Part shown: piece after piece, positions 1 through 64,000 of the stretch
How positions within the stretch are numbered: the first letter of the stretch is position 1
Layout of the letters: each line of letters begins with the position of its first letter
Source: an uncultured Acidobacteriota bacterium
GTDB taxonomy: Bacteria; Acidobacteriota; Vicinamibacteria; Vicinamibacterales; UBA2999
Assembly: GCA_963814395.1 (NCBI GenBank)
Contig: CAWFCS010000033.1
Span: 244,520 to 308,519 of the forward strand
Direction: 5' to 3'
Length of the DNA stretch: 64,000 nt
Notes under the pieces: model-generated
What the model saw: the letters and a program-made list of their open reading frames with translations, nothing else
The model's database searches: none
Told to the model about the DNA's origin: nothing
Position numbers and translations under genes: made by a program

Positions 1-1
1 C

Positions 2-976
2 CCCGCCGCCGACGTCAACTTCGGCCGCGTCACGGCTCTGACCCGGTCGCCCGATCCGAACATCGAACGCGCCTACAACCTGAGTTCGTCGCTGGGTGTC
101 GAGCACCAGGTGCTGCCGGGCTTGGGCGCGACGTTCATGTGGTACCACCGCGAATGGCGGAACCTCCATCGCACTGACAACGATCTGGTGACTTTTGCCG
201 ACTACGCGCCGATCGATATCGTGAGCCCGCTCGATGGCACGGTGATCACGGCCTACAACCTGAATGCGGCTAAGCGAGGCCTCGTGCAGCAGGTCGACCG
301 CAATGCGAGCGACACGTCGACGCGCCGCAACAGCTACAACGCGTTCGAGCTCAGCCTGAACGGACGGTTGCCCGGTGGCGGCAACGCGTTCGGCGGCTGG
401 ACCGCCGACCGCACGGTGGACGTGGTTTGCGATTCGCGCGACGACCCGAACACGCTGCGGTTCTGCGACCAGAGCAAGCTGGGCATGCCGTTCCAGCACG
501 AGTTCAAGGTGTCGGTGGCGCAACCGCTGCCGGCCCGCTTCCAGGCCGGTCTCACCGTCACCAGCTGGGCGGGTGGCCTGAATGGCAATCGCGCGTTCGC
601 GCCGGCCGGCGGTGCCCGCTTCACGGGGCTCTCGACCAACTGGAGCCTGTCGCGAACGACGCGTTACGCGGCCAATTGCCTGGGGCCGTGCACGCCCGGC
701 GCGCTCGTGATTCCCAACATGACGAACGCCTCCCTGGTGGTGCCGCTCGTGGCTCCGGGTGAAGAGTTCACGGACCGCTTCGTGCAGGTCAGCCTGCAGT
801 TGTCACGGGTGTTCCAGTTCGGCGACCGGCGCCTGACCGCGAACGTGCAAGCGTTCAACTTGATGAACACCAGCGTGGTCCTTCTGCAGAATCAGACCTT
901 CGGCACCGCGCTCGGACGGCCGGATCGCACCGCTGAACCGCGCGTCATCCAATTCTCGGCGCGTTTCGACTTCTGA
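2..976 (+). CDS. TonB-dependent receptor (Acidobacteria-type), C-terminal part; 5' end lies outside the window
   Basis: Frame is open from base 2 (PAADVNFGRV...DPNIERAYNLSSSLGVEHQV). Amphipathic beta-strands, FNLMN motif and C-terminal PRVIQFSARFDF beta-signal. Confidence 0.85.
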   Translation, partial: PAADVNFGRVTALTRSPDPNIERAYNLSSSLGVEHQVLPGLGATFMWYHREWRNLHRTDNDLVTFADYAPIDIVSPLDGTVITAYNLNAAKRGLVQQVDRNASDTSTRRNSYNAFELSLNGRLPGGGNAFGGWTADRTVDVVCDSRDDPNTLRFCDQSKLGMPFQHEFKVSVAQPLPARFQAGLTVTSWAGGLNGNRAFAPAGGARFTGLSTNWSLSRTTRYAANCLGPCTPGALVIPNMTNASLVVPLVAPGEEFTDRFVQVSLQLSRVFQFGDRRLTANVQAFNLMNTSVVLLQNQTFGTALGRPDRTAEPRVIQFSARFDF

Positions 977-1044
977 CCAGGCGCGCGGGCGGTGCGAACG
1001 CCGTGAGGCTGCTCGTGCCGCGGATGTAGAGTGAGGGCGCTGCC

Positions 1045-2292
1045 ATGACCAATCGACGACACCTGCCGCGGACTGCGCTGTCACTTCTGGGCCTCATTGC
1101 CGCGTGGCTGGTGCTGTCGCCGCCGCTGCCAGTGACGGCGCAGAGCCCAGCGCGTCAGGCGCCGATCTTCGAGGTCGATCCCTTCTGGCCGCGCCCGTTG
1201 CCGAATCATTGGGTGACGGGGTCGACGATCGGCCTGTCGGTTGACGCCAAAGACCAGGTGTGGACGATTCACCGTCCGAACACGGTCGAAGACAACTTCA
1301 AGGCCGCCGACATCACGGTCGGCGATGAACGTGGGCGCGACCCCGAAGCCCTGCCCGGCACGCCCGGCGAACAGGTGCCGCCCGGCACCCCGATTGGCGC
1401 GTGCTGCACGGTGGCCCCGCCGGTGCTCGTCTACGACCAGGCGGGAGCCCTCGTGACGTCGTGGGGCGGGCCGGGCAAGGGCTACGACTGGCCCGACAGC
1501 AATCACGGCATCACGGTCGACCACGCCGGCAACGTGTGGCTCGCGGGCAATGGCGACAAGGACACGCAGCTCCTCAAGTTCAGTGGCGCCGGGCAGTTCC
1601 TGCTGCAGATCGGCAAGCACGGCGTGCACAACGGCAGCAACGACCTCGGCAACTTCTGGAAGCCGACCAAGGTGTTCGTCGAGGCGGCCACCAACGAGGT
1701 CTACGTCGCCGATGGCTACGGCAACCGCCGGGTGATCGTGTTCGACGCCACCACGGGCGCATACAAGCGGCACTGGGGCGCGTACGGCGCCAGGCCCAGC
1801 GACGACGTGGTGCCCGCCTACAATCCGAAGGGGGCGCGCTCGAAGCAGTTCAACACCGTGCACTGCGCGATCGTGTCGAACGACGGCTTGGTCTACGTGT
1901 GCGACCGGGTCAACGACCGCATTCAAGTCTTCCGTAAGGACGGCACGTTCGTCACCGAAGCGGTCGTCGATGGCAACACCTTCCGCTCAGGATCGCTGTG
2001 GGACATGGCCTTCTCACGCGATCCGCAACAGACCTATATCTACGCGGCCAACGGCGTGGACGAGAAGATCAACATCCTGCTGCGCAGCACGCTCGACGTG
2101 CTGACGTCATTCGGCGACGGCGGCCGCCAGCCCGGACAGTTCTTCGGCGTGCACAACCTGGCGACCGACTCGAAGGGGAATCTCTACACCGCGGAAACCT
2201 ACACGGGCGCCCGCGTGCAGCGGTTCATCTACAAGGGCATCGGGCCGGTGACCACGGCGTCGCGGGGCGTGGCGTGGCCCAAGGGCCGCTGA
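1045..2292 (+). CDS. Secreted NHL-repeat beta-propeller, peptidyl-alpha-hydroxyglycine lyase (PAL)-like
   Basis: Signal peptide; FEVDPFWP start; NHGITVD, YVADGYGNRRV, VHC...YVCDRVNDRIQVF and GVHNLATDSKGNLY repeats. Confidence 0.85.
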   Translation: MTNRRHLPRTALSLLGLIAAWLVLSPPLPVTAQSPARQAPIFEVDPFWPRPLPNHWVTGSTIGLSVDAKDQVWTIHRPNTVEDNFKAADITVGDERGRDPEALPGTPGEQVPPGTPIGACCTVAPPVLVYDQAGALVTSWGGPGKGYDWPDSNHGITVDHAGNVWLAGNGDKDTQLLKFSGAGQFLLQIGKHGVHNGSNDLGNFWKPTKVFVEAATNEVYVADGYGNRRVIVFDATTGAYKRHWGAYGARPSDDVVPAYNPKGARSKQFNTVHCAIVSNDGLVYVCDRVNDRIQVFRKDGTFVTEAVVDGNTFRSGSLWDMAFSRDPQQTYIYAANGVDEKINILLRSTLDVLTSFGDGGRQPGQFFGVHNLATDSKGNLYTAETYTGARVQRFIYKGIGPVTTASRGVAWPKGR

Positions 2293-2310
2293 GCTGAAGG
2301 TGCTCAGGAC

Positions 2311-5301
2311 ATGACCGCGTTACGGGTCGCGGGTTGGATCGTGCTCGTCGCCGGCCTCTGGGGTCTGGCGGGCGATCGCGTGGCTGCCGCTGCGCGGGCG
2401 GCCGCGACCGCCGAAGCGGCCCAAGCGCCCGTGTCGTTGACCGACTACACGCTGACCAACTGGCCAGAGGAACAGGGCCCGTTTCCGTTCGGGATCTACT
2501 CGATCGCGCAAGACCAGAGCGGCTATCTGTGGCTGGGCACGCGCACCGGCCTGGTGCGGTTCGACGGCTCGGAGTTCGTGCCATGGAAGGGCCGCCAGCC
2601 GCTGCCCGACGACCGGATCGCGGCGATTCTCGCCGCGCGTGACGGCAGCTTGTGGGTCGGCTTCGGCACCGTCGGTGGAGTGGCCAGGATCGTCGACGGT
2701 TCCGCCAGCCATTTCACGACCAAAGATGGACTCGCCCATGGCGACGTCAACGCCATCGTCGAGGACGCCCAGGCGACGATCTGGGTGGCCAGCCATGGCG
2801 GGCTCTCGGCCTACGACGGCCAGCGCTGGCGCATCGTCGGCGAGGCCGATGGGCTGCCCCGCGGGCCAGTTCTCGGTCTGCGGTGTGATTCTCGGGGCCG
2901 CCTGTGGGTGGGCACGGCGACGGGCCTCTACCGCCGCCACGCCGAGCAGCGCGCGTTCATACCGGTCGAGGCCGGCAGCGACGCCGAGGTCGCGGAAGAC
3001 CGCGCCGGCACGGTCTGGGTCAGCGACCCGCACGAGGCCTTTCGCATCGTCGGAACCGCGCGCTCGAGCAGCGCGCCGTTGGCCCGTCGCACGGGCGCCG
3101 GCCGCGGGCTGCTCATCGATCGCAGCGGTGCGCTGTGGGTGGGTACCCGCGGTGCCGGCCTCATGCGCGTCCACGGCGACACCGCGGGTGTCGATCCCGA
3201 CCGTATCGAGCACTTGACTCGGCGCGAGGGGTTGCTGAGCGACGAGGTGCGCGCTCTGTTCCAGGATCGCGACGGCAGCCTGTGGATCGGCTCACGACGC
3301 GGCCTGAGCCGGCTGTCCGAATCGAACATCAGAGCGGTGCTGCATGGCGCGGGCTCCGACGGCTTCGTGGCGGCGGTGGCGGTCACCCGCGACGGCGCCG
3401 TGTGGACGGCCACGGCCACCGGGTTGACGCGTAGCCAGGGCACGGCGGAGCGGACCTTCACCGAACAAGACGGTCTGCCGGGCCGCATCGTGATCGCGTT
3501 GCACGAAGACCATGGCGGCACGCTGTGGGCCGCGACCACCCTCGGGGTGGCGCGGCTGGTCGGGCAGCGGTTCGTTCCGCTGCTGACCGCTGCCGGCACG
3601 GCGTGGAGCGGATATCAGATTCGCGCCATCGCCTCTGAGAGCGACGGCACGCTCTGGCTGTGCGACCAGGAGCGGGGCCTGTTTCGCTGGAAGCACGGTG
3701 TCATCGACAACCTCAGCGATGTCGTCGGGCAGCGCAAGGCCTACATCGTGCACGTCGACCGTGCCGGCCGGGTCTGGATCGGCTTCTGGGCCGGCGGGCT
3801 CTCGGTCTACGACCACGGCACCGTCTCCACCTACGGCACCGAGCACGGCCTGCCGCCAGCGTCGGTCAACGCCATCTTCGAGGATCGCTCGGGTCGCCTC
3901 TGGGTCGCGACAGAAGATGACCTTGCCCGCGTGGACGGCGAGCGTATTCGCACCTTCAAGAGCAACGGCTTCCCACAGTCGGGCGTCGTCTCGATCATGG
4001 AAGACAGCGCGGGTGACTTCTGGATCGGGCTGGGGCAATCGCTGATGCGAATCGCTCCGGGCGAGTTCGAGTCGGCCGCGGCCGATCCCGCATACCAGCT
4101 GCGCTACCGTCTCTACGGCGCGGAGGACGGCCTGCCTGGCACCGTGGGCCGGCCCGGCGTGCCGAGCGCGGCCCGCACCTCTCGTGGGGAACTGCTGTTC
4201 GTCACGTCGGTCGGCCTGGCGATCGTCGACCCCGGCCGGCTGCGCGATCGTCCGATCCCCACGCTGATCGGCGTCAACGGCGTATCGGCGGATGGCCACC
4301 CGATTGCGTACGAAGGCGATCGCGTCTCGATTCCCGCCCAGACGACCCGTCTCGTCCTCAACTACTCGTTGCTCAGTCTCACGGCTGGGCGGCCGCGATT
4401 CCGTCACAGGCTGGAAGGCTTCGACCCTGACTGGCAAGACGTCGGCGAGCGGCGCGACGTCTCTTACACCAATCTTCCGCCCGGCAGTTACACCTTCCGT
4501 GTGTCGTCGCGTCACGAAGATGCCTGGATCGAGTCGCGTACTCCGTTGGTTGTCACGATCCTTCCAGCGTTCTATCAAACCAAGACGTTCTACGCCGTTG
4601 CGGCGACATCGCTGGGGCTGCTCGTGTGGTTCGGCTGGCGGCGCCGGGTTCGCCAGATGAACCGCGAGTTCGGCCTCGTGCTGGCCGAGCGTTCGCGGCT
4701 CGGCCGGGAAATCCACGACACACTGCTCCAGAGCCTGGTGGCCGTTGCCCTGGAGTTCGACGATATCTGCGAGCAACTCGAGCCGGCCAAGGTGGCGCTC
4801 AAGGCCCAGGTGGTCAACATCCGTACCCGGGTCGAGGAGTACATCCTCGAAGCGCGGCAGAGCATCGCCAACTTGCGCTCGCCAATGCTCGTGCGGAGCG
4901 ACCTGGGAACGGCGCTGCAGCGCTCGGGCGAGGCGGCCACGGCGGCGCACGACATTCGCTTCGAGTTCACGCTGCGCGGCATGGCGAGACGGCTCGATGG
5001 CACGCTGGAAGAACAACTCCTTCGCATCGGTCAGGAGGCCGTGAGCAACGCCGTGCGCCACGGCGCGGCCAGCACGATTCACATGGAGTTGTGTTTCGAC
5101 CACGCGGCGGTGCGTCTGCGCGTGTCCGACGATGGCTGTGGCTTCGATCCCGATCGACCGGCACCGCACGCCGAGGGGCACTGGGGGATCGCCGGAATGC
5201 GCGAGCGGGCGGCGAGGGTGGGCGCGCAGTTGCGCCTGGAGAGTCAGCCCGGGGCCGGCACGACCGTCGAAGCCCTGGCTTCACTGATGGCGCACGGGTG
5301 A
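2311..5301 (+). CDS. Sensor histidine kinase with periplasmic two-component regulator propellers, Y_Y_Y domain, TM helix, HisKA_3 and HATPase
   Basis: Repeated D-x-x-G-x-LW-x-GT units; YTNLPPGSYTFRV; H-box EIHDTLLQ; EAVSNAVRH; DDGCGF; G-box GAGTTV. Confidence 0.93.
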   Translation: MTALRVAGWIVLVAGLWGLAGDRVAAAARAAATAEAAQAPVSLTDYTLTNWPEEQGPFPFGIYSIAQDQSGYLWLGTRTGLVRFDGSEFVPWKGRQPLPDDRIAAILAARDGSLWVGFGTVGGVARIVDGSASHFTTKDGLAHGDVNAIVEDAQATIWVASHGGLSAYDGQRWRIVGEADGLPRGPVLGLRCDSRGRLWVGTATGLYRRHAEQRAFIPVEAGSDAEVAEDRAGTVWVSDPHEAFRIVGTARSSSAPLARRTGAGRGLLIDRSGALWVGTRGAGLMRVHGDTAGVDPDRIEHLTRREGLLSDEVRALFQDRDGSLWIGSRRGLSRLSESNIRAVLHGAGSDGFVAAVAVTRDGAVWTATATGLTRSQGTAERTFTEQDGLPGRIVIALHEDHGGTLWAATTLGVARLVGQRFVPLLTAAGTAWSGYQIRAIASESDGTLWLCDQERGLFRWKHGVIDNLSDVVGQRKAYIVHVDRAGRVWIGFWAGGLSVYDHGTVSTYGTEHGLPPASVNAIFEDRSGRLWVATEDDLARVDGERIRTFKSNGFPQSGVVSIMEDSAGDFWIGLGQSLMRIAPGEFESAAADPAYQLRYRLYGAEDGLPGTVGRPGVPSAARTSRGELLFVTSVGLAIVDPGRLRDRPIPTLIGVNGVSADGHPIAYEGDRVSIPAQTTRLVLNYSLLSLTAGRPRFRHRLEGFDPDWQDVGERRDVSYTNLPPGSYTFRVSSRHEDAWIESRTPLVVTILPAFYQTKTFYAVAATSLGLLVWFGWRRRVRQMNREFGLVLAERSRLGREIHDTLLQSLVAVALEFDDICEQLEPAKVALKAQVVNIRTRVEEYILEARQSIANLRSPMLVRSDLGTALQRSGEAATAAHDIRFEFTLRGMARRLDGTLEEQLLRIGQEAVSNAVRHGAASTIHMELCFDHAAVRLRVSDDGCGFDPDRPAPHAEGHWGIAGMRERAARVGAQLRLESQPGAGTTVEALASLMAHG

Positions 5302-5303
5302 CC

Positions 5304-5948
5304 ATGATCGAACAGAGCACGAACGCCTCACCCATCACGGTGCTGTGTGTCGACGACCACCCGCTGTTGCGGGAGGGGGTGGCGCGAAAGATTTCACGAC
5401 AGCCCGACATGAAGGTGGTCGGCACCGCCGGCACCGGACAGGAGGCGGTGATTCTGTACCTGCGTCACCGGCCCGATGTCGTGCTCATGGATCTCCAACT
5501 ACCCGGCATGGGCGGCCAGCAGGCCATCGAGGCGATCCGCCGGGAGGATCCGGCCGCGAAGATCATCGTGTTGACCATACTGGGCGGCGACGAAGACATC
5601 TACCGCGCGATTCACGCCGGAGCCGCCAGCTACCTGCTGAAGAGTTCCCTGTCGCAAGACCTGATCGCGACCGTGCGGGCCGTGTTTGCCGGCGAGCGGC
5701 CGATGCCGCCCGAGGTGGCCGAGCGACTGGCCGCACGGGAAGGGCAAAGTGGTCTGTCGGCGCGCGAGGTCGAAATTCTGGAGCTCATCGCCAAGGGTCT
5801 GCGCAACAAAGAGATCGCCGCCGCCCTCGGCATCGGTCAGGAGACCGTGCAGACGCACATCAAGCGACTGTTCGTGAAGCTGCATGTGAGTGACCGCACG
5901 GCCGCCGTCACGGTGGCGCTGAGCCGCGGCATCGTGCACATGCCCTGA
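5304..5948 (+). CDS. NarL/LuxR-family response regulator
   Basis: VDDHPLLREG, LMDLQLP, LSAREVEIL...GLRNKEIA HTH. ATG at 5304; the in-frame GTG at 5298 overlaps the kinase stop. Confidence 0.93.
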   Translation: MIEQSTNASPITVLCVDDHPLLREGVARKISRQPDMKVVGTAGTGQEAVILYLRHRPDVVLMDLQLPGMGGQQAIEAIRREDPAAKIIVLTILGGDEDIYRAIHAGAASYLLKSSLSQDLIATVRAVFAGERPMPPEVAERLAAREGQSGLSAREVEILELIAKGLRNKEIAAALGIGQETVQTHIKRLFVKLHVSDRTAAVTVALSRGIVHMP

Positions 5949-6031
5949 CGGCGCTGTCACTGGAACTGGTGACTGGTATCTCGGGGCGGCGCGCTGAACA
6001 ATCGCGCCCGCAACCGCAGGAGATCGTCACC

Positions 6032-7516
6032 GTGATTCCCACCACCAGACTCGCGATATTGGCCGCCATCCTTGCCCCACTCGTCATGTCATCGACCTTC
6101 ATCGAAGGACTGCAGGCGCAGACCAGCGCAGCCGAGGCGCTGACCAAGGCCAAGGTGCTCGAGCGGCTCGCCGCGGCCTGGGCGCCGGCCGCGACGAGCG
6201 CGCAGGCGCCAGGGTTCGTCGTCGATCCGGCGTGGCCAGCGCGGCTACCCAATAGCTGGGTGATTGGCGATGTCGGGGGCATCACGGTGGACCGGCGCGA
6301 CCACATCTGGGTCTACCACCGCCCGCGCGCGCTCAGTTCCACCGACAGCGGCGCGCAGGGAGTCGCCGGCAAGGACGACGCCGGGAATGCCATCAGCGCG
6401 CTCGGATTTCGGCGCCCGTACGGCCGGCTCTCCGGCTGCTGCCTGCCCGCGCCATCCGTGCTCGAGTTCGATCGCGAGGGCACGCTCGTGCAGGCGTGGG
6501 GCGGACCCAGTGATCCCGGGTTCCTCGAAAAGCGCTGCCGCGTGCAGGACGGGTGCACGTGGCCGGCGCGCGAGCACGGCATCTTCGTCGACCACAACGA
6601 CTTCGTCTATGTGTCCGGCAACGGCCAGGGGCGCGACTTCCACGGCCAGTTTCCCTGGGCCGCCAACTTCGGCAACGACTCACACATCCTGAAGTTCACG
6701 CGCGACGGCACCTTCGTCTATCAGATCGGCACGCCCGGCGTGAAGGCGCCGAACAGCAACGACACGCGGGGTGGCGTGAACGGCACACCGCAACCGTATC
6801 TCGTGGCCGACATGAACGTCGATCCCAAGACCAACCGGATGTACGTGGCGGATGGCTATGGCAACCGCCGCGTGCTCATCGTCGATGCCGCCACGGGGAA
6901 GTACTCCGGGCACTTCGGTGCCTACGGCGCGAACCCGGTCGTCGACGACCCCGGCGCGTCCGTCGAGGGCGAGGGGGTGGGCAACTGGGCGGCCGATTTC
7001 GCCAAAGGGCAGCTGCAGCCGTTGAACTTCCGCAGCCCCCTGCACTGCGCGAAGCTGGCGAGTGACGGCCTGCTGTATGTCTGCGACCGCGGCAACAACC
7101 GCGTGCAGGTCTTCACGGCGTCCGAGGTCGGCAAGCCGTGCGCGAACCCGAACAAGGAAGTGGGCAAGTGCGGGTTCCGCGGCGAGATTGCCGTCGCCCC
7201 CCAGACGTCGGCGGGCACCGCCGGGCAGGTGAACTTCTCGACCGACGCCGGGCAGACCTGTCTGTATGTGACCGACTTGACGAACTACACGGTCTACGCC
7301 ATCAACCGGCGCAACCATCACGAAGTGGCCAGGTTCGGCACTGGCGGGCGCCAGGCCGGCAATTTCCACTGGCCCCACGCCGTGGCCGTGGACAGCCAAG
7401 GCAATCTCTACACCGGCGAGGTGGACGGCGCCGCCCGGGTGCAAAAGTTCCTGCGCTATGGTCCGGCCGGATGCACCGGCGAAGGCACCCCACAGGTCGG
7501 ACGATACCCGAACTAG
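6032..7516 (+). CDS. Secreted NHL-repeat PAL-like beta-propeller (paralog 2)
   Basis: AGGAG precedes GTG 6032; signal peptide; FVVDPAWP, EHGIFVD, ADGYGNRR, LHC...CDRGNNR, WPHAVAVD. Confidence 0.85.
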   Translation: MIPTTRLAILAAILAPLVMSSTFIEGLQAQTSAAEALTKAKVLERLAAAWAPAATSAQAPGFVVDPAWPARLPNSWVIGDVGGITVDRRDHIWVYHRPRALSSTDSGAQGVAGKDDAGNAISALGFRRPYGRLSGCCLPAPSVLEFDREGTLVQAWGGPSDPGFLEKRCRVQDGCTWPAREHGIFVDHNDFVYVSGNGQGRDFHGQFPWAANFGNDSHILKFTRDGTFVYQIGTPGVKAPNSNDTRGGVNGTPQPYLVADMNVDPKTNRMYVADGYGNRRVLIVDAATGKYSGHFGAYGANPVVDDPGASVEGEGVGNWAADFAKGQLQPLNFRSPLHCAKLASDGLLYVCDRGNNRVQVFTASEVGKPCANPNKEVGKCGFRGEIAVAPQTSAGTAGQVNFSTDAGQTCLYVTDLTNYTVYAINRRNHHEVARFGTGGRQAGNFHWPHAVAVDSQGNLYTGEVDGAARVQKFLRYGPAGCTGEGTPQVGRYPN

Positions 7517-7524
7517 GAGCAGCG

Positions 7525-8061
7525 ATGCCGAACACTCACACCCGTCGCAGCGTACTGCGCGCCGCATCCGCCACGGCCGCCGCCATCAGCTTGCCGCGTT
7601 CGGCGGACGCCCGCGGCGTCACCGCTGGCGCACAAGGCCTCTCTCCGCAGCCCAGTCAGGTGTTGACCGCCGACCGGATGGAGCGCGCGCTGAGGGCGCT
7701 TGCGTCGAAGCCGGGCAAGAAGAACGACGACGCCATCTTCGGCACGAAGATTCTGCCCTTCACCGTGGCACTCACGGTCGAGTCGAACACCATCGACACG
7801 CAGTTCGAGTATCACGAAGACCGCGACCACCTGTTCCAGATTCTCGAGGGCGAGACGATTCTCGAGGTCGATGGCACGCCCCAGGGTGGGCACTCCGAAC
7901 AACCAGGTCAGTGGCATTCGCCGGCGTCGCAGGGCACCACCGTGCATACGTTGCGCAAGGGCGACATGCTGCTGGTTCCCCGCGGCGCGCCGCACAAGCG
8001 CAGCACGGCGACGAGCGTCACGTTCATGCTGATCTCGGTGACCAGCCCACTGACGCGGTAG
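7525..8061 (+). CDS. Tat-exported cupin-domain protein
   Basis: AGGAG RBS; TRRSVLR twin-arginine signal; cupin motifs EYHEDRDHLFQILEG and GDMLLVPRGAPH. Confidence 0.8.
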   Translation: MPNTHTRRSVLRAASATAAAISLPRSADARGVTAGAQGLSPQPSQVLTADRMERALRALASKPGKKNDDAIFGTKILPFTVALTVESNTIDTQFEYHEDRDHLFQILEGETILEVDGTPQGGHSEQPGQWHSPASQGTTVHTLRKGDMLLVPRGAPHKRSTATSVTFMLISVTSPLTR

Positions 8062-8122
8062 AGGCCCGCGCTGCGGCGCAATTGGCGATACCATGCGCGG
8101 GAGGATAAACGGAGAGACTCCC

Positions 8123-9178
8123 ATGCGATACGCGATTGTCATCCTGAGCGCCCTGGCGCTGCTGGCCACCGCGTCGCCCGCGCGGTCCGCACCCGCGCCG
8201 GCGCCGTTCACCGATCACTACGCCGACGTCAACGGCCTGCGCCTGCACTATGCCAGCGTCGGCGAAGGGCCGCTCGTGCTCTTCCTGCACGGCTACCCGT
8301 CGTTCTGGTATCAGTGGAAGGACCAGATGCTCGAGATGGGCCGCGATCATCGCGCCGTCGGGCTCGACATGCGCGGCTACAACCTGTCGGCGCGGCCCGA
8401 GGGCCTGGAGCCGTACACCATGCCGCACCTGGTGGAGGACGTGCGGCGCTTCGTCGAGACCATCAACGGCCCCGGCAAGAAGTTCACGCTGGTGGCGCAC
8501 GACTGGGGCGCGAACGTGGCGTGGGTGTTCGCCATGTATCACCCCGAGATGCTCGAGAAGCTCATCATCGTGAACGGCGCGCATCCGTTCATCTCGGAAC
8601 GGGAGCTGCGCGAGAACCCCGCGCAGCGCTACGCCAGCAACTACTTCTTCGTCTTCAACAAGTACCTGGCGCCGGGCGAGCAGCCGATCGACGAGAACGA
8701 CACCAAGGAACGCGCCACGCGCCGCGCGCACGCGGGCTTCGTCGACGCCGAGGTGAAGAGCGGCCGCTACACCGAAGCCGACCGGCAGATGTGGATCGAC
8801 GCCTGGTCACAGCCCGGTTCGACCACCGCGGGGCTGAACTACTACCGCGCCAACCACCGCAATCCGCCGTTCAACGACCGGCATCCGGCCGCGACGATTC
8901 CGCGCTCGTGGTCGGCTGCCGAGATGACCAAGGGGGCCAAGGCCACGACCATTCGCGTGCCCACGCTCGTCATCTGGGGGATGAAGGACGGCGCGATTCT
9001 GTCGGGCCATCTGAGCGGTCTCGACAAATGGGTGCCGAACCTGAGCGTTCGGCTCTATCCCGACGACGACCACTGGATCATGCTGGCCAACGGCAAGGCC
9101 GTGGCGCGCGACGTGCGGGCCTTCATCGACGACCCGGCGTTTCCGAAGGAATCGGTGTTCCGGCCGGCCGCCAAGTAG
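8123..9178 (+). CDS. Secreted alpha/beta hydrolase, epoxide hydrolase/haloacetate dehalogenase-like
   Basis: Signal peptide; HGYP, DMRGYNLS, nucleophile AHDWGA, C-terminal catalytic His in DDHW. Confidence 0.88.
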   Translation: MRYAIVILSALALLATASPARSAPAPAPFTDHYADVNGLRLHYASVGEGPLVLFLHGYPSFWYQWKDQMLEMGRDHRAVGLDMRGYNLSARPEGLEPYTMPHLVEDVRRFVETINGPGKKFTLVAHDWGANVAWVFAMYHPEMLEKLIIVNGAHPFISERELRENPAQRYASNYFFVFNKYLAPGEQPIDENDTKERATRRAHAGFVDAEVKSGRYTEADRQMWIDAWSQPGSTTAGLNYYRANHRNPPFNDRHPAATIPRSWSAAEMTKGAKATTIRVPTLVIWGMKDGAILSGHLSGLDKWVPNLSVRLYPDDDHWIMLANGKAVARDVRAFIDDPAFPKESVFRPAAK

Positions 9179-9232
9179 CGGGACGGCCGCGAGCGGTTTG
9201 CCTCCGCCCGCGGCCGGCAGTGCCGGTCTACT

Positions 9233-10406
9233 TCACACCGAGTACTTGGTGAACGCGCCGCCCGCCTGCACCAGCGAGTTCGGGCCTTCCGCCGCGAACA
9301 CGTTGCCGTCGGCATCGACCGCCACGCCTTCACCCGCCGTGCCCTGATACACACGATCGTCGCGCTCGAAGGGCGGGATGAACGCCGTGATGCGGTCTTC
9401 GTCGAGCGGCCCGATGCGCACGCCGTTGCGCCAGCCCACGTGGTTGAACGGGCCCGATTCGGAGTCGATGGCATAGAGCGTGTCGCCCTTGATGAAGAAC
9501 CCGCTGATGCGGCCGTAGGCGTAACGCGATTCCAGATACTGTCCGTCCTGGTCGAAGATCTCGAGGCGGTGGTTGCCGCGGTCGGCCACCCACAGCCGGC
9601 CCTTGCCGTCGAAGGCCATGGCGTGGGGCGTGCGGAACTCGCCGTGGCGCACGCCAATCTTGCCCCACGACTTGATGAACTTGCCGTCGGGCGCAAACTT
9701 GCTGATGCGCGCCGTGGCGCCGCGCGCCAGGCCCTCGGCCACCGCGGCCGCGTTGATCATGCCCTGGCCGTCGTGGCCGTCCGACACGTAGATGCTGCCG
9801 TCGGGTCCGGTCACGACGTCGTTCGGCTGGTTGAACTGGCCGTCGGCGTTGCCCGGCTTGCCGGCGATGCCCAGGCTGAGCAGCTTCTCGCCCTTGGGGT
9901 TGAACTTGTGCACCTGGTGGCCCTTGGTGCCGTCCTTGTTGCCGGCGAAGTCGGCAATCCACACGTTGCCGTCCTTGTCCACGTGGATGCCGTGCGGCGT
10001 CACCATCACGCCCTTGCCGATGTTGGCGAGCACGGCGCCGGTGTTCGCGATCGAACTTGAAGACCGGATCGACCGGGTTGTTGTCGCAGTCCACGGGTCC
10101 GCCGCCGGCCGTGCCGGCGCCGCAGCGCTCGTAGGCCCACACGTGGCCGTCTTTCGGGTCGATGTCGATGCCGGCCGACGTGCCCCACTTGCGGCCCGCC
10201 GGCAGCGTGCCCCAGTTCTTGGTGACGGTGGGCGCCGGATTCGGCATGCCTACGCCCGAGATGGGGTTGCCGGCCGCCATCACCGTGGCGACCGGGGCCG
10301 CTGCAGGAGCCGCCGGCGCGGGGGCCTGGCCGCATCCGGTGAGCAGCGTGGCGGCGCAGGTGCAGAGGGTGGCAAGCGCGGCAAACGAAGAACGTGTCGA
10401 TGACAT
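9233..10406 (-). CDS. NHL-repeat lipoprotein (PAL-like paralog 3); one frameshift near 10050
   Basis: AAGGAG RBS; LLTGC lipobox. ORF 9330..10406 N-terminus joins ORF 9233..10033 ([29 protein letters not shown]). Confidence 0.8.
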
Positions 10407-10479
10407 GGCGGCTCCTTATGAGTTGGGCTGCTAGTAGAGCGGAGGAACGCGAGCCACGCAAGCGTTTCCGTCGGGCGTG

Positions 10480-13142
10480 TCAGCGCTTCAGGCGCGTCAG
10501 CCAGCTCGTCACGATCGACACCGGGCGGCCGGTATCGGTGGACGTGCTGACGAGCACCCGGCTGCCGTCGGGCACCACGGCATAGGAGTCGCCCTGGCTC
10601 GCCGACTCCCATTCCGTGATGCGCGTGTCCATCAGGGCCTGCGGCGCGGACAGAACGAGGGCGTTGCCGTCGACCCGCGCGTCCACGACCATGAGCTTGC
10701 GATCCGGGGTGATGAAATACAACTGGCGGCCGTTGGCGCTCCACTGCGGTTGCACGCCCCCACCCCTCGACACCAGCCACTTCGCGCCGCCGCCGGCCAT
10801 CGCCTGCACGTAGATCTCGAAGCGGCCGCTGCTGTTGGAGCAGTAGGCGAGCCAGCGGCCATCCGGCGACAGGCTGGCGTTTCGTTCCTCGGCCGTGGTC
10901 GCGACGAGCGGCTGCGATTGGCCGCTGCCGAGCGACAGCGAGGCCACGTCCCAGCCGGTGCCCGGCGTGAGCACGGAGTAGATGAGCTGCGAGCCGTCGC
11001 GCGACCAGTCGGTGGGGATCTTCGGCATGGGCGATTCGAGCAGCGACACGATCTGGCCGGGCGCCGAGAAACTCAGCCGGAACAGGTTGGGGCTGGTCGG
11101 CTTGAGCGACGCCAGCGCGATGTCGCCGCTGTTCGGCGCGCACACGGGATAGAACTCCACCGGCCCCACGAAGCTCAGCTGCGTCGTGGCCGCGGTGGCG
11201 AGATCCATCGTCCACATGTCGATGTTGCCGCTGATGGCGTCGGCTTGGTCGTAGACGACCCGGCGACCGTCCGGGGTCATGCACAACACGTTGAACTCGC
11301 CGGGTGCCCCCACGGCCGCCAGTCGCGCCCCGGAGCGGCTGAACCAGACCAGCTCCGCTCCAGGCGCCGCGTCGCGGTACGCGACCACGCCGGCGTTCGA
11401 GGCGGAGAACAGCGCCTGATAGGTGACCGGGTTCAAGCCGACATTCTCCGCAACGGCCACGGGTTCGCCGCTCAGTTGCAGGGTGTCGGCATCGAAGGGT
11501 TGCGCGAACAGCGTCGTGTCCCGCCGGAACAGCAAGTGGCCCGAGGCGTAGACGCCGCTGGAGTTGGTGGCGACGAGCCGGCGTGTCTCGGGACCATCGA
11601 GAGAGCCGAGCACAAGACTTTCGACCAGCCGGTTCTCGGTGCCCAACTCGGTGAAGATGTAGTGCCGCCCATCGGGAAGAAACGACGGGAAGCCGATTGC
11701 CCCGGGTTTGGCTTGCGTCTGAACGGGGGTGGGTTCGCCGCCGCTGGCGGAGACGAAGACCATCGGCGCCGTGGGGCGCTGCGAGAACAGAATCAGGTTG
11801 TCCTTGCTCCAGGCCGCGCCCCGCGGCAATCCCGAGCGCGCCAGCACCGTCGGCGTGCCGCCGGCGATGGCCACCGTCTTGAGCTGGCCCTCCGCAAAGA
11901 AGCCGAGCATCCGGCTGTCGGGCGACCAGAACGGCTGCGTGCCATTCTCCGTGCCCGGCAGGAAGCGCGGCGTGGCCGTGTCGAGGCTGCGCAGATAGAG
12001 GCCTCGCGTGCCGGCGCGATCGGTCGACGACGAACGCCAGGTGCCGGCCGTCGGGCGAGACCTGCGGGCGCTTCGCCGCGCACGAACGTCGAGTCCGGCG
12101 GCGGCATGATCGACAGCAGACGAGCGCTGGGCGATTCGGGCTCTCGGCGTACGCGTCGTGAGCAGGCCGCCCAGCGCCGACGGACGTGACCAGGCCCACC
12201 ACCGCGAGCGCCCAGGCCAGCCGCGCGCCACGGCGCGGCGCCGGCGCGGGGGCAGCGGCGCCGCATGACTGCTGCCGGAAGTCGCCCGCCGCCAGCCCCT
12301 TCAATTGCAGCAGCACGTCGCGCGCCGACGACCAGCGGTCGTCGCGATCCTTCGGCCAGGCACACCGAGACGATGCCGTTCCAGCGCGCGTGGCGTGCCG
12401 GGCACGAGCCTGTGACAGGCGGCGCCGGCTCGAGCGTGCAGAATCGCGCCGATGATCGATGGCCTGGCTCGTGCCCGCGAAGGCCCGCTGACCGGTGATC
12501 ATCTCGTGCACCATCGCGCCGAACGCGAAGATGTCGGCCCGCGCGTCGATGTCGCCGCCCTGCAGCTGTTCGGGCGCCATGTACGGCAAGCGTGCCGAGC
12601 AATCTCGCCCTTGGGAGCGTCAGCGCGGTGGCCGTCGGGTCGCGTCCGCCGCGTCGCTGGGTCGCCACCTTGGCCAGCCCGAAGTCGAGCAGCTTCGGCG
12701 CCGCCCGTGCGTGTGAGCATCACGTTGGCCGGCTTCAGGTCTCGGTGCACGATGCCCGGCGCGATGCGCGCAGGCCGAGGCCTTCGGCGATCTGCACCGC
12801 GCAGGTCGTCGCCTCGGGCAACGACATCGGTCCCTGGGCCAGCCGGGCGGCCAGCGTGACGCCGTCGAGCTTCTCCATGACCAGGAACATGGCCCCGTCC
12901 TGCTGGCCGACGTCGAACACGGTACAGATATGCGGATGCGTGAGTGACGCGATGGTCGCGGCCTCGCGTTCGAAGCGCGCCCGGCGGCCGGCGTCGTCGC
13001 TGAACGCCCGCGGCAGCACCTTGATGGCCACCGTGCGGTCGAGCCGCGTATCGCGCGCCGCATACACCTCGCCCATCCCGCCGGCGCCGAGTGGGCGCAC
13101 GACCTCGTAGGGGCCGAGACGTGTTCCAGACGGAAGGGCCAT
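10480..13142 (-). CDS. Hanks-type Ser/Thr kinase with TM helix and C-terminal TolB/PD40 propeller; several frameshifts
   Basis: [31 protein letters not shown] and DIFAFG are spread over different frames; repeated [14 protein letters not shown] units in ORF 10480..12231. Confidence 0.88.
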
Positions 13143-13193
13143 GGGGCGGAGCGATTATACGTGCCGCGTCCTCGCCCCCGACGGTCCACTGCA

Positions 13194-13218
13194 CCTCGTC
13201 TCAGCCCCTCGTCTCAGC
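13194..13218 (+). repeat. 12-bp direct repeat CCTCGTCTCAGC x2 (13-bp period) abutting a -10 element
   Basis: Copies at 13194-13205 and 13207-13218, then TATGCT at 13219-13224 and ATG at 13231. Confidence 0.6.
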
Positions 13219-13230
13219 TATGCTCGTCAC

Positions 13231-15341
13231 ATGAGCGACCCCGCCCTCGATGTGCGCGTCGTGAAGGGCGCGTGCCCGCACGACTGCCCCGATACCTGCG
13301 CGCTCGAAACCACCGTGCAGAACGGCGTGGCCATCAAGGTGGCCGGCTCGAAATCGCACCCCTTCACCGATGGCGCGCTGTGCGCCAAGGTGTCGCGCTA
13401 CCTCGACCGCACCTACGCCCCCGACCGCGTGGTGTATCCGCATCGCCGCGTCGGCGGCAAGGGCCCCGGCCAGGGCACGTGGGAGCGCATCACGTGGGAC
13501 GAGGCGCTCGCGACCATCGCCACGAAGTTCCAGGCCATCATCGACTCGCCGGATGGGCCCGAAGCGATCTGCCCCTACAGCTACGCGGGCACCATGGGCC
13601 TGCTCAACTTCGCGGGCATGGACCGCCGGTTCTTCCTCCATCTCGGCGCGTCGCTGCTCGATCGCACGTTGTGCTCGTCGGCCGGCAAGGTGGGCATCAA
13701 GATCTCGCTCGGCGGCGGCGTGGGCATGGATCCGGAGCGCGTGGAGGAATCGCGGCTGATCCTGATCTGGGGTTCGAATCCCATCACCTCGAACCTGCAC
13801 TACTGGTCGCGCGTGCAGGAGGCCAAGCGGCGGGGCGCGCGCGTGGTGGTGATCGATCCCTACCGCAGCCTCACCGCCGAGAAGGGCACCGACCACATCC
13901 CCGTGCGGCCCGGTACCGACGCCGCGTTGGCGCTGGCGATGATGCACGTGATCATCAACGAGGGCTTGCACGACGCCGACTACGTGGCGCGCTTCACCGT
14001 GGGCTTCGACGCGCTGCGTGAGCGGGTGCAGCAGTATCCCCCCGAGCGCGCCGCGGACATCTGCGGTATTCCGGCCGACACGATCGTGCGGCTCGCGCGC
14101 GACTACGCCACCACGCGTCCGGCCGCGATTCGCGTGAACTACGGCCTGCAGCGGCACCGCGGCGGCGGCGCGGCCGTGCGCGCCATCACCTGCCTGCCGG
14201 CGCTCGTCGGCGCGTGGCGTGAGCCGGGCGGCGGCGTGCTGCTCAGCACCGGCGACTTCTACGGCATGAACCACGCGCGCCCTCGAGCGCCAGGATCTGC
14301 TGGCCGGACGCCGCCCGCGCACCATCAACACCAGTTCGATCGGCGACGCGCTGCTCGAGGCGCAGCCGCCCATCAAGGCGCTCTTCGTCTACAACTCGAA
14401 CCCGGTCACCATCGCGCCCGATTCCGAGAAGGTCGTGCGCGGCTTCTCGCGCCCCGACCTGTTCACCGTCGTGCACGACGTGTTCTTCACCGACACCGCC
14501 GACTACGCCGACATCTTCCTGCCGGCCACGACCCAGCTCGAGTGCCTCGACATCCACAAGTCGTACGGGCATCTCTACGTGCTGCTCAATCAGCCGGCGA
14601 TTGCGCCAGTGGGCGAGGCGTTGCCGAACACCGAAGTGTTCCGCCGCCTGGCTCGGGCGATGGGCCTCACCGAGCCGGCGCTCTTCGAATCCGACGAGGT
14701 GATGGTGGCGCAGGCGCTGCAGTCCACGCATCCGCGCATGCAGGGCATCACGCTCGAGCACCTGAAGGAACACGGCTGGCAGCGGCTCAACGTGCCGGCG
14801 ATCTACGCGCCGTTTGCCGAGGGCGGCTTCCCGACGCCGTCGGGCAAGTGCGAGTTCTACAGCGACACGGCCAAGGCCATGGGCCTCGACCCGCTGCCCA
14901 CGTTCACCCCGCCGGTCGAATCCGCTGCAGAGCGCGCCGGAGCGGGCCAAGACCTATCCGCTGGCGATCATCTCGCCGCCGCAGCGCCACCTGCTCAACT
15001 CGTCGTTTGCCAACCTGCCGCTCTTCCTCGACAGCGAGAAGGAGCCGCACCTCGACATCCATCCCGACGACGCGGCGCCGCGCGGTATCAAGGAAGGCGA
15101 CTGGGTGCGCATCTACAACGACCGCGGCGCGTTCGGGGCCCGCGCGCGGGTCACCGACAAGGCGCGTGTGGGCTGCGTGGTGGCGGTGTCGCTGTGGTGG
15201 CGCAAGCTCACGCCCGACGGCAAGAACGCCAATCAGGTGACATCGCAGCGGCTGGCCGACATGGGCAACGCCGCGACCTTCTACGACGCGCTCGTGGAGG
15301 TGGCTCCCGCGCCGGAACCCCCGCCGCAACACATCGCCTAG
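13231..15341 (+). CDS. Molybdopterin (DMSO-reductase family) oxidoreductase with N-terminal [4Fe-4S]; frameshifts near 14280 and 14930
   Basis: CPHDCPDTC...LCAK, WERITWDEAL, YSYAGTMG, IWGSNP, TDTADYADIFLPA, FPTPSGKCEF and a C-terminal HPDDAA.RGI..GD.V binding domain. No Tat signal. Confidence 0.88.
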
Positions 15342-15911
15342 TCGGACGTATTGGAGGTGACCTCGACGCCCACGGCGTTGGCCACGAGCGTGGCGGTGGC
15401 TCGCGCCTGCGCCTTGCCCGGGGCGTCGCTGACCACCACTTCTGACCCGTCGCGCATCACGAGGGCCACGGGAAAGGTGACCACTTGCTTTCGGGGATGG
15501 TCCCGAGTCACGGCCACCCGTGCCACGTCGGCAAACGCGTAGCGCCGCCGGCGCGTGTAGATGCGGTCGTTGCGCACGGCGGTGAGATGCCGCTGGGTCA
15601 AGTCGAACACCGTCGATCGCCGGCGCAGCAACAGCACCCAGGCGAAGGCGCACGGCACTACGCCGGCCAGGGTGTTGAAGGCGAGGTCACGGACGAGGTT
15701 CGGCCATTCCTCTGGCGTGGCCACCGCGCCGGCCTCGCGCCAGATGCCCACCACGTGGTCCAGCGGGAAACAGGCCAGGAACAGCAGCACCGCGGCCAGC
15801 ATGTCCGCGTGCGAACGTGAACAGCTTGCGCTCGATCACGAGCTGGCCGGGCACGTCCCGGCGCACCACGACGCCCGAGGCCTGCGGTGTCCGCACCCGT
15901 CCGCCCGCCAT
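15338..15911 (-). CDS. Hypothetical membrane protein; probable frameshift near 15805
   Basis: ATG overlaps the upstream stop (TAATG at 15913-15909); two hydrophobic helices in ORF 15338..15802. Confidence 0.55.
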
Positions 15912-17105
15912 TACGGCGCCGGCTCGATGCGGATCACCGCGCCGTCGTCTTCCTCGGTGAGCAGGTAGATCAGGCCGTCGACTCCCTGGCGCACGTCGCG
16001 CACGCGCTGATGGAAGTCTTCGAGGATGGTCTCGCGCCGCAGCTCCCACAGCTTCTCGTTGAAGGCCACGCGCTGCAGCCCGCCGGTGCCCGGGATGCGG
16101 CCGCGCTGAATGCTGCCCACGAACAGATTGCCCTTCCACTCGGGAAACCGGTCGCCGGTGTAGAAGAGCAGCCCCGACGGCGTGATGCCCGGGTTCCACG
16201 TGATCCACGAGTCCGCCATCGCCGCGGTGGGCAGCGGCATGGGCGAGCCGTCGTTGTCGCGGCCGTAGCCGTGCGTGGGCCAGCCGTAGTTGCCGCCCGG
16301 CTTCAGGAAGTTGATCTTGTCGCCGCCGAGCGGGCCGAGTTCGGCCTCGACGATCTGCCCGGTGGGCGGATAGACCGCGATGCCGTGATGATCGCGGTGC
16401 CCGATGCGTGAAGATCTCGGGCCGGCTGCCGGCCGTGCCCACGAACGGATTGTCGGCCGGCACCGTGCCGTCGTCTTTCAGGCGCAGCACCTTGCCGAAG
16501 ATGGTGGTGGTGGCTTGCGCATCGGGCAGGCGTCCGGCGCCGCCCACCGTGATGTAGAGCAAGCCGTCGGCACCGAACGTCATGCGCGAGCCGCCAGTCT
16601 GCACGGCGTTGCCGGCGTAGAGCTCCTGCACGTTCGAGAACCCTGCGCCGTCGTAGCGGCCGCGCGCCAGGGCAAGCGTGAAGGTCGTGGCGTCGAGCGC
16701 CTTGTGATACGTGAAGTAGACCCAGCGGTTGTCGGCGAAGCGCGGATGCAGGGCCAGGTCGAGCATGCCGGTGGTGCGGCTCAGGCGCATGGCCGGCAGG
16801 CCGGCCAGCGGCGCCGGGTCGAGCACGCCGCTACGGATGGCCCGCACCTGGCCGGTGGACCGCACGCTCACCAGGAAGTCGCCGTTCGGCAGCGGCAGCA
16901 GGCTCCACGGCCGCTCGATGCCGTGGGCCACCACACTCACCCGCACCTTCTGCCGGAACAGCTCGTAGACCCGCGGCTCGGTGGGCAGCGGAAACCTGGG
17001 ACTGCCCGGCGCTGGGGGGCGCGGCTGCGCGAGCACCACGAACGAGCAGGCGGCCACGCTCGCGACGACGAGCGCACCGAGACGAGCAACAGAAGACGTC
17101 AGCAC
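15911..17105 (-). CDS. PQQ-dependent aldose sugar dehydrogenase (GSDH/YliI-like); frameshift near 16405
   Basis: Signal peptide; PWSL, LDLALHPRF, GKVLRL..DG.VPADNPF, NYGWP, ITPSGL.FY.GD.FPEW.G, RVRDVRQG.DG.IY. Confidence 0.88.
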
Positions 17106-17128
17106 CCGCCCATTCTAGGCGGTGCGGG

Positions 17129-18277
17129 CTACTTCCGCGCGGTCGCCGCGGCGGCGGGTGCGGCGGGCACGATCACGAACGTGCCGTACATCATGTCGGA
17201 GTCGAGCACGATCGTGCGGAGGCGCGTGGACGCATCGGCGGAGTAGACCTCGATGGTGCGGCCGGCCTCGTAGATGTAGCTGAGGCCGCTCGAGCTCGGC
17301 CGCATCTGCATGCGCGTGCGGGTCGGCACCTCGATGCGGCTCTGCACCCGCCGTTCGGCCAGGTTGATGGTCCACAACTCGTGGCGGCCGATCTCGGCGA
17401 GCAGCAGGTGCGCGCGCGCCCGGTCGGGCCCCACCGTGAAGCTCATGCTGTCGGCTGTGGGCACGGGCCCGATCGGAAAGGTGTCGACGGTCTTGGCGGC
17501 CAGGTCGATCTGTCCCACCACGAGCAGCTTGCGGCGCATCACCGCGTCGCTCATCGTGAACAGGCTGGTGGCGGTGCCGCGCGCATCGGCGGAGTCGTCC
17601 CAGGGACCGGGATCGAAGCGGCCCATGGCGGCCTCGGCTGGCAGCGACAGGTCCCAGCTGTCGACCTGTTCCATCGTGGCGGCATCGAAGATGTCGACCT
17701 GATTACCGAACACGTAGAGCAGCTTGCCGTCGGGCGAGAAGCGCAGCGCCACCGAGAAGTGCGTCGGCTCCGGGTCGATCGGCCACGGCACGGTGCGCGT
17801 CACCTTGTGCGCCGCCAGGTCGTAGAGGATGAACTCCGGCGCGCCGATCTCCCAGCGGTCGACCAGGCGGGTCGCCACCTTCGCCACGATCACCATGGTG
17901 CGGTGCTGCGGGTCGACCTCGTAAGCGAGTGCCCGCACGTGGCGGCGCGCGTCGCTCAGGGTGAAGCTGTCGAGGCTCTTGCGGCCGCGCACGTCGACCA
18001 CCTCGAAGCGCTCCTGGTTGGCGCTCTGCACGTAGAAGCGCGAGCGATCGGGCGAAAGCCGCACCGCAGATGGCGCGCCGGTCGTGAGCGGGATCTTCGT
18101 GAACGTCTCGGTGGCTTCGTCCACGGCCGTGAGGTGGCCGGAGTAGGAGCCCACGAAGATCGTGCCGGTGCCGGCCGACGGCGTGGGACGGGTTTGCGCC
18201 GTGAGACTGACGGCGGTCAGACCGAGCATCGCCACGAAGGACGCGACCACACGAGTCATGGGCCGGGATTCTGTCAT
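17129..18277 (-). CDS. Secreted seven-bladed beta-propeller resembling the quinohemoprotein amine dehydrogenase beta subunit / YncE family
   Basis: ATGA overlap with the upstream gene; signal peptide; LSPDRSRFYV, FSPDGKLLYVFG; segment order resembles QhpB as I recall it. Confidence 0.65.
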   Translation of the reverse strand: MTESRPMTRVVASFVAMLGLTAVSLTAQTRPTPSAGTGTIFVGSYSGHLTAVDEATETFTKIPLTTGAPSAVRLSPDRSRFYVQSANQERFEVVDVRGRKSLDSFTLSDARRHVRALAYEVDPQHRTMVIVAKVATRLVDRWEIGAPEFILYDLAAHKVTRTVPWPIDPEPTHFSVALRFSPDGKLLYVFGNQVDIFDAATMEQVDSWDLSLPAEAAMGRFDPGPWDDSADARGTATSLFTMSDAVMRRKLLVVGQIDLAAKTVDTFPIGPVPTADSMSFTVGPDRARAHLLLAEIGRHELWTINLAERRVQSRIEVPTRTRMQMRPSSSGLSYIYEAGRTIEVYSADASTRLRTIVLDSDMMYGTFVIVPAAPAAAATARK

Positions 18278-19239
18278 GGAACCTTGTCGCTGGCGCGTCG
18301 GGATCGCCAACGCTGCTCCAGCGCCGGCACGAGCACGCCGCCGATATTGGCCAGATTCAGATCTGGCAGCGGTGGGCGCTCGGCGCCTGGCCGAATCGAC
18401 CCGACCGCCGTGCGGCACACCCGGCCGAACGCCCGCAGCCGGTCGCCCACGGTGTAGCGCGTCTGCCGCCCGGTGGCCCGCACGAGCATCAGCGTAAGAT
18501 CGTCGGCCGCCAGGTTGTCGGGGTAGCGGTCGCCAATCTCACCAAGCAGCGCCGCGATGAGCGTGGACGGCTCGAGGTGGCCCAAGAGGCCCAGGATCTT
18601 GTGCACGCCGGCCTCGCCGAGCATCTCGCCGTCGGCATCCTGGGCCTCGATGAGCCCGTCGGTGTAGGCCAGCACGCAGTCGCCGTCCTGCAGTTCCACG
18701 TCGCTCGCGTCGTAGTCGGCGATGCCGAGAATGCCGAGCGGCAGGTTGCGTGGACCGGCCGCCCGCGATCCGTCGTGGCTGCTCAGGAAGCGCCATTCGC
18801 GCCGCGCGGCGCTGTAGATGAGCGGCCGCGGATGGCCGGCGTTGCAGACGGTAAGGCGGCGCGTGGGCGCGAAGTAGGTGGCGACGATGGCCGTGGCGAA
18901 CGCCGCCTGCGCCTGTAGTTCCACGAACTGCCGATTCAGCTGCCGCACGAGCTCGGTCTGGTCGAGGCAATTCACGAACCGGCGCATCAGCAGCCGCAGG
19001 TCGGCGGCCGTGCCCGCCACCACCTGCCCGTGCCCGGCCACATCGGCCACCATCAGCCGCGCGATCCGCCCCGTGGCGCAGCTCGAGGCGTAGACCACGT
19101 CGCCGCCCCGATGGGCGCCTTGATAGGGTTTGCTGTAGATCCACGCATCCAGCCCGCCGAACTCGGTGGCATGGTCGGCCAGATGACTGCCGCCCCACAC
19201 CTCCATGCAGGCCATCTGCTGCTGCCGCCCCGTCTCCAT
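18274..19239 (-). CDS. Stand-alone PP2C/SpoIIE-family Ser/Thr phosphatase
   Basis: GGDVVY, ADVAGHG, NAGHPRPL, LPLGI, YTDGLIEA, DDLT. TAGTAT lies 7 nt before the ATG. Confidence 0.9.
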   Translation of the reverse strand: METGRQQQMACMEVWGGSHLADHATEFGGLDAWIYSKPYQGAHRGGDVVYASSCATGRIARLMVADVAGHGQVVAGTAADLRLLMRRFVNCLDQTELVRQLNRQFVELQAQAAFATAIVATYFAPTRRLTVCNAGHPRPLIYSAARREWRFLSSHDGSRAAGPRNLPLGILGIADYDASDVELQDGDCVLAYTDGLIEAQDADGEMLGEAGVHKILGLLGHLEPSTLIAALLGEIGDRYPDNLAADDLTLMLVRATGRQTRYTVGDRLRAFGRVCRTAVGSIRPGAERPPLPDLNLANIGGVLVPALEQRWRSRRASDKVP

Positions 19240-19293
19240 CCCGCCTATACTACGGCCCCTGACGCAGGCTGGATGGGTGAACCGGAGGCGTTG

Positions 19294-19740
19294 ATGCATC
19301 GCATGTTCGGCATGCTCGTAACCGCCATGGCCGTGGCCGGAGGCGCACTGACGATGGCCCATGATCAGACCACCGGCCCGGCCGACGACCACGCGCAGCT
19401 GGCGTCACTGAACGACGACTACGTGCGGTCGGTGCTCACCTCCGACACGGCCCGCTTCGAGCAGATCCTGGCGGCGGATTTCCGGAACACCGGCGCCGAC
19501 GGCACGATCGCCAATCGGCGCGAGTTCCTCGCCCAGATCGCCAAGCCCTCGAATCTCACCAGCCTGCGCTGTGAAGACGTGGAGATTCGCCTCTTCGGCG
19601 ACACCGCCGTCATTCATGCCCGCACCGAATACGTGATGAGCGACGGCCGGCCCGGCAGCGGCCGCTACACCGACATCTGGCGCAAGCAGGATGGCCGGTG
19701 GCTGGCGGTGGCTGCGCACGTGACGCGCCTGGTGCGCTGA
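19294..19740 (+). CDS. Exported NTF2-like (DUF4440) protein
   Basis: GGAGG RBS; signal peptide; EIRLFGDTAVI, RYTDIWRKQDGRW.AVAAH. Confidence 0.8.
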   Translation: MHRMFGMLVTAMAVAGGALTMAHDQTTGPADDHAQLASLNDDYVRSVLTSDTARFEQILAADFRNTGADGTIANRREFLAQIAKPSNLTSLRCEDVEIRLFGDTAVIHARTEYVMSDGRPGSGRYTDIWRKQDGRWLAVAAHVTRLVR

Positions 19741-19835
19741 CCCGGCTCGGCCGGCCCTGGGCCGGCAAGGCACCTCGGCGCGCCGTGGTCCCCTTTCCGT
19801 GCCCCTGCCGCGTATGTGGGTGAGGAGCTGCCCAC

Positions 19836-21311
19836 ATGCGTCTGCTTGCACGCGCGTTCGCCACGATGGCCGTGGCCACTCTGCTGTTGGCGCCAGGGCG
19901 GGCCGGCGCTCAGACGACGGTGCCGAGTGCGCCGCTGAACCTGGCGGCCAGCATCACCAACGACGTGCTGCTCGTGACGTGGGACGCCCCGGCCACGGGC
20001 GCGCCGATCCTGGCTACGTGCTGCAGGTGGGCGGGCGAGGGTCTGGGGAGCGGTGTTGCGATTCCCACCACGGCCCCGTCGTTCACGCTCGCCCATGCCC
20101 GGCGGCTACGCTCCCATCCTCACTTTTTCGGTGAGTGCGGTGAACATCGTGGGCCAGGGACCGGCCAGCGCCACCGTCGGCGTTGGCGCCGGGCTCGCAG
20201 GTGGTGCCGAGCGCGCCGCTGAACCTCGCGGCCAGCGTGGCCAACGAAGTGCTGACCATCACCTGGGACGCGCCGCTCATTGGCACGCCGATCGCCTCGT
20301 ACACGCTCTTCGCGGCCGGGACGGGCCTGGGGGGCGGCGTGCAGCTCCCCACCGTGGCCACGTCGTACTCCACGCCGTTTCCGAACGGCGTCATCGGCAC
20401 GTTCACCTTTGCCGTGAGCGCGGCGAACGTCGTGGGGCAAGGCCCGCTCAGCCCCGCGGTGAGCATCAGCATTGGCCCGACCTCGGTGCCGGTCGCCCCG
20501 CAGAACTCAGGGGCGGCGTCACCAACGACGTGCTGACGCTCACGTGGGACGCGCCCGCGCGGGGCGGGCCCATCGTGTCCTACGTGCTGAGCGTCGGCGG
20601 CAGCTTCTTGGGAGCCCGGCTTCCCCTGCCCTCGGCCGCCACCTCCTACAGCACCCCGCTACCGAACACGTACGTGGGCACGTTTGGGGTCACGGTGAGC
20701 GCGGTGAACCAACTTGGCGAAGGGCCGCCCAGCGCGGTGTTCATGCTGATCCTCGGACCCACGGCCGTGCCCGATCCGCCCCGCAATCTCACCGCGCAGG
20801 TCGTCGGCAACCTGCTCACCGTGGCATGGCAGCCGCCGGTGTCAGGCGCGCTGTCGTACGTGCTGCGTGCCACCGGCTCGAGCTTCCAAGGCGTGTGGAC
20901 ACTGCCGACCGAGTCGACATTCTTCACGGCTCCCGCCGGCCAGATGGCGCCGGGCAACTACGCCTTCACCGTCAGCGCCGTGAACACGCTCGGCGAAAGC
21001 GCCGCCACGGCGCCCGCCACCGTCACCATCGGGCCCCCGTGTCCCGTGCCGTCGGCGCCCACGCTGAGCGCGTCGCGCAACGGCAACGTGGTGTCGTTCT
21101 CGTGGACCACGCCCACCGTAGGCGTCGTGCGCAGCTACACGGCGCTCGTGTCTACCCCGGCGGTGGCGCCAATCAGGTGGCCGCCGACGTGGGCCTGGTG
21201 ACCGCCATCTCCGGGCCGGTCGCGAGCGGCACCTACTTCGTGCAGGTGCTGGCGCAGTCGGTGTGCGGCCCCGGCGCGGCGTCGAATCAAGTGCGGGTCG
21301 ATGTGCCCTGA
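19836..21311 (+). CDS. Secreted protein with about five fibronectin type III repeats; several frameshifts
   Basis: Signal peptide; repeated PSAPLNL.A...L..TWDAP...Y...VSAVN..G.GP units across frames; near-identical DNA at ~19920 and ~20204. Confidence 0.8.
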
Positions 21312-21315
21312 GCGC

Positions 21316-22040
21316 CTACTTCGAGGCGTCCTTCAGAAACCGCTCGATGACGGTCTGATGACCGGCGTACTCCGGCCGTTGCGCCGCCGTTTCGGTCGGA
21401 TACACCTGCAGGAACTCGCGCTGCACCGCGGCGAGCGCTGCGCTGATCGCCGTTCACCTCGGCGATTCGGCCCTTCAACAGCAGGCCGAAGAGATGGCCA
21501 GGTCGTTCGGTGGCGATCGACTCGGCCAGGGTCATGGCGCCGGCGCGGTCGCCCGAGGCGATGCGGATGAGGCCGGCGTGGAAGCGGGCATCGACGTCGG
21601 GCGAGACCAGCTGGTCGTAGGCCGCCAGGGCCATGGGCGAGAACGTCTTGACGGTGGCGGTGTCGGCGCCCTCGCTGGCCCGCATGACGCGGTCGAACAG
21701 GCGATCGAACCGCTCCACCGGGGTCATCGCGCTCAAGTCGGCTGGGGTGCTCCCCGGCCCCGACCCGAGATCGCCCGCACCGGGCGACAGCGCCGGCGTC
21801 GGACCGGTCGAGGCCGCCGGGGCCGGCCGAGCGGGTTGCGGCCGGCCCCCTGCGGGTGAGGGCAATCGCAGCGACCAGCGCAAGCAGCAACACGACCACC
21901 ACGGCGTAGGGCCACCACTCGGCTCGAGCTGCCCCGGCGGCCGTCGTCGCTGCGCCCGAGGCCGCGCCTCCGCACTCACTGCAGAACGGCCCGTGAAGGG
22001 TGGCGCCACAGGAGGGGCAATAGCGCACGGCCTTGGTCAT
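21316..22040 (-). CDS. Double zinc-ribbon + TM + TPR-like protein; last gene of the cytochrome operon; frameshifted
   Basis: CPSCG...FCSECG; hydrophobic segment; helical PVERFDRLFDRVMRA...DARFHAGLI region. Rebuilt C-terminus ...IERFLKDASK* ends at 21316. Starts 6 nt after the upstream stop. Confidence 0.7.
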
Positions 22041-22046
22041 GAACCC

Positions 22047-24007
22047 TCAGCGTAGACGGAACGTCAGGCCGGTCATGACCCGCCATTCGTTGTAGCCGTC
22101 GTCCATCGTGCGTTCCGTGGACACGAGCAGCGACGTGGCGCCCCACAGCAGCGCCGAGGCCGAGAGGCCCATCCGCTTGGTCTTGGGCCGCGTCTCGATG
22201 ACCAAGCCCGTCGCCTCGAGTGAAGCGGACCAGCGACAACGCCGTGGAGAAGTCCGCGGTGGCATACACGCGGCGGCCCAGCCCGCGCCCGGCCGACAGG
22301 TAGGTGGAGTGATAGCTGCCCGTGGGCCGCGACATGCGTGAATTCGAGAACGTCAGGTCGACGCCGGTGTCGAACACGTTCCCGCCGAAGCCGCCCACCA
22401 GCCACCGCCCGGTGGCCGCGTCGTCGCGGTTGTTCTTGTCGCGCGAATAGCCGGCGTAGACCCGCACGCGGGGCAGCACCTCCACCGTGGCCCGGCCGCC
22501 GAGCGATTCGTATTGCAGGCCGTCGATCGACTGCTGCGATACGGCCCGGCCCATCCGCAGGTCGTCGCTCAACCCGCGGGTGTCGACGGATCGGCCGCGA
22601 CTGAGCGTGCCCAGGAACTCCAGCGCGGCGCCCGGCGCTCACGCGGGCATTGCCGAAGAAGTAGGTCAGGCCCTTGTGACCCAACCCGCCGGCCGTGCCT
22701 GCGACGTCGTATTCGGCGGCCTGATACACGAAGAGCGGACCGGCCGGCACGAAGTTGGTGAAGGTCATCACCGAGCGTTCGGTCAGCGAGCCGTTGTGCA
22801 CGTTGACATAGCCTGCCACATGACGCCGGCCGCGCGCGCCCTCGAGCGTCATGTAGGCGCCGGCCTTGCGCACGCCCTCGCTGTAGCCGAACTTGTAGAC
22901 GTTGGGATCCAGGCCGCCAAAGAGGCCGCCGCGCCAGCGGCCCAGGCCGCGTGGTCGGGATGGGCGCCGATCGCCCCTCCAACTGCACGCCGGCCAGGGC
23001 GCCGAGGCCGCCGAGGTCGTCGAGCCAGAGATGTCCGGCACGGGCGCGCACGGCGCCGCCAGCCAGTCGGCCGCCGACGTAGCCGGTGTACACCGACACG
23101 CGGGGATCGCGGCCCTGAATCGAATACGCCGTGTGGCGCACATCGAGGCCGTACTCCACGCCGTCGGTGTCGCGTTCGGTGAGCTCGTAGGTGACGGCGG
23201 TGGTGACGTCGTTGTAGCTCGAAGTGGCACCGGCCGTCTGCGACGACCGCGCGCCGCTGGTATAGACCGATACGCGCCCGTTCGGGCGCACGCCGCGCGA
23301 CGCGCCGAAACCCGATCGGCTGCGTGGATCTCGGCGGCACGGTCGACCCCGCGGCGGCGGCTGGCGCGGATCGCGTGCGCCGACTGCGCCGCGCCTGTCA
23401 GCCGGTGCGGCAGACGTGGCCGGGGCAGGTGCGCTGGTTGGCGCGGGGCGCCGACGCTGAGCGGCGGGCTCGCGCTGGCGGGGGCGGGAGTCGGTGCAAC
23501 GAGCGCACGTTCGGTCAGGCGCGCTGGCGCTGCCGGCGCCACGCCCATCGATCGATCGGCTGATGGCCGGGGTGGCGGTGGCTCCGCCGCGCCGGGCGCC
23601 ACCACGATGGTGAGCTCCGAGTCGCCCGGCACGACTGCGGTCGTGACCGGCCCGGCAAGATCGAGCACCAGGCGCGTCACCGGCGGGTCGGCGGAGTTGA
23701 GCGCCACCCGCACCCGGCGCACGATGGCCCGTCCGGTGAGCGACGCCGGCACCTGGCCCGGTCCCACCCCCGGCAAGTCGATGAACACCCGCGGTGGGCC
23801 TTCGGTGGTCGGTGTCGCGGTGGCGGCGGGCAGCGCGGAGGTGCCGCGTACCGTGATCCGCACGAACGGGACCATCGAGGCTGACGGCCACGGTTCTGAA
23901 GCTGCACCGGCGCCACTGCCTGACGGCCCGCGGCCGGCGGCGCCGGCCGGCGCCGGCCAGGCGAGAGCAACGCAGCCCATCAGTGCAGCGTAGCGAAGAT
24001 GTTGCAT
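22047..24007 (-). CDS. AMIN domain + Pro/Ala linker + putative outer-membrane beta-barrel; frameshifted
   Basis: GGAAGGAG RBS; signal peptide; AMIN-like PPRVFIDLPG...VRRVRVA...VTRLVLDL; ~400 aa of Gly/Tyr-rich amphipathic strands ending MTGLTFRLR. Confidence 0.75.
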
Positions 24008-24009
24008 GG

Positions 24010-26088
24010 TCAGCTCCTTCCGTTCGGATGGCACGAGTAACAGGCCGCCGATTCGTAGCGGTAGCCGGCGCGGCCGCGGTGCTCGTTGTCGGTCTCGGAC
24101 CGGCCATGGCACGTGAGGCAATTGAAAGCCGGCGGGGCGTTGGTCGTATGGCACTGCACGCACGCCACGTTGTGGCGCCCGGTGAGCGGGAAGCGCGTGT
24201 GGGTGAAGCGGCCTTGCGTCCAGGCGGTGTCGGTGGCGCGGTGACACGACTCGCACGCGGTCGGGAAGCCCGACTGCGCGTGGTTCGGGCTGCGCGTGGC
24301 GTCGTAGCGCGCCCGATGGCAGCCCACGCAGTCGCGCGCGGTGCCGCGATAGACGCCGCTCACATGGCAGGTCGCGCACGCCTGAGTGGCGTGCACGCCC
24401 TGCAGCGCGAAGAACTGGCTGTGATTGAACGTCACCCCGCGCCAGCTGGTGTCGGTGGCGCGGTGGCACGACTCACACGCGGTCGAGAACCCGGCCTGCG
24501 CGTGATTGGGCGTCGTGGTGCGGTCGTACTGCGTGCGGTGGCAGCCCACGCAGTCCCTCGCGGTGCCCCTGAACACGCCGCCCACGTGGCACACGGCGCA
24601 GGCCACCGCCCCGTGCCGGCCCACCAGCGGGAACACCTGACTGTGGTTGAAGCCGGCGCCTGCCCAGGTCGAGTCGGTGGCCCGGTGACACGTCTCGCAG
24701 GTGGTCGAGAAGCCGGCCTGCGCGTGATTGGGCGCGGTCGTGCGGTCGTACTGCGTGCGGTGGCAGCCCACGCAGTCGCGGGCCGTGCCCTTGAAGACGT
24801 TGTTCACGTGGCACGCGGCGCAGTCCACGGCGGCGTGCCGGCCCACGAGCGCAAACGTCTGGTTGTGGTTGAAGTTCGCGCCGCGCCAGCTCGTGTCGGT
24901 GGGCCGATGGCAGTTCTCGCACGTGGTCGGGAAGCCGGCCGAGGCATGACTCGGCGCCGTCGTGCGGTCGTATTGCGTGCGGTGACAGCCCACGCAGTCG
25001 CGCGCCGTGCCCTTGTAGACGTTGTTCTTGTGACACGACACGCACGACTGGTTCTGGTGCAGGCCCACGAGCGGGAAGAACTGTCCGTGATTGAAGCCGG
25101 CGCCGCTGCCACTGCGCCAGCCGACGTCGGTCGTGCGATGACAGCTCTCGCACGTGGTCGGGAAGCCGGCCGCGATGTGATTCGGACTCGTCGTGCGTTC
25201 GTAGACGGTGCGGTGGCAGCCCACGCAGTCGCGCGGGGTGCCTTGGAACACGTTGTTGCGGTGGCAGGAGACGCAGGTCTGCTGGGTATGCTGTCCGGTC
25301 AGCGGGAACGTGGCATGGGTGAAGGCGCCGCCCCCGGTGGTGCGCCAGGAGGGCTCGTTGGCCCGATGGCAGGTCTCACACGTGGTCGGGAAGCCCGCCG
25401 CCGCGTGATTCGGATTCTGGGCCCGGGTGAAGTCGGTCATGTGACACGAGGAGCACTCGCGTGACGTGCCCTTGAACACGCTGTTCTTGTGGCAGTTCGC
25501 GCACGTCGTGGTGGCGTGCGGACCACTCAGCGGAAAGCTCGCGTTGTGATCGAAGCGGGCCTGGCTGAAGGCCACGTCGGACGGCCGGTGACAGGCTTCG
25601 CACGCCGTCGGGAATCCGGCCGCGGCGTGGTTGGGCGTCTTGGTGGCGGCGTAGTCCTTCTGATGACAACTCGCGCAGGTCACGGCCACGCCCGTGAACC
25701 GGCCGTTCGTGTGACACGACTCGCAGCCGATGGTGCGATGGGCGCCGTTGAGCGGCATGTTCGTCATGGCGCCGTGGTCCCAGCGCACGGCGGCCCAGCT
25801 GATCGTGCGGTGGCAGTTCTCGCACTGGGTGCCGAGCTGCGTCTTGAACTTGTCGTCTTGCTTACGCGCCCAGTGGCAGTCGTAGCACTGCGTCGGCGTG
25901 CCCTTGAAGACGCCCTTCAGATGGCACGACTCGCAGGCCACCGTCTGGTGCCGGCCGGTCAAGGGGAAGGTCGTGTTGCTGTGGAAGGCGCGGTTCGGCG
26001 TGTCGAACTGCGCCAGCGTCTGGCGGGTGGCGAGCGAGCTGAGGAACAGCACCACCGTGAAGGCGAGAAGCCAGGCGAACCGTTTCAT
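24010..26088 (-). CDS. 27-heme c-type cytochrome (nine tandem triheme modules), Sec signal peptide
   Basis: Uninterrupted 692-aa frame from MKRFAWLLAFTVVLF; 27 CxxCH counted; module F-x-H...FPL-G-H...CxxCH...CxxCH...PNH...CxxCH. Confidence 0.95.
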   Translation of the reverse strand: MKRFAWLLAFTVVLFLSSLATRQTLAQFDTPNRAFHSNTTFPLTGRHQTVACESCHLKGVFKGTPTQCYDCHWARKQDDKFKTQLGTQCENCHRTISWAAVRWDHGAMTNMPLNGAHRTIGCESCHTNGRFTGVAVTCASCHQKDYAATKTPNHAAAGFPTACEACHRPSDVAFSQARFDHNASFPLSGPHATTTCANCHKNSVFKGTSRECSSCHMTDFTRAQNPNHAAAGFPTTCETCHRANEPSWRTTGGGAFTHATFPLTGQHTQQTCVSCHRNNVFQGTPRDCVGCHRTVYERTTSPNHIAAGFPTTCESCHRTTDVGWRSGSGAGFNHGQFFPLVGLHQNQSCVSCHKNNVYKGTARDCVGCHRTQYDRTTAPSHASAGFPTTCENCHRPTDTSWRGANFNHNQTFALVGRHAAVDCAACHVNNVFKGTARDCVGCHRTQYDRTTAPNHAQAGFSTTCETCHRATDSTWAGAGFNHSQVFPLVGRHGAVACAVCHVGGVFRGTARDCVGCHRTQYDRTTTPNHAQAGFSTACESCHRATDTSWRGVTFNHSQFFALQGVHATQACATCHVSGVYRGTARDCVGCHRARYDATRSPNHAQSGFPTACESCHRATDTAWTQGRFTHTRFPLTGRHNVACVQCHTTNAPPAFNCLTCHGRSETDNEHRGRAGYRYESAACYSCHPNGRS
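24250..25300 (-). repeat. Intragenic tandem repeat with 222-231 nt period (triheme modules)
   Basis: The CVGCH-encoding block (g/a)cagcccacgcagtc recurs at 24319, 24541, 24763, 24985 and 25216. Confidence 0.9.
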
Positions 26089-28104
26089 CGGGCGTTCCCT
26101 TTCGCTGTGCGCGCCGCCGCCGGATGGTCGAAGCGGCGGGCGAGCACGTCGGGTTTGTGGCAATCGGCACAACGCGGTGCCCAACGCGCCGTTGTGCACG
26201 TCGCGATGGCAGCTGGTGCATTCGCTGCTGACCGCATAGCGCACGGCGGTGCCGCGCCCGGCCGGGAACTGTCCCGTGGCCTGGTCGTGGCAGGTCTCGC
26301 ACTTGGCCGACACGTGTGCGCCCACGAAGAAGCTGCGCAGCGCCGGGTTCTTGTGGGTGAAGTTCGCGATCTTGAAGGTCTGATCCGAGTGGCAGGTCTC
26401 GCACGCCGTGCCCACCTGGCCCAGATGCACGTCGGCGTGACAGGTCAGGCAGGCGCTGCCGATGCCGGTGAGCTTCACGGCCGTGCCGGTGCCGGCGGGG
26501 AACGCCTCGGTCTTCGACTCATGACACTTCTGACACGTCACCTGCGCGTGTTTGCCGCCGAGGCGGAACTGTCGCGCGCGCGTGGTCGAACGCCGGGGTC
26601 ACGGCAAACTTCGCGAGCGACACGGCATGACACGACTCGCAGGTCTTGCTCACCTGGCCGAGGTGCACGTCGGCGTGGCAGGTGGCGCAGACCTGGGTCG
26701 CCGCGGTGAACTTCACCGTGGCCAGGGGCCCGTGAACGCCCGCGCCCGCGCCGCCCGACCGGCACCGATGGGGGCGGGGCGCTGGTCCGGGCTCGCACCA
26801 GTGCGGGCATCGCCGCCGGGCCCGACAAGGTATGGCACGTCACGCACGTGGCGGGCGTGTGCGCGCCCTCGAAGAACGGCGCCGGGGTGCGATGGGCATA
26901 GGTCGTCACCGCGAAGCGCTCGGTGCCGTGACAGGTCTCGCACGACGCGCCGAGGTCGCCCTTGTGGGTGTCGTCGTGGCAGGCGCGCACAGTCGCGCTT
27001 GAGCCCGCGGAAATCGATGGCCGGCGCCGGCGCCGCCCGTCCGGTGCGGGCCGCCACGCGCGTGAGGTTCTTGTGGCACGCCACGCACGTGGCCGGGGCG
27101 TGCTTGCCCGTGAGCGGGAACGGCGTGGTCGCGTGATCGAACGGCGCCTTCGCGAAGCTCTGCTCGTTGTGGCAGGCGCTGCACGGTCTGCGTGAACGAG
27201 CCGCGATGCGGATCCTGGTGGCAGGCCGCGCAGGTGTCGTACTTGGGCGTCACCTGCAGGGCCGGCCGCACGTGGCACTCCGCGCACGCCGTCGTCTGGT
27301 GTTTGCCGAGCAGCGGATACTTCGTGCGCGCGTGGTCGAAACGGCGCGACCGCCACGACGCGGCGGTGTGGCAGGAGGCGCAGGATCTCGGTCATCCGCG
27401 GCGTGTGCGGGTCGGCATGGCAGTCGTTGCACTTGGCAAACGCCACGCCCTTGAACACCTGATTCTTGTGGCACGACTCACAGGCCACGCGCTGGTGTGC
27501 GCCGTCGAGCTGGAACGCGGCCTTGGTGTGATCGAACGCCTGGCGGCCCTCCTTGAAGGTCACGCGCGTGCGTGTGGCAGGTCTCGCACTTGGTGCCGAG
27601 CGAGCCCTTGTGCGAATCGGTGTGGCACGAGGCGCACGACGTGCTCACGGCCAGGAACGACCGCGTCTTGTGGCACGCGGCGCAGTTGGTGGCCAGCGGG
27701 GCGTGGCGGCCGTCGAGCGGGTAGTTCGCCTCACGCGCGTGATCGAACTTCGCCGTGTCGAAGGGCCGCAGTTCGCCGGCGGTGCCCTGGTGCTCGGCAT
27801 GACAGGTCACGCAGTCACCCTGCACATCCCGATGCACGCCGCGTCTGGCGCGAATCCGATCGGCCACCGGCTGATGGCAGGAGAGGCACTTGGCGGCGGT
27901 GACACGTTGACCGGCTTCGTGACACTTGTCGCAGCTGCGGATGCCTTCGAGCGAGGCGTGCGGCTGGCTGAGGCGTCCGGGAGAGACGAGCGCGCCGAGC
28001 TGCCGGGCGTCGGCGCGCGCCGGCGCCACAGCCCACATCGCCAGCAGCAGGGCCGCCGCGCACGTGAGGCGAATCGACGAGTGGCTCCACCATCGGCTCA
28101 CCAT
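26085..28104 (-). CDS. About 24-heme c-type cytochrome (eight triheme modules), Sec signal peptide; multiple frameshifts
   Basis: Signal peptide, then SPGRLSQPH..LEG..CDKCH; 24 CxxCH after frame joining. Rebuilt tail CADCHKPDVLARRFDH...GNAR* stops in ATGA overlap with the next gene. Confidence 0.88.
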
Positions 28105-29030
28105 CGGAACGGCACGTACCCGAGATAGAGCGACACCGCCACGTGCAGCGACACGATGGCGAACATCACCCACACGAGCGGCAGGTGGAACACATGCCAC
28201 AGGTCGAACAGCCGCTTGGTGGCCGCCAGGGTGTGCCGGCGCTGCTGCAGGCGGGCCCGTTCTTCGAACAAGGCCACGACCTGGGCCGCGGTGGTGGCGT
28301 CGGTGGTGGTGGCGAGGCTGGCGGCCAGGTCGTCGAGCGATCGCCGGATGGCCGCGTCGCCGCGGCGGCTGAACCACGACGGCCGGCTGATCGCGATGTC
28401 GGCCTCGAGCTGGTCGAGTGCCTCGAGCACGCCCGGCCCGGCTGTCCACTGCAGGTCGTCACGCACCGCCGACGCGCGATCGTCGAGCTCGGCCTGCGAC
28501 AGCTCCACGCCGCGGATGGTGCGGGGAATGCGCACGTACAGGTAGCGGCCGACGAATCCCGACAGGGCCACCAGCACCATCGACCAGTAGGCGGCCGACA
28601 CGATGCCGTTGAACTTGAAGGCGGTGTGGAACGTGACCAGCACCGGGCCGACGATGCCGCAGAAGATGTGCACTTCGAGCCAGCGCTTGAGGTTGCCGCC
28701 CGGGCGCGTGCGCGCGAAGCGTTTGCGCGCCATGTAGATGAACGGCATGAGCATCAGCACCGCGCCGGCCAGTCCCAGCGTCTGGCCCACCGGCCCCGAC
28801 GGCCGCAGCAGGCGGTGCGCCGGGCTGTAGCCGCGCACCGAGAGCGGCGTGCCGTAGTAGGTCCAGCCGTCGAGGCCGACGAGAATCCACAGGGTGACGC
28901 CGATCGCCACGGCGCCGCTCACGACCATCACGTGCATGAGCGCGCCCAGGGGCATGAGCAGCTGGCGCGCGCGCGACGGCGCGGACGCCGCCACGGCCGG
29001 GCGATCGAGCGTCATCGTCGGCGGGGCCAT
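28098..29030 (-). CDS. Integral membrane protein with paired His, ferric-reductase-like / putative di-heme cytochrome b
   Basis: About five TM helices; WLEVHIFCGIVGPVLVTFH, SGFVGRYLY and WHVFHLPL......VSLH. Confidence 0.75.
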   Translation of the reverse strand: MAPPTMTLDRPAVAASAPSRARQLLMPLGALMHVMVVSGAVAIGVTLWILVGLDGWTYYGTPLSVRGYSPAHRLLRPSGPVGQTLGLAGAVLMLMPFIYMARKRFARTRPGGNLKRWLEVHIFCGIVGPVLVTFHTAFKFNGIVSAAYWSMVLVALSGFVGRYLYVRIPRTIRGVELSQAELDDRASAVRDDLQWTAGPGVLEALDQLEADIAISRPSWFSRRGDAAIRRSLDDLAASLATTTDATTAAQVVALFEERARLQQRRHTLAATKRLFDLWHVFHLPLVWVMFAIVSLHVAVSLYLGYVPFRW

Positions 29031-29033
29031 CGG

Positions 29034-30389
29034 TCAGCCCACCTCAATCACGCAGTTGCTGCGCGGCGACGCCACGCAGGCCAGCACGTAGCCCGAGGCG
29101 CGGTCGTCGTCGTCGAGCACGCCGCCGTCGCAACTCACGTCGCCTTCGATGACGCGCGTGCGGCAGGTGCCACACACGCCGGCCCGGCACAGTGACGGAA
29201 TCTCGAGGCCGCCGGCGTCGGCGGCTTCGAGCAGCGTCTGCCCGCGGCCCACCGCGACGCTGCTCGACGACCGGCGTTCGCGCAACTGGAACTGCTCTTT
29301 CGACGGCGTGGCCTGCTCGGCCTCGCTCACGGCCTTGCCGGCCGAGGCGGCGACGGCGGCCTCGAAGAGCTCGGACCGCACTTGATCCTTGGGCACGCCC
29401 ATGCCCAACAGGGTCTGCGTCAGGCCGTCGATCATGGCCTGCGGCCCGCACAGCATCGACACGGCGTGCTTCAGATCGGGAACGGTCGAGGCCAGCAACC
29501 GGGCGTCGATGCGGCCGCGGTGCACGTCGGCCGGCGCGTCGCCGTTGGTCACCGCGAAGCACAGACGCAGCTGGTCGTGACGGCGCGCGAGCGTCAACAG
29601 GTCGTCGCGAAACGCGAACTCGCCCAGGGTCTTGGCCGAATAGAGCAGCGCCACGGGCCGGGTCGGCTCGGTCAGCAGCGCATGGCGCAGCATGCTCATG
29701 AGTGGCGTGATGCCGATGCCCCCGCCGAGCAGCACGAGCGGACGGTCGTCGCCGCCGGGATAGGTGAACGCCCCGGCCGGCGCTCGTACGCTCAACAGCG
29801 TGCCCGGACGGGCCATGGCATGCAGGGAGTTCGACACGAGTCCTTGCCGGCGCACGGAGATCTCCAGATAGCCGCGCGCGGCCGGAGCCGAGCTGATCGA
29901 GTAGCAGCGCACCACATCCTTGCCGTCGGCCCTCACGCGCAGCGTCAGGAACTGCCCGGGCGTGAAGTCGAAGCCGTCGGGTCGGGCCAGGCGGAAGGTC
30001 TTGATGTCATCGCTCTCCGCCATCACCGAAAGCACCGGCGTCTGCACGAACCCTTTGGGCCGTGTGTCGGAGGCGCGCGGCTGGCGCGCGCTCGGCGCCG
30101 GCGCGGCGGACGCGGGCCGGGCGGCGGGCTTCGCCGGTGCCGCCGGGCCACCGGCCGTGGTCAAGCGAGCGCAGACCATGAACCACGTCACCTGCGTAGC
30201 GAGGCCCGCAAACACCCCAAGCGCCGCGGGAAAGACCCACGGCGCGCCGGCGAGTGCCAGCGACACGAGCGCGAGCGGACTCAGGATGCGCTGGCCCTGA
30301 TGTCGGTGATTGCACAGCGCGGCAAATGCGAGATGCGCCGTCGTGGCGGCTGAGAGCCACGGCACGTCGAGCGCAGCGGAGGCGGTCAT
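29034..30389 (-). CDS. FAD/NAD(P)H-binding oxidoreductase with C-terminal [2Fe-2S] (FNR/PDR/PaaE-like) and N-terminal hydrophobic anchor
   Basis: RCYSISS, GLVS, GGGIGITP, CGP, ELF; CRAGVCGTC...LAC ferredoxin. N-terminal ~75 aa hydrophobic, followed by a Pro/Ala linker. Confidence 0.92.
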   Translation of the reverse strand: MTASAALDVPWLSAATTAHLAFAALCNHRHQGQRILSPLALVSLALAGAPWVFPAALGVFAGLATQVTWFMVCARLTTAGGPAAPAKPAARPASAAPAPSARQPRASDTRPKGFVQTPVLSVMAESDDIKTFRLARPDGFDFTPGQFLTLRVRADGKDVVRCYSISSAPAARGYLEISVRRQGLVSNSLHAMARPGTLLSVRAPAGAFTYPGGDDRPLVLLGGGIGITPLMSMLRHALLTEPTRPVALLYSAKTLGEFAFRDDLLTLARRHDQLRLCFAVTNGDAPADVHRGRIDARLLASTVPDLKHAVSMLCGPQAMIDGLTQTLLGMGVPKDQVRSELFEAAVAASAGKAVSEAEQATPSKEQFQLRERRSSSSVAVGRGQTLLEAADAGGLEIPSLCRAGVCGTCRTRVIEGDVSCDGGVLDDDDRASGYVLACVASPRSNCVIEVG

Positions 30390-30534
30390 GTCGTTGTTCC
30401 GGTTTAGGAAGTGTTTGGTCCTCGCAGTCGGAATGGCTGCATGGCGCATATCCACGCCATGCAAAACGACGGCCTGCCAGCCCGGCCATGGCCAGCCGCA
30501 GAAAATCCTGCGGCAAATGCGCTGGCGCAACCCT

Positions 30535-30553
30535 CATGAGAAATGCGTGAGAG
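30535..30553 (-). promoter_or_regulatory. OmpR/MprA-type direct-repeat box 1: CTCTCA-CGCATT-TCTCATG
   Basis: 19-bp box with TCTCA half-sites at 11-bp period, oriented toward the cytochrome operon. Confidence 0.75.
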
Positions 30554-30610
30554 CAGTTCCGTGGCTCGTTGTTACACGGCTGGTCAGTGCGCAGCCGCGG
30601 AATGATGCGG

Positions 30611-30629
30611 CTCTCATCTGGCTCTCATG
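30611..30629 (+). promoter_or_regulatory. OmpR/MprA-type box 2: CTCTCA-TCTGGC-TCTCATG
   Basis: Same consensus and spacing as box 1. Confidence 0.75.
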
Positions 30630-30690
30630 TTTCTTCGCGCCGCACGTCGTCGACGTGTGCTGTGCGCATCAGCGGGCGCAGCGCTGCGAC

Positions 30691-30709
30691 CTCTCACGAA
30701 GGTCTCATG
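30691..30709 (+). promoter_or_regulatory. OmpR/MprA-type box 3: CTCTCA-CGAAGG-TCTCATG
   Basis: Same consensus; followed by a possible -10 (TGT-TACAAC, 30716-30724) ahead of the regulator gene. Confidence 0.75.
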
Positions 30710-30790
30710 CGGACTTGTTACAACTGCCTGCGGATGGCCAAGGCACGGCGCGAGCGTCGGCCCACCGCGCCATTCGAGGTGCCCCACGCA

Positions 30791-31471
30791 ATGCGTCTAC
30801 TCGTCGTCGAAGACGACCCGGACATCAGCCGCTTCATCGTGCGCGGCCTTTCGGAAGAGCGTCACCTGGTGGATCTCGTCGAGGACGGCCTGTCGGCCGT
30901 CGAACTGGCGGCCGCCGAGGAGTACGACGTGGTCATCCTCGATCTGATGCTGCCGAGTCTCGACGGCTTCGACGTCTGCCGCCGCATGCGGGTGCGGGGT
31001 GTGGACACGCCGGTCATCATCGTGACTGCGCGCGACGCCGTGGCCGACCGCGTCGCGGCGCTCGATGCTGGCGCCGACGACGTCTTGGTGAAGCCGTTCG
31101 TGTTCGACGAGTTGCTGGCGCGGCTGCGCGCACTCGGCCGTCGCGGCCGTAGCCGGCACGTCACCCACCTGCTCGAGTACGGCGGCATCGCGATCGATCC
31201 GGTGGCCCATCTGGTGACGGTGGCCGGCCGACCGGTGACACTCACCGCCACCGAATACCGGCTGCTCACGTTCCTCGTCCGCCGTGCCGAAACGGTGGTG
31301 ACGCGCGAGCAGCTGGCCCAGCACGTGTGGGGCGGCGACTACGATTCGCGTTCGAACAATGCCGACGTCTACGTGGGCTACGTGCGCCGCAAGCTCCAGG
31401 CGATCGAGCCGCGGCCGCTCATTCACACGCTGCGCGGTCTGGGCTACATGCTGAAGGTGAACGCGCCGTGA
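30791..31471 (+). CDS. Orphan OmpR-family (MprA/CusR-like) response regulator
   Basis: MRLLVVEDD, ILDLMLP, GADD..VKPF, winged helix LTATEYRLL...DVYVGYVRRKL...IHTLRGLGY. No adjacent kinase. Confidence 0.93.
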   Translation: MRLLVVEDDPDISRFIVRGLSEERHLVDLVEDGLSAVELAAAEEYDVVILDLMLPSLDGFDVCRRMRVRGVDTPVIIVTARDAVADRVAALDAGADDVLVKPFVFDELLARLRALGRRGRSRHVTHLLEYGGIAIDPVAHLVTVAGRPVTLTATEYRLLTFLVRRAETVVTREQLAQHVWGGDYDSRSNNADVYVGYVRRKLQAIEPRPLIHTLRGLGYMLKVNAP

Positions 31472-31501
31472 CGACACGCGCCGGCCGGGGCCCTGCGGCG
31501 G

Positions 31502-32287
31502 CTAGCGGGCGAGGTGCAGCGGAAACGGCGTGCGCGCCACAAAGGCGTTGACCGCCGCCAGAAGGCCGGCGCTCTGGTCACGCACGACGAACACCGATTC
31601 CTCGCGCTGGCCGGGATTCAGGTCGTGGTGATCGATGAGCACGAGGTCGGGCCCGTACGACGGGATGACGCGCCCATCGAGGGCGAAGTACTCGGCTTGC
31701 GCCACCGCATCGAGCTGACCCGAGGCGAACTGCGCATAGAGCTCGGGGAAGGTGGTGGTCGACACGATGTGCACGCCTGAGGGCGCGCGCCGCAGCAGAT
31801 CACGCTCCGCCGCCATGCCCTTCACGGCGCCGACCTTCTTGCCCGCGAAGTCGGCGATGGTGCGGTAGCGCGACTGGTCGCCGGCGCGAATCCGCAGGGC
31901 GCGCTGCTCGTAGAGGAACGGCGCCGAGAACGTGCCGCCCGGGCTCACGCGGTCGGGGAAGTTCGCAAGGTTCGTGGCCACCACGTCGACCACGTTCTGC
32001 CCGGCCAGCTCCCACGACTTGTCGAACGGCACCACCACCCACTCCACCCGCAGATCCAGATCGCGCGCCAGGTGATTGGCGTAGCGATACATCCACTCCT
32101 CGGGGTCGAGCGGATCGGTCACGGTCGTGCCCGTCACTGCGATCTTCACCACGCCGGGGGCGATGGTCTGGATGGCCGCAGGCCCAGGCGTGGGCGTGGG
32201 CGTGGACGCTGGCGCGGGCGCAGGCGTGGCGCGGCATCCGGCCAGAGCGGCGATCACCACGATGGGCAGCAGGCGATTGAGCGACAT
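31502..32287 (-). CDS. Family-3 (amino-acid type) substrate-binding lipoprotein
   Basis: LAGC lipobox; Pro/Thr linker; FSAPFLY, DFAGKKVGAVKG, GQLDAV. Confidence 0.8.
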   Translation of the reverse strand: MSLNRLLPIVVIAALAGCRATPAPAPASTPTPTPGPAAIQTIAPGVVKIAVTGTTVTDPLDPEEWMYRYANHLARDLDLRVEWVVVPFDKSWELAGQNVVDVVATNLANFPDRVSPGGTFSAPFLYEQRALRIRAGDQSRYRTIADFAGKKVGAVKGMAAERDLLRRAPSGVHIVSTTTFPELYAQFASGQLDAVAQAEYFALDGRVIPSYGPDLVLIDHHDLNPGQREESVFVVRDQSAGLLAAVNAFVARTPFPLHLAR

Positions 32288-32310
32288 CAGGGTGGTAGCA
32301 TAGCCGCCCT
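32288..32310. promoter_or_regulatory. Putative bidirectional promoter with overlapping -10 elements
   Basis: TAGCAT (+, 32296-32301) and TATGCT (-, 32302-32297), each exactly 9 nt from its ATG. Confidence 0.55.
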
Positions 32311-33321
32311 ATGCCCGTCGCGCCTGTCACGTTCGCGGAAAAACAGGTTCACTGCTGGCACCCCGTGGCCTACGGACACGAGCTGCGCGACACGCCGGTG
32401 GCGGCGACGCTGCTGGGCGAAGCCGTGGTGCTCTGGCGCACGAGCGACGGCCGTGCGCGCGCCATGCGCGACCTGTGCATCCACCGCGGCACCGCGCTCT
32501 CGCTCGGCTGGGTGGCGGATGACTGTCTGGTGTGTCCGTATCACGCCTGGCGCTACGACGCCTCGGGCGCGTGCGTGCGCATTCCGCAGTCGGCCACGGC
32601 GACCATTCCCGCCAAGGCGCGCACGCCGGTGTATCGATGTCAGGAGCGCTACGGTCTCGTGTGGGTGTGTCTGGCCGAGGGCGAGCCCGCCTACCCGTTG
32701 CCCGAGGTGCCGGAACTCGAGTCGGGCGACTGGAAGGTCGTGAACACTGGACCGTTCGCCTGGCACAGCGATGCGTCGCGGCAGGTGGAGAACTTCACCG
32801 ACTTCGGTCATTTCCCGTGGGTGCATCCGGGTCTGCTCGGCGATCCCGAGCGGCCGGTGGTGCCCGAGCACAGCGTGGACACACAGGGGCACGTGCTGCA
32901 CTACACCATCGTGCGTCCCGAAGCGCCCAACAGCGACGACTTCCAGGTGTTCGCCAACACCGACACGGTGAGGCCGGAACGGCGCAGCCGCTACGAATTG
33001 CATCTGCCCTATACGATCGTGCTGAGGCTCGGCTGGGGCGGTGACAAGGGCATGGTCTACTTCTTCGCGTCGCAGCCGGAAACGCCGGAGCGCTGCCGCG
33101 GCTACTGCATCATCGGCCGCAACTACGACTTCGACGATCCCGACACCACGCTGCAGGAGTTCGAGCGCGTGATCTTCGGCCAGGACCAGCGCATCGTGGA
33201 ATCGCAGCGGCCCGAGCAGGTGCCGTTCGACCTGGCCGACGAGCTGCATCTGAAGTTCGATGCCGTAGCCGTGGCCTATCGGCGGGCGATGCGCACGCAG
33301 GGGTTGGCCAGCGCGCGGTGA
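32311..33321 (+). CDS. Rieske non-heme iron oxygenase alpha subunit (VanA/NdmA demethylase-like)
   Basis: CIHRG...CPYHAW Rieske motif; ENFTDFGHFPWVH; IFGQD. Confidence 0.92.
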   Translation: MPVAPVTFAEKQVHCWHPVAYGHELRDTPVAATLLGEAVVLWRTSDGRARAMRDLCIHRGTALSLGWVADDCLVCPYHAWRYDASGACVRIPQSATATIPAKARTPVYRCQERYGLVWVCLAEGEPAYPLPEVPELESGDWKVVNTGPFAWHSDASRQVENFTDFGHFPWVHPGLLGDPERPVVPEHSVDTQGHVLHYTIVRPEAPNSDDFQVFANTDTVRPERRSRYELHLPYTIVLRLGWGGDKGMVYFFASQPETPERCRGYCIIGRNYDFDDPDTTLQEFERVIFGQDQRIVESQRPEQVPFDLADELHLKFDAVAVAYRRAMRTQGLASAR

Positions 33322-33359
33322 CAAGTGTGCGCCCAGCTTGTATCGTAGAGGCGGGGGAG

Positions 33360-34028
33360 ATGAGCATGATTCGCGGAATCCGTATCGTGGCGCCATTGGC
33401 GCTCGCTCTGGCCGTGGCGGCCGTTGGCGTTGGCGCCGAGCAGGCGGCCGTGCGCAAGTCGTTGATGGTGCCGGCGGCGTTCAAGGACACCGCGCCCGAC
33501 ACCTACAGCGTGAAGTTCGACACGAGCGTGGGCGTGTTCGTGATCAAGGTCACGCGCGCCTGGGCGCCCAACGGCGCCGATCGCTTCTACAACCTGGTGA
33601 AGAACGGCTTCTACGACGAGACCCGGTTCTTCCGCGCGGTGCCCAACTTCATGGTGCAGTTCGGTCTCAACGGCAACCCGAACGTGTCGAAGGTGTGGCA
33701 GAGCGCGCGTATTCCACCCGACAAGGTGACGCAGAGCAACAAGAAGGGCTTCATCACCTTTGCCATGGGCGCCTCGCCCGACACGCGCACCACGCAGGTG
33801 TTCATCAACTTTCGCGGCAACGCCAATCTCGACGGCATGGGCTTCGCGCCGTTTGGCGAGGTGGTGAGCGGCATCGAGGTGGTGGACAAGATCTACACCG
33901 GCTACGGCGAGGGCGCGCCGCGCGGCGGCGGTCCGCCGCAGGGCCGCGTCGTGGCCGAGGGCAACGCCTACCTGATCAAGTCGTTCCCGAAGATGGACTA
34001 CATCAAGACCGCTACGATCGAGCCGTAG
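33360..34028 (+). CDS. Periplasmic cyclophilin-type peptidyl-prolyl isomerase
   Basis: Signal peptide; WAPNGADRFYNLV..GFYD..FFR.VPNFMVQFG; TRTTQVFIN. Confidence 0.92.
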   Translation: MSMIRGIRIVAPLALALAVAAVGVGAEQAAVRKSLMVPAAFKDTAPDTYSVKFDTSVGVFVIKVTRAWAPNGADRFYNLVKNGFYDETRFFRAVPNFMVQFGLNGNPNVSKVWQSARIPPDKVTQSNKKGFITFAMGASPDTRTTQVFINFRGNANLDGMGFAPFGEVVSGIEVVDKIYTGYGEGAPRGGGPPQGRVVAEGNAYLIKSFPKMDYIKTATIEP

Positions 34029-34031
34029 GGC

Positions 34032-34701
34032 GTGCCCGTTCTGGACCTGCCGCGCGCCGCCATCTTCGATCTCGACGGCACCGTCGTCGACAACATGTCA
34101 CTGCACGCCGAGGCGTTCGCGGTCTTCGCCGAACGTCACGGCTTGCCGGCGCTCACACCGGCCGACCGGGTCAAGCTCGATGGCCGGCGCAACAGCGAGA
34201 TCTTTCCGGTGCTGTTCGATCGCGAGATGTCGCGCGAAGAGTGGCAGGCCTACGAGCACGAGAAGGAAGGGCTCTACCGCGAGCTGTCACGGGGCCGGCT
34301 CACGCCTCGTGGCCGGTCTGCCAGCCCTGCTCGAGCGCTTGACGGCCCAACGCGTGGCCGTGGCGCTCGCTACGTCCGCCCCTGAGTTGAACGTGGCGCA
34401 CACGCTGAGGGAAATCGGCCTCACGGCCGCGTTTCCCACCATCGTGCGCGGCGACCAGGTGCCGCACGGCAAGCCCGCGCCAGACGTCTTCATCGAGGCC
34501 GGACGGCAACTGGGCGTCACGCCCGACCGCTGCGTGGTCTTCGAGGACGCCCCGATGGGCATCGTGGCGGCCAAGGCCGCCGGCATGCGGGTCGTGGCGG
34601 TGACGACCAGCTTCAGCGCCGCGCAGTTCGCGGCCATGCACCCGCCGCCCGACCTGGCCTGCAGCGACTTCGCGGAGTTCCTGACGATCGAGCGCTGGTA
34701 A
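34032..34701 (+). CDS. HAD-family phosphatase (beta-PGM/CbbY-like); frameshift near 34300
   Basis: FDLDGTVVD, ATSA, GKPAPDVF, FEDAPMG. Confidence 0.88.
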
Positions 34702-34737
34702 ACGCCGGCGTTCCATCGTGCCTCGTCCACCCGGTCG

Positions 34738-34767
34738 TGCCACCATTGTGGTGCTATATTGGTGGCA
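34738..34767 (+). promoter_or_regulatory. Toxin-antitoxin operator/promoter: inverted repeat TGCCACCA-N14-TGGTGGCA overlapping an extended -10
   Basis: Arms at 34738-34745 and 34760-34767; inner CACCA-N3-TGGTG; TG-C-TATATT ends 6 nt before the ATG. Confidence 0.65.
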
Positions 34768-35003
34768 TGGCGAGTCTCACGCTGAAAGATATCCCGGCCG
34801 GCCTCCACGAAGAGTTGCGGCAGCGCGCCGTGCGCAATCGGCGCAGCCTCAGCCAGGAAGCCCTGGCCTGCCTGGAGCATGCCACAGCCGGCGAACGCGT
34901 CGATCCCGATCAGGTGCTGGCACAGGCGCGGCGGTTGCGTGCCGGTCTGAAGCGCGTGAACGACCGCGACCTGCGCACCTGGGTGACGCAAGGCCGTCCA
35001 TGA
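34767..35003 (+). CDS. FitA/Arc-like ribbon-helix-helix antitoxin
   Basis: MASLTLKDIP..LHEELRQRA..NRRSLSQE; ATGA overlap with the PIN toxin gene. Confidence 0.85.
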   Translation: MASLTLKDIPAGLHEELRQRAVRNRRSLSQEALACLEHATAGERVDPDQVLAQARRLRAGLKRVNDRDLRTWVTQGRP

Positions 35004-35407
35004 CCGTCGTCGACACCAACGTCGTGGCGTACTTGTGGCTGCCTGGCGATTTCACGACTGCAGCGGAACGACTGCTCGCTGACGACGCGGAGTGGGCCGT
35101 GCCCCTGCTCTGGCGTTCCGAGTTCCGCAGCGTGCTGGCGGGAGCCCACCAACGCCGCACCCTGTCGCTGCCCCGCGCGAACGACATCGCGGCGGCGGCA
35201 GAATCGCGGTTGCGGGGGCGCGAGTTCTCGGTGCAGACGAGCCACGTCCTGAAGCTCGCGAGTGAGTCGGGTTGCTCCACCTACGACTGCGAGTTCGTGG
35301 TCCTGGCCTACGATTTGGGCGTGCGGCTGGTCACCAACGACGCGGCGGTGCTGCGCGCGTTCCCCGACGTGGCCGTGCCCCTGCAGCACTTCGCGCCCGC
35401 GAGCTAG
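35000..35407 (+). CDS. vapC: VapC-family PIN-domain toxin
   Basis: VVDTNV, SEFRSVL, STYDCEFV.LA, LVTND. Confidence 0.9.
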   Translation: MTVVDTNVVAYLWLPGDFTTAAERLLADDAEWAVPLLWRSEFRSVLAGAHQRRTLSLPRANDIAAAAESRLRGREFSVQTSHVLKLASESGCSTYDCEFVVLAYDLGVRLVTNDAAVLRAFPDVAVPLQHFAPAS

Positions 35408-37228
35408 CTACCAGCCCACCGCCTGACCATCCTTGCGGTGGTCGGAGCCCGCGCGATACACGCCATTCACCGCGTGATCTTCGGTGATGCTGCGCCGGTC
35501 GAACGTGGGCTCGGGCAGCCGTGGATCGCGCGCGAAGAAGATGCCCTGATAGCCGCCCACGGCGCCGCCGTCCACGCCGCGCACCTTGTGGCCCTTGCCC
35601 TCGAGCGCCTTGCCCACCAGCGCGAACAGGTTGTGCTCGAGCGACAGCATGTTGCTGTTCTGATTGTGCGTGAAGCGCGCCGCATCGGTGGTCATCTGCA
35701 CGTTCATGCCGTGGTCGATCAGATTCACCATGTGCTGCGCGTGCGTTTCGGGCTGCACGCTGCCGCCCATGTTGCCGAACGCCATCAGCGGCTGGCCGTC
35801 CTTCATGACGAAGCCGGCGATGATGCTGTGGAACGGCCGCTTGTGCGGCGCCACCACGTTGGGGCTCTTCGGATCGAGCGAGAAGGCGCTGCCGCGGTTG
35901 TGCAGGATGAAGCCGTACGGGCCCACCGTGGCGCGGCTGCCGTACACGCTGAACACGCTGTGCACGAGCGACACCATGTTGCCCCAGCGATCGGCCGTGG
36001 TCAGGTAGATGGTGCCGCCGTCGGTGCCGCCGTTCACGCTGGGCGTGGCCGCCTTGTTGGGGTCGATCTTGCCGCACAGCGTGGCTGCGTGCGCCTTCGA
36101 GATCAGTTGCGCCACGGGCACGGGCGCAAACTTCGGGTCGCCGTTCTTCGCCAGCAGGTCGGCGTAGGCGAGCTTCTTGGCCTCGACCATCATGTGCCAG
36201 TAGGTCGGGTCTGACGGCCCGAGCGAGGCGAGGTTGACGCCCAGCTTCGGCATGCACACCTCGAGGATGTTCAGCATCTCGAGCGCCGCGAAGCCCTGCC
36301 CAGGCGGCGGCAACTGGTTGATGTCGTAGCCGTGGTAGTTGGTGCTGATCGGCTCCACCCACTCGGGCGCGAAGGTGGCGAGGTCGTCGCGGCTCATCAC
36401 GCCGCCGTTGGCCTGCACCTTGGCCACGATGGCGGCGGCGATGTCGCCCTTGTAGAACGCGTCTTTGCCCTGCGCCTGAATCAGGCGCAGCGCCTTGGCC
36501 AGATTGGGATTGCGGATGATGCCGTAGAGCGGCGGTGGCGCGTCGCCGTCGAGGAACGTGGCGCGCGAATCCACATCCGCGGCCAGGCCCTTCTGCGCAC
36601 TGCGCACGTCGCTGTGGCGGCGCTCCGCCAGACCCCAGCCTTCGTCGGCCACCTGCGCGGCGCGCGCGAACGTCTCCTTGAAGCCCATCGTGCCGAAGCG
36701 CGTGAGCAGCGCGTCGTAGCCGGCGATGGCGCCCGGCACCGTGGCGGCGTTCACGCCGGACCCGGGCACCTGCTTGGCGCCGAGCTTCTGCGTGAAGAAC
36801 TCCGGCGTCCAGCCGGCCGGCGCCCAGCCCGCGGCATTGAGCGCGTAGAGCTTCTTCTCTTTCGCCACCCACACCAGCGCGAAGAGGTCGCCGCCGATGC
36901 CGGTGTCGTTCTGCGAGGTCACGTCGAGCATGGCGCCGGTGGCGACCGCGGCGTCGATGGCGTTGCCGCCTTGCCGCAGGATGTCGAGCCCGGCCTGCGC
37001 CGCCAGCGGATCGCTCGTGGCCACGATGCCGTGGCGGGCCACCACCTCGGAGCGGCCCTGGCCCAGCCAGCCCTGCGCGCGCGATCCGGGCACGGCCTTG
37101 ATGTCGGCGGCCGGCTGCGGCTTGGCGGCGGACGGCTGCCCGAAGGGATTCTGCGACTGGGCGGTCAGCCCGGCCCAGGCGGCGAAGGCGAGGAGCAGGG
37201 CGACGAGGGCGATGCGAGTGGTTGGCAT
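35408..37228 (-). CDS. ggt: Gamma-glutamyltransferase family protein (exported)
   Basis: GGNAIDAAVA, TGIGGD.F, TVPG, PPPGQG, autocleavage GTIYL, HNRG..F, GSDHRKDG. Confidence 0.92.
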   Translation of the reverse strand: MPTTRIALVALLLAFAAWAGLTAQSQNPFGQPSAAKPQPAADIKAVPGSRAQGWLGQGRSEVVARHGIVATSDPLAAQAGLDILRQGGNAIDAAVATGAMLDVTSQNDTGIGGDLFALVWVAKEKKLYALNAAGWAPAGWTPEFFTQKLGAKQVPGSGVNAATVPGAIAGYDALLTRFGTMGFKETFARAAQVADEGWGLAERRHSDVRSAQKGLAADVDSRATFLDGDAPPPLYGIIRNPNLAKALRLIQAQGKDAFYKGDIAAAIVAKVQANGGVMSRDDLATFAPEWVEPISTNYHGYDINQLPPPGQGFAALEMLNILEVCMPKLGVNLASLGPSDPTYWHMMVEAKKLAYADLLAKNGDPKFAPVPVAQLISKAHAATLCGKIDPNKAATPSVNGGTDGGTIYLTTADRWGNMVSLVHSVFSVYGSRATVGPYGFILHNRGSAFSLDPKSPNVVAPHKRPFHSIIAGFVMKDGQPLMAFGNMGGSVQPETHAQHMVNLIDHGMNVQMTTDAARFTHNQNSNMLSLEHNLFALVGKALEGKGHKVRGVDGGAVGGYQGIFFARDPRLPEPTFDRRSITEDHAVNGVYRAGSDHRKDGQAVGW

Positions 37229-37461
37229 CAGAACCTCCGGGGAGCGCCTATCGTCGCGTACTTCTCACCTCGTGTTCATGTCCCTGAGGCTGGTGCTGGG
37301 CCTCGTTGGGCTATTCAACAGGCGAGACATCATGCCCGGCAAGTGTTCGAAGGCGGTCGATCACGTACTGGCGCAGCTAGTCCGATACAATCGGCGCATA
37401 CCCCTGTAGTTGCATGGCCCAGACAGGGAGGCCCAGCACGCGGGCCGCCTGAGGTGACTGA

Positions 37462-38706
37462 ATGAGGCCGAAGCCGACCGCTGCACCACGCGCCAGAGCG
37501 CGCATCGAATACTTGAAAGTGAAGAATTTCCGGGCGTTGCGGGAAGTTGAGTTCAGGGATCTCACACCGCTCACAGTTTTGATGGGCCCGAATGGTAGTG
37601 GAAAGTCGACTGTCTTCGATGTCTTCGCGTTCCTCGCCGAGTGCTTCGAATTGGGCCTGAGACGCGCATGGGACAAGAGAGGCCGCGAAAAGGAGCTAAA
37701 GACGCGGGGCGGCGAAGGACCCGTCACCATTGAGATCAAATACCGTGAGCCAGGCTATCCGCTGATTACCTACCACCTTGCGGTCGAGGAGCGAGCCGGT
37801 GGCCCCGTCGTCGTCGAGGAGTGGCTTCGATGGAAGCGTGGAAGCCATGGCCAGCCGTTTCGCTTTCTTGACTATCGAGAGGGAATGGGCAAAGCCGTGA
37901 GCGGCGAGCAGCCAGACGAGCAGGACACCCGAATTGATGTACCGCTGAAATCGGCAGATTTGCTGGCCGTGAACGCTCTTGGCCAGTTCGCCGAGCATCC
38001 GCGCGTTGCGGCACTTCGCGACTTCATAACTGGTTGGTACGTATCCTACCTTTCTGCAGACAGCGCCCGCGGCCAACCCGAAGCTGGGCCACAGGAACGC
38101 CTTACGAAGAATGGCGACAATCTAGCCAACGTCATTCAATATCTGGCTGAGCAGCACGGCGACACGCTGGAGAAGATCTTCAGTGTGCTTCGGCGCAGGG
38201 TGCCCAGAATTGAGCGGGTGCTAGCTGAGACGATGCCGGACGGCCGGTTGTTGTTGCAGATCAAAGACGCACCCTTCAGCCATCCGATATTGGCGCGCTT
38301 TGCGTCGGATGGCACGCTCAAGATGCTGGCATACCTTGTCCTGCTGCACGACCCCACGCCTCCTCCGTTCATCGGTATTGAAGAACCCGAGAACTTCTTG
38401 CATCCTAGGCTGCTCTCCGAGTTGGCTGAGGAGTGTCGCACGGCCAGCGCGCGCACGCAGTTACTCGTGACCACCCACTCTCCATTCTTCCTCAACGCTC
38501 TCAGAGCAGGGGAAGTTCGAGTGTTGTGGCGTGACGAGCGCGGCTACACCTTGACTCAGCGCGCAGACCTTCTCACGGGAGTGAATGAGTTTGTTGCGAA
38601 CGGTGCATTGCTGGGCCAGCTCTGGATGGAGGGGCAGTTGGGTGTAGGCGATCCGCTGGTCAACCAGGGCGCGCCGACCAGACCCATCAAGGGCAAGTCA
38701 GCGTGA
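37462..38706 (+). CDS. ABC-type ATPase (AAA_21/AAA_15, OLD/AbiEii-like)
   Basis: VKNFRAL, Walker A GPNGSGKS, signature SDGT, Walker B IEEPEN.LHP, TTHSP. Visibly more AT-rich than the flanks. Confidence 0.9.
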
Positions 38707-39323
38707 GGGGAACGCACTTGGAGATGCTAGTCGAGGAGCCTTCGATGGAGGCGTTCTTGACGGCATTGCTGCCGCGGCTATTGCCGCAGGGGCGATCGTT
38801 CGCGATCCATGCATTTCAGGGGAAGAGCGACTTGCTCGGGAAGCTCGAAGCGCGCCTACGTGGCTATTCGGTCTGGCTACCCAAGGACTGGCGCATCGTT
38901 GTCGTGGTCGATCGGGATGACGACGACTGCAAGAAACTGAAGCAGCGGCTGGAAACTGTAGCGAAGCGAGCTGGTCTTCGTAGTAGAAGCCGCGTATCGG
39001 CAGGGACTGGCTGGCAGGTTGTCAACAGGATCGCAATTGAAGAATTGGAAGCTTGGTATTTCGGCGATTGGCAGGCTGTTCAAGCCGCCTATCCGCTCGT
39101 CTCTCCTTCAATTCCTCAGCGTCAGGGTTACCGAGATCCGGATGGAGTTGCTGGAGGAACGTGGGAAGCGTTCGAACGAGTCATGCAGAATCATGGGTAC
39201 TTCAAGGGCGGCCTTCCAAAGATCGAAGTGGCGCGGGCACTCGGCACGCGTGTCGACCCGAAGAGCAGTCGGTCCCACAGCTTCCTGGCGCTCAGCAGCG
39301 CCCTTGACGAAGCCGTCTCGTGA
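38703..39323 (+). CDS. DUF4276-like TOPRIM-fold protein coupled to the ATPase
   Basis: GTGA overlap; [31 protein letters not shown]. Confidence 0.78.
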
Positions 39324-39536
39324 TCTAGCCCGGATTATTCGGATCGAGGGAACCGGTCCAGTTGCTCCGCGTAGCGATGCATCCGCTGCTCGGGGTGAGC
39401 GGGTTGTCCACCGTCACGCCGGTGATGGGGATCTTCACCATTCCGATGCGAGTGCCTGAATGGCCGGCGCATTCGGTGCTGCGCTACATGCGGCGAGCCC
39501 ACCGAGCATCGCCCTTGACAGAGAGCGGAGAGCGAA

Positions 39537-40886
39537 TCAGGGCGGTAGACTTGCCGCCTTGACGGCCGTCGGCGGCGCATAGAGCACGTCGATGGCGTAG
39601 GCCAGGTTCAGCGGCGTGCCGTCCCACACCGGGATGTCGTCAGGCTTCCACGAACCCCCATCGAGCCGCGCGAACGAAGCCGGCAACGCCGGCGCCTGCT
39701 TAAGCACCGTCCCATTTGCCCGCAGAAACGTCGTCGTCCCGTCCTTGTACTGTTTCACCTCGAATCCGCCTTCGTGCACCGCTCGGTGATGACGTCGGCA
39801 CAAGAGCACAAGATTGTCGAGGCTGGTTGGGCCACCATCCACCCAGTGCTCCACGTGATGCGCGTCGCAGCGGCGGGCCGTGCAGCCTGGAAACCGGCAC
39901 CTGTGGTCGCGAGCCTGGAGTGCTCGCCGTATCGAAGGCGGGACGCTGCGTGTCTTGCGCCCGACGCTGAGCACCTCGGCATCGGTGCCGTGCTCCATTC
40001 GCACCACCCCGGCATCGCAGGACAAGCGTCGCGACGTCTCCGCGGAGACGTGGAGCGCGGAGTGGTCCAGCTCCATCACGCCGGCCAAGCCATCCTGTGC
40101 TGTCGCTCCGGATGACGCCTCCACGTGAAGCACCACCTGATAGCGATCCCCGGCACAACCGCGGTCCAGTTCTGATGCGAGCGCGGCCTCGGCCAGCAGG
40201 CCAAGGGCGTCGGCCCGACGTTGGGCCGACGTCACTTCATCCGCCTCGCGTTCCGCCCTCGGCTCCCCTTGCGCCTCGCGGAACAACCGATCGACCGCGG
40301 CCTCGAGCGCGCGTTGCACGACCGCACCCAGTTCGGGCGTGAGGCGACCGCGAATCACCACCATTCCATCGTCGTCGATCGACGTGTAGAGCTGCCGGCC
40401 GAGATACCGCGTGTCGGCCTCCGCCGCCACCACTCGATCCACGCGCCGCCACGCACCCACGAAGCGTTCCACCTGAGCGGCGGTTCCGGCCTGCGCGAAG
40501 TCCAACAGTGAGCCTTCGTTGTCGGGTGTGGCCACACGGGTGAGGGCTCGTACCTTGGCGTAGGAGATCGCGCCGCGCTGCATCGTGGCGCTCACGAGCG
40601 GGAGGGTCGCCAACGCGTGCGCTACGCGCACCTTTTCGCGAGCTGCGCCCAGGGCGATTCCAGTGCGCCAGTGCAGCCAATGCGCGCACGATGCGAAGCC
40701 GTTGTTCCACGTGATGCGATCGTCGAACTCGCGCAGCAGCGCGAGCAGTTCGTAAGTGCCGGCATGAAGGCGCGCCGCCTGCGCGACAATCTGCTCGGCG
40801 ATGGCCTCCGTTGAGGCCGGCAGAGGCTGCATCGTGGCGGGACCGATTGCCGTGGGCGACGGTTCAGCGAGAGCGGCAGTTGTCAT
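39537..40886 (-). CDS. DUF222 + HNH endonuclease (13E12-repeat-like)
   Basis: SCAHWLHWRTG, QRRADAL, RRLSCDA, RDHRCRFPGC..CDAHH..HW..GG.T..NLVLLCRRHH..VH. Confidence 0.9.
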   Translation of the reverse strand: MTTAALAEPSPTAIGPATMQPLPASTEAIAEQIVAQAARLHAGTYELLALLREFDDRITWNNGFASCAHWLHWRTGIALGAAREKVRVAHALATLPLVSATMQRGAISYAKVRALTRVATPDNEGSLLDFAQAGTAAQVERFVGAWRRVDRVVAAEADTRYLGRQLYTSIDDDGMVVIRGRLTPELGAVVQRALEAAVDRLFREAQGEPRAEREADEVTSAQRRADALGLLAEAALASELDRGCAGDRYQVVLHVEASSGATAQDGLAGVMELDHSALHVSAETSRRLSCDAGVVRMEHGTDAEVLSVGRKTRSVPPSIRRALQARDHRCRFPGCTARRCDAHHVEHWVDGGPTSLDNLVLLCRRHHRAVHEGGFEVKQYKDGTTTFLRANGTVLKQAPALPASFARLDGGSWKPDDIPVWDGTPLNLAYAIDVLYAPPTAVKAASLPP

Positions 40887-41245
40887 GTCGCGATCATCGC
40901 ATCGCAGATTTTGCCGCCGCAGGTTGACCCAAGGGGCACGAACGCGCCGTGATCCACCTTCGATGATGGGGCCGCTCTCGATCGCGCGCAGCAGGCGAGC
41001 CCCGGCGCCCATAGACCGACGCCACGACGCGGTCGAAACCATTCGCAGGTCGCCTCCGAAATCCTGTCAAGCAGAATATGAACGCGGCCGTGGTTTTTCG
41101 CGCAATGGAAGGGACACATCGGCCCCCGCGCGGGCAAGATGCCGTTGCATGGCCATCCGCCCTCGGTCACGGCCAGTACCGAGTCGGCGCCGGTGCGGTT
41201 CACCCCCCCCCGGAAGCGGCTGCAAGGCGTAAGCTGTCGAAGGCT

Positions 41246-42136
41246 ATGCTCCAGGCAATCCTCGCTCTCGCCGCACTCTCCATGATCCACACCAACGCGT
41301 CAGCCCAGCCGGCTTCGCCCATCAAGCCCGCCACCCCCACCGCCACGCAGCGCATCGCCCTCGTCACCGGCTCCACCGACGGCCTGGGACGCGAAGTGGC
41401 GAAACGGCTCGCCGCCGAAGGCGCGCACGTCATCGTGCACGGCCGCAACGTGGAACGTGGCCAGGCCGTGGTGGCCGAGATCGCTGCCGCTGGCAAGGGC
41501 TCGGCCCGGTTCTACCAGGCGGATTTCGCGTCCCTCGCCGAGGTGCGCCGCCTGGGCGACGAGATCCGCCGCGACTTCACCCGGCTCGACGTGCTCGTCA
41601 ACAACGCCGGCGTCATCGTGCCGCAGCGCCAGCTGAGCAAGGACGGCCACGAGATGCAGTTCGCCGTGAACTACCTCGCAGGCTATCTGCTCACCTACCT
41701 GCTGGAGCCGCTTCTGGAGAAAGGCACGGCGGCACGCATCATCAACGTGTCGTCGCTCGCGGCGTCGCCGCTCGACTTCACCGACGTGATGCTCGAGCGC
41801 AACTATTCTTCGAACCGTGCCTATGGGCAGAGCAAGCTGGCACAGGTGATGTTCACCATCGACCTGGCGCAGGAACTGGCGGGGAAGGGCATCGTGGTGC
41901 AGGCCCTGCACCCGGCTACCTACATGGACACCGCGATGGTCCGCTCCAATGGCATGACGCCGGCGAGCACCGTGGAGGAAGGCGCAGCGGCGGTGATGAG
42001 CGCCATCGTCACCACTGCACCGAGTGGCACCTACTTCGTGGGTCAGCGCGTGAGCACGCCGCACTGGCAGGCTGGCGATGCCACCGCGCGCGGCCAGCTG
42101 CGGGCGCTGAGCCGGAAGCTGACCGGGCTGAACTGA
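41246..42136 (+). CDS. Short-chain dehydrogenase/reductase with apparent signal peptide
   Basis: TGSTDGLG, NNAG, NVSS, YGQSK; N-terminus MLQAILALAALSMIHTNASAQ. Confidence 0.88.
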   Translation: MLQAILALAALSMIHTNASAQPASPIKPATPTATQRIALVTGSTDGLGREVAKRLAAEGAHVIVHGRNVERGQAVVAEIAAAGKGSARFYQADFASLAEVRRLGDEIRRDFTRLDVLVNNAGVIVPQRQLSKDGHEMQFAVNYLAGYLLTYLLEPLLEKGTAARIINVSSLAASPLDFTDVMLERNYSSNRAYGQSKLAQVMFTIDLAQELAGKGIVVQALHPATYMDTAMVRSNGMTPASTVEEGAAAVMSAIVTTAPSGTYFVGQRVSTPHWQAGDATARGQLRALSRKLTGLN

Positions 42137-42231
42137 ATCGGCGTGCACGCTCGTCCCACGCTCCGACCCAGCGCGCCTCGAGAGCGGCTGGGCTTGCACC
42201 GGCCATTCGGGTGCGGCATCGTCTAACAGAC

Positions 42232-42971
42232 ATGCCACGCCATATTCCATCGCTCGTGCTTTCCGCGGCCGTCTTCATGTCCTTGGCCGCTCTCGCACCG
42301 CGCGCCTCGGCCGAAGGCCAGGACCCGCACGGCGTCTACTACACGCAGTTCGAGAACGACTCGGTCAGGCTGGTGCGCGTGCGCTATCCGGCCAACAGCA
42401 AGGTGCCGCTGCACGGCCACCCGCCCACGGTCACGGCCTACGTGTATCTCAGCGAGTCGTCACCGGTGCGTTTCACCCACCAGGGCTCGCGCACGCATGT
42501 CGTCACGCGGCAGCCCACCACGCCCGGTGGCTTCCGTGTGTCGCGCGGCGGCGACGAGACCCACTCCGCCGAGAACCTCGGCACGATTGCCAGTGACTTC
42601 CTGCGTGTGGAGTTCAAGACGGATGCCGGCCGGCGCCACCGCGCCGTTCTATCGCGACTCCACGGCCCCTCGGCCCGGCGGCGAAGACGACCACGGATGT
42701 GCGATTCACGAACGCGCAGATGCGCATCACCCGCGTGGCGATTCCGGCTGGGCAGACCGCGGAGATCGCCACCACCGCCAACGCCCCAGCGCTGCTGATT
42801 GCCCTCGGCAACGCCACGCTGACCGCCGACGGTGCGGCCCTGCCGTTGACCGTTGGCCAGGAGCGCTGGGTGGCGTCATCGCGCCGCGAACAACTGGTGA
42901 ACGCCGGTGCGTCCCAGATCGAGCTGCTGCGGATCGACGTGCTGACCGCGCCGCACAAGGCACGGTCGTGA
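42232..42971 (+). CDS. Exported tandem-cupin-like protein; frameshift near 42630
   Basis: Signal peptide; FENDSVRLVRVRY...LHGH...ETHSAEN; second degenerate cupin in ORF 42699..42971. Confidence 0.7.
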
Positions 42972-43456
42972 CGCGCGCCGTCCTGGCCACCTCGCGTGTC
43001 GTCGCGTCGGTTCTCGCGGGCCTCGTGCTGAACGGCGCCGCGCCGGCGATGGCGCAACAGCCCGCGCCCGCAGGTGTGGCCGCGGCGGCGCCCACCACGG
43101 TGACCCTGCCGCCCGCGCTGAACCGCGTGCTGCGCGACTACGAACGCGCCTGGCGCGAGGGCAACGGCGCCAGCCTGGCCGCCCTCTTCACTGACGACGG
43201 CTTCGCCGTGCAGAGCGGCAGCCCGCTCCGGCAGGGGCACGCGGCCATCGCGCAAGGCATCACGGGCCCCGGCGGCGAGCTGCAACTCACGGCCTACGCT
43301 TTCTCGGTGGCCGACACGGTGGGCTACATCGTGGGCGGCTATCGCTACCCGCACACCACCGGCCCGGGCGGCCGTTTTGTGCTGGCACTGCGGATGGGCG
43401 CGGGCGGACGCTGGCTGATCGCGGCGGATCTCGACAACAGCGGCCCGCGTCAATAG
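42968..43456 (+). CDS. Exported SnoaL/DUF4440-like NTF2-fold protein
   Basis: GTGA overlap; signal peptide; YERAW..G....LAALFTDDG; GRFVLAL.....RWLIAAD. Confidence 0.75.
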   Translation: MTRAVLATSRVVASVLAGLVLNGAAPAMAQQPAPAGVAAAAPTTVTLPPALNRVLRDYERAWREGNGASLAALFTDDGFAVQSGSPLRQGHAAIAQGITGPGGELQLTAYAFSVADTVGYIVGGYRYPHTTGPGGRFVLALRMGAGGRWLIAADLDNSGPRQ

Positions 43457-43483
43457 CCGCGCGCGCCGGCCCGCGATCTCAGC

Positions 43484-43730
43484 TCACGATCCCCACACGC
43501 CAAGCGCTCGTCGCACCGCCAGGAGCTGGCCCACGTGATACGCCACGTGATCGGCCGCCAGCAGGATCGCGCGCAGGTAGGTCTGGCCCGCGTTGCCGGT
43601 TGGCACGGACGCCGTGAGGTCGGCCACGTCGCGGGTGAGGTGTTGCAACTGCGCTCGCGACGTCAGGCACGCCGCGATGCTCGCATGCCATGCGGCGTCG
43701 TCGGGCGGTGCAGCTGTGGCGGGCCAGTCC
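43484..43730 (-). pseudogene. C-terminal remnant of a DinB-family gene (absent from the ORF track)
   Basis: Hand translation: WPATAAPPDDAAWHASIAA...GQTYLRAILLAADHVAYHVGQLLAVRRALGVWGS*. No in-frame start before an upstream stop. Confidence 0.7.
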
Positions 43731-43779
43731 GGAAAGATCGGAGCGTCACGTCTGGCGCCTGGCGGGTAGAGAATACGGC

Positions 43780-44341
43780 ATGAGGATCACGACACACGTC
43801 GTTGCAGTTCCGCGCACTCGCGGGATGGCTGGCGATTGGCGCATGTGCGGCAGCAGCGCCTCCGGCCCCGGCGCCGCCGCCGGCGGCACCGGTAACCGCA
43901 GTTCCCCCAGTCGTAGCAGTGGCTCCAGCCACTCCCGCCACCTCAGCCCCTCCAGCCGCGTCGTCGCGCCCGGCGCCATTGCCCTCGGCGCAGACCGACG
44001 GCGAGATCATCGCTTCGCTGCACATCGGCGAGTCGGTCACGCCGCCGAAGTCCACCGTGACCGTCACGTTCACCGAGGTCTCGGGCGACTCGCGCTGTCC
44101 TACCAACGTGGCCTGCGTGTGGGCCGGCGATGCCGCCGTCACGCTCCGCGTGCAGCCCGCCACCGGCGCGGCCCAGGTCGTCGAGCTGCACACCGGCGTG
44201 GCCGACAAGCAGTCGGCCACCGTCGCCGGACTGCGGTTTCGGCTCGACCGCCTCGAACCCAGCCCTACGTTCGGGAAGCCGACCGAGCGCAGTGCCTACG
44301 TGGCCACGATCGCCATCGCGAGCAGCGCTGGTCCACGCTAG
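43780..44341 (+). CDS. Hypothetical lipoprotein-like protein with DSRCP..V.CVWAG motif; probable frameshift near 43800
   Basis: AIGAC lipobox-like sequence, Pro/Ala linker, small beta domain with a Cys pair. Confidence 0.65.
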
Positions 44342-44985
44342 CGGCGCGCGCTCGGCGACGCCGCACTCGGCCCGGTTCGCAGGAACGAGTAGATCGCCGA
44401 TTCGAAGGCCAGCAGGCCGAACCAGCCATACGACGACATGCCCGAACATAGCGCGCGCAGCCCAAGGTGGAACACACCCACTGCGCCGAAGAGCAGCACC
44501 AGGCCGAGCTGCGTCGATTCGGCGAACAGGTCGCGCTCGATCACGCGCGTGATCGGCCCCACCTCGAAGGGGCCTTCCACCGGTCCCGCGGCCCCTGGCG
44601 ACTTGCCGTCGGCGCGCCACACGCGCAGCGCCACGACCACCGATCCGTCGGCCTCGCGAGCCGCCGCCGGCACCACATAGACGCGGTGGCGGTCGTGCTG
44701 CATGGCTTGCGTGGGGGGCAGTTGGCCCACGCCGCCCAAACGCCGGCCGCCGACGAACACTTCGTAGGCGCTGTCGATCTTGCCCAGGGCGAGGCCCACG
44801 GGTTCACTGGTGGGCACGCCGACCGCCACCCGCGTGCGATACCACGCCATGCCGAAGACGTGGTCGTAGCCCTGGCGGCCCCAGCTCTTCGGCACCTGCA
44901 GCTGCGGCCACCCGCGATCGTCGAAGGCGGATTCGGCCCAGCGCAGGTCGTCGCCGGGCTGGAATCTCCACTGGACACTAGAGCG
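44338..44985 (-). pseudogene. Truncated receptor: galactose-binding-like sensor domain plus first helices of a 7TM-DISM-like domain
   Basis: WRFQPGDD..WA...FDD..W....VP..W..QGY...G.AWYR; only two TM helices, then it runs into the convergent gene. No clean start or output domain. Confidence 0.6.
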
Positions 44986-45141
44986 ACGTGAAGCTGTCGC
45001 GCTCGAGCGTGGGGCGGCACGCCGGGGCCGTGACGAGCAGGCAGGAACAGGCCGAGCACGAACCACGGGCGAGGCAGACGGCGGCGGAGCGCCAGGGGCC
45101 AGGTCACGCGCGCACCGGCGCAGGCGGGCCTGCCGAATGCC

Positions 45142-45294
45142 GTGCGGGCGCGCGTCGATCTCACCACTGAGACCTTCCGCGGGCTGAAGGCTACCAATGC
45201 CGTGGCGGTCATCCCCGGCCGCAGCGCCGAGAAGTTTGTGCTGAACGCGCACGCCGATGCCTGGTTCGACGGCGCCGGCGACAACGCCGATGGC
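45142..45294 (+). pseudogene. Internal fragment of an M28-family metallopeptidase (absent from the ORF track)
   Basis: Hand translation: ...KATNAVAVIPGRSAEKFVLNAHADAWFDGAGDNADG, followed by unrelated sequence and a stop. Confidence 0.65.
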
Positions 45295-45500
45295 TACCGC
45301 AGGCGAGGTTGCAACTCGTGACATCTCGACCATCCGCACAGCCGACGGGTGGCTGGGCCGATTCTGGCCGGCGAGGGGCTGGCCGACGAGATAGCCGACC
45401 GTGTCTTCGAGCGCCTCAACGAGGTGTCGATCCGCCGCAAAATGGGCCGCTAGGCCAAGAGCGGTATCGGGGCGTGGTCCTGGGCCAGTACAATTCAGGG

Positions 45501-45860
<360 letters not shown>

Positions 45861-45905
45861 CGTCGACCGGGCGCCGCTGACGGCCGCGCCGTCGGCCCGC
45901 GCGTC

Positions 45906-46403
45906 TCAATCGAGGAACGTCGTGCGGATCGCGCGCCGCAGCGCGGCCATCGACGCGTCGAGGGCGGCCCGCGCCTGCGCGGCCCGCGGCGTCGCGCCGG
46001 CACACGCCGCGATCGCGTCGGCCACGCGCTCTTCGAGCGGCAGGCGCACGGGTCGTGCCTCGACCGCGGCGAGCAGCGTCGCCACGTGCTGCGCGAGCCC
46101 GCGCGCGTCGGCAATCCGCGCAAGCGCGTCGCCCACCGCGACGGCGCCGCGTTGCGTGTCCTGCAGCAGCCGGCACTCGAACGTGCGGCACGTCCGCGGC
46201 CGCCGCGCGTAGATGCTGCAGCACGTGCCCCGCAGCGCTGAGCAGGGCAGCGGCAGCACGTCGGCGTCGCCGTCGTCGCTGTCCACGTCGAGCCCCAAGA
46301 GCTCGAGGCGCGCGGCTTCCGCCGGTCCGGTCAGCTCCACGTCGCCGAGCAGCGTGCCGTCGCAGCACAGGCCGCAGCGCGTGCACAGCGTGTCGGTCAG
46401 CAT
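45906..46403 (-). CDS. YkgJ-family CxxCxxCC cysteine-cluster protein
   Basis: CTRCGLCCDG...PC..L....CSIY..RP..CR.FEC. Confidence 0.85.
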   Translation of the reverse strand: MLTDTLCTRCGLCCDGTLLGDVELTGPAEAARLELLGLDVDSDDGDADVLPLPCSALRGTCCSIYARRPRTCRTFECRLLQDTQRGAVAVGDALARIADARGLAQHVATLLAAVEARPVRLPLEERVADAIAACAGATPRAAQARAALDASMAALRRAIRTTFLD

Positions 46404-46407
46404 GGGG

Positions 46408-47451
46408 CTACGCGATGTGCGCACCGGCCGTGTTCACATACACCGCGTAGAGCGATTGACTTGCCGTCATGAACAGCCGGTTGCGCTTGGCGCCCCCGAA
46501 ACACACGTTGGCGCAGGTCTCGGCCAGGCGAATCATGCCGATCGCCTCGCCCGTGGGGGCGATCACCTGCACGCCCGGACGCGCCCCGGCCCACACGTTG
46601 CCGTCCACGTCACAGCGGATGCCATCGGCGGCCGCGGGCGAGGTGCGTGCCCGGAATCGTCAGCGTGGCAAAGGTGCGGCCGTTGCGCAGCGTGGTGCCC
46701 TCCACGTCGAACACCTTGATGGCCCGTGGTGCGCCGGTGTCGGCCACGTAGAGCCGCTTGTAGTCGGGCGAGAAGCAGAGGCCGTTCGGGGCGCCGAATT
46801 CGTCGCTCACTTTGTCCACCTGTCCGCTGCGTCCATCCACCCGGTAGACCGACATGGGCAGTTCCGGACTCGGCCTTGAACCCCTCGTAGTTGCCGTTGA
46901 TGCCGTAGGGCGGATCGGTGAACCAGATATCGCCGCTCGGATGCACCACCACGTCGTTGGGCGAGTTGAGCCGTTTGCCCTGGTAGCGTTCGGCCACCAC
47001 CGTGATCGTGCCGTCGGGCTCGTAGCGCACCACGCGCCGCCCGCCGTGTTCGCACGACAGTTGCCGGCCCTGGTAGTCGAAGGTGTTGCCGTTGCTGTTG
47101 CCCGACGGATGCCGGAAGGTCGTGACGCGGCCGTCGTCTTCGATCCACCGCATCTGCACGTTGTTCGGAATGTCGCTCCACACCAGGTAGCGGCCCACGC
47201 CGTTCCAGGCCGGACCTTCGGCCCAGAGCGTGCCGGTGTGCAGGCGGCGGATCGGCGTGTTGCGGATCACGTAGCGGTTGAAGCGCGGATCGAGCGCGAT
47301 GATGTCGGGATCTGGATAGGGCAGCGGATCGCCGGTCCATGCGCGCGGCGTGGGCACGGGCGACACGGGCGTTGCGGCTGGTACCTGCGCGCGCGTGGCA
47401 GGTGCCGGCGGCGATACCGCCGGCCACGGCAAGAAACGCTCGGCGGTTCAT
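46408..47451 (-). CDS. Tat-exported SMP-30/gluconolactonase; several frameshifts
   Basis: MNRRAFLAVAGG; WAEGPAW, WSDIP, NSNG, LNSPND, FTDPPYG, PNGLCFSPD, DG..CDVDGN, ANVCFGG. Confidence 0.88.
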
Positions 47452-47455
47452 CTCG

Positions 47456-48865
47456 CTATCGCTCCTTCTGGCCGGACGGCACGTAGGTGAACTCGAGCAG
47501 CGCGCCCGGCTCGGCGAGCGTGTCGGTACGGCGCCACTGCTCGTCGAGCACCGAGCCAAAGCTGTCGGTGACCACGAAGATGCGGCGGCCGTCGGGGGCC
47601 ACGGCGAGGTCGCGGTAACGATTCGCGCGCCGGAAGTACGCGAGCGGCGGCCCCATCATCGCCGTGCCGGCGTCGTTCAGCGTGAGGCGATACACGGCGC
47701 CGGTACGCATGCCGGTCACGAGCAACGACCCCCGCCAGCCGGGAATGGCGGCAGCCGTGTAGGCGTCGAGGCCGCCGGGCGCAATCGTGGTGCTGCCGTC
47801 AACGGCCAGGTTGTAGTCGATCGGAGGAGTGAAGAGCGTGGCGAGTGGCGCGACGAAATCGGGATGGTGCCACGCCGACTCCTTCACCACCGGCACCGAG
47901 GCCGGCGGGTTCAGGTTGTCGAACTTCAACGTGGGGCACGGCGCCGGGGCCGACCCCGCCCAGTTGGCGAACACATACCCGCGGTCGTCGTTGAAGCCAG
48001 CCACGTACGGCCAGCCGTAGTTCTTGCCGGCGTGGATGAGATCCACTTCGTCGTCGGTGCTGGGTCCGTGTTCCGACGCGTAGAGCCGGCCCGCGGCGCC
48101 GAACGCCATTCCCTGCACGTTGCGCAGACCGTAGCTGAAGATGTGGCTGCGCACGCCGCGAATCACGGGGTTGTCGGCGGGAATCGCGCCATCCAGTTCC
48201 AGGCGCAGGATCTTGCCTTCGTAGGTGCTCCAGTCGCGGGCCGCCACGGCGCCGGCATCGGGAAGGTCCTGCGCGCGATTCGGCAGGCAGTAGTTCGCGA
48301 GGAAGTTGGCGCCGTGATCGCCGCGCGACAGGTACAGCTTGCCGTCGGGCCCGATGGCGAGGCGGCCGCCGCCGTGGTCGCTGCCGGCGGGCAGGTTGTC
48401 GAGCACGGCCACGGGCGAGCCGAGCGTGTGCGCGGCCGCGTCGTAGGTGTAGCGGCGCACGCGCATGCGCCGGCTCAGGGCGTCGCCCGGATCGGCGTCG
48501 TAGGTGTAGGCGAGGTAGACGTAGTCGCGGCCGCGATTGGTCAGCAGGTCCGGATGCAGCGCCAGGCCGAGCAGGCCGTCCTGCACCACCGACTGATGCA
48601 CGTCGGTGAGCGTGAGCGCCACCTGGCGCGAGCCATCGGCAGGATTCACGCGGGTGACGCGAAAGGCCGTGCGCTCGGTGATCCACAGATGACCGTCGGG
48701 CCCCCACGTGACCTCCCACGGGTTGGCCAGGTCAGCGGCGACGACGCGGCGCGAGAACGTCTCGGTTCCAGCCGCGCCAAGGGTGCGTGGATTCTGCCGG
48801 GCACTCAGGCCGGCCGTCGCGGCCAGCACTCCCAATAGCACGGCGGCGATTGAGCGACGAGACAT
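47456..48865 (-). CDS. Soluble PQQ-dependent glucose/sorbosone dehydrogenase (sGDH-type)
   Basis: Signal peptide; PWEVTWGPDG, DHGGGRL, YGLRNVQG, SEHGPSTDDE, NYGWP, NRYRD. Confidence 0.92.
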   Translation of the reverse strand: MSRRSIAAVLLGVLAATAGLSARQNPRTLGAAGTETFSRRVVAADLANPWEVTWGPDGHLWITERTAFRVTRVNPADGSRQVALTLTDVHQSVVQDGLLGLALHPDLLTNRGRDYVYLAYTYDADPGDALSRRMRVRRYTYDAAAHTLGSPVAVLDNLPAGSDHGGGRLAIGPDGKLYLSRGDHGANFLANYCLPNRAQDLPDAGAVAARDWSTYEGKILRLELDGAIPADNPVIRGVRSHIFSYGLRNVQGMAFGAAGRLYASEHGPSTDDEVDLIHAGKNYGWPYVAGFNDDRGYVFANWAGSAPAPCPTLKFDNLNPPASVPVVKESAWHHPDFVAPLATLFTPPIDYNLAVDGSTTIAPGGLDAYTAAAIPGWRGSLLVTGMRTGAVYRLTLNDAGTAMMGPPLAYFRRANRYRDLAVAPDGRRIFVVTDSFGSVLDEQWRRTDTLAEPGALLEFTYVPSGQKER

Positions 48866-48963
48866 CGGCACCCTCCGGGCTCTGGCGCCGGGCGCGGGCC
48901 AGTCGAGCGCACGGATTATATGTCCCAGGCGGCTGCGTTCGACGGTATCGTCGGCGCGTTGCC

Positions 48964-50056
48964 ATGATCCCGCCGCCTCATCGCCGCCGTCTCGCCCCCG
49001 TGCCTGCGCTGCTTTCCGCGCTTGCCGTGCTCGTGGTCGTGGCTCCGGCCTCGGCCCAGCGCTACGCCGCCACACAGAGCGCCACCGCGCAGGGCGAGGT
49101 GGTGACGCTGACCGATCGCGTGACCGACACCGTCGTGGTGGTCGTGCCGGCGAAGGGCAACATGGCCACCGAGATGCGCGTGAAGGGCCACAACGTGCTC
49201 GAGGCCCGAGGCATTCCCTTCATGGGGCCGTGGGCCAATCGCCTCGACGAGCCCGCCTTCTACGCCAACGGACGGCGCCACGCCTTCGACATGACCCTCG
49301 GCAACATCCGCGGCGACGTGCCGATTCACGGCTTCGTGACCACCACCGATCTGTGGCGCGTGGTGGCGACGCGCGCCACCGCGAACGAAGCGTCGGTCAC
49401 GAGCCGTCTCGAGTTCTACCGGCAAGCCGACGTGGATGCGGCAGTGGCCCTACGCGCACACGGTGGAAATCACCTATCGCCTGGCCGGTGGCGTGCTCGA
49501 AGTGGCCACCGCGATCGCGAACCTGAGCCACGAGCCGATGCCCGTGGCCGTCGGCTTCCATCCCTACTTCCAGCTCACCGACGCGCCGCGCGACGAGTGG
49601 CGCCTGTCGGTGGCCGCCACCACGCGTTGGCGGCTCGATGCGCGGAAGCTGCCTACGGGCGAAACCGAGCCCGCCGCTGCCCTGCTGCCGCCGCCCAGCG
49701 TGAGTCTGCGCGACTACAACCTCGACGACGTGTTCAGCGACTTGGTGCGCGATGCCGACGGCGGCGCGACGATGACCGTGATGGGCGCGGCACAGCGGCT
49801 CGACGTGGTGCTCGGCCCGAACTACCGCTCGGCGGTGGTGTGGGCGCCGAATCCGTCCGGCCAGGGTCGCGGCGGTCAGGGCGACTCGCCACCGGCGGCG
49901 CGCAACTTCATCTGTCTCGAGCCCATGGCCGGCGTTACCAATGCGCTCAACCTGGCGCACCGCGGACAGTACCGCGAGCTGCAGACGATCGCGCCAGGCG
50001 GCACCTGGCGGGAGAGCTTCTGGGTGAAGCCGAGCGGGTTCACCGCGGCCCGCTGA
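48964..50056 (+). CDS. Exported aldose 1-epimerase (mutarotase); frameshift near 49430
   Basis: Signal peptide; PWANRL, IHG, GFHPYF, LDDVF, FICLEPM. Confidence 0.88.
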
Positions 50057-50080
50057 GCACCGCGCTACACTCCACCCTGT

Positions 50081-52586
50081 ATGGACGCCACGCGGTGGCA
50101 GCGCGTCGAGCAGTTGTTCCACCAGGCGCTCGAGCTGCGCGCCGAGGCGCGCGACGCCTACCTGCACGCCGCCTGCGGTGACGATCGCGCGCTGCGCGCC
50201 GAGGTGGAGTCGCTGCTGGCGCAGGCCCCCCACAGCGACCGGTTCCTGAACGTGCCGGCGCTGGAACTGGCGGCCGCCACGAACGCGCCCGTTGACGCGC
50301 CGCCTCGTCGGCCGCGCCGTCGCTCGACGGGCCGGGGCCCGACCGCCGCACCGTGCGCGTCGGCGATCGCGTGGATCACTACCGCGTGCTGCGCAAGCTG
50401 GGCGAAGGCGGCATGGGCGTGGTGTTCGAGGCCGAAGACGAACGCCTCGGCCGGCGCGTGGCGCTGAAGGTGCTGCGCCACGACGGCGCAGATCCGCAGG
50501 CGCGCGAGCGGCTCATCCGCGAAGCCCGCGTGGCGGCGAGCGTGGTGCATCCGCTCATCTGTCAGGTCTACGCGCTGGGCACGCTCGGATCGTCGCCGTT
50601 CATCGCCATGGAACTGGTGGAAGGGGAATCGCTGGCCGAGCGGCTGGCGCGCGGGCCCGTGCCGGCCGACCGAGGCCCTGCGCCTGGCGGTCACCGTGCT
50701 CGAGGCCCTGGCCGTGCTGCACCGGCACGGCGTGGTGCATCGCGACCTCAAGCCCTCGAACATGTTCCTCGGCCGTCACGGCCTGAAGCTGCTCGACTTC
50801 GGCCTGGCGCGGCCGTGCACGCGGCGACCGGACGTCACCGGCGAGCCGCTCACGGCCGCCGGCATGTTCGTGGGCACGCCGCAGTACGCCTCGCCCGAAC
50901 AGCTCCTGGGGCGGCCGGTGGACGCGCGCTCCGATCTGTTCTCGGCCGCGGCGATCGTCTTCGAGATGCTGGTGGGCCGGCCGCCCTTCAGCGGCGCCAC
51001 GCTGGCCGCGCTGGCGCACGCCGTGCTCTACGAGGCCACGCCGGTGCTCACCGGATCGGCCGCGGTGACCGCCGCCGATCGCGTGCTGCACCGCGCGCTG
51101 GCCAAGGCGCCAGACGACCGCTACGCCACGGCCGAGGCGTTTGCCGCCGATCTCGGCCTCCGCGCTGGCGCTCGTGGACAGCGGCCAGATCGTGGACGCG
51201 CGTCCCATCCTGCGCCTGGCGGTGCTGCCGTTCCGGATGCTCAAGCCCGACCCGGCGGCCGACTACCTGGGGTCGAGCCTGGCCGACGCGCTGGCCAGCG
51301 CGCTCACCGGCCTCGAGTCGCTGGTCGTGCGCTCCACGCTCAAGTCGGCCCGCTACTCACAGCCGCCGCTCGACCTGGAGCGCATCGCCGCCGACCTGGC
51401 CGTGGACGTCGTGCTCACAGGATCGCTGCTCGTGTCGCCGCGCCAGGTGCGGGTCACCGCCGAACTCGTGTCGGTGCCGGCGGGCGACGTGTGGTGGTCG
51501 CACGTCACCGACGCGGCCCACGACGGCGTGCTGGAGCTGCACGACGACATCGCCCGCCGGGTGCTCGCGGCGCTGCCGCTGAGCGCCCGCGACCACAGCG
51601 CGCGCGCCGCCGGCGCGGGCGGCCAACGAGAAGGCCTTCGATCTCTACCTGCGCGGCATGCAGTTGCGGGCCGAGGCCGGCGCCTGGCGGCAGGCCCAGC
51701 GTTCTTCGTGCAGAGCCTGCAGCACGACCCGACGTTTGCCGCGGCGTGGGCCGAGCGCGGACGCCTCGAGCGCATCCTCGGCAAGTACGAGGACGCCGAC
51801 GGCGCTGGCCCGAGGCCGAGTCGTCGTTTCGCCAGGCCCTGGCGCTCGACCCCGATCACGGCGCCGCCCAGCACTACTACGCGCAGCTCGAGATCGACCT
51901 CGGGCGCGTCGACGCCTCGCTGGCGCGCCTGCTCGATCGCGCCTGGCAGCGGCGCGCCGAGCCGCACATCTACGCGGCGCTGGTGCACGCCTGCCGCTAC
52001 GGCGGCCTGCTCGACGCCTCGGTGGCCGCGCACCGCACCGCGGCGCGGCTCGACCCGACGGTGCCGACGAGCGTGCTGCACACCTACTACATGCAGGGCG
52101 ACTTCGCGCGCGGGCTGGAAGAGGCGCACCGCAGCAGCGATCCGTTCGAGGCGCGCCTGCTCGGCGCCATGGGCCGTCGCGACGAGGCGCTGGCGGCGGC
52201 CCGGCGCGAAGAGACGCGCTTTGCCGCCGTGCCGCTGCTGCGCGCGTTCTCCACCGGCATGCGGGCGGCGCTCGAGGGCCATCGTGACGAAGCCCTGGCG
52301 GCGCTGCAGCACTTCGACGGCGTCCCGCTTCGTCGACGGCGAGGGCCTGTTCTACGTGGCCGAAATCTTCGCCATGCTCGACCTGCCCGAGCGCGCGTGT
52401 GCCATGCTGACGCGGGCCGTCGACGCCGGGTTCCTGTGCCTGCCGGCCTTCGAACGCGACGTCTACCTGGCGCCGCTGCGCGACAGCGACGCCTGGCGCG
52501 GCCTCGTGGCGCGTCTCACCGTGGCGCAAACGGTGGTGTCGCGCGAGTTCGATCGCAGCCGCGGCCGCGCGCTGCTCGGGCTCTGA
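50081..52586 (+). CDS. Ser/Thr kinase with TolB-N-like and TPR domains (ECF-associated type); several frameshifts
   Basis: RWQRVEQLF..ALEL...EVESLL N-terminus; LGEGGMGVV, HRDLKPSN, DFGLA, GTPQYASPEQ, LAVLPF; helical repeats. No TM seen. Confidence 0.88.
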
Positions 52587-52612
52587 CGGCCGCGGCGCCC
52601 GGTGGCGCGCAC

Positions 52613-53219
52613 TCAGGGCGCGGCCGGCGTGTCGCCCGCGAGTTCCCGCAGCAGCCACGCCTTGGCAAACGCCCAGTCGCGCATCACCGTGTCTGGCCGA
52701 GACGCCGAGCACCTCGGCGGTTTCGTTCACGGTGAGCCCGCCGAAGAAGCGCAGCTCCACCACCTGGCTCTTGCGCGCGTCCTCGGCGGCGAGCGCGTCG
52801 AGCGCGTCGTGCAGCGCCACGAGGTCGTGACCCGGCGTGGGCGACGCCACCTCCACGTCATCGAGCGGCACCACCGGCATGCGGCCGCCGCGCTTCTGAT
52901 AGCCCTTGGCGCGGGCCATGTCCACCAGGATGCGACGCATGGTGCGCGCCGACACGGCCAGGAAGTGCGCGCGGCTCTGCCAGCGCACGTGCTTCACGCC
53001 CACCAGCCGCAGGTAGGCCTCGTTCACGAGCGCGGTGGGCTGCAGCGTGTGGCCCGGACGCTCGCCGCGCATGTAGCGCGCCGCCACTTGTCGCAGCTCG
53101 CGTTCCACGAGCGGCATGAGCTCGCGCAACGCGTCTTCGTTGCCCTCGCCCCAGGCCTGGAGCAGGGCGGTGACGTGGGCGGGAGACGGCGGAGGCGGCG
53201 GGTCAGGCTCGGCTGACAT
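52613..53219 (-). CDS. ECF sigma factor of the kinase-associated (ECF43/TIGR02999-like) group; frameshift near 52700
   Basis: VTALL.AW..G, HTLQPTALVNEAYLRL, MRRILVD.AR, VELRFFGGLT..ETA, TVMRDW.FAKAWL. Confidence 0.9.
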
Positions 53220-53333
53220 CCAGGGACCGCCGTGCATTGTAGTGCGCCGGCGCGCATGCCAGTTCCCGCGCCGTGGTTCCCGCCTTACAGAGATGACGGC
53301 GGCATTCGCCGCCCTCATTCCGAGGAGCACACC

Positions 53334-53708
53334 ATGTCGCAGCACACCGCCGAGAAGGCCGAAGTCGTGTCGTTCGGCCGCCCCCACGAGATCCGCGCGT
53401 TCCCGAAGGGCAAGCTGGAACTCGTAACCATCGGCGGCGCCACCGTGGGCCGTGGCGTGTTCGAGCCCGGCTGGCGCTGGTCCACGTCGGTGCAGCCGCT
53501 GGCCAAGACGCGGAGTTGCGAGGCGCCACACTTCCAGTTCCACGTGTCGGGCGTGCTGCGCGTGCTGATGGACGACGGCAGCGAGTTCGACTGCCGCCCC
53601 GGCGACGTGTCGCTGCTGCCGATGGGGCACGATGCGTGGGTGGTGGGCGACGAGCCGGCCGTGGTGGTGGATTTCCAGGGCATGCTCGACTTCGCCCGCG
53701 CCCGCTAG
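53334..53708 (+). CDS. Cupin-domain protein
   Basis: GAGGAG RBS; FEPGWRWS...CEAPH...GD...P.GHDAWVVGDEP. Confidence 0.85.
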   Translation: MSQHTAEKAEVVSFGRPHEIRAFPKGKLELVTIGGATVGRGVFEPGWRWSTSVQPLAKTRSCEAPHFQFHVSGVLRVLMDDGSEFDCRPGDVSLLPMGHDAWVVGDEPAVVVDFQGMLDFARAR

Positions 53709-53775
53709 CCCGCTCGTGCCGCGTGGGGCGGATGTGGCCTTGCCCCTCACGGGCGGCCGTAGTAGGGTGCGCGTG

Positions 53776-54713
53776 ATGCGCAATCGTCTTGCCGTGGTCC
53801 TCACGGTGTGCGTCTTGTCACTCGGCCCCGCGATGGTTCCTCGGCGCAGCCCGCGGCCACCGCGCCGCCGGGTGGCTGGCCCGTGGTGACCGTGCACGGC
53901 GAGACGTGGAATCAGCAACAACTGCTGCAGCGCAATCTGGGCGGACGCGACGACCAGACCACGGCGTTTCCGCCGCACCGCGTGGCCGGCAACATCTACT
54001 ACGTGGGCTCCAACAGCCTGGCCTCGTACCTCATCGCCACGCCGCAGGGCCTCATCCTGATCAACAGCTCGTACGAGCGAAGCGTGCCGGTGATCCAGAA
54101 GTCGGTCGAGGCGCTCGGCTTCAAGTTCTCGGACATCAAGATTCTGCTCGGCAGCCACGCGCATGGCGATCACATGGAAGGCGACGCGGCCGTGAAGGCG
54201 CTGAGCGGCGCGCAGGTGGTGGCCATGGCGGAAGATGTGCCGGCGCTGGAACGGATGCGGCCTGGCGGGAAGCCCCATCCCATCGACCGCGTCATTCACG
54301 ATGGCGACACCGTGACGCTCGGTGGCACCACGCTGGTGGCGCACCTCACGCCGGGGCATTCGCGCGGTTGCACCACGTGGACGCTGAAAGTGACGGAGGC
54401 TGGACGCGTGCTCGACGTGGTGATCGTGGGCAGCCTGGGCGTGAACCCTGGCTTTCAGCTGGTGAACAACGCCGAGGTGCCGGCGATTGCCGACGAGTTC
54501 CGGCGCGCCTTCACGGCATCGCGCGCGCTGCCCTGCGACGTGCCGCTGGCCTCGCACCCGGCCATGTACAAGATGGCCGAGAAGCACGCGCGGCTCGCCG
54601 CGGGCGGCGCGAATCCGTTCATCGATCCGGCTGGCTACGTGGGGGAACTGGACCTGACCGAGGCCATGTTCCAGGCGGTGCTGGCCGCGCAGACGAAGCT
54701 GGCGGGGAAGTAA
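53776..54713 (+). CDS. Subclass B3 metallo-beta-lactamase-like protein; frameshift in the signal region
   Basis: GNIYYVG, SYLI.T..G.ILI, SHAHGDH, TPGHSRGCTTW, LASH. Confidence 0.88.
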
Positions 54714-54735
54714 GGCGGCCTCTTGCTTCAGGTAG

Positions 54736-56031
54736 TCAGGGCAGCGGCGCGCTCCATCGTCGACCGATGGCATTCAGTCGATTTGTCGTCGCCGAGTCGG
54801 GATCGACATCGGGTGAGCGGTTGCCGGGCTGGCGATCGAACGCGATGCGGGTGGCGTCACGGTCGAATGCCGTAGGCTCGAGCAGAGCCGTCGCATTCAT
54901 CACCGAGAGTGCCGCCGTCACATGGCGGTAGCCGAGCGCGTGCCCCAGCTCGTGTACACGAAGCGAGCGCACGAACGGGCTGCCGCTCCGCTGGAAACCG
55001 CTGTCGAGGAGGAGGAGGCCCGCGGTGACCGTGCCGTCTCCCCGCGAGCTCCAGCGGCCGTAGCCCCACGACCCCGTCGCCGCCTGCAGGCCGGCGACCC
55101 AACTCACCGTGATCACGCCATCGCTCCACAGGTCGACGACGGATCGGGCCGCACTCACGTCGATCCGCACACTCGAGAACTCCCTGAATGCGCGTCCGGT
55201 CATCGGTGCGAGCGCTCGGTTGAGATCGGCAAGCACCGCGTCGGTTTCTGCGGGCGACATCATGTCGTCGAGCGTCGTACCGTCCAGCATCTCCGCGTCG
55301 GTGAACTGCACCACGCGCCGTTCGATGACGAGTGCAGGTGCGGAGGTCCACCGGGTGAGCTCCGGCGCGCGAAACATCTCATCGAAGGCGTCCAGGTCGA
55401 AGGCTGTTGCGATCAGCGAGATGATCGCGTTGGCGCCAGGCACCCGAACGCCGGTTCGGCGCTCCACCACGTTCGCGCCGGTGAAGACCAGCCGCCGGGC
55501 CTCCGGCGACGTGTCTGTGGTGATCAGCTGGAACGCGCCCGTGGCGTCGGTCGGCGCGCCCGACACGCCTGGACCCACGAAGGCAATGTCACCCAGCCCT
55601 GCGCGAGTGAGCGCATCGACGGCCCTGCCGTTGGTCACGAGCGGCACGACTGGGACCGACGAAGCCTGCAACCCGAAGTCCGTGGTCAGATCTGCGGTCA
55701 GCCTCACGTGTGTCGTCGCCGAGTCGTACCCGGTGGCCGACGCAACCAACGTCATGTCGCCTGGTAGCAATTGGCCAAACGCGTACCGCCCATCGGCTGT
55801 GGCCAGGGCCGACTCGCCGGCATTCACGCCGGCCACAACGTCGACTCTCGCCAGGACCGCCGCCGCGCTTGCCGGCACGAGCAGCACCTGACCGCTGAGC
55901 GAATATTGCGTGGCGCCGGGCTCTACATCGGTCGGCGACGGCGACGTCACCGATCGCGAGTCACAGGCCGAGAACAGGAGCGCGGCCACCAGGGTGACCG
56001 CTGCCGACGGTCGGGCGCGACCGACATCCAT
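54736..56031 (-). CDS. Lipoprotein with carboxypeptidase-regulatory-like domain and C-terminal metzincin protease domain
   Basis: GGAGG RBS; LFSAC lipobox; DGRY.F..L.PG...L.ASA.GY; HELGHALGYRH and Met-turn SVMN. Confidence 0.78.
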   Translation of the reverse strand: MDVGRARPSAAVTLVAALLFSACDSRSVTSPSPTDVEPGATQYSLSGQVLLVPASAAAVLARVDVVAGVNAGESALATADGRYAFGQLLPGDMTLVASATGYDSATTHVRLTADLTTDFGLQASSVPVVPLVTNGRAVDALTRAGLGDIAFVGPGVSGAPTDATGAFQLITTDTSPEARRLVFTGANVVERRTGVRVPGANAIISLIATAFDLDAFDEMFRAPELTRWTSAPALVIERRVVQFTDAEMLDGTTLDDMMSPAETDAVLADLNRALAPMTGRAFREFSSVRIDVSAARSVVDLWSDGVITVSWVAGLQAATGSWGYGRWSSRGDGTVTAGLLLLDSGFQRSGSPFVRSLRVHELGHALGYRHVTAALSVMNATALLEPTAFDRDATRIAFDRQPGNRSPDVDPDSATTNRLNAIGRRWSAPLP

Positions 56032-56325
56032 ACATCCTCCTCGTCGGCAGAGAGACACGGCAGCTGGGTGGGTCATGTGTCCGAGTGGCGCCTCTGCTAC
56101 CTGAGTGGAAGCGCGTTGCCCTCTTGTGGACATCCGGTGCCACATCTGCGGTCCGGTCGTGGCGTTCAGGCGTCCTTCTCCACTGTGTTTTTCAATACGC
56201 ATGCCATCGCCCGAGAGGCGAACCCTCCATCCAGTCGCGCGCGGTCCCACCAACGACCCCAGGAAAAGCACTCGCCGGCCCCGTGGCCGTGGAACACCGC
56301 CGTGTCTGGCCGCGTCTGTGAGCGC

Positions 56326-57558
56326 ATGACACGTCCCGTGCTCGCGGCGCTCGCCACTGCACTCGGTGCCGCGGTGATGGGCGCGCAGAGCCGTTCGATG
56401 GATGACATGCTCACGTCCGTGCGGCAGCCGATCGCCGTGCGCGGCGGACGGCTCGAAGGCCCCGGTGCCGCCGTCATGCGCGCCGCCATGAAGGACGCGC
56501 CATTCGTGCTCATCGGCGAGGACCATGGGCTGGTCGAGGTTCCGGCGTTCTCGTCGGCCGTGTTTCGCGAGCTGGCCCCGCGCGGTGTGCGCGACGTGGT
56601 TGTGGAAGTGGGGCCCGAAGCGGGCCGGCGCCTCACGCGCCTGCTCGGCAGCGCCGACCCCGTGGCCGAGACGCGGGCCTGGCTGCAGCGCTACCCGTTC
56701 AGCCTGGCCTTCTACGATCTGCAGCAGGAGCTGACGTTTCTGCGCGACGCGCGGGCGGCCGCCGGCCCGAACCTCCGCGTCACCGGCGTGGACCAGGAGC
56801 TGATGGGCGCGAGCCGGATGCTGCTCGAGTCGCTCGCCACGAAAGACGCGGCGCTGCCCGGGTTGCTGGCGCAGGAGCAGGCAGCCTACGAGCACGCGGC
56901 CTCGAGCGGCAATCCGTTGGACCTGTTCATGCTCAGCGGCCCGGCCGAGGCGCTGGGCGCATTGCGCGACCGGCTCACCGCGGGGAGGCACTCGCGCGAC
57001 GCGGCGCTTGTGACGTCGCTGCTCGACAGCCGGAACATCTACGCGCTGAATGCGCAGTCGGGACTCGTGAGCAACCTCACGCGCGCCGCCCTGATGAAGC
57101 GCAACTACGTGGCGCAGCTCCCGGCCGACCTGCGCGCCAGTCCGCCGCCCGCCCTCTTCAAGTTCGGGGCATTCCACGTGATGAAGGGGCTGAACACGCT
57201 CAACAGCCGCGAGATCGGCAACTACATCGCGGAAGTGGCTGACGGGATGGGCACGCCGTCGTTGCACATCCTGATCATGGCGGTGAAGGGCAACCAGCGG
57301 CGCTTCGCCGGTGTGGGCAAGCCGTTCGTCGTCGCACCGGTGGATCAGGTGGGGCCGGGCGTGTCGGATTTCCCCTACGCCAAGCCACTCTTCGAGCGCG
57401 CGCTGGGCGAACAGGGCTGGTCCCTCTTCGACTTTCGCGAGCTGCGCCGGTGGGCCATCGGCCAGCGCGACCTCGACCCACGCCTGCTGCGGCTGTTCTT
57501 CGGATTCGATGTCGCGGTGTTGATTCCCGAGGGCACGCCGAGCGATCAGATTCAGTAG
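56326..57558 (+). CDS. Exported hypothetical protein, EreA/ChaN (Tiki superfamily)-like
   Basis: Signal peptide; FVLIGEDHG, VVEVG, GVDQE, KFGAFH. Confidence 0.6.
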   Translation: MTRPVLAALATALGAAVMGAQSRSMDDMLTSVRQPIAVRGGRLEGPGAAVMRAAMKDAPFVLIGEDHGLVEVPAFSSAVFRELAPRGVRDVVVEVGPEAGRRLTRLLGSADPVAETRAWLQRYPFSLAFYDLQQELTFLRDARAAAGPNLRVTGVDQELMGASRMLLESLATKDAALPGLLAQEQAAYEHAASSGNPLDLFMLSGPAEALGALRDRLTAGRHSRDAALVTSLLDSRNIYALNAQSGLVSNLTRAALMKRNYVAQLPADLRASPPPALFKFGAFHVMKGLNTLNSREIGNYIAEVADGMGTPSLHILIMAVKGNQRRFAGVGKPFVVAPVDQVGPGVSDFPYAKPLFERALGEQGWSLFDFRELRRWAIGQRDLDPRLLRLFFGFDVAVLIPEGTPSDQIQ

Positions 57559-57657
57559 GCCGCAGTACGGGAGCTGATCCAGGCGTCAGACGCATGCGCG
57601 CGTGGGCGGCGCTGCTGTCCTCCAGCCTGATCTTCCCGTCTATAATCACCCGCACCC

Positions 57658-60442
57658 GTGGCCCTCATTCCCGGTACCCGTCTCGGCGTCTACGAGATCA
57701 CCGCGCAGATCGGCGCCGGGGGGATGGGCGAAGTCTACCGCGCCACCGACGGCAATCTGAAACGTCAGGTCGCAATCAAGGTGCTGCCCGCCGCGGTGGC
57801 CGGCGATGCGGATCGCCTGGCGCGCTTCCAGCGCGAAGCCGAAGTGCTCGCCGCACTCAACCATCCGAACATTGCGCAGATCTTCGGGTTGGAGAGGACG
57901 CCAGACCTCACCGCCCTCGTGATGGAACTCGTCGAAGGCGACGACCTGTCACAACGGATCGCCCGTCTCCGCGCTCCGGGCGCGTCGGCGAGGCAGGCAG
58001 GCATGCCGCTCGATGAGGCGCTGCCCATCGCGACGCAGATCGCCGAGGCGCTCGAGGCCGCACACGAACAGGGGATCATTCACCGCGATCTCAAGCCCGC
58101 CAACATCAAGGTCCGCGCTGATGGCACCGTGAAAGTGCTCGACTTCGGTCTCGCCAAAGCGCTCGACGCGCACGCGTCGAGCGCGACGGCGGAGGCCATG
58201 AACTCGCCCACGATCACGTCGCCCGCGCAGATGACAGGCGTGGGCATGATCCTCGGCACGGCGGCGTATATGAGTCCCGAGCAGGCGAAGGGACGGGCCG
58301 TCGATCGGCGCGCGGATGTCTGGGCATTTGGCGCGGTGCTCTTCGAGATGCTCACGGCCCAACGGGCCTTCGCTGGCGACGACGTCTCCGACACGCTCGC
58401 CAACGTGCTGAAGATGGAGCCTGAGTGGGAGCGGCTGCCTGCGGACCTCCCTCCGCGCGTGCGGCAGGTGCTGCGCGCCTGCCTGCAGAAGCACGCGAAG
58501 CAGCGCCTCGGCGACATGCAGGACGTGCGGCTCGCGCTCGACGGCGCGTTCGAGACCGCCGGATCTCAGGCGGTGGCACAGGCGGGCCCTGCCACGCCGC
58601 CGTGGCGCCGCGCGCTGCCATGGCGGCCGCGGTGGTGCTGACGGCTGCCGTCGTGGGCGGCGTGGCATGGGGGCTCAGGCCTGCACCAGCCCCGCCCGCG
58701 CCGGTCGCGCAGTTCTCGATCGCGGTGCCTGACCGCGGAGTCACTACCGGTATCGCCATGTCGCCGGATGGCACGCGGATGGCCTTTGGTGCGCGCGGCG
58801 TAGGACTTGGTGCGCGCGGCGTAGGACTCTACCTTCGCGCCATCGGTGATGTGGAGGCACACCTCATCCCCGGACAGGCTCCAGGTTTTGCTCCCGTTGG
58901 TGTCGCGTTCTCGCCCGATGGCGAGTCCGTGGTCTTCTATAGCACTGCAGACGGTTCGCTCAAGCGCATCCCGGTGGCAGGCGGGCAGGCGCTGACGATT
59001 GCCCAGGGCACTCAACAACCGAGTGGCCTCACGTGGGGCGAGGGCGGCATCGTGTTCGGCCAGGATGCCGCCGGCGTGTTCCGCGTGTCCCCCAATGGGG
59101 GGAAGCCGGAACCGCTGGCCACCGTCGAAGCCGGCGAAGTGGCCTACGGTCCGCAGCTGCTGCCCGGAGGCACGGCCGTGATGTTCACGGTGGCCAGCAA
59201 CATCAACAACGTCGTTGTCGATCGATGGGACACGGCGCACATCGTCGTGCAGTCGCTCACCTCGGGCGAACGCCGCACCATCATCAAGGGCGGCGCCGAC
59301 GCCAGGTATCTCCCCACCGGCCACGTCGTCTATGCGGTGGCAGGCACGCTGTTCGCGGTGGCCTTCGATGCCGACACGCTGACCGTCCGTGGAAACCCGG
59401 TGGCGGTGGTCACGGGGGTCAGGCGCGGACCTGATGGCTCGGCAAGTGTGGCCGTCTCGAACAGCGGCTCTCTGTTGTTCGTCCCGGGCCCCGTAGAGCG
59501 GTCCATCGCGGCCTTGCGAGTACCGACCCTGGCGCGCCGCAACGGCAAGACGGAACCTCTGGCCCTTCCCCCCGGGTCGTATCGGCGCCCCAGGGTGTCG
59601 CCGGATGGCAAGCGCCTCGCCGTGGGCATCGACGAGGGCGCGAGTGCAGAGGTGTGGATTTACGACCTGTCCGGCACCACCGCGATGCGGCGCCTCACAT
59701 TCGGAGGCCGTAACCGATTTCCGGTCTGGTCCTCCGATGGACGCCGGCTGGCGTTCCAGTCCGACCGCGACGGCACCCCGTCGATCTACGTGCAGAATGC
59801 CGACGGTGGTGGTGCCGCCGAGCGCCTCACCACGACTGCGCAGGGCGTGGTGCACACACCCGATTCGTGGTCGCCCGACGGACGCACGCTCCTCTTCTCG
59901 GAGCTAAAGGGTGACACGTTCTCCCTGATGGCGTTGGCCATCAGCGAGCAGCGCGCGGTGACATTTGGTGGTGTGCAGTCGCTGCAACCTGTCGACGCGG
60001 TGTTTTCCCCTGATGGACGCTGGGTGGCATACGCCTCGTCGCCTGTGGCCGGCGGACTACTGTCGGTAGATCGGGGATCTTCGTGCAGCCCTTTCCGGCC
60101 ACAGGGGCGACTTACCAGGTTCCCAAGACCCGGCTCGATTTTCATCCCACCTGGGCGCCCTCGGGCCGCGAGATCTTCTATGTCCCCACCATCAGCGCCG
60201 CCGAGTTGACGGCCGTCAGCGTGCAGATCCAGCCGAGCCTCACGTTCGGGCCGCCGGCGACCGTGACCGGTGTACCCCAGCCCGCCTTCACCTCCAACCT
60301 GCCTCGGGGGTACGACGTCCTGCCGGATGGAAGCTTCATCAGCCTGGTGCCGGCCGACAACGCGACGAGTGGCGCGGCAGGGTCAGAGATGCGCGTGATT
60401 CTCAACTGGTTCGAGGAACTGAAGCGGCTCGTCCCAAGATAA
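57658..60442 (+). CDS. Ser/Thr kinase with TM helix and TolB/PD40 propeller; frameshifts near 58620 and 60075
   Basis: [35 protein letters not shown]; SPDG repeats; C-terminus VILNWFEELKR. Confidence 0.92.
58786..58827 (+). repeat. Perfect in-frame 21-bp tandem duplication (GARGVGL x2)
   Basis: TTGGTGCGCGCGGCGTAGGAC at 58786-58806 and 58807-58827. Confidence 0.9.
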
Positions 60443-60468
60443 GGCGCTGAGTGCGCGAAGGCGCCGAA

Positions 60469-60771
60469 TCAGGCGTGGACTTCTTCCAGATGCTTCAACG
60501 TCGGCAGTTTCTTGATGGCCTTCCCAGTCTTAGCCTCGGCCAAGCGAAGTTCATACAAGTTCTGGAGGTTGAGCCAAAACTCAGCGCTGGTTCCGAAGAA
60601 GTGCGCCAGGCGCAGGGCGGTGTCTCCGGTGATTGCGCGCTGGCCGTTCAGAATCCCGGTCACCCGATTCGTGGGCACCTCGAGCCGCCTCGCGAGTGCG
60701 GCCGCACTCATCTTCAGGGCCTCGAGCTCTTCAGCCAGGTGCTCCCCTGGGTGAATGGCGATGCGTGACAT
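60469..60771 (-). CDS. higA: HigA-family antitoxin
   Basis: IHPGEHL.EEL...HTH...ITGDTALRL..FFGTSAEFWLNLQ..YEL. Confidence 0.93.
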   Translation of the reverse strand: MSRIAIHPGEHLAEELEALKMSAAALARRLEVPTNRVTGILNGQRAITGDTALRLAHFFGTSAEFWLNLQNLYELRLAEAKTGKAIKKLPTLKHLEEVHA

Positions 60772-60780
60772 GTGTTCTCC

Positions 60781-61065
60781 CTAGTGGTAATCCACGATCT
60801 CCACGTTCATCGGTCCGGGCGATTTCTCTGGCCACTCAAAGCAGATCCGCCATTGGTCGTTGATGCGAATGCTGAACTGGCCCTTGCGGTCGCCCTTCAA
60901 TGCCTCGAAGCGATTGCCGGGCAATGCTGCCAGATCCTTCACCGTGTGGGCCGCCTCGACACGGTCGAGCTTCAAACGGGCGGGCCGTTCAATGCCCGAC
61001 AGCGCCTTGACGCGCTTGCCAGCGGTGAAATCAGCGGTTCGCCTGCCGCGATAGCTGACGATCAC
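60781..61065 (-). CDS. higB: HigB (RelE-like) toxin
   Basis: LPGNRFEALKGDRKGQFSIRINDQWRICF.W...VEIVDYH; lies upstream of higA. Confidence 0.93.
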   Translation of the reverse strand: MIVSYRGRRTADFTAGKRVKALSGIERPARLKLDRVEAAHTVKDLAALPGNRFEALKGDRKGQFSIRINDQWRICFEWPEKSPGPMNVEIVDYH

Positions 61066-61082
61066 TCTTCAGATGTTGACAC

Positions 61083-61110
61083 GAATTATGAGTTACGTCA
61101 CGCATAATTC
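61083..61110. promoter_or_regulatory. 28-bp near-perfect palindrome, likely HigA operator
   Basis: GAATTATGAGTTAC|GTCACGCATAATTC, 12 of 14 pairs match, 17 nt upstream of higB. Confidence 0.75.
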
Positions 61111-61223
61111 TACGTCGCTACCCACACCTGCTCTACGGGTAGGCGCCGCGAGCGCCCGCGGCTGTGTAGGGAGCGGGAGCGCACGATGCGCGTGGGAGGC
61201 GCGGTATATTCGTCACTATATTC

Positions 61224-61595
61224 ATGGCGACGACCGTGCACGTACCGCCCGCCCTGTTGAAGTCGGTCGACCGACGCGCGAAAGCGTTGGGCCTGAGCCG
61301 AAATCGCCTGATCGTAAGGGCGCTCGAGCGCGTTGTCAGCGATCGATCGGGCTGGGCACCAGAGTTCCTTCACAAACTGCGTCACGCCGACCCTGTTATC
61401 GCCGAGGCGGTTGATCGCCTGGTCGCCGATGTGACGTCAGCGCGTCGCTCGAAGCGGGGCCTCCGTGCTGTGACCGCCGTACAGGCGCCGGCGATCGCGG
61501 CACATGCACTGGCACTCGGCGCCACCCTCGTGACCTCGAACGTCGAGCACATGGCCCGTGTACCAGGAATTCGAGTCGAAGACTGGGGCCAGTAG
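61224..61595 (+). pseudogene. RHH antitoxin fused in frame to the C-terminal end of a VapC PIN toxin (internally deleted vapBC)
   Basis: N-terminus TTVHVP..LL..VD..AK..GLSRNRLI..AL; C-terminus IAAHALALGATLVTSN..HMARVPGIRVEDW without the PIN N-terminal catalytic motif. Confidence 0.75.
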
Positions 61596-61652
61596 CCCGA
61601 GGCTCCGCCAACCTTCGGACCCATCGGCCTCGCACGGCAGCTGCTCCAGGCG

Positions 61653-62648
61653 TCAGGCACGATCGCGCGTGGGCTGCGCGGCGTGAATCGTCATCACCCG
61701 ACGGGTGATGGCGGCCAGATTAGGCGTTCCACAGCAGCCCATCACGCGCCCGAGTTCTGTTTGCAGCATCTCGATCACAGACTGCACTCCGTCGGCGCCG
61801 TAGGCGGCCAGGCCCCACATCACCGGCCGGGCCACGAGCACCGCGCGCGCGCCTGACGCCAGCGCCTTCATGACGTCGCTGCCGCGGCGGATGCCGCCGT
61901 CGAGTAGCACCGGCATCTGAGGGCCGACGGCGCCGACAATCGGCGCCACGGCGTCAAGCGGTGCGGGTTGCCCTGGTGCCGCGGGCCGTCCGTAGTTAGA
62001 GACGACGAGGCCCTGTGCTCCGTGGGTCACGGCAGTCGTCGCGTCGAGCGCCGTCATCACGCCCTTGACCAGCACCGGCACCGACACGGCGCCGCGAAGC
62101 GCGTCCACGGCGGTCCAGTCGACGCGCGCTGACCGTCGAGCGCCAGACACTGGGGCGCCGACGGTGAGCAGGATGGCCTTGCAGCCGGCGCGCTCTGCGT
62201 CTCGTGCCTGCGCTTGGATTTTCGTTGCGCCGTCTTCGCCGAACACCTGGAAGACGAGCGGTGTCGTGGCCTGCGCCGCCATCGCCTGCACGCTGTGCGA
62301 CGAGCGGCTGCTCACGACGACGGCGGCCTTGGCGGCCGAGGCGCCGCGCAGCGTGGCCAACTCGCCGTCGGGATGGAAGCGGCGCTGGTCGCTGACGGGC
62401 CCGACGACAATCGGCGCAAAGAGCGGCATGCCGGCGAGATCGAGTGACAGGTTCAGGTCGAGGCAGTTCACCATCATCCGCGGCCGGAACGTGATGCGCT
62501 CGAACGCCGCACGCTCGCTGCCAGAGACCAGGCGGAAGAGGTCAGCCGGCAGGATGCGTTCCGCCTCGGCCTCGAACTCCGGGACGTTGACCAGCTCGGC
62601 GCGCGGCGCCACCCGCGCCAGCCACTCACGTCGTGTTTGCATCGCCAT
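61653..62648 (-). CDS. FMN-dependent alpha-hydroxy acid oxidase homolog lacking catalytic residues
   Basis: Fold motifs kept (VKG, DGGIRRGSD..KALA.GA, ARP), but SNHGGR is SNYGRP, FQxY is FQVF and TVD is TVG. Confidence 0.85.
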   Translation of the reverse strand: MAMQTRREWLARVAPRAELVNVPEFEAEAERILPADLFRLVSGSERAAFERITFRPRMMVNCLDLNLSLDLAGMPLFAPIVVGPVSDQRRFHPDGELATLRGASAAKAAVVVSSRSSHSVQAMAAQATTPLVFQVFGEDGATKIQAQARDAERAGCKAILLTVGAPVSGARRSARVDWTAVDALRGAVSVPVLVKGVMTALDATTAVTHGAQGLVVSNYGRPAAPGQPAPLDAVAPIVGAVGPQMPVLLDGGIRRGSDVMKALASGARAVLVARPVMWGLAAYGADGVQSVIEMLQTELGRVMGCCGTPNLAAITRRVMTIHAAQPTRDRA

Positions 62649-62650
62649 GG

Positions 62651-63859
62651 TCAGAGAAACCTCGTGCGCACGGCCGTTCGGTCGAGGTCGGCGAGCGATC
62701 GCCGTCCGGCGGCGGCCATCGCGGCCACGAGCTCGGTCTGCATCATCTCGATCACGCGCTGCACGCCCGGCGGTCCGAAGGCCCCGAGTCCCCACCGGGT
62801 CGCGCGGCCCAGGCAGACGGCGTTGGCGCCCAGGGCCAGCGCCTTCATCACGTCGGCACCGCGCCGGAAGCCGCTGTCGATCAGCACGGGCACGCGCCCG
62901 CGAACCGCGTCGACGATCTCGGGCAGCACTTCCAGGGTGGACTGCCCGTAGTCGAGCGACCGTCCGCCGTGGTTCGACACGATGATGCCCTGCGCGCCGT
63001 GTTCGAGGCAGAGCAACGCGTCTTCGGCCGTGAGGATGCCCTTCACGAGCAGAGGCCCGGTGATGAAGGGGCGGATCTGCTCGAGGTAGCGCCACTCGTA
63101 CCACAAGCGGCCCTCGGGCACGCGATACGGATTGCGCGGCCCGCCGGTGGCCGGTCGCGCCGGTTGTGCCGCCGGCGTACGCGGGCTGCCGCCCAGGTTG
63201 CGCAGATGCTGCGTGCGCTCGTAGAACGTCGCCTGCTGATCGACCGTGACGACGATGGCCTGACAGCCAGCGCCCTGCACGCGATCGAGCATCGCCCGGC
63301 TCTCGTCGAGGCTGCGCCGCGGGTAGAACTGGAACCAGGCCGGGCCGCTCGACGACGTGGCGATCTTCTCGGCCGGCTGGCTGGAGTTGTTGCTGATGAT
63401 GAACGGCGTTTTGGTGGTGGTGGCCGCCTGGTGCATGCCCACTTCGCCGTCGGGGTGCAGTGCCACCTGCAACGCCGTGGGCGCCACGAAGAGCGGGAAG
63501 TCGAGGCTCAGTCCAAGCACCGTCGTGCGCGTGTCGACCGTCGCGGCGTCGATGGGCGCGCGTGGCACCACGTCCACCCAGTCGAACGCGTCGCGATTGC
63601 GCCGGATGGTGGACTCCGAATCGGCGCCGTGTGCGGTGTAGTCGTAGACCGTCTGCGGCACGTTGCCGCGAAACACCGGCTCGAAGTCGAAGATCGACGT
63701 CATCTCATCGAACCCCGGCACCCGTCGATGGTCGGTGCGGGAACTGGGATCGCGCTGTGCGGACACGAGGGGCGACCCGGCCACGAGGGCCGCCAGGCTC
63801 ATGAGCGCTTCGCGCCGGCTCGCGCTTCGCTGCCATCGCCGTTCGAGTGGCCCCACCAT
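62651..63859 (-). CDS. FMN-dependent alpha-hydroxy acid oxidase/dehydrogenase with Tat-like signal
   Basis: AGGAGG RBS; SRREALMSLAALVAG; VYDY, WFQFY, TVD, VKG, SNHGGR, DSGFRRGAD. Confidence 0.9.
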   Translation of the reverse strand: MVGPLERRWQRSASRREALMSLAALVAGSPLVSAQRDPSSRTDHRRVPGFDEMTSIFDFEPVFRGNVPQTVYDYTAHGADSESTIRRNRDAFDWVDVVPRAPIDAATVDTRTTVLGLSLDFPLFVAPTALQVALHPDGEVGMHQAATTTKTPFIISNNSSQPAEKIATSSSGPAWFQFYPRRSLDESRAMLDRVQGAGCQAIVVTVDQQATFYERTQHLRNLGGSPRTPAAQPARPATGGPRNPYRVPEGRLWYEWRYLEQIRPFITGPLLVKGILTAEDALLCLEHGAQGIIVSNHGGRSLDYGQSTLEVLPEIVDAVRGRVPVLIDSGFRRGADVMKALALGANAVCLGRATRWGLGAFGPPGVQRVIEMMQTELVAAMAAAGRRSLADLDRTAVRTRFL

Positions 63860-64000
63860 TGCCTCCTGGGCAGCGCGGCAGACGGGTCGTTGCCGGCCAT
63901 CTCGCCCCTGCGCGCGAACACGCTACGCCCGCGGCTTGCCGAAGTCAACGCGTGGTCAGAGCGGCGTTGGCAGTAGCCCGGGCCTACTTGAGCGCCGCCA

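Follow-up and report, generated by a model that had tools for sequence, protein, structure and literature searches.

A cluster of six co-oriented genes in an acidobacterial genome

The sequence analysed here (the window) is a stretch of 64,000 nt from a genome of the Vicinamibacterales (Acidobacteriota), and its carrier is a soil or sediment acidobacterium. An earlier note on the same DNA had guessed at a probable acidobacterium, and rightly so: homologues of the genes carry the names Vicinamibacterales or Acidobacteria. Six genes, all on the minus strand, run from 30389 to 21316:

29034..30389, minus strand: membrane-anchored FNR-type reductase, 451 aa (Pfam domains and alignment)
28098..29030, minus strand: 310-aa membrane protein of an unnamed family (alignment, AF2 model)
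26115..28104 (3' end approximate), minus strand: cytochrome 1, secreted c7-repeat multiheme cytochrome (CxxCH positions, GC3 frame plot)
24010..26118, minus strand: cytochrome 2, secreted, 702 aa, 27 CxxCH (CxxCH scan, Pfam)
22047..24007, minus strand: outer-membrane protein, AMIN and barrel (frame pieces, AMIN match, G003 model)
21316..22040, minus strand: Zn-ribbon protein with one transmembrane helix and a periplasmic domain (CPSC...CSEC motif, weak DZR match)

The ORF translations bear out the spacings reported before (3 nt, overlap, overlap, 2 nt and 6 nt). The reductase gene (ATG at 30389, stop at 29036-29034) is followed after 3 nt by the membrane protein gene, whose end overlaps cytochrome 1 (ATG at 28104) by 7 nt; cytochrome 2 (ATG at 26118, stop at 24012-24010) overlaps or abuts the end of cytochrome 1, the two genes overlapping by 4 nt in the relative G003; and the barrel gene (ATG at 24007, stop at 22049-22047) and the Zn-ribbon gene (ATG at 22040) start after gaps of 2 and 6 nt. 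The view that this gene order follows the cell envelope from the inside to the outside is supported. The earlier note had taken all six genes for one conduit carrying electrons from NAD(P)H to the cell surface. Its observations hold, and its interpretation holds in part; the sixth gene as a member of the unit and AMIN as a fixed part of the barrel protein had to be given up.

Co-conservation of the first five genes

The membrane protein is present in 41 of 301 sampled genomes, and a full-length homologue was found in 8 of the 40 relatives searched. All eight loci that were fetched have the order reductase, membrane protein, 24-heme cytochrome and second cytochrome (18–36 hemes); a barrel ORF could be read in seven of them, the eighth (L018) ending at a contig end. 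Runs of CxxCH codons occur in 77 of 80 loci from other species; in at least 73 of these 80 they start ~90–420 nt behind the membrane gene and in its orientation. A Cx4Cx2C ferredoxin motif is encoded 130–560 nt upstream of the membrane gene in 56 of the loci, and one of two barrel motifs 4.4–10.6 kb downstream in 47, many of the remaining loci ending too early to tell. In loci of Holophagales and Thermoanaerobaculia the order is the same, and a single, fused ORF encodes both cytochromes. The flanking genes of the block differ between G000 and G003, and thus the block behaves as a self-contained module. One locus (L042), with reductase and membrane genes and no CxxCH within 10 kb downstream, counts against a conduit.

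Co-conservation across acidobacterial classes applies to the first five genes, and the Zn-ribbon gene, which the earlier note had included, does not share it: a 101-aa piece of its product has a good match (E = 3.6e-41) in only one of eight operon-bearing relatives, G003, where the homologue lies on another contig (C40) than the operon (C41), the latter being followed by a convergent gene. In the protein the motif CPSC...CSEC is visible and the double zinc ribbon (DZR) match is sub-threshold (17.7 versus 27.3 bits); no search confirmed the TPR that had been proposed for it.

Reductase and five-helix membrane protein

The reductase begins with about three hydrophobic helices, followed by FAD-binding, NAD(P)H-binding and C-terminal plant-type [2Fe-2S] domains, all with Pfam matches above the cut-offs (FAD_binding_6, 53 bits; NAD_binding_1, 54 bits; Fer2, 64 bits). 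Invariant in an 11-row alignment (A5) are the motifs RCYSxSS, GGxGITP and CGP, four cysteines (C401, C406, C409 and C438) and, within the N-terminal membrane part, H19, H28, W69 and C73. The domain order is that of the PaaE / phthalate-dioxygenase-reductase FNR-[2Fe-2S] type; the best NCBIfam matches, to PaaE (201 bits) and an NADH oxidoreductase family (192 bits), lie far below the equivalog cut-offs of 383–421 bits. Unlike the PaaE type, the reductase carries ~100 additional N-terminal residues that form a membrane anchor and include invariant His, and its partner is a membrane protein rather than an oxygenase.

Five transmembrane helices are predicted in this membrane protein, together with a helical insert of ~100 aa on the cytoplasmic side, and His 72, 121, 135, 279, 282 and 296 are invariant in 21 of 21 sequences. 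Four of them make up two conserved H-x13-H pairs (H121/H135 and H282/H296, each 14 residues apart), the putative ligands of two stacked b hemes. The AF2 model, of moderate quality (pLDDT 73, pTM 0.59), has helices at residues 28-52, 80-108, 114-139, 143-167 and 245-302 and the predicted topology places one residue of each pair close to the cytoplasmic face (H121, H282) and the other close to the periplasmic face (H135, H296). Scans against Pfam and NCBIfam gave no family above its cut-off. The sub-threshold Pfam matches among the 21 family members all lead to di-heme b families (Ni_hydr_CYTB in 4, best E = 2.3e-4; DUF4405 in 4; Ferric_reduct in 2), which speaks for an electron relay; the best di-heme-family match of the window protein itself, to Ferric_reduct, reaches 17.2 bits against a cut-off of 28 and speaks against the conduit. 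Comparison of the model with solved structures, NOX5 and STEAP among them, gave no di-heme or other fold match (all Foldseek E > 0.4), the best VIA Z of 11.8, to ABC-transporter helices, being within helical-bundle noise; this, too, counts against the conduit.

The family recurs in settings that have an FeS or flavin protein of the cytoplasm on one side and multiheme cytochromes on the other. A 27%-identical domain in P0123 keeps the four His of both pairs and is fused to a 4Fe-4S dicluster and a Pyr_redox flavoprotein; a homologue in G027, which also keeps them (hhalign probability 97.9, E = 3.3e-13), is encoded between a cNMP-binding/4Fe-4S protein and a membrane-anchored multiheme cytochrome.

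A quinone site may exist in the membrane protein, and electrons could then take another path: the FNR-type protein would reduce membrane quinone, and the di-heme protein would act as a quinol dehydrogenase feeding the periplasmic cytochromes. Apart from its new parts the module would then be a porin-cytochrome conduit of the ordinary, quinol-fed type. CymA, ImcH and CbcL, which pass quinol electrons to periplasmic cytochromes, do so by other folds; as the earlier note had held, their families (NapC/CymA, ImcH, Cbc) are absent here, matching none of the six products in Pfam and NCBIfam scans. Quinone sites do occur in di-heme b proteins with five or four helices (NarI, FdnI and the Ni_hydr_CYTB family, for example), and this, the weak Ni_hydr_CYTB matches and the invariant His, Trp and Cys in the reductase membrane part are in favour of a quinone-fed conduit. 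However, the terminal [2Fe-2S] cluster of the reductase is a one-electron carrier and suits a hand-over to heme more than to quinone, the two closely spaced genes are linked in at least 56 of the 80 loci, and domains related to the membrane protein occur next to, or in one chain with, other FeS and flavin proteins of the cytoplasm. We consider quinone feeding rather unlikely; a reductase that putatively docks straight onto the membrane protein, with NAD(P)H electrons entering other than via quinone, fits the arrangement better.

Multiheme cytochromes and outer-membrane barrel

Cytochrome 2 has an intact frame with 27 in-frame CxxCH between 25935 and 24042, arranged in nine triheme repeats of ~75 aa each, and a visible signal peptide (MKRFAWLLAFTVVLFLSSLA). 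Both cytochromes of the window match Pfam Cytochrome_C7, cytochrome 2 with E = 1e-37 over 7 stretches. In cytochrome 1, 23 CxxCH are visible across three frames, compared with 24 in intact orthologues of ~673 aa; the one in G003 has 24 CxxCH, matches Cytochrome_C7 over 9 stretches (E = 2e-32) and passes NCBIfam nanowire_3heme TIGR04257 (45 bits versus a cut-off of 40). The ~51 c-hemes counted earlier thus correspond to intact relatives (24 + 27), the window itself having 50 CxxCH (23 + 27; 40 + 5 + 5 by minus-strand frame). Cytochrome c maturation (ccm) genes, for which a check had been advised, were found in the genome. The cytochromes have no close sequence relative in the PDB.

The barrel protein consists of a signal peptide, one AMIN, a Pro/Ala-rich linker and a C-terminal beta-barrel domain of ~413 aa, pieces of which are readable across three minus-strand frames. 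The AMIN match is just below the cut-off of 20.5 bits (18.3 in the window, 20.2 in G003). In relatives AMIN is optional, with 0, 1 or 3 copies; in this genus it probably tethers the barrel to peptidoglycan. The barrel proposed for the product encoded at 22-24 kb was modelled confidently from the G003 orthologue (pLDDT 89.7, pTM 0.80, ~24 strands), and its best structural matches are outer-membrane barrels: SusC/TonB-dependent-transporter (TBDT) barrels of 22 strands (Z 15–19), the 24-strand ushers FimD/PapC (Z 15.8) and MtrB (6r2q_B, Z 14.2 over 332 residues). That MtrB is not the top match (Z 19.3 for SusC) counts against the conduit. Most family members are a signal peptide and a barrel alone (435–455 aa), hence there is no self-encoded plug, and the cytochromes might putatively pass through.

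Whether the cytochromes would leave the periplasm at all bears on a further reading, in which the 24- and 27-heme proteins stay periplasmic and buffer electrons as capacitors, the barrel serving solute or shuttle passage or anchoring. The heme spacing in the GSU1996 structure is reportedly about 1 nm, so that single cytochromes of relatives, with 1357 aa in one case and at least 3332 aa and 134 CxxCH in another, far exceed the width of the periplasm; moreover, the plugless barrel is co-conserved with the cytochromes across classes. Both points are against the capacitor, which we judge unlikely. In its favour, the cytochromes are of the c7-repeat "nanowire" kind, of which Geobacter GSU1996, GSU0592 and GSU2210 are proposed as periplasmic capacitors in the available part of PMC10138318, and the cluster has no gene for a lipoprotein cytochrome of the outer surface. 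Reading of both cytochrome sequences showed no lipoprotein signal as in Geobacter outer-surface cytochromes, which also weighs against the conduit.

Frame changes

The earlier remark on indels is borne out: in a GC3 plot the reading frame changes ~7 times in cytochrome 1, ~8 times in the barrel gene and twice in the last gene. These changes probably arose as indels in the assembly, since the genes are unbroken in relatives and the extra bases are absent from related contigs. If the breaks were real mutations, the cluster would be a decaying pseudogene locus, dead in this strain, and would count against the conduit; the concentration of ~17 changes in three of six genes, with reductase, membrane protein and cytochrome 2 intact, would agree with that. 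We think decay very unlikely: GC3 remains high in the shifted frames, and contigs from four runs of 95–99% alike strains are without single bases at 23307, 23379, 23400, 23449 and 23462 and also at 26750-26758 and 27184, where the frames change. In addition, the neighbouring fn3 gene too reads in two frames, and this genome (33 contigs) scores 76% complete while same-genus genomes of comparable size reach 97–100%, as expected of an indel-rich assembly.

Comparison with known systems

The cluster did not map one-to-one onto Mtr, Pio/Mto, Pcc or Ext, for which only sub-threshold family matches were obtained. In MtrCAB (Shewanella) and PioAB/MtoAB, as here, a multiheme cytochrome gene adjoins the gene for a large, plugless outer-membrane barrel of more than 20 strands, but there is no membership by sequence (MtrB_PioB matches 1 of 34 barrel family members, E = 0.018; DmsE/MtrA reaches 35 bits versus a cut-off of 192). 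Instead of decahemes the cytochromes have 24 and 27 hemes in c7 repeats, an MtrC-like surface lipoprotein is missing, and electrons are predicted to come in through an NAD(P)H reductase and a b-type membrane protein instead of from quinol via CymA. Geobacter Pcc (OmaB-OmbB-OmcB) and ExtABCD-type clusters share the compact layout with a porin-like barrel of ~400–450 aa and multiheme cytochromes; ExtN/ExtO matches are sub-threshold (19–24 bits versus 200), and, unlike in Geobacter, no lipoprotein cytochrome is encoded and the inner-membrane input module lies inside the same operon.

The cytochromes themselves resemble the single-chain triheme c7-type strings GSU1996 and GSU0592 (12 hemes) and GSU2210, which equals cytochrome 2 with 27 hemes; the available text of PMC10138318 reports no dedicated reductase, b-type membrane protein or barrel with these polymers. 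The input side follows the logic of NADPH oxidase, ferric reductase, STEAP and MsrQ, in which electrons go from cytoplasmic NAD(P)H over flavin and two stacked b hemes to an outside acceptor, and the ferric reductase domain superfamily likewise has helices with His pairs 14 apart. Fusions of bacterial MsrQ-like and PepSY-like proteins with NAD-binding domains are described in the part of 10.1101/2021.01.07.425746 available to us. Unlike in that superfamily, the flavin module here stands apart as a protein of its own, anchored in the membrane and extended by a [2Fe-2S] cluster; the membrane protein has five helices and the cytoplasmic insert, and the acceptor is ~51 c hemes rather than oxygen, iron or a flavinylated protein.

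Proposed function

On balance we favour the five-gene module as a putative outward, non-energy-conserving conduit fed directly by cytoplasmic NAD(P)H. The reductase would move two electrons from NAD(P)H to FAD and pass them on singly via its [2Fe-2S] cluster; two b hemes in the membrane protein, held by the two H-x13-H helices and one close to each membrane face, would relay them through the inner membrane; the two secreted cytochromes would form a long heme wire, and the ~24-strand barrel would let this wire reach the cell surface, where Fe(III), Mn(IV), humic matter, a partner cell or distant oxygen might accept the electrons. In the literature we found no paper describing the five-gene set. 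As judged from its sequences the cluster is a putative new form of porin-cytochrome conduit and, if this is true, a conserved, undescribed way to wire a cell to its surroundings.

Porin-cytochrome conduits can run either way, as established for Mto/Pio, and sequence leaves the direction unfixed, so that electrons from Fe(II), a cathode or a partner cell could in principle reduce NAD(P)+ in a PioAB/MtoAB-like manner, through to the cytoplasm. By textbook potentials electrons moving inward would have to climb two steps, one in redox potential from the c7-type hemes to NAD(P)+ and one against the membrane potential, and Pfam and NCBIfam scans found no energy-coupling subunit among the cluster products; we give it only a very slim chance. 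Outward flow, by comparison, should be downhill in redox potential and would be driven by the membrane potential and dissipate it, because negative charge leaves the cell. Therefore the conduit would be a redox-balancing vent regenerating NAD(P)+ and not a proton-pumping respiratory chain. Gram-positive flavin-based extracellular electron transfer (Ndh2, EetA/B, PplA), to which no sequence relation of the cluster products was found, uses a special quinone and flavinylated proteins without cytochromes or an outer membrane, unlike the module here. It nevertheless provides a dedicated, non-proton-pumping route from NADH to an extracellular acceptor for redox balance, as proposed for the five genes, and is also named in the available part of 10.1101/2021.01.07.425746.

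Architecture and integrity of the operon

The operon comprises six genes on the minus strand of a window with a G/C content of ~70%, located on contig C33 of a 5.95 Mb genome (33 contigs). The co-orientation and tight packing described in the earlier note were reproduced on re-reading: successive genes are separated by a gap of 3 nt, a 7-nt overlap, a further overlap and gaps of 2 nt and 6 nt. The same note had counted about 51 c-hemes; we see 50 CxxCH motifs spread over the three minus-strand frames, of which cytochrome 1 is assigned 23 and cytochrome 2 the other 27; intact relatives have 24 + 27. The operon and its surroundings comprise the following features:

30389-21316, minus strand: operon encoding, in this order, a reductase, a 310-aa membrane protein, cytochrome 1, cytochrome 2, an AMIN-barrel protein and a Zn-ribbon protein
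30100-30389, minus strand: part of the reductase gene encoding its membrane anchor
30569-31471, plus strand: OmpR-type response regulator gene, divergent from the operon
20053-21311, plus strand: gene of an fn3-repeat protein, in two overlapping frames (ORFs 20053-21201 and 20472-21311)
18274-19392, minus strand: SpoIIE-type phosphatase gene, downstream of the operon

In a GC3 frame plot the reductase, the membrane protein and nearly all of cytochrome 2 read in a single frame, and frame changes appear in cytochrome 1 (about seven), the barrel gene (about eight) and the last gene (two). If these were real, the locus would be dead in this strain. Against this stand eight related genomes with the same genes, five of which (G003, G015, G017, G018, G010) have each gene as one open frame; among the others, G008 has cytochrome 1 in two pieces (12 + 11 CxxCH), the G019 locus is interrupted by a contig end and the G020 locus is complete, without AMIN. 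Furthermore, public contigs of strains that are 95–99% alike lack single bases at 23307, 23379, 23400, 23449, 23462, 26750-26758 and 27184, and these positions coincide with the frame-shift sites of the window. The completeness of the window's genome is 76%, compared to 97–100% for genomes of the same genus and similar size, and the neighbouring fn3 gene (fn3 match E 7e-11) is also read in two frames, which is probably the effect of another assembly indel, outside the operon. Based on the intact relatives, the bases absent from related contigs, the low completeness and the split fn3 gene, the frame changes in the operon are likely assembly indels and not decay, and we regard a dead locus as very improbable. 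The comparison rests on Logan contigs of related strains, which makes assembly indels likely, short of proven.

A scan of 20800-30700 returned no promoter-like sites and two terminator-like sites, both on the opposite strand and fewer than in shuffled sequence; such scans are uninformative for this phylum. In the related genome G003 the operon is flanked by peptidase genes, and neither an OmpR-type regulator nor a SpoIIE-type phosphatase gene lies beside it.

A conserved five-gene unit in Acidobacteriota

A synteny survey of all six genes had been suggested. Our survey of eight related and 80 further loci finds the first five to be conserved together. The sixth is not: of its product (a Zn ribbon with CxxC...CxxC and one transmembrane helix) a 101-aa piece is well matched, among the eight related genomes with the operon, only in G003, on another contig. 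A convergent gene follows the G003 operon in place of the Zn-ribbon gene, and the flanking genes differ between the window's genome and G003; the conserved unit thus consists of five genes. All eight related loci share one order, from the reductase through the membrane protein, the 24-heme cytochrome and the second cytochrome to the barrel; the barrel ORF was read in seven of them, and the remaining locus stops at a contig end. The second cytochrome varies, with 27, 24, 36, 21 or 18 hemes.

A pattern scan using one genome per species yielded 169 loci encoding a relative of the membrane protein. The best 80 of these are nearly all from Acidobacteriota (Vicinamibacterales, Thermoanaerobaculia, Holophagae and others), apart from a few implausible labels, and database labels of membrane-protein homologues read Vicinamibacterales or Acidobacteria. 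CxxCH codon runs are present in 77 of the 80 loci, in at least 73 of them beginning on the same strand ~90–420 nt 3' of the membrane gene. The run of L071 starts 2.5 kb later, and the run positions listed for L037, L054 and L081 belong to a different gene. The loci L034 and L097 break off at the membrane gene. Locus L042 (428-2827) contains reductase and membrane genes yet no CxxCH pattern within 10 kb downstream; it is a variant that lacks the cytochromes or, alternatively, its contig is rearranged. A Cx4Cx2C ferredoxin motif lies directly upstream of the membrane gene in 56 loci (46 with a stricter pattern), and one of two barrel-domain motifs is found 4.4–10.6 kb downstream in 47. Since exact motifs were used and many of the contigs are short, the true numbers may be higher than these lower bounds. 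In two loci, L068 (Holophagales MAG; 10855-14928; 54 CxxCH patterns locus-wide) and L085 (Thermoanaerobaculia MAG; ~10800-15558; 63 patterns locus-wide), the two cytochromes form one ORF, of 1357 aa and ~1580 aa, respectively, followed by a barrel gene of 438–440 aa without AMIN.

In an even sample of the phylum, a membrane-protein match at E <= 1e-10 was obtained in 41 of 301 genomes, and within the window's own genus in 7 of 18 other genomes. Restricted to high-quality genomes, the count for the phylum is 39 of 274; by genus, it is 38 of 185. The distribution is therefore patchy. The records of L029, L043, L048 and L062 carry Bifidobacteriaceae, Bifidobacterium or Methanoregulaceae labels on the same GC-rich operon, and these labels suggest mis-binning or a wrong taxonomic assignment of the public entries.

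Proposed electron input: reductase and membrane protein

We lean towards reading the module as a whole as an outward, NAD(P)H-fed conduit, a function proposed on computational grounds only. Electrons would pass from NAD(P)H via FAD and [2Fe-2S] to two b hemes, then along ~51 c hemes and through the barrel to an acceptor outside the cell.

The first product contains FAD_binding_6, NAD_binding_1 and Fer2 domains in this order, each over its Pfam cut-off, behind a hydrophobic N-terminal part of ~100 aa. It conforms to the FNR-like type with a C-terminal plant-type ferredoxin (PDR/PaaE kind): in 11 sequences from three classes the RxYS, GxGxxP and four-Cys motifs do not vary, so that the signatures for FAD, NAD(P)H and [2Fe-2S] are all retained. 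The fold class is thus a known one, and by sequence score the protein is placed outside the named equivalogs, among them its best NCBIfam matches PaaE (201 bits, cut-off 420.8) and NADH oxidoreductase PRK10684 (192.5 bits, cut-off 383), and also GbcB (177.9 bits, cut-off 500). Unexpectedly, Thr16, His19, His28, Trp69 and Cys73 of the membrane anchor are invariant across the three classes, which suggests a role beyond anchoring, for example in holding another cofactor, in docking or in quinone binding. The last of these would suit a conduit with quinone-mediated input, a rival to which we assign a minor share of the probability. A search of the six products with Pfam and NCBIfam found no match at E <= 0.01 to the NapC/NirT/CymA, ImcH or Cbc quinol dehydrogenases, and the NrfH match scores 16 bits against a cut-off of 134.

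In direct input from NAD(P)H, the membrane protein would act as the relay. This protein of 310 aa has no family assignment in Pfam or NCBIfam. Histidines at 72, 121, 135, 279, 282 and 296 are invariant in an alignment of 21 sequences reaching down to 45% identity. The AF2 model (pLDDT 73, pTM 0.59) has helices at 28-52, 80-108, 114-139 and 143-167, then a helical insert of ~100 aa, and a last helix ending at 302; the positive-inside rule would place H121 and H282 close to the cytoplasmic side of the membrane and H135 and H296 close to its periplasmic side. Two helices that each carry histidines 14 residues apart are the classic way of holding two b hemes across a membrane, as in cytochrome b, NOX and related proteins. 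The membrane protein has the His pattern and predicted placement of a di-heme b cytochrome, kept in distant homologues, and may bind heme b. Weak Pfam matches that recur among the 21 members all point to di-heme b families (Ni_hydr_CYTB in four, DUF4405 in four, Ferric_reduct in two at E <= 0.1). For the window's protein the Ferric_reduct match reaches 17.2 bits (cut-off 28) and covers residues 85-145 only; compared with the six-helix fold of ferric reductases, the two His-pair helices are present and five helices are predicted, not six.

Searches for a known fold remained negative: with Foldseek no PDB structure reached E <= 0.001, STEAP4 and NOX5 being only among noise-level rows (E ~2), a wide search with VIA gave only helical-bundle noise (best Z 11.8), and a profile search of PDB sequences only coiled-coil chance matches (best E 0.043). 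In the ESM Atlas only unnamed Acidobacteriota and Gemmatimonadota clusters were retrieved, for which it contains no structure model. A complex prediction of reductase, membrane protein and two hemes, run without controls, scored 0.00 against a mark of 0.32 and gives no verdict either way.

The contexts of two remote homologues support a relay role. P0123 (751 aa, from a metagenome) joins a 4Fe-4S dicluster domain and a Pyr_redox_3 flavoprotein to a C-terminal domain that shares 27% identity with the membrane protein, with H72, H121, H135, H282 and H296 kept and H279 replaced by Arg. In G027 a three-gene module (L010, G027:C78:48-3398, minus strand) places a homologue with both H-x13-H pairs (hhalign probability 97.9) between a cNMP-binding 4Fe-4S dicluster protein and a membrane-anchored multiheme cytochrome. 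P0123 is one of four longer proteins found to carry the domain; P0124 has no domains, and P0121 and P0122, which seem to have arisen by reading through the adjacent reductase gene, were not used as fusions.

Proposed electron output: cytochromes and barrel

Both cytochromes have Sec-type signal peptides without a lipobox, as judged by eye, and CcmF- and CcmC-like genes, which the earlier note had suggested looking for, are present in the genome. On sequence criteria both belong to the c7-repeat 'nanowire' class of multiheme cytochromes (GSU1996 kind): Cytochrome_C7 matches of 111–128 bits cover 7–9 stretches, cytochrome 1 scores 45 bits against TIGR04257 (nanowire_3heme; cut-off 40), and cytochrome 2 consists of nine repeats of ~75 aa with three hemes each. 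The MtrA/DmsE decaheme family (TIGR03508) is matched with 35.3 bits against a cut-off of 192.2, the proteins here carrying 24 and 27 hemes and not ten. No PDB entry is close to the cytochromes in sequence. The known representatives of this kind are the Geobacter proteins GSU1996, GSU0592 (12 hemes) and GSU2210 (27 hemes), which PMC10138318 treats as periplasmic capacitors. By analogy the cytochromes could form a purely periplasmic capacitor, which we find unlikely for a module that also encodes an outer barrel.

That the product encoded at 22–24 kb forms a beta-barrel was borne out by modelling. In the fifth product a signal peptide and a near-threshold AMIN domain are joined through a Pro/Ala-rich linker to a C-terminal domain rich in beta structure. 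For the G003 orthologue, the C-terminal 413 aa were modelled using 34 aligned sequences; the model is confident (pLDDT 89.7, pTM 0.80) and has 24 strands by DSSP. The best Foldseek TM-scores (0.53–0.54) are those to the 24-strand FimD usher pore; the wide VIA search ranks 22-strand SusC/TonB-dependent transporters first (Z 15–19.3), with ushers at 15.8 and MtrB at 14.2 over 332 residues. The barrel has no Pfam family; MtrB_PioB does not match the G003 protein at E <= 0.1 and matches one of 34 family members at E 0.018. The family is small: a search of 1.84 billion representatives with a trimmed alignment returned 202 clusters at E <= 0.001. Most full-length members consist of signal peptide and barrel only. 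AMIN stays just below its cut-off of 20.5 bits (18.3 for the window, 20.2 for G003) and occurs in variable copy number (none in G020, one in G003 and the window, three in G017). As the barrel is wide and has no plug of its own, something must fill its lumen; MtrA does so in MtrB, and by that analogy the co-conserved cytochrome would be the obvious choice here.

Relation to known systems and implications

As proposed before, the cluster does not map onto a characterised conduit: the family thresholds of the Mtr/Pio and of the CymA/ImcH/Cbc types are not reached. The module would work like porin-cytochrome conduits, without belonging to them by family tests; likewise, its inner end would work like NOX, ferric reductases and MsrQ-like and PepSY-like NAD-binding proteins (the latter as far as covered by the available part of 10.1101/2021.01.07.425746), again without membership. 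Our literature search found no description of this operon, with the supplements of PMC11475568 and of a peat preprint as places where related clusters may be listed. That preprint (10.64898/2026.05.27.727921, 2026), the closest paper, deals in its accessible sections with other Acidobacteriota clusters with 8–13-heme cytochromes; the accessible text of PMC8100337 notes only large cytochromes of unknown substrate, and that of PMC11475568 mentions neither Acidobacteriota nor NADH nor ferredoxin. Within the module, the putative membrane relay and the barrel represent two families without a name or a solved relative.

Electron flow along the proposed route would be downhill in potential and would dissipate membrane potential, as NOX enzymes do, which would point to redox balance rather than energy conservation. 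Inward electron flow would take the reverse of this course, and we consider it highly improbable. To our knowledge, all characterised Gram-negative porin-cytochrome conduits draw electrons from the quinol pool; if true, an NAD(P)H-fed conduit would be a different bioenergetic solution, serving redox balancing and not respiration. Acidobacteriota are among the most abundant bacteria of soils and sediments, and little is known about their ways of shedding electrons under oxygen limitation. The proposed conduit would change genome-based predictions of iron, manganese and humic reduction in this phylum. If our reading is right, the compact five-gene module is independent of host quinol dehydrogenases and hence testable by heterologous expression. 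The putative single-chain heme wires that it offers, which differ widely in length, are also of interest for bioelectronics.

More speculatively, and as a tentative possibility only, the module might be a bacterial counterpart of the eukaryotic NADPH-oxidase/ferric-reductase principle joined to a covalent single-chain heme nanowire. A new di-heme membrane family would then wire NAD(P)H without quinone or energy conservation, and c7 cytochromes would pass one folded bead after another through a barrel of usher size, projecting tens to >100 nm from the cell; across the phylum the repeat number would set the wire length (~40 to at least 134 hemes per polypeptide), and the whole would serve many uncultured Acidobacteriota of soil and sediment as a fermentation-like electron dump on minerals, humics or neighbouring cells.

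In locus L058, the ORF directly after the membrane gene (8479-18474, plus strand) encodes at least 3332 aa and is open at the contig end. Its frame contains 134 CxxCH codon patterns, where chance would give 1.24 over the locus, with a tandem period of 441 nt (147 aa, six hemes) from ~10858 onward, a count that is provisional since such arrays can be mis-assembled. The record for one putative cytochrome given in the accessible part of a 2024 preprint (10.1101/2024.01.05.574438) is 113 motifs.
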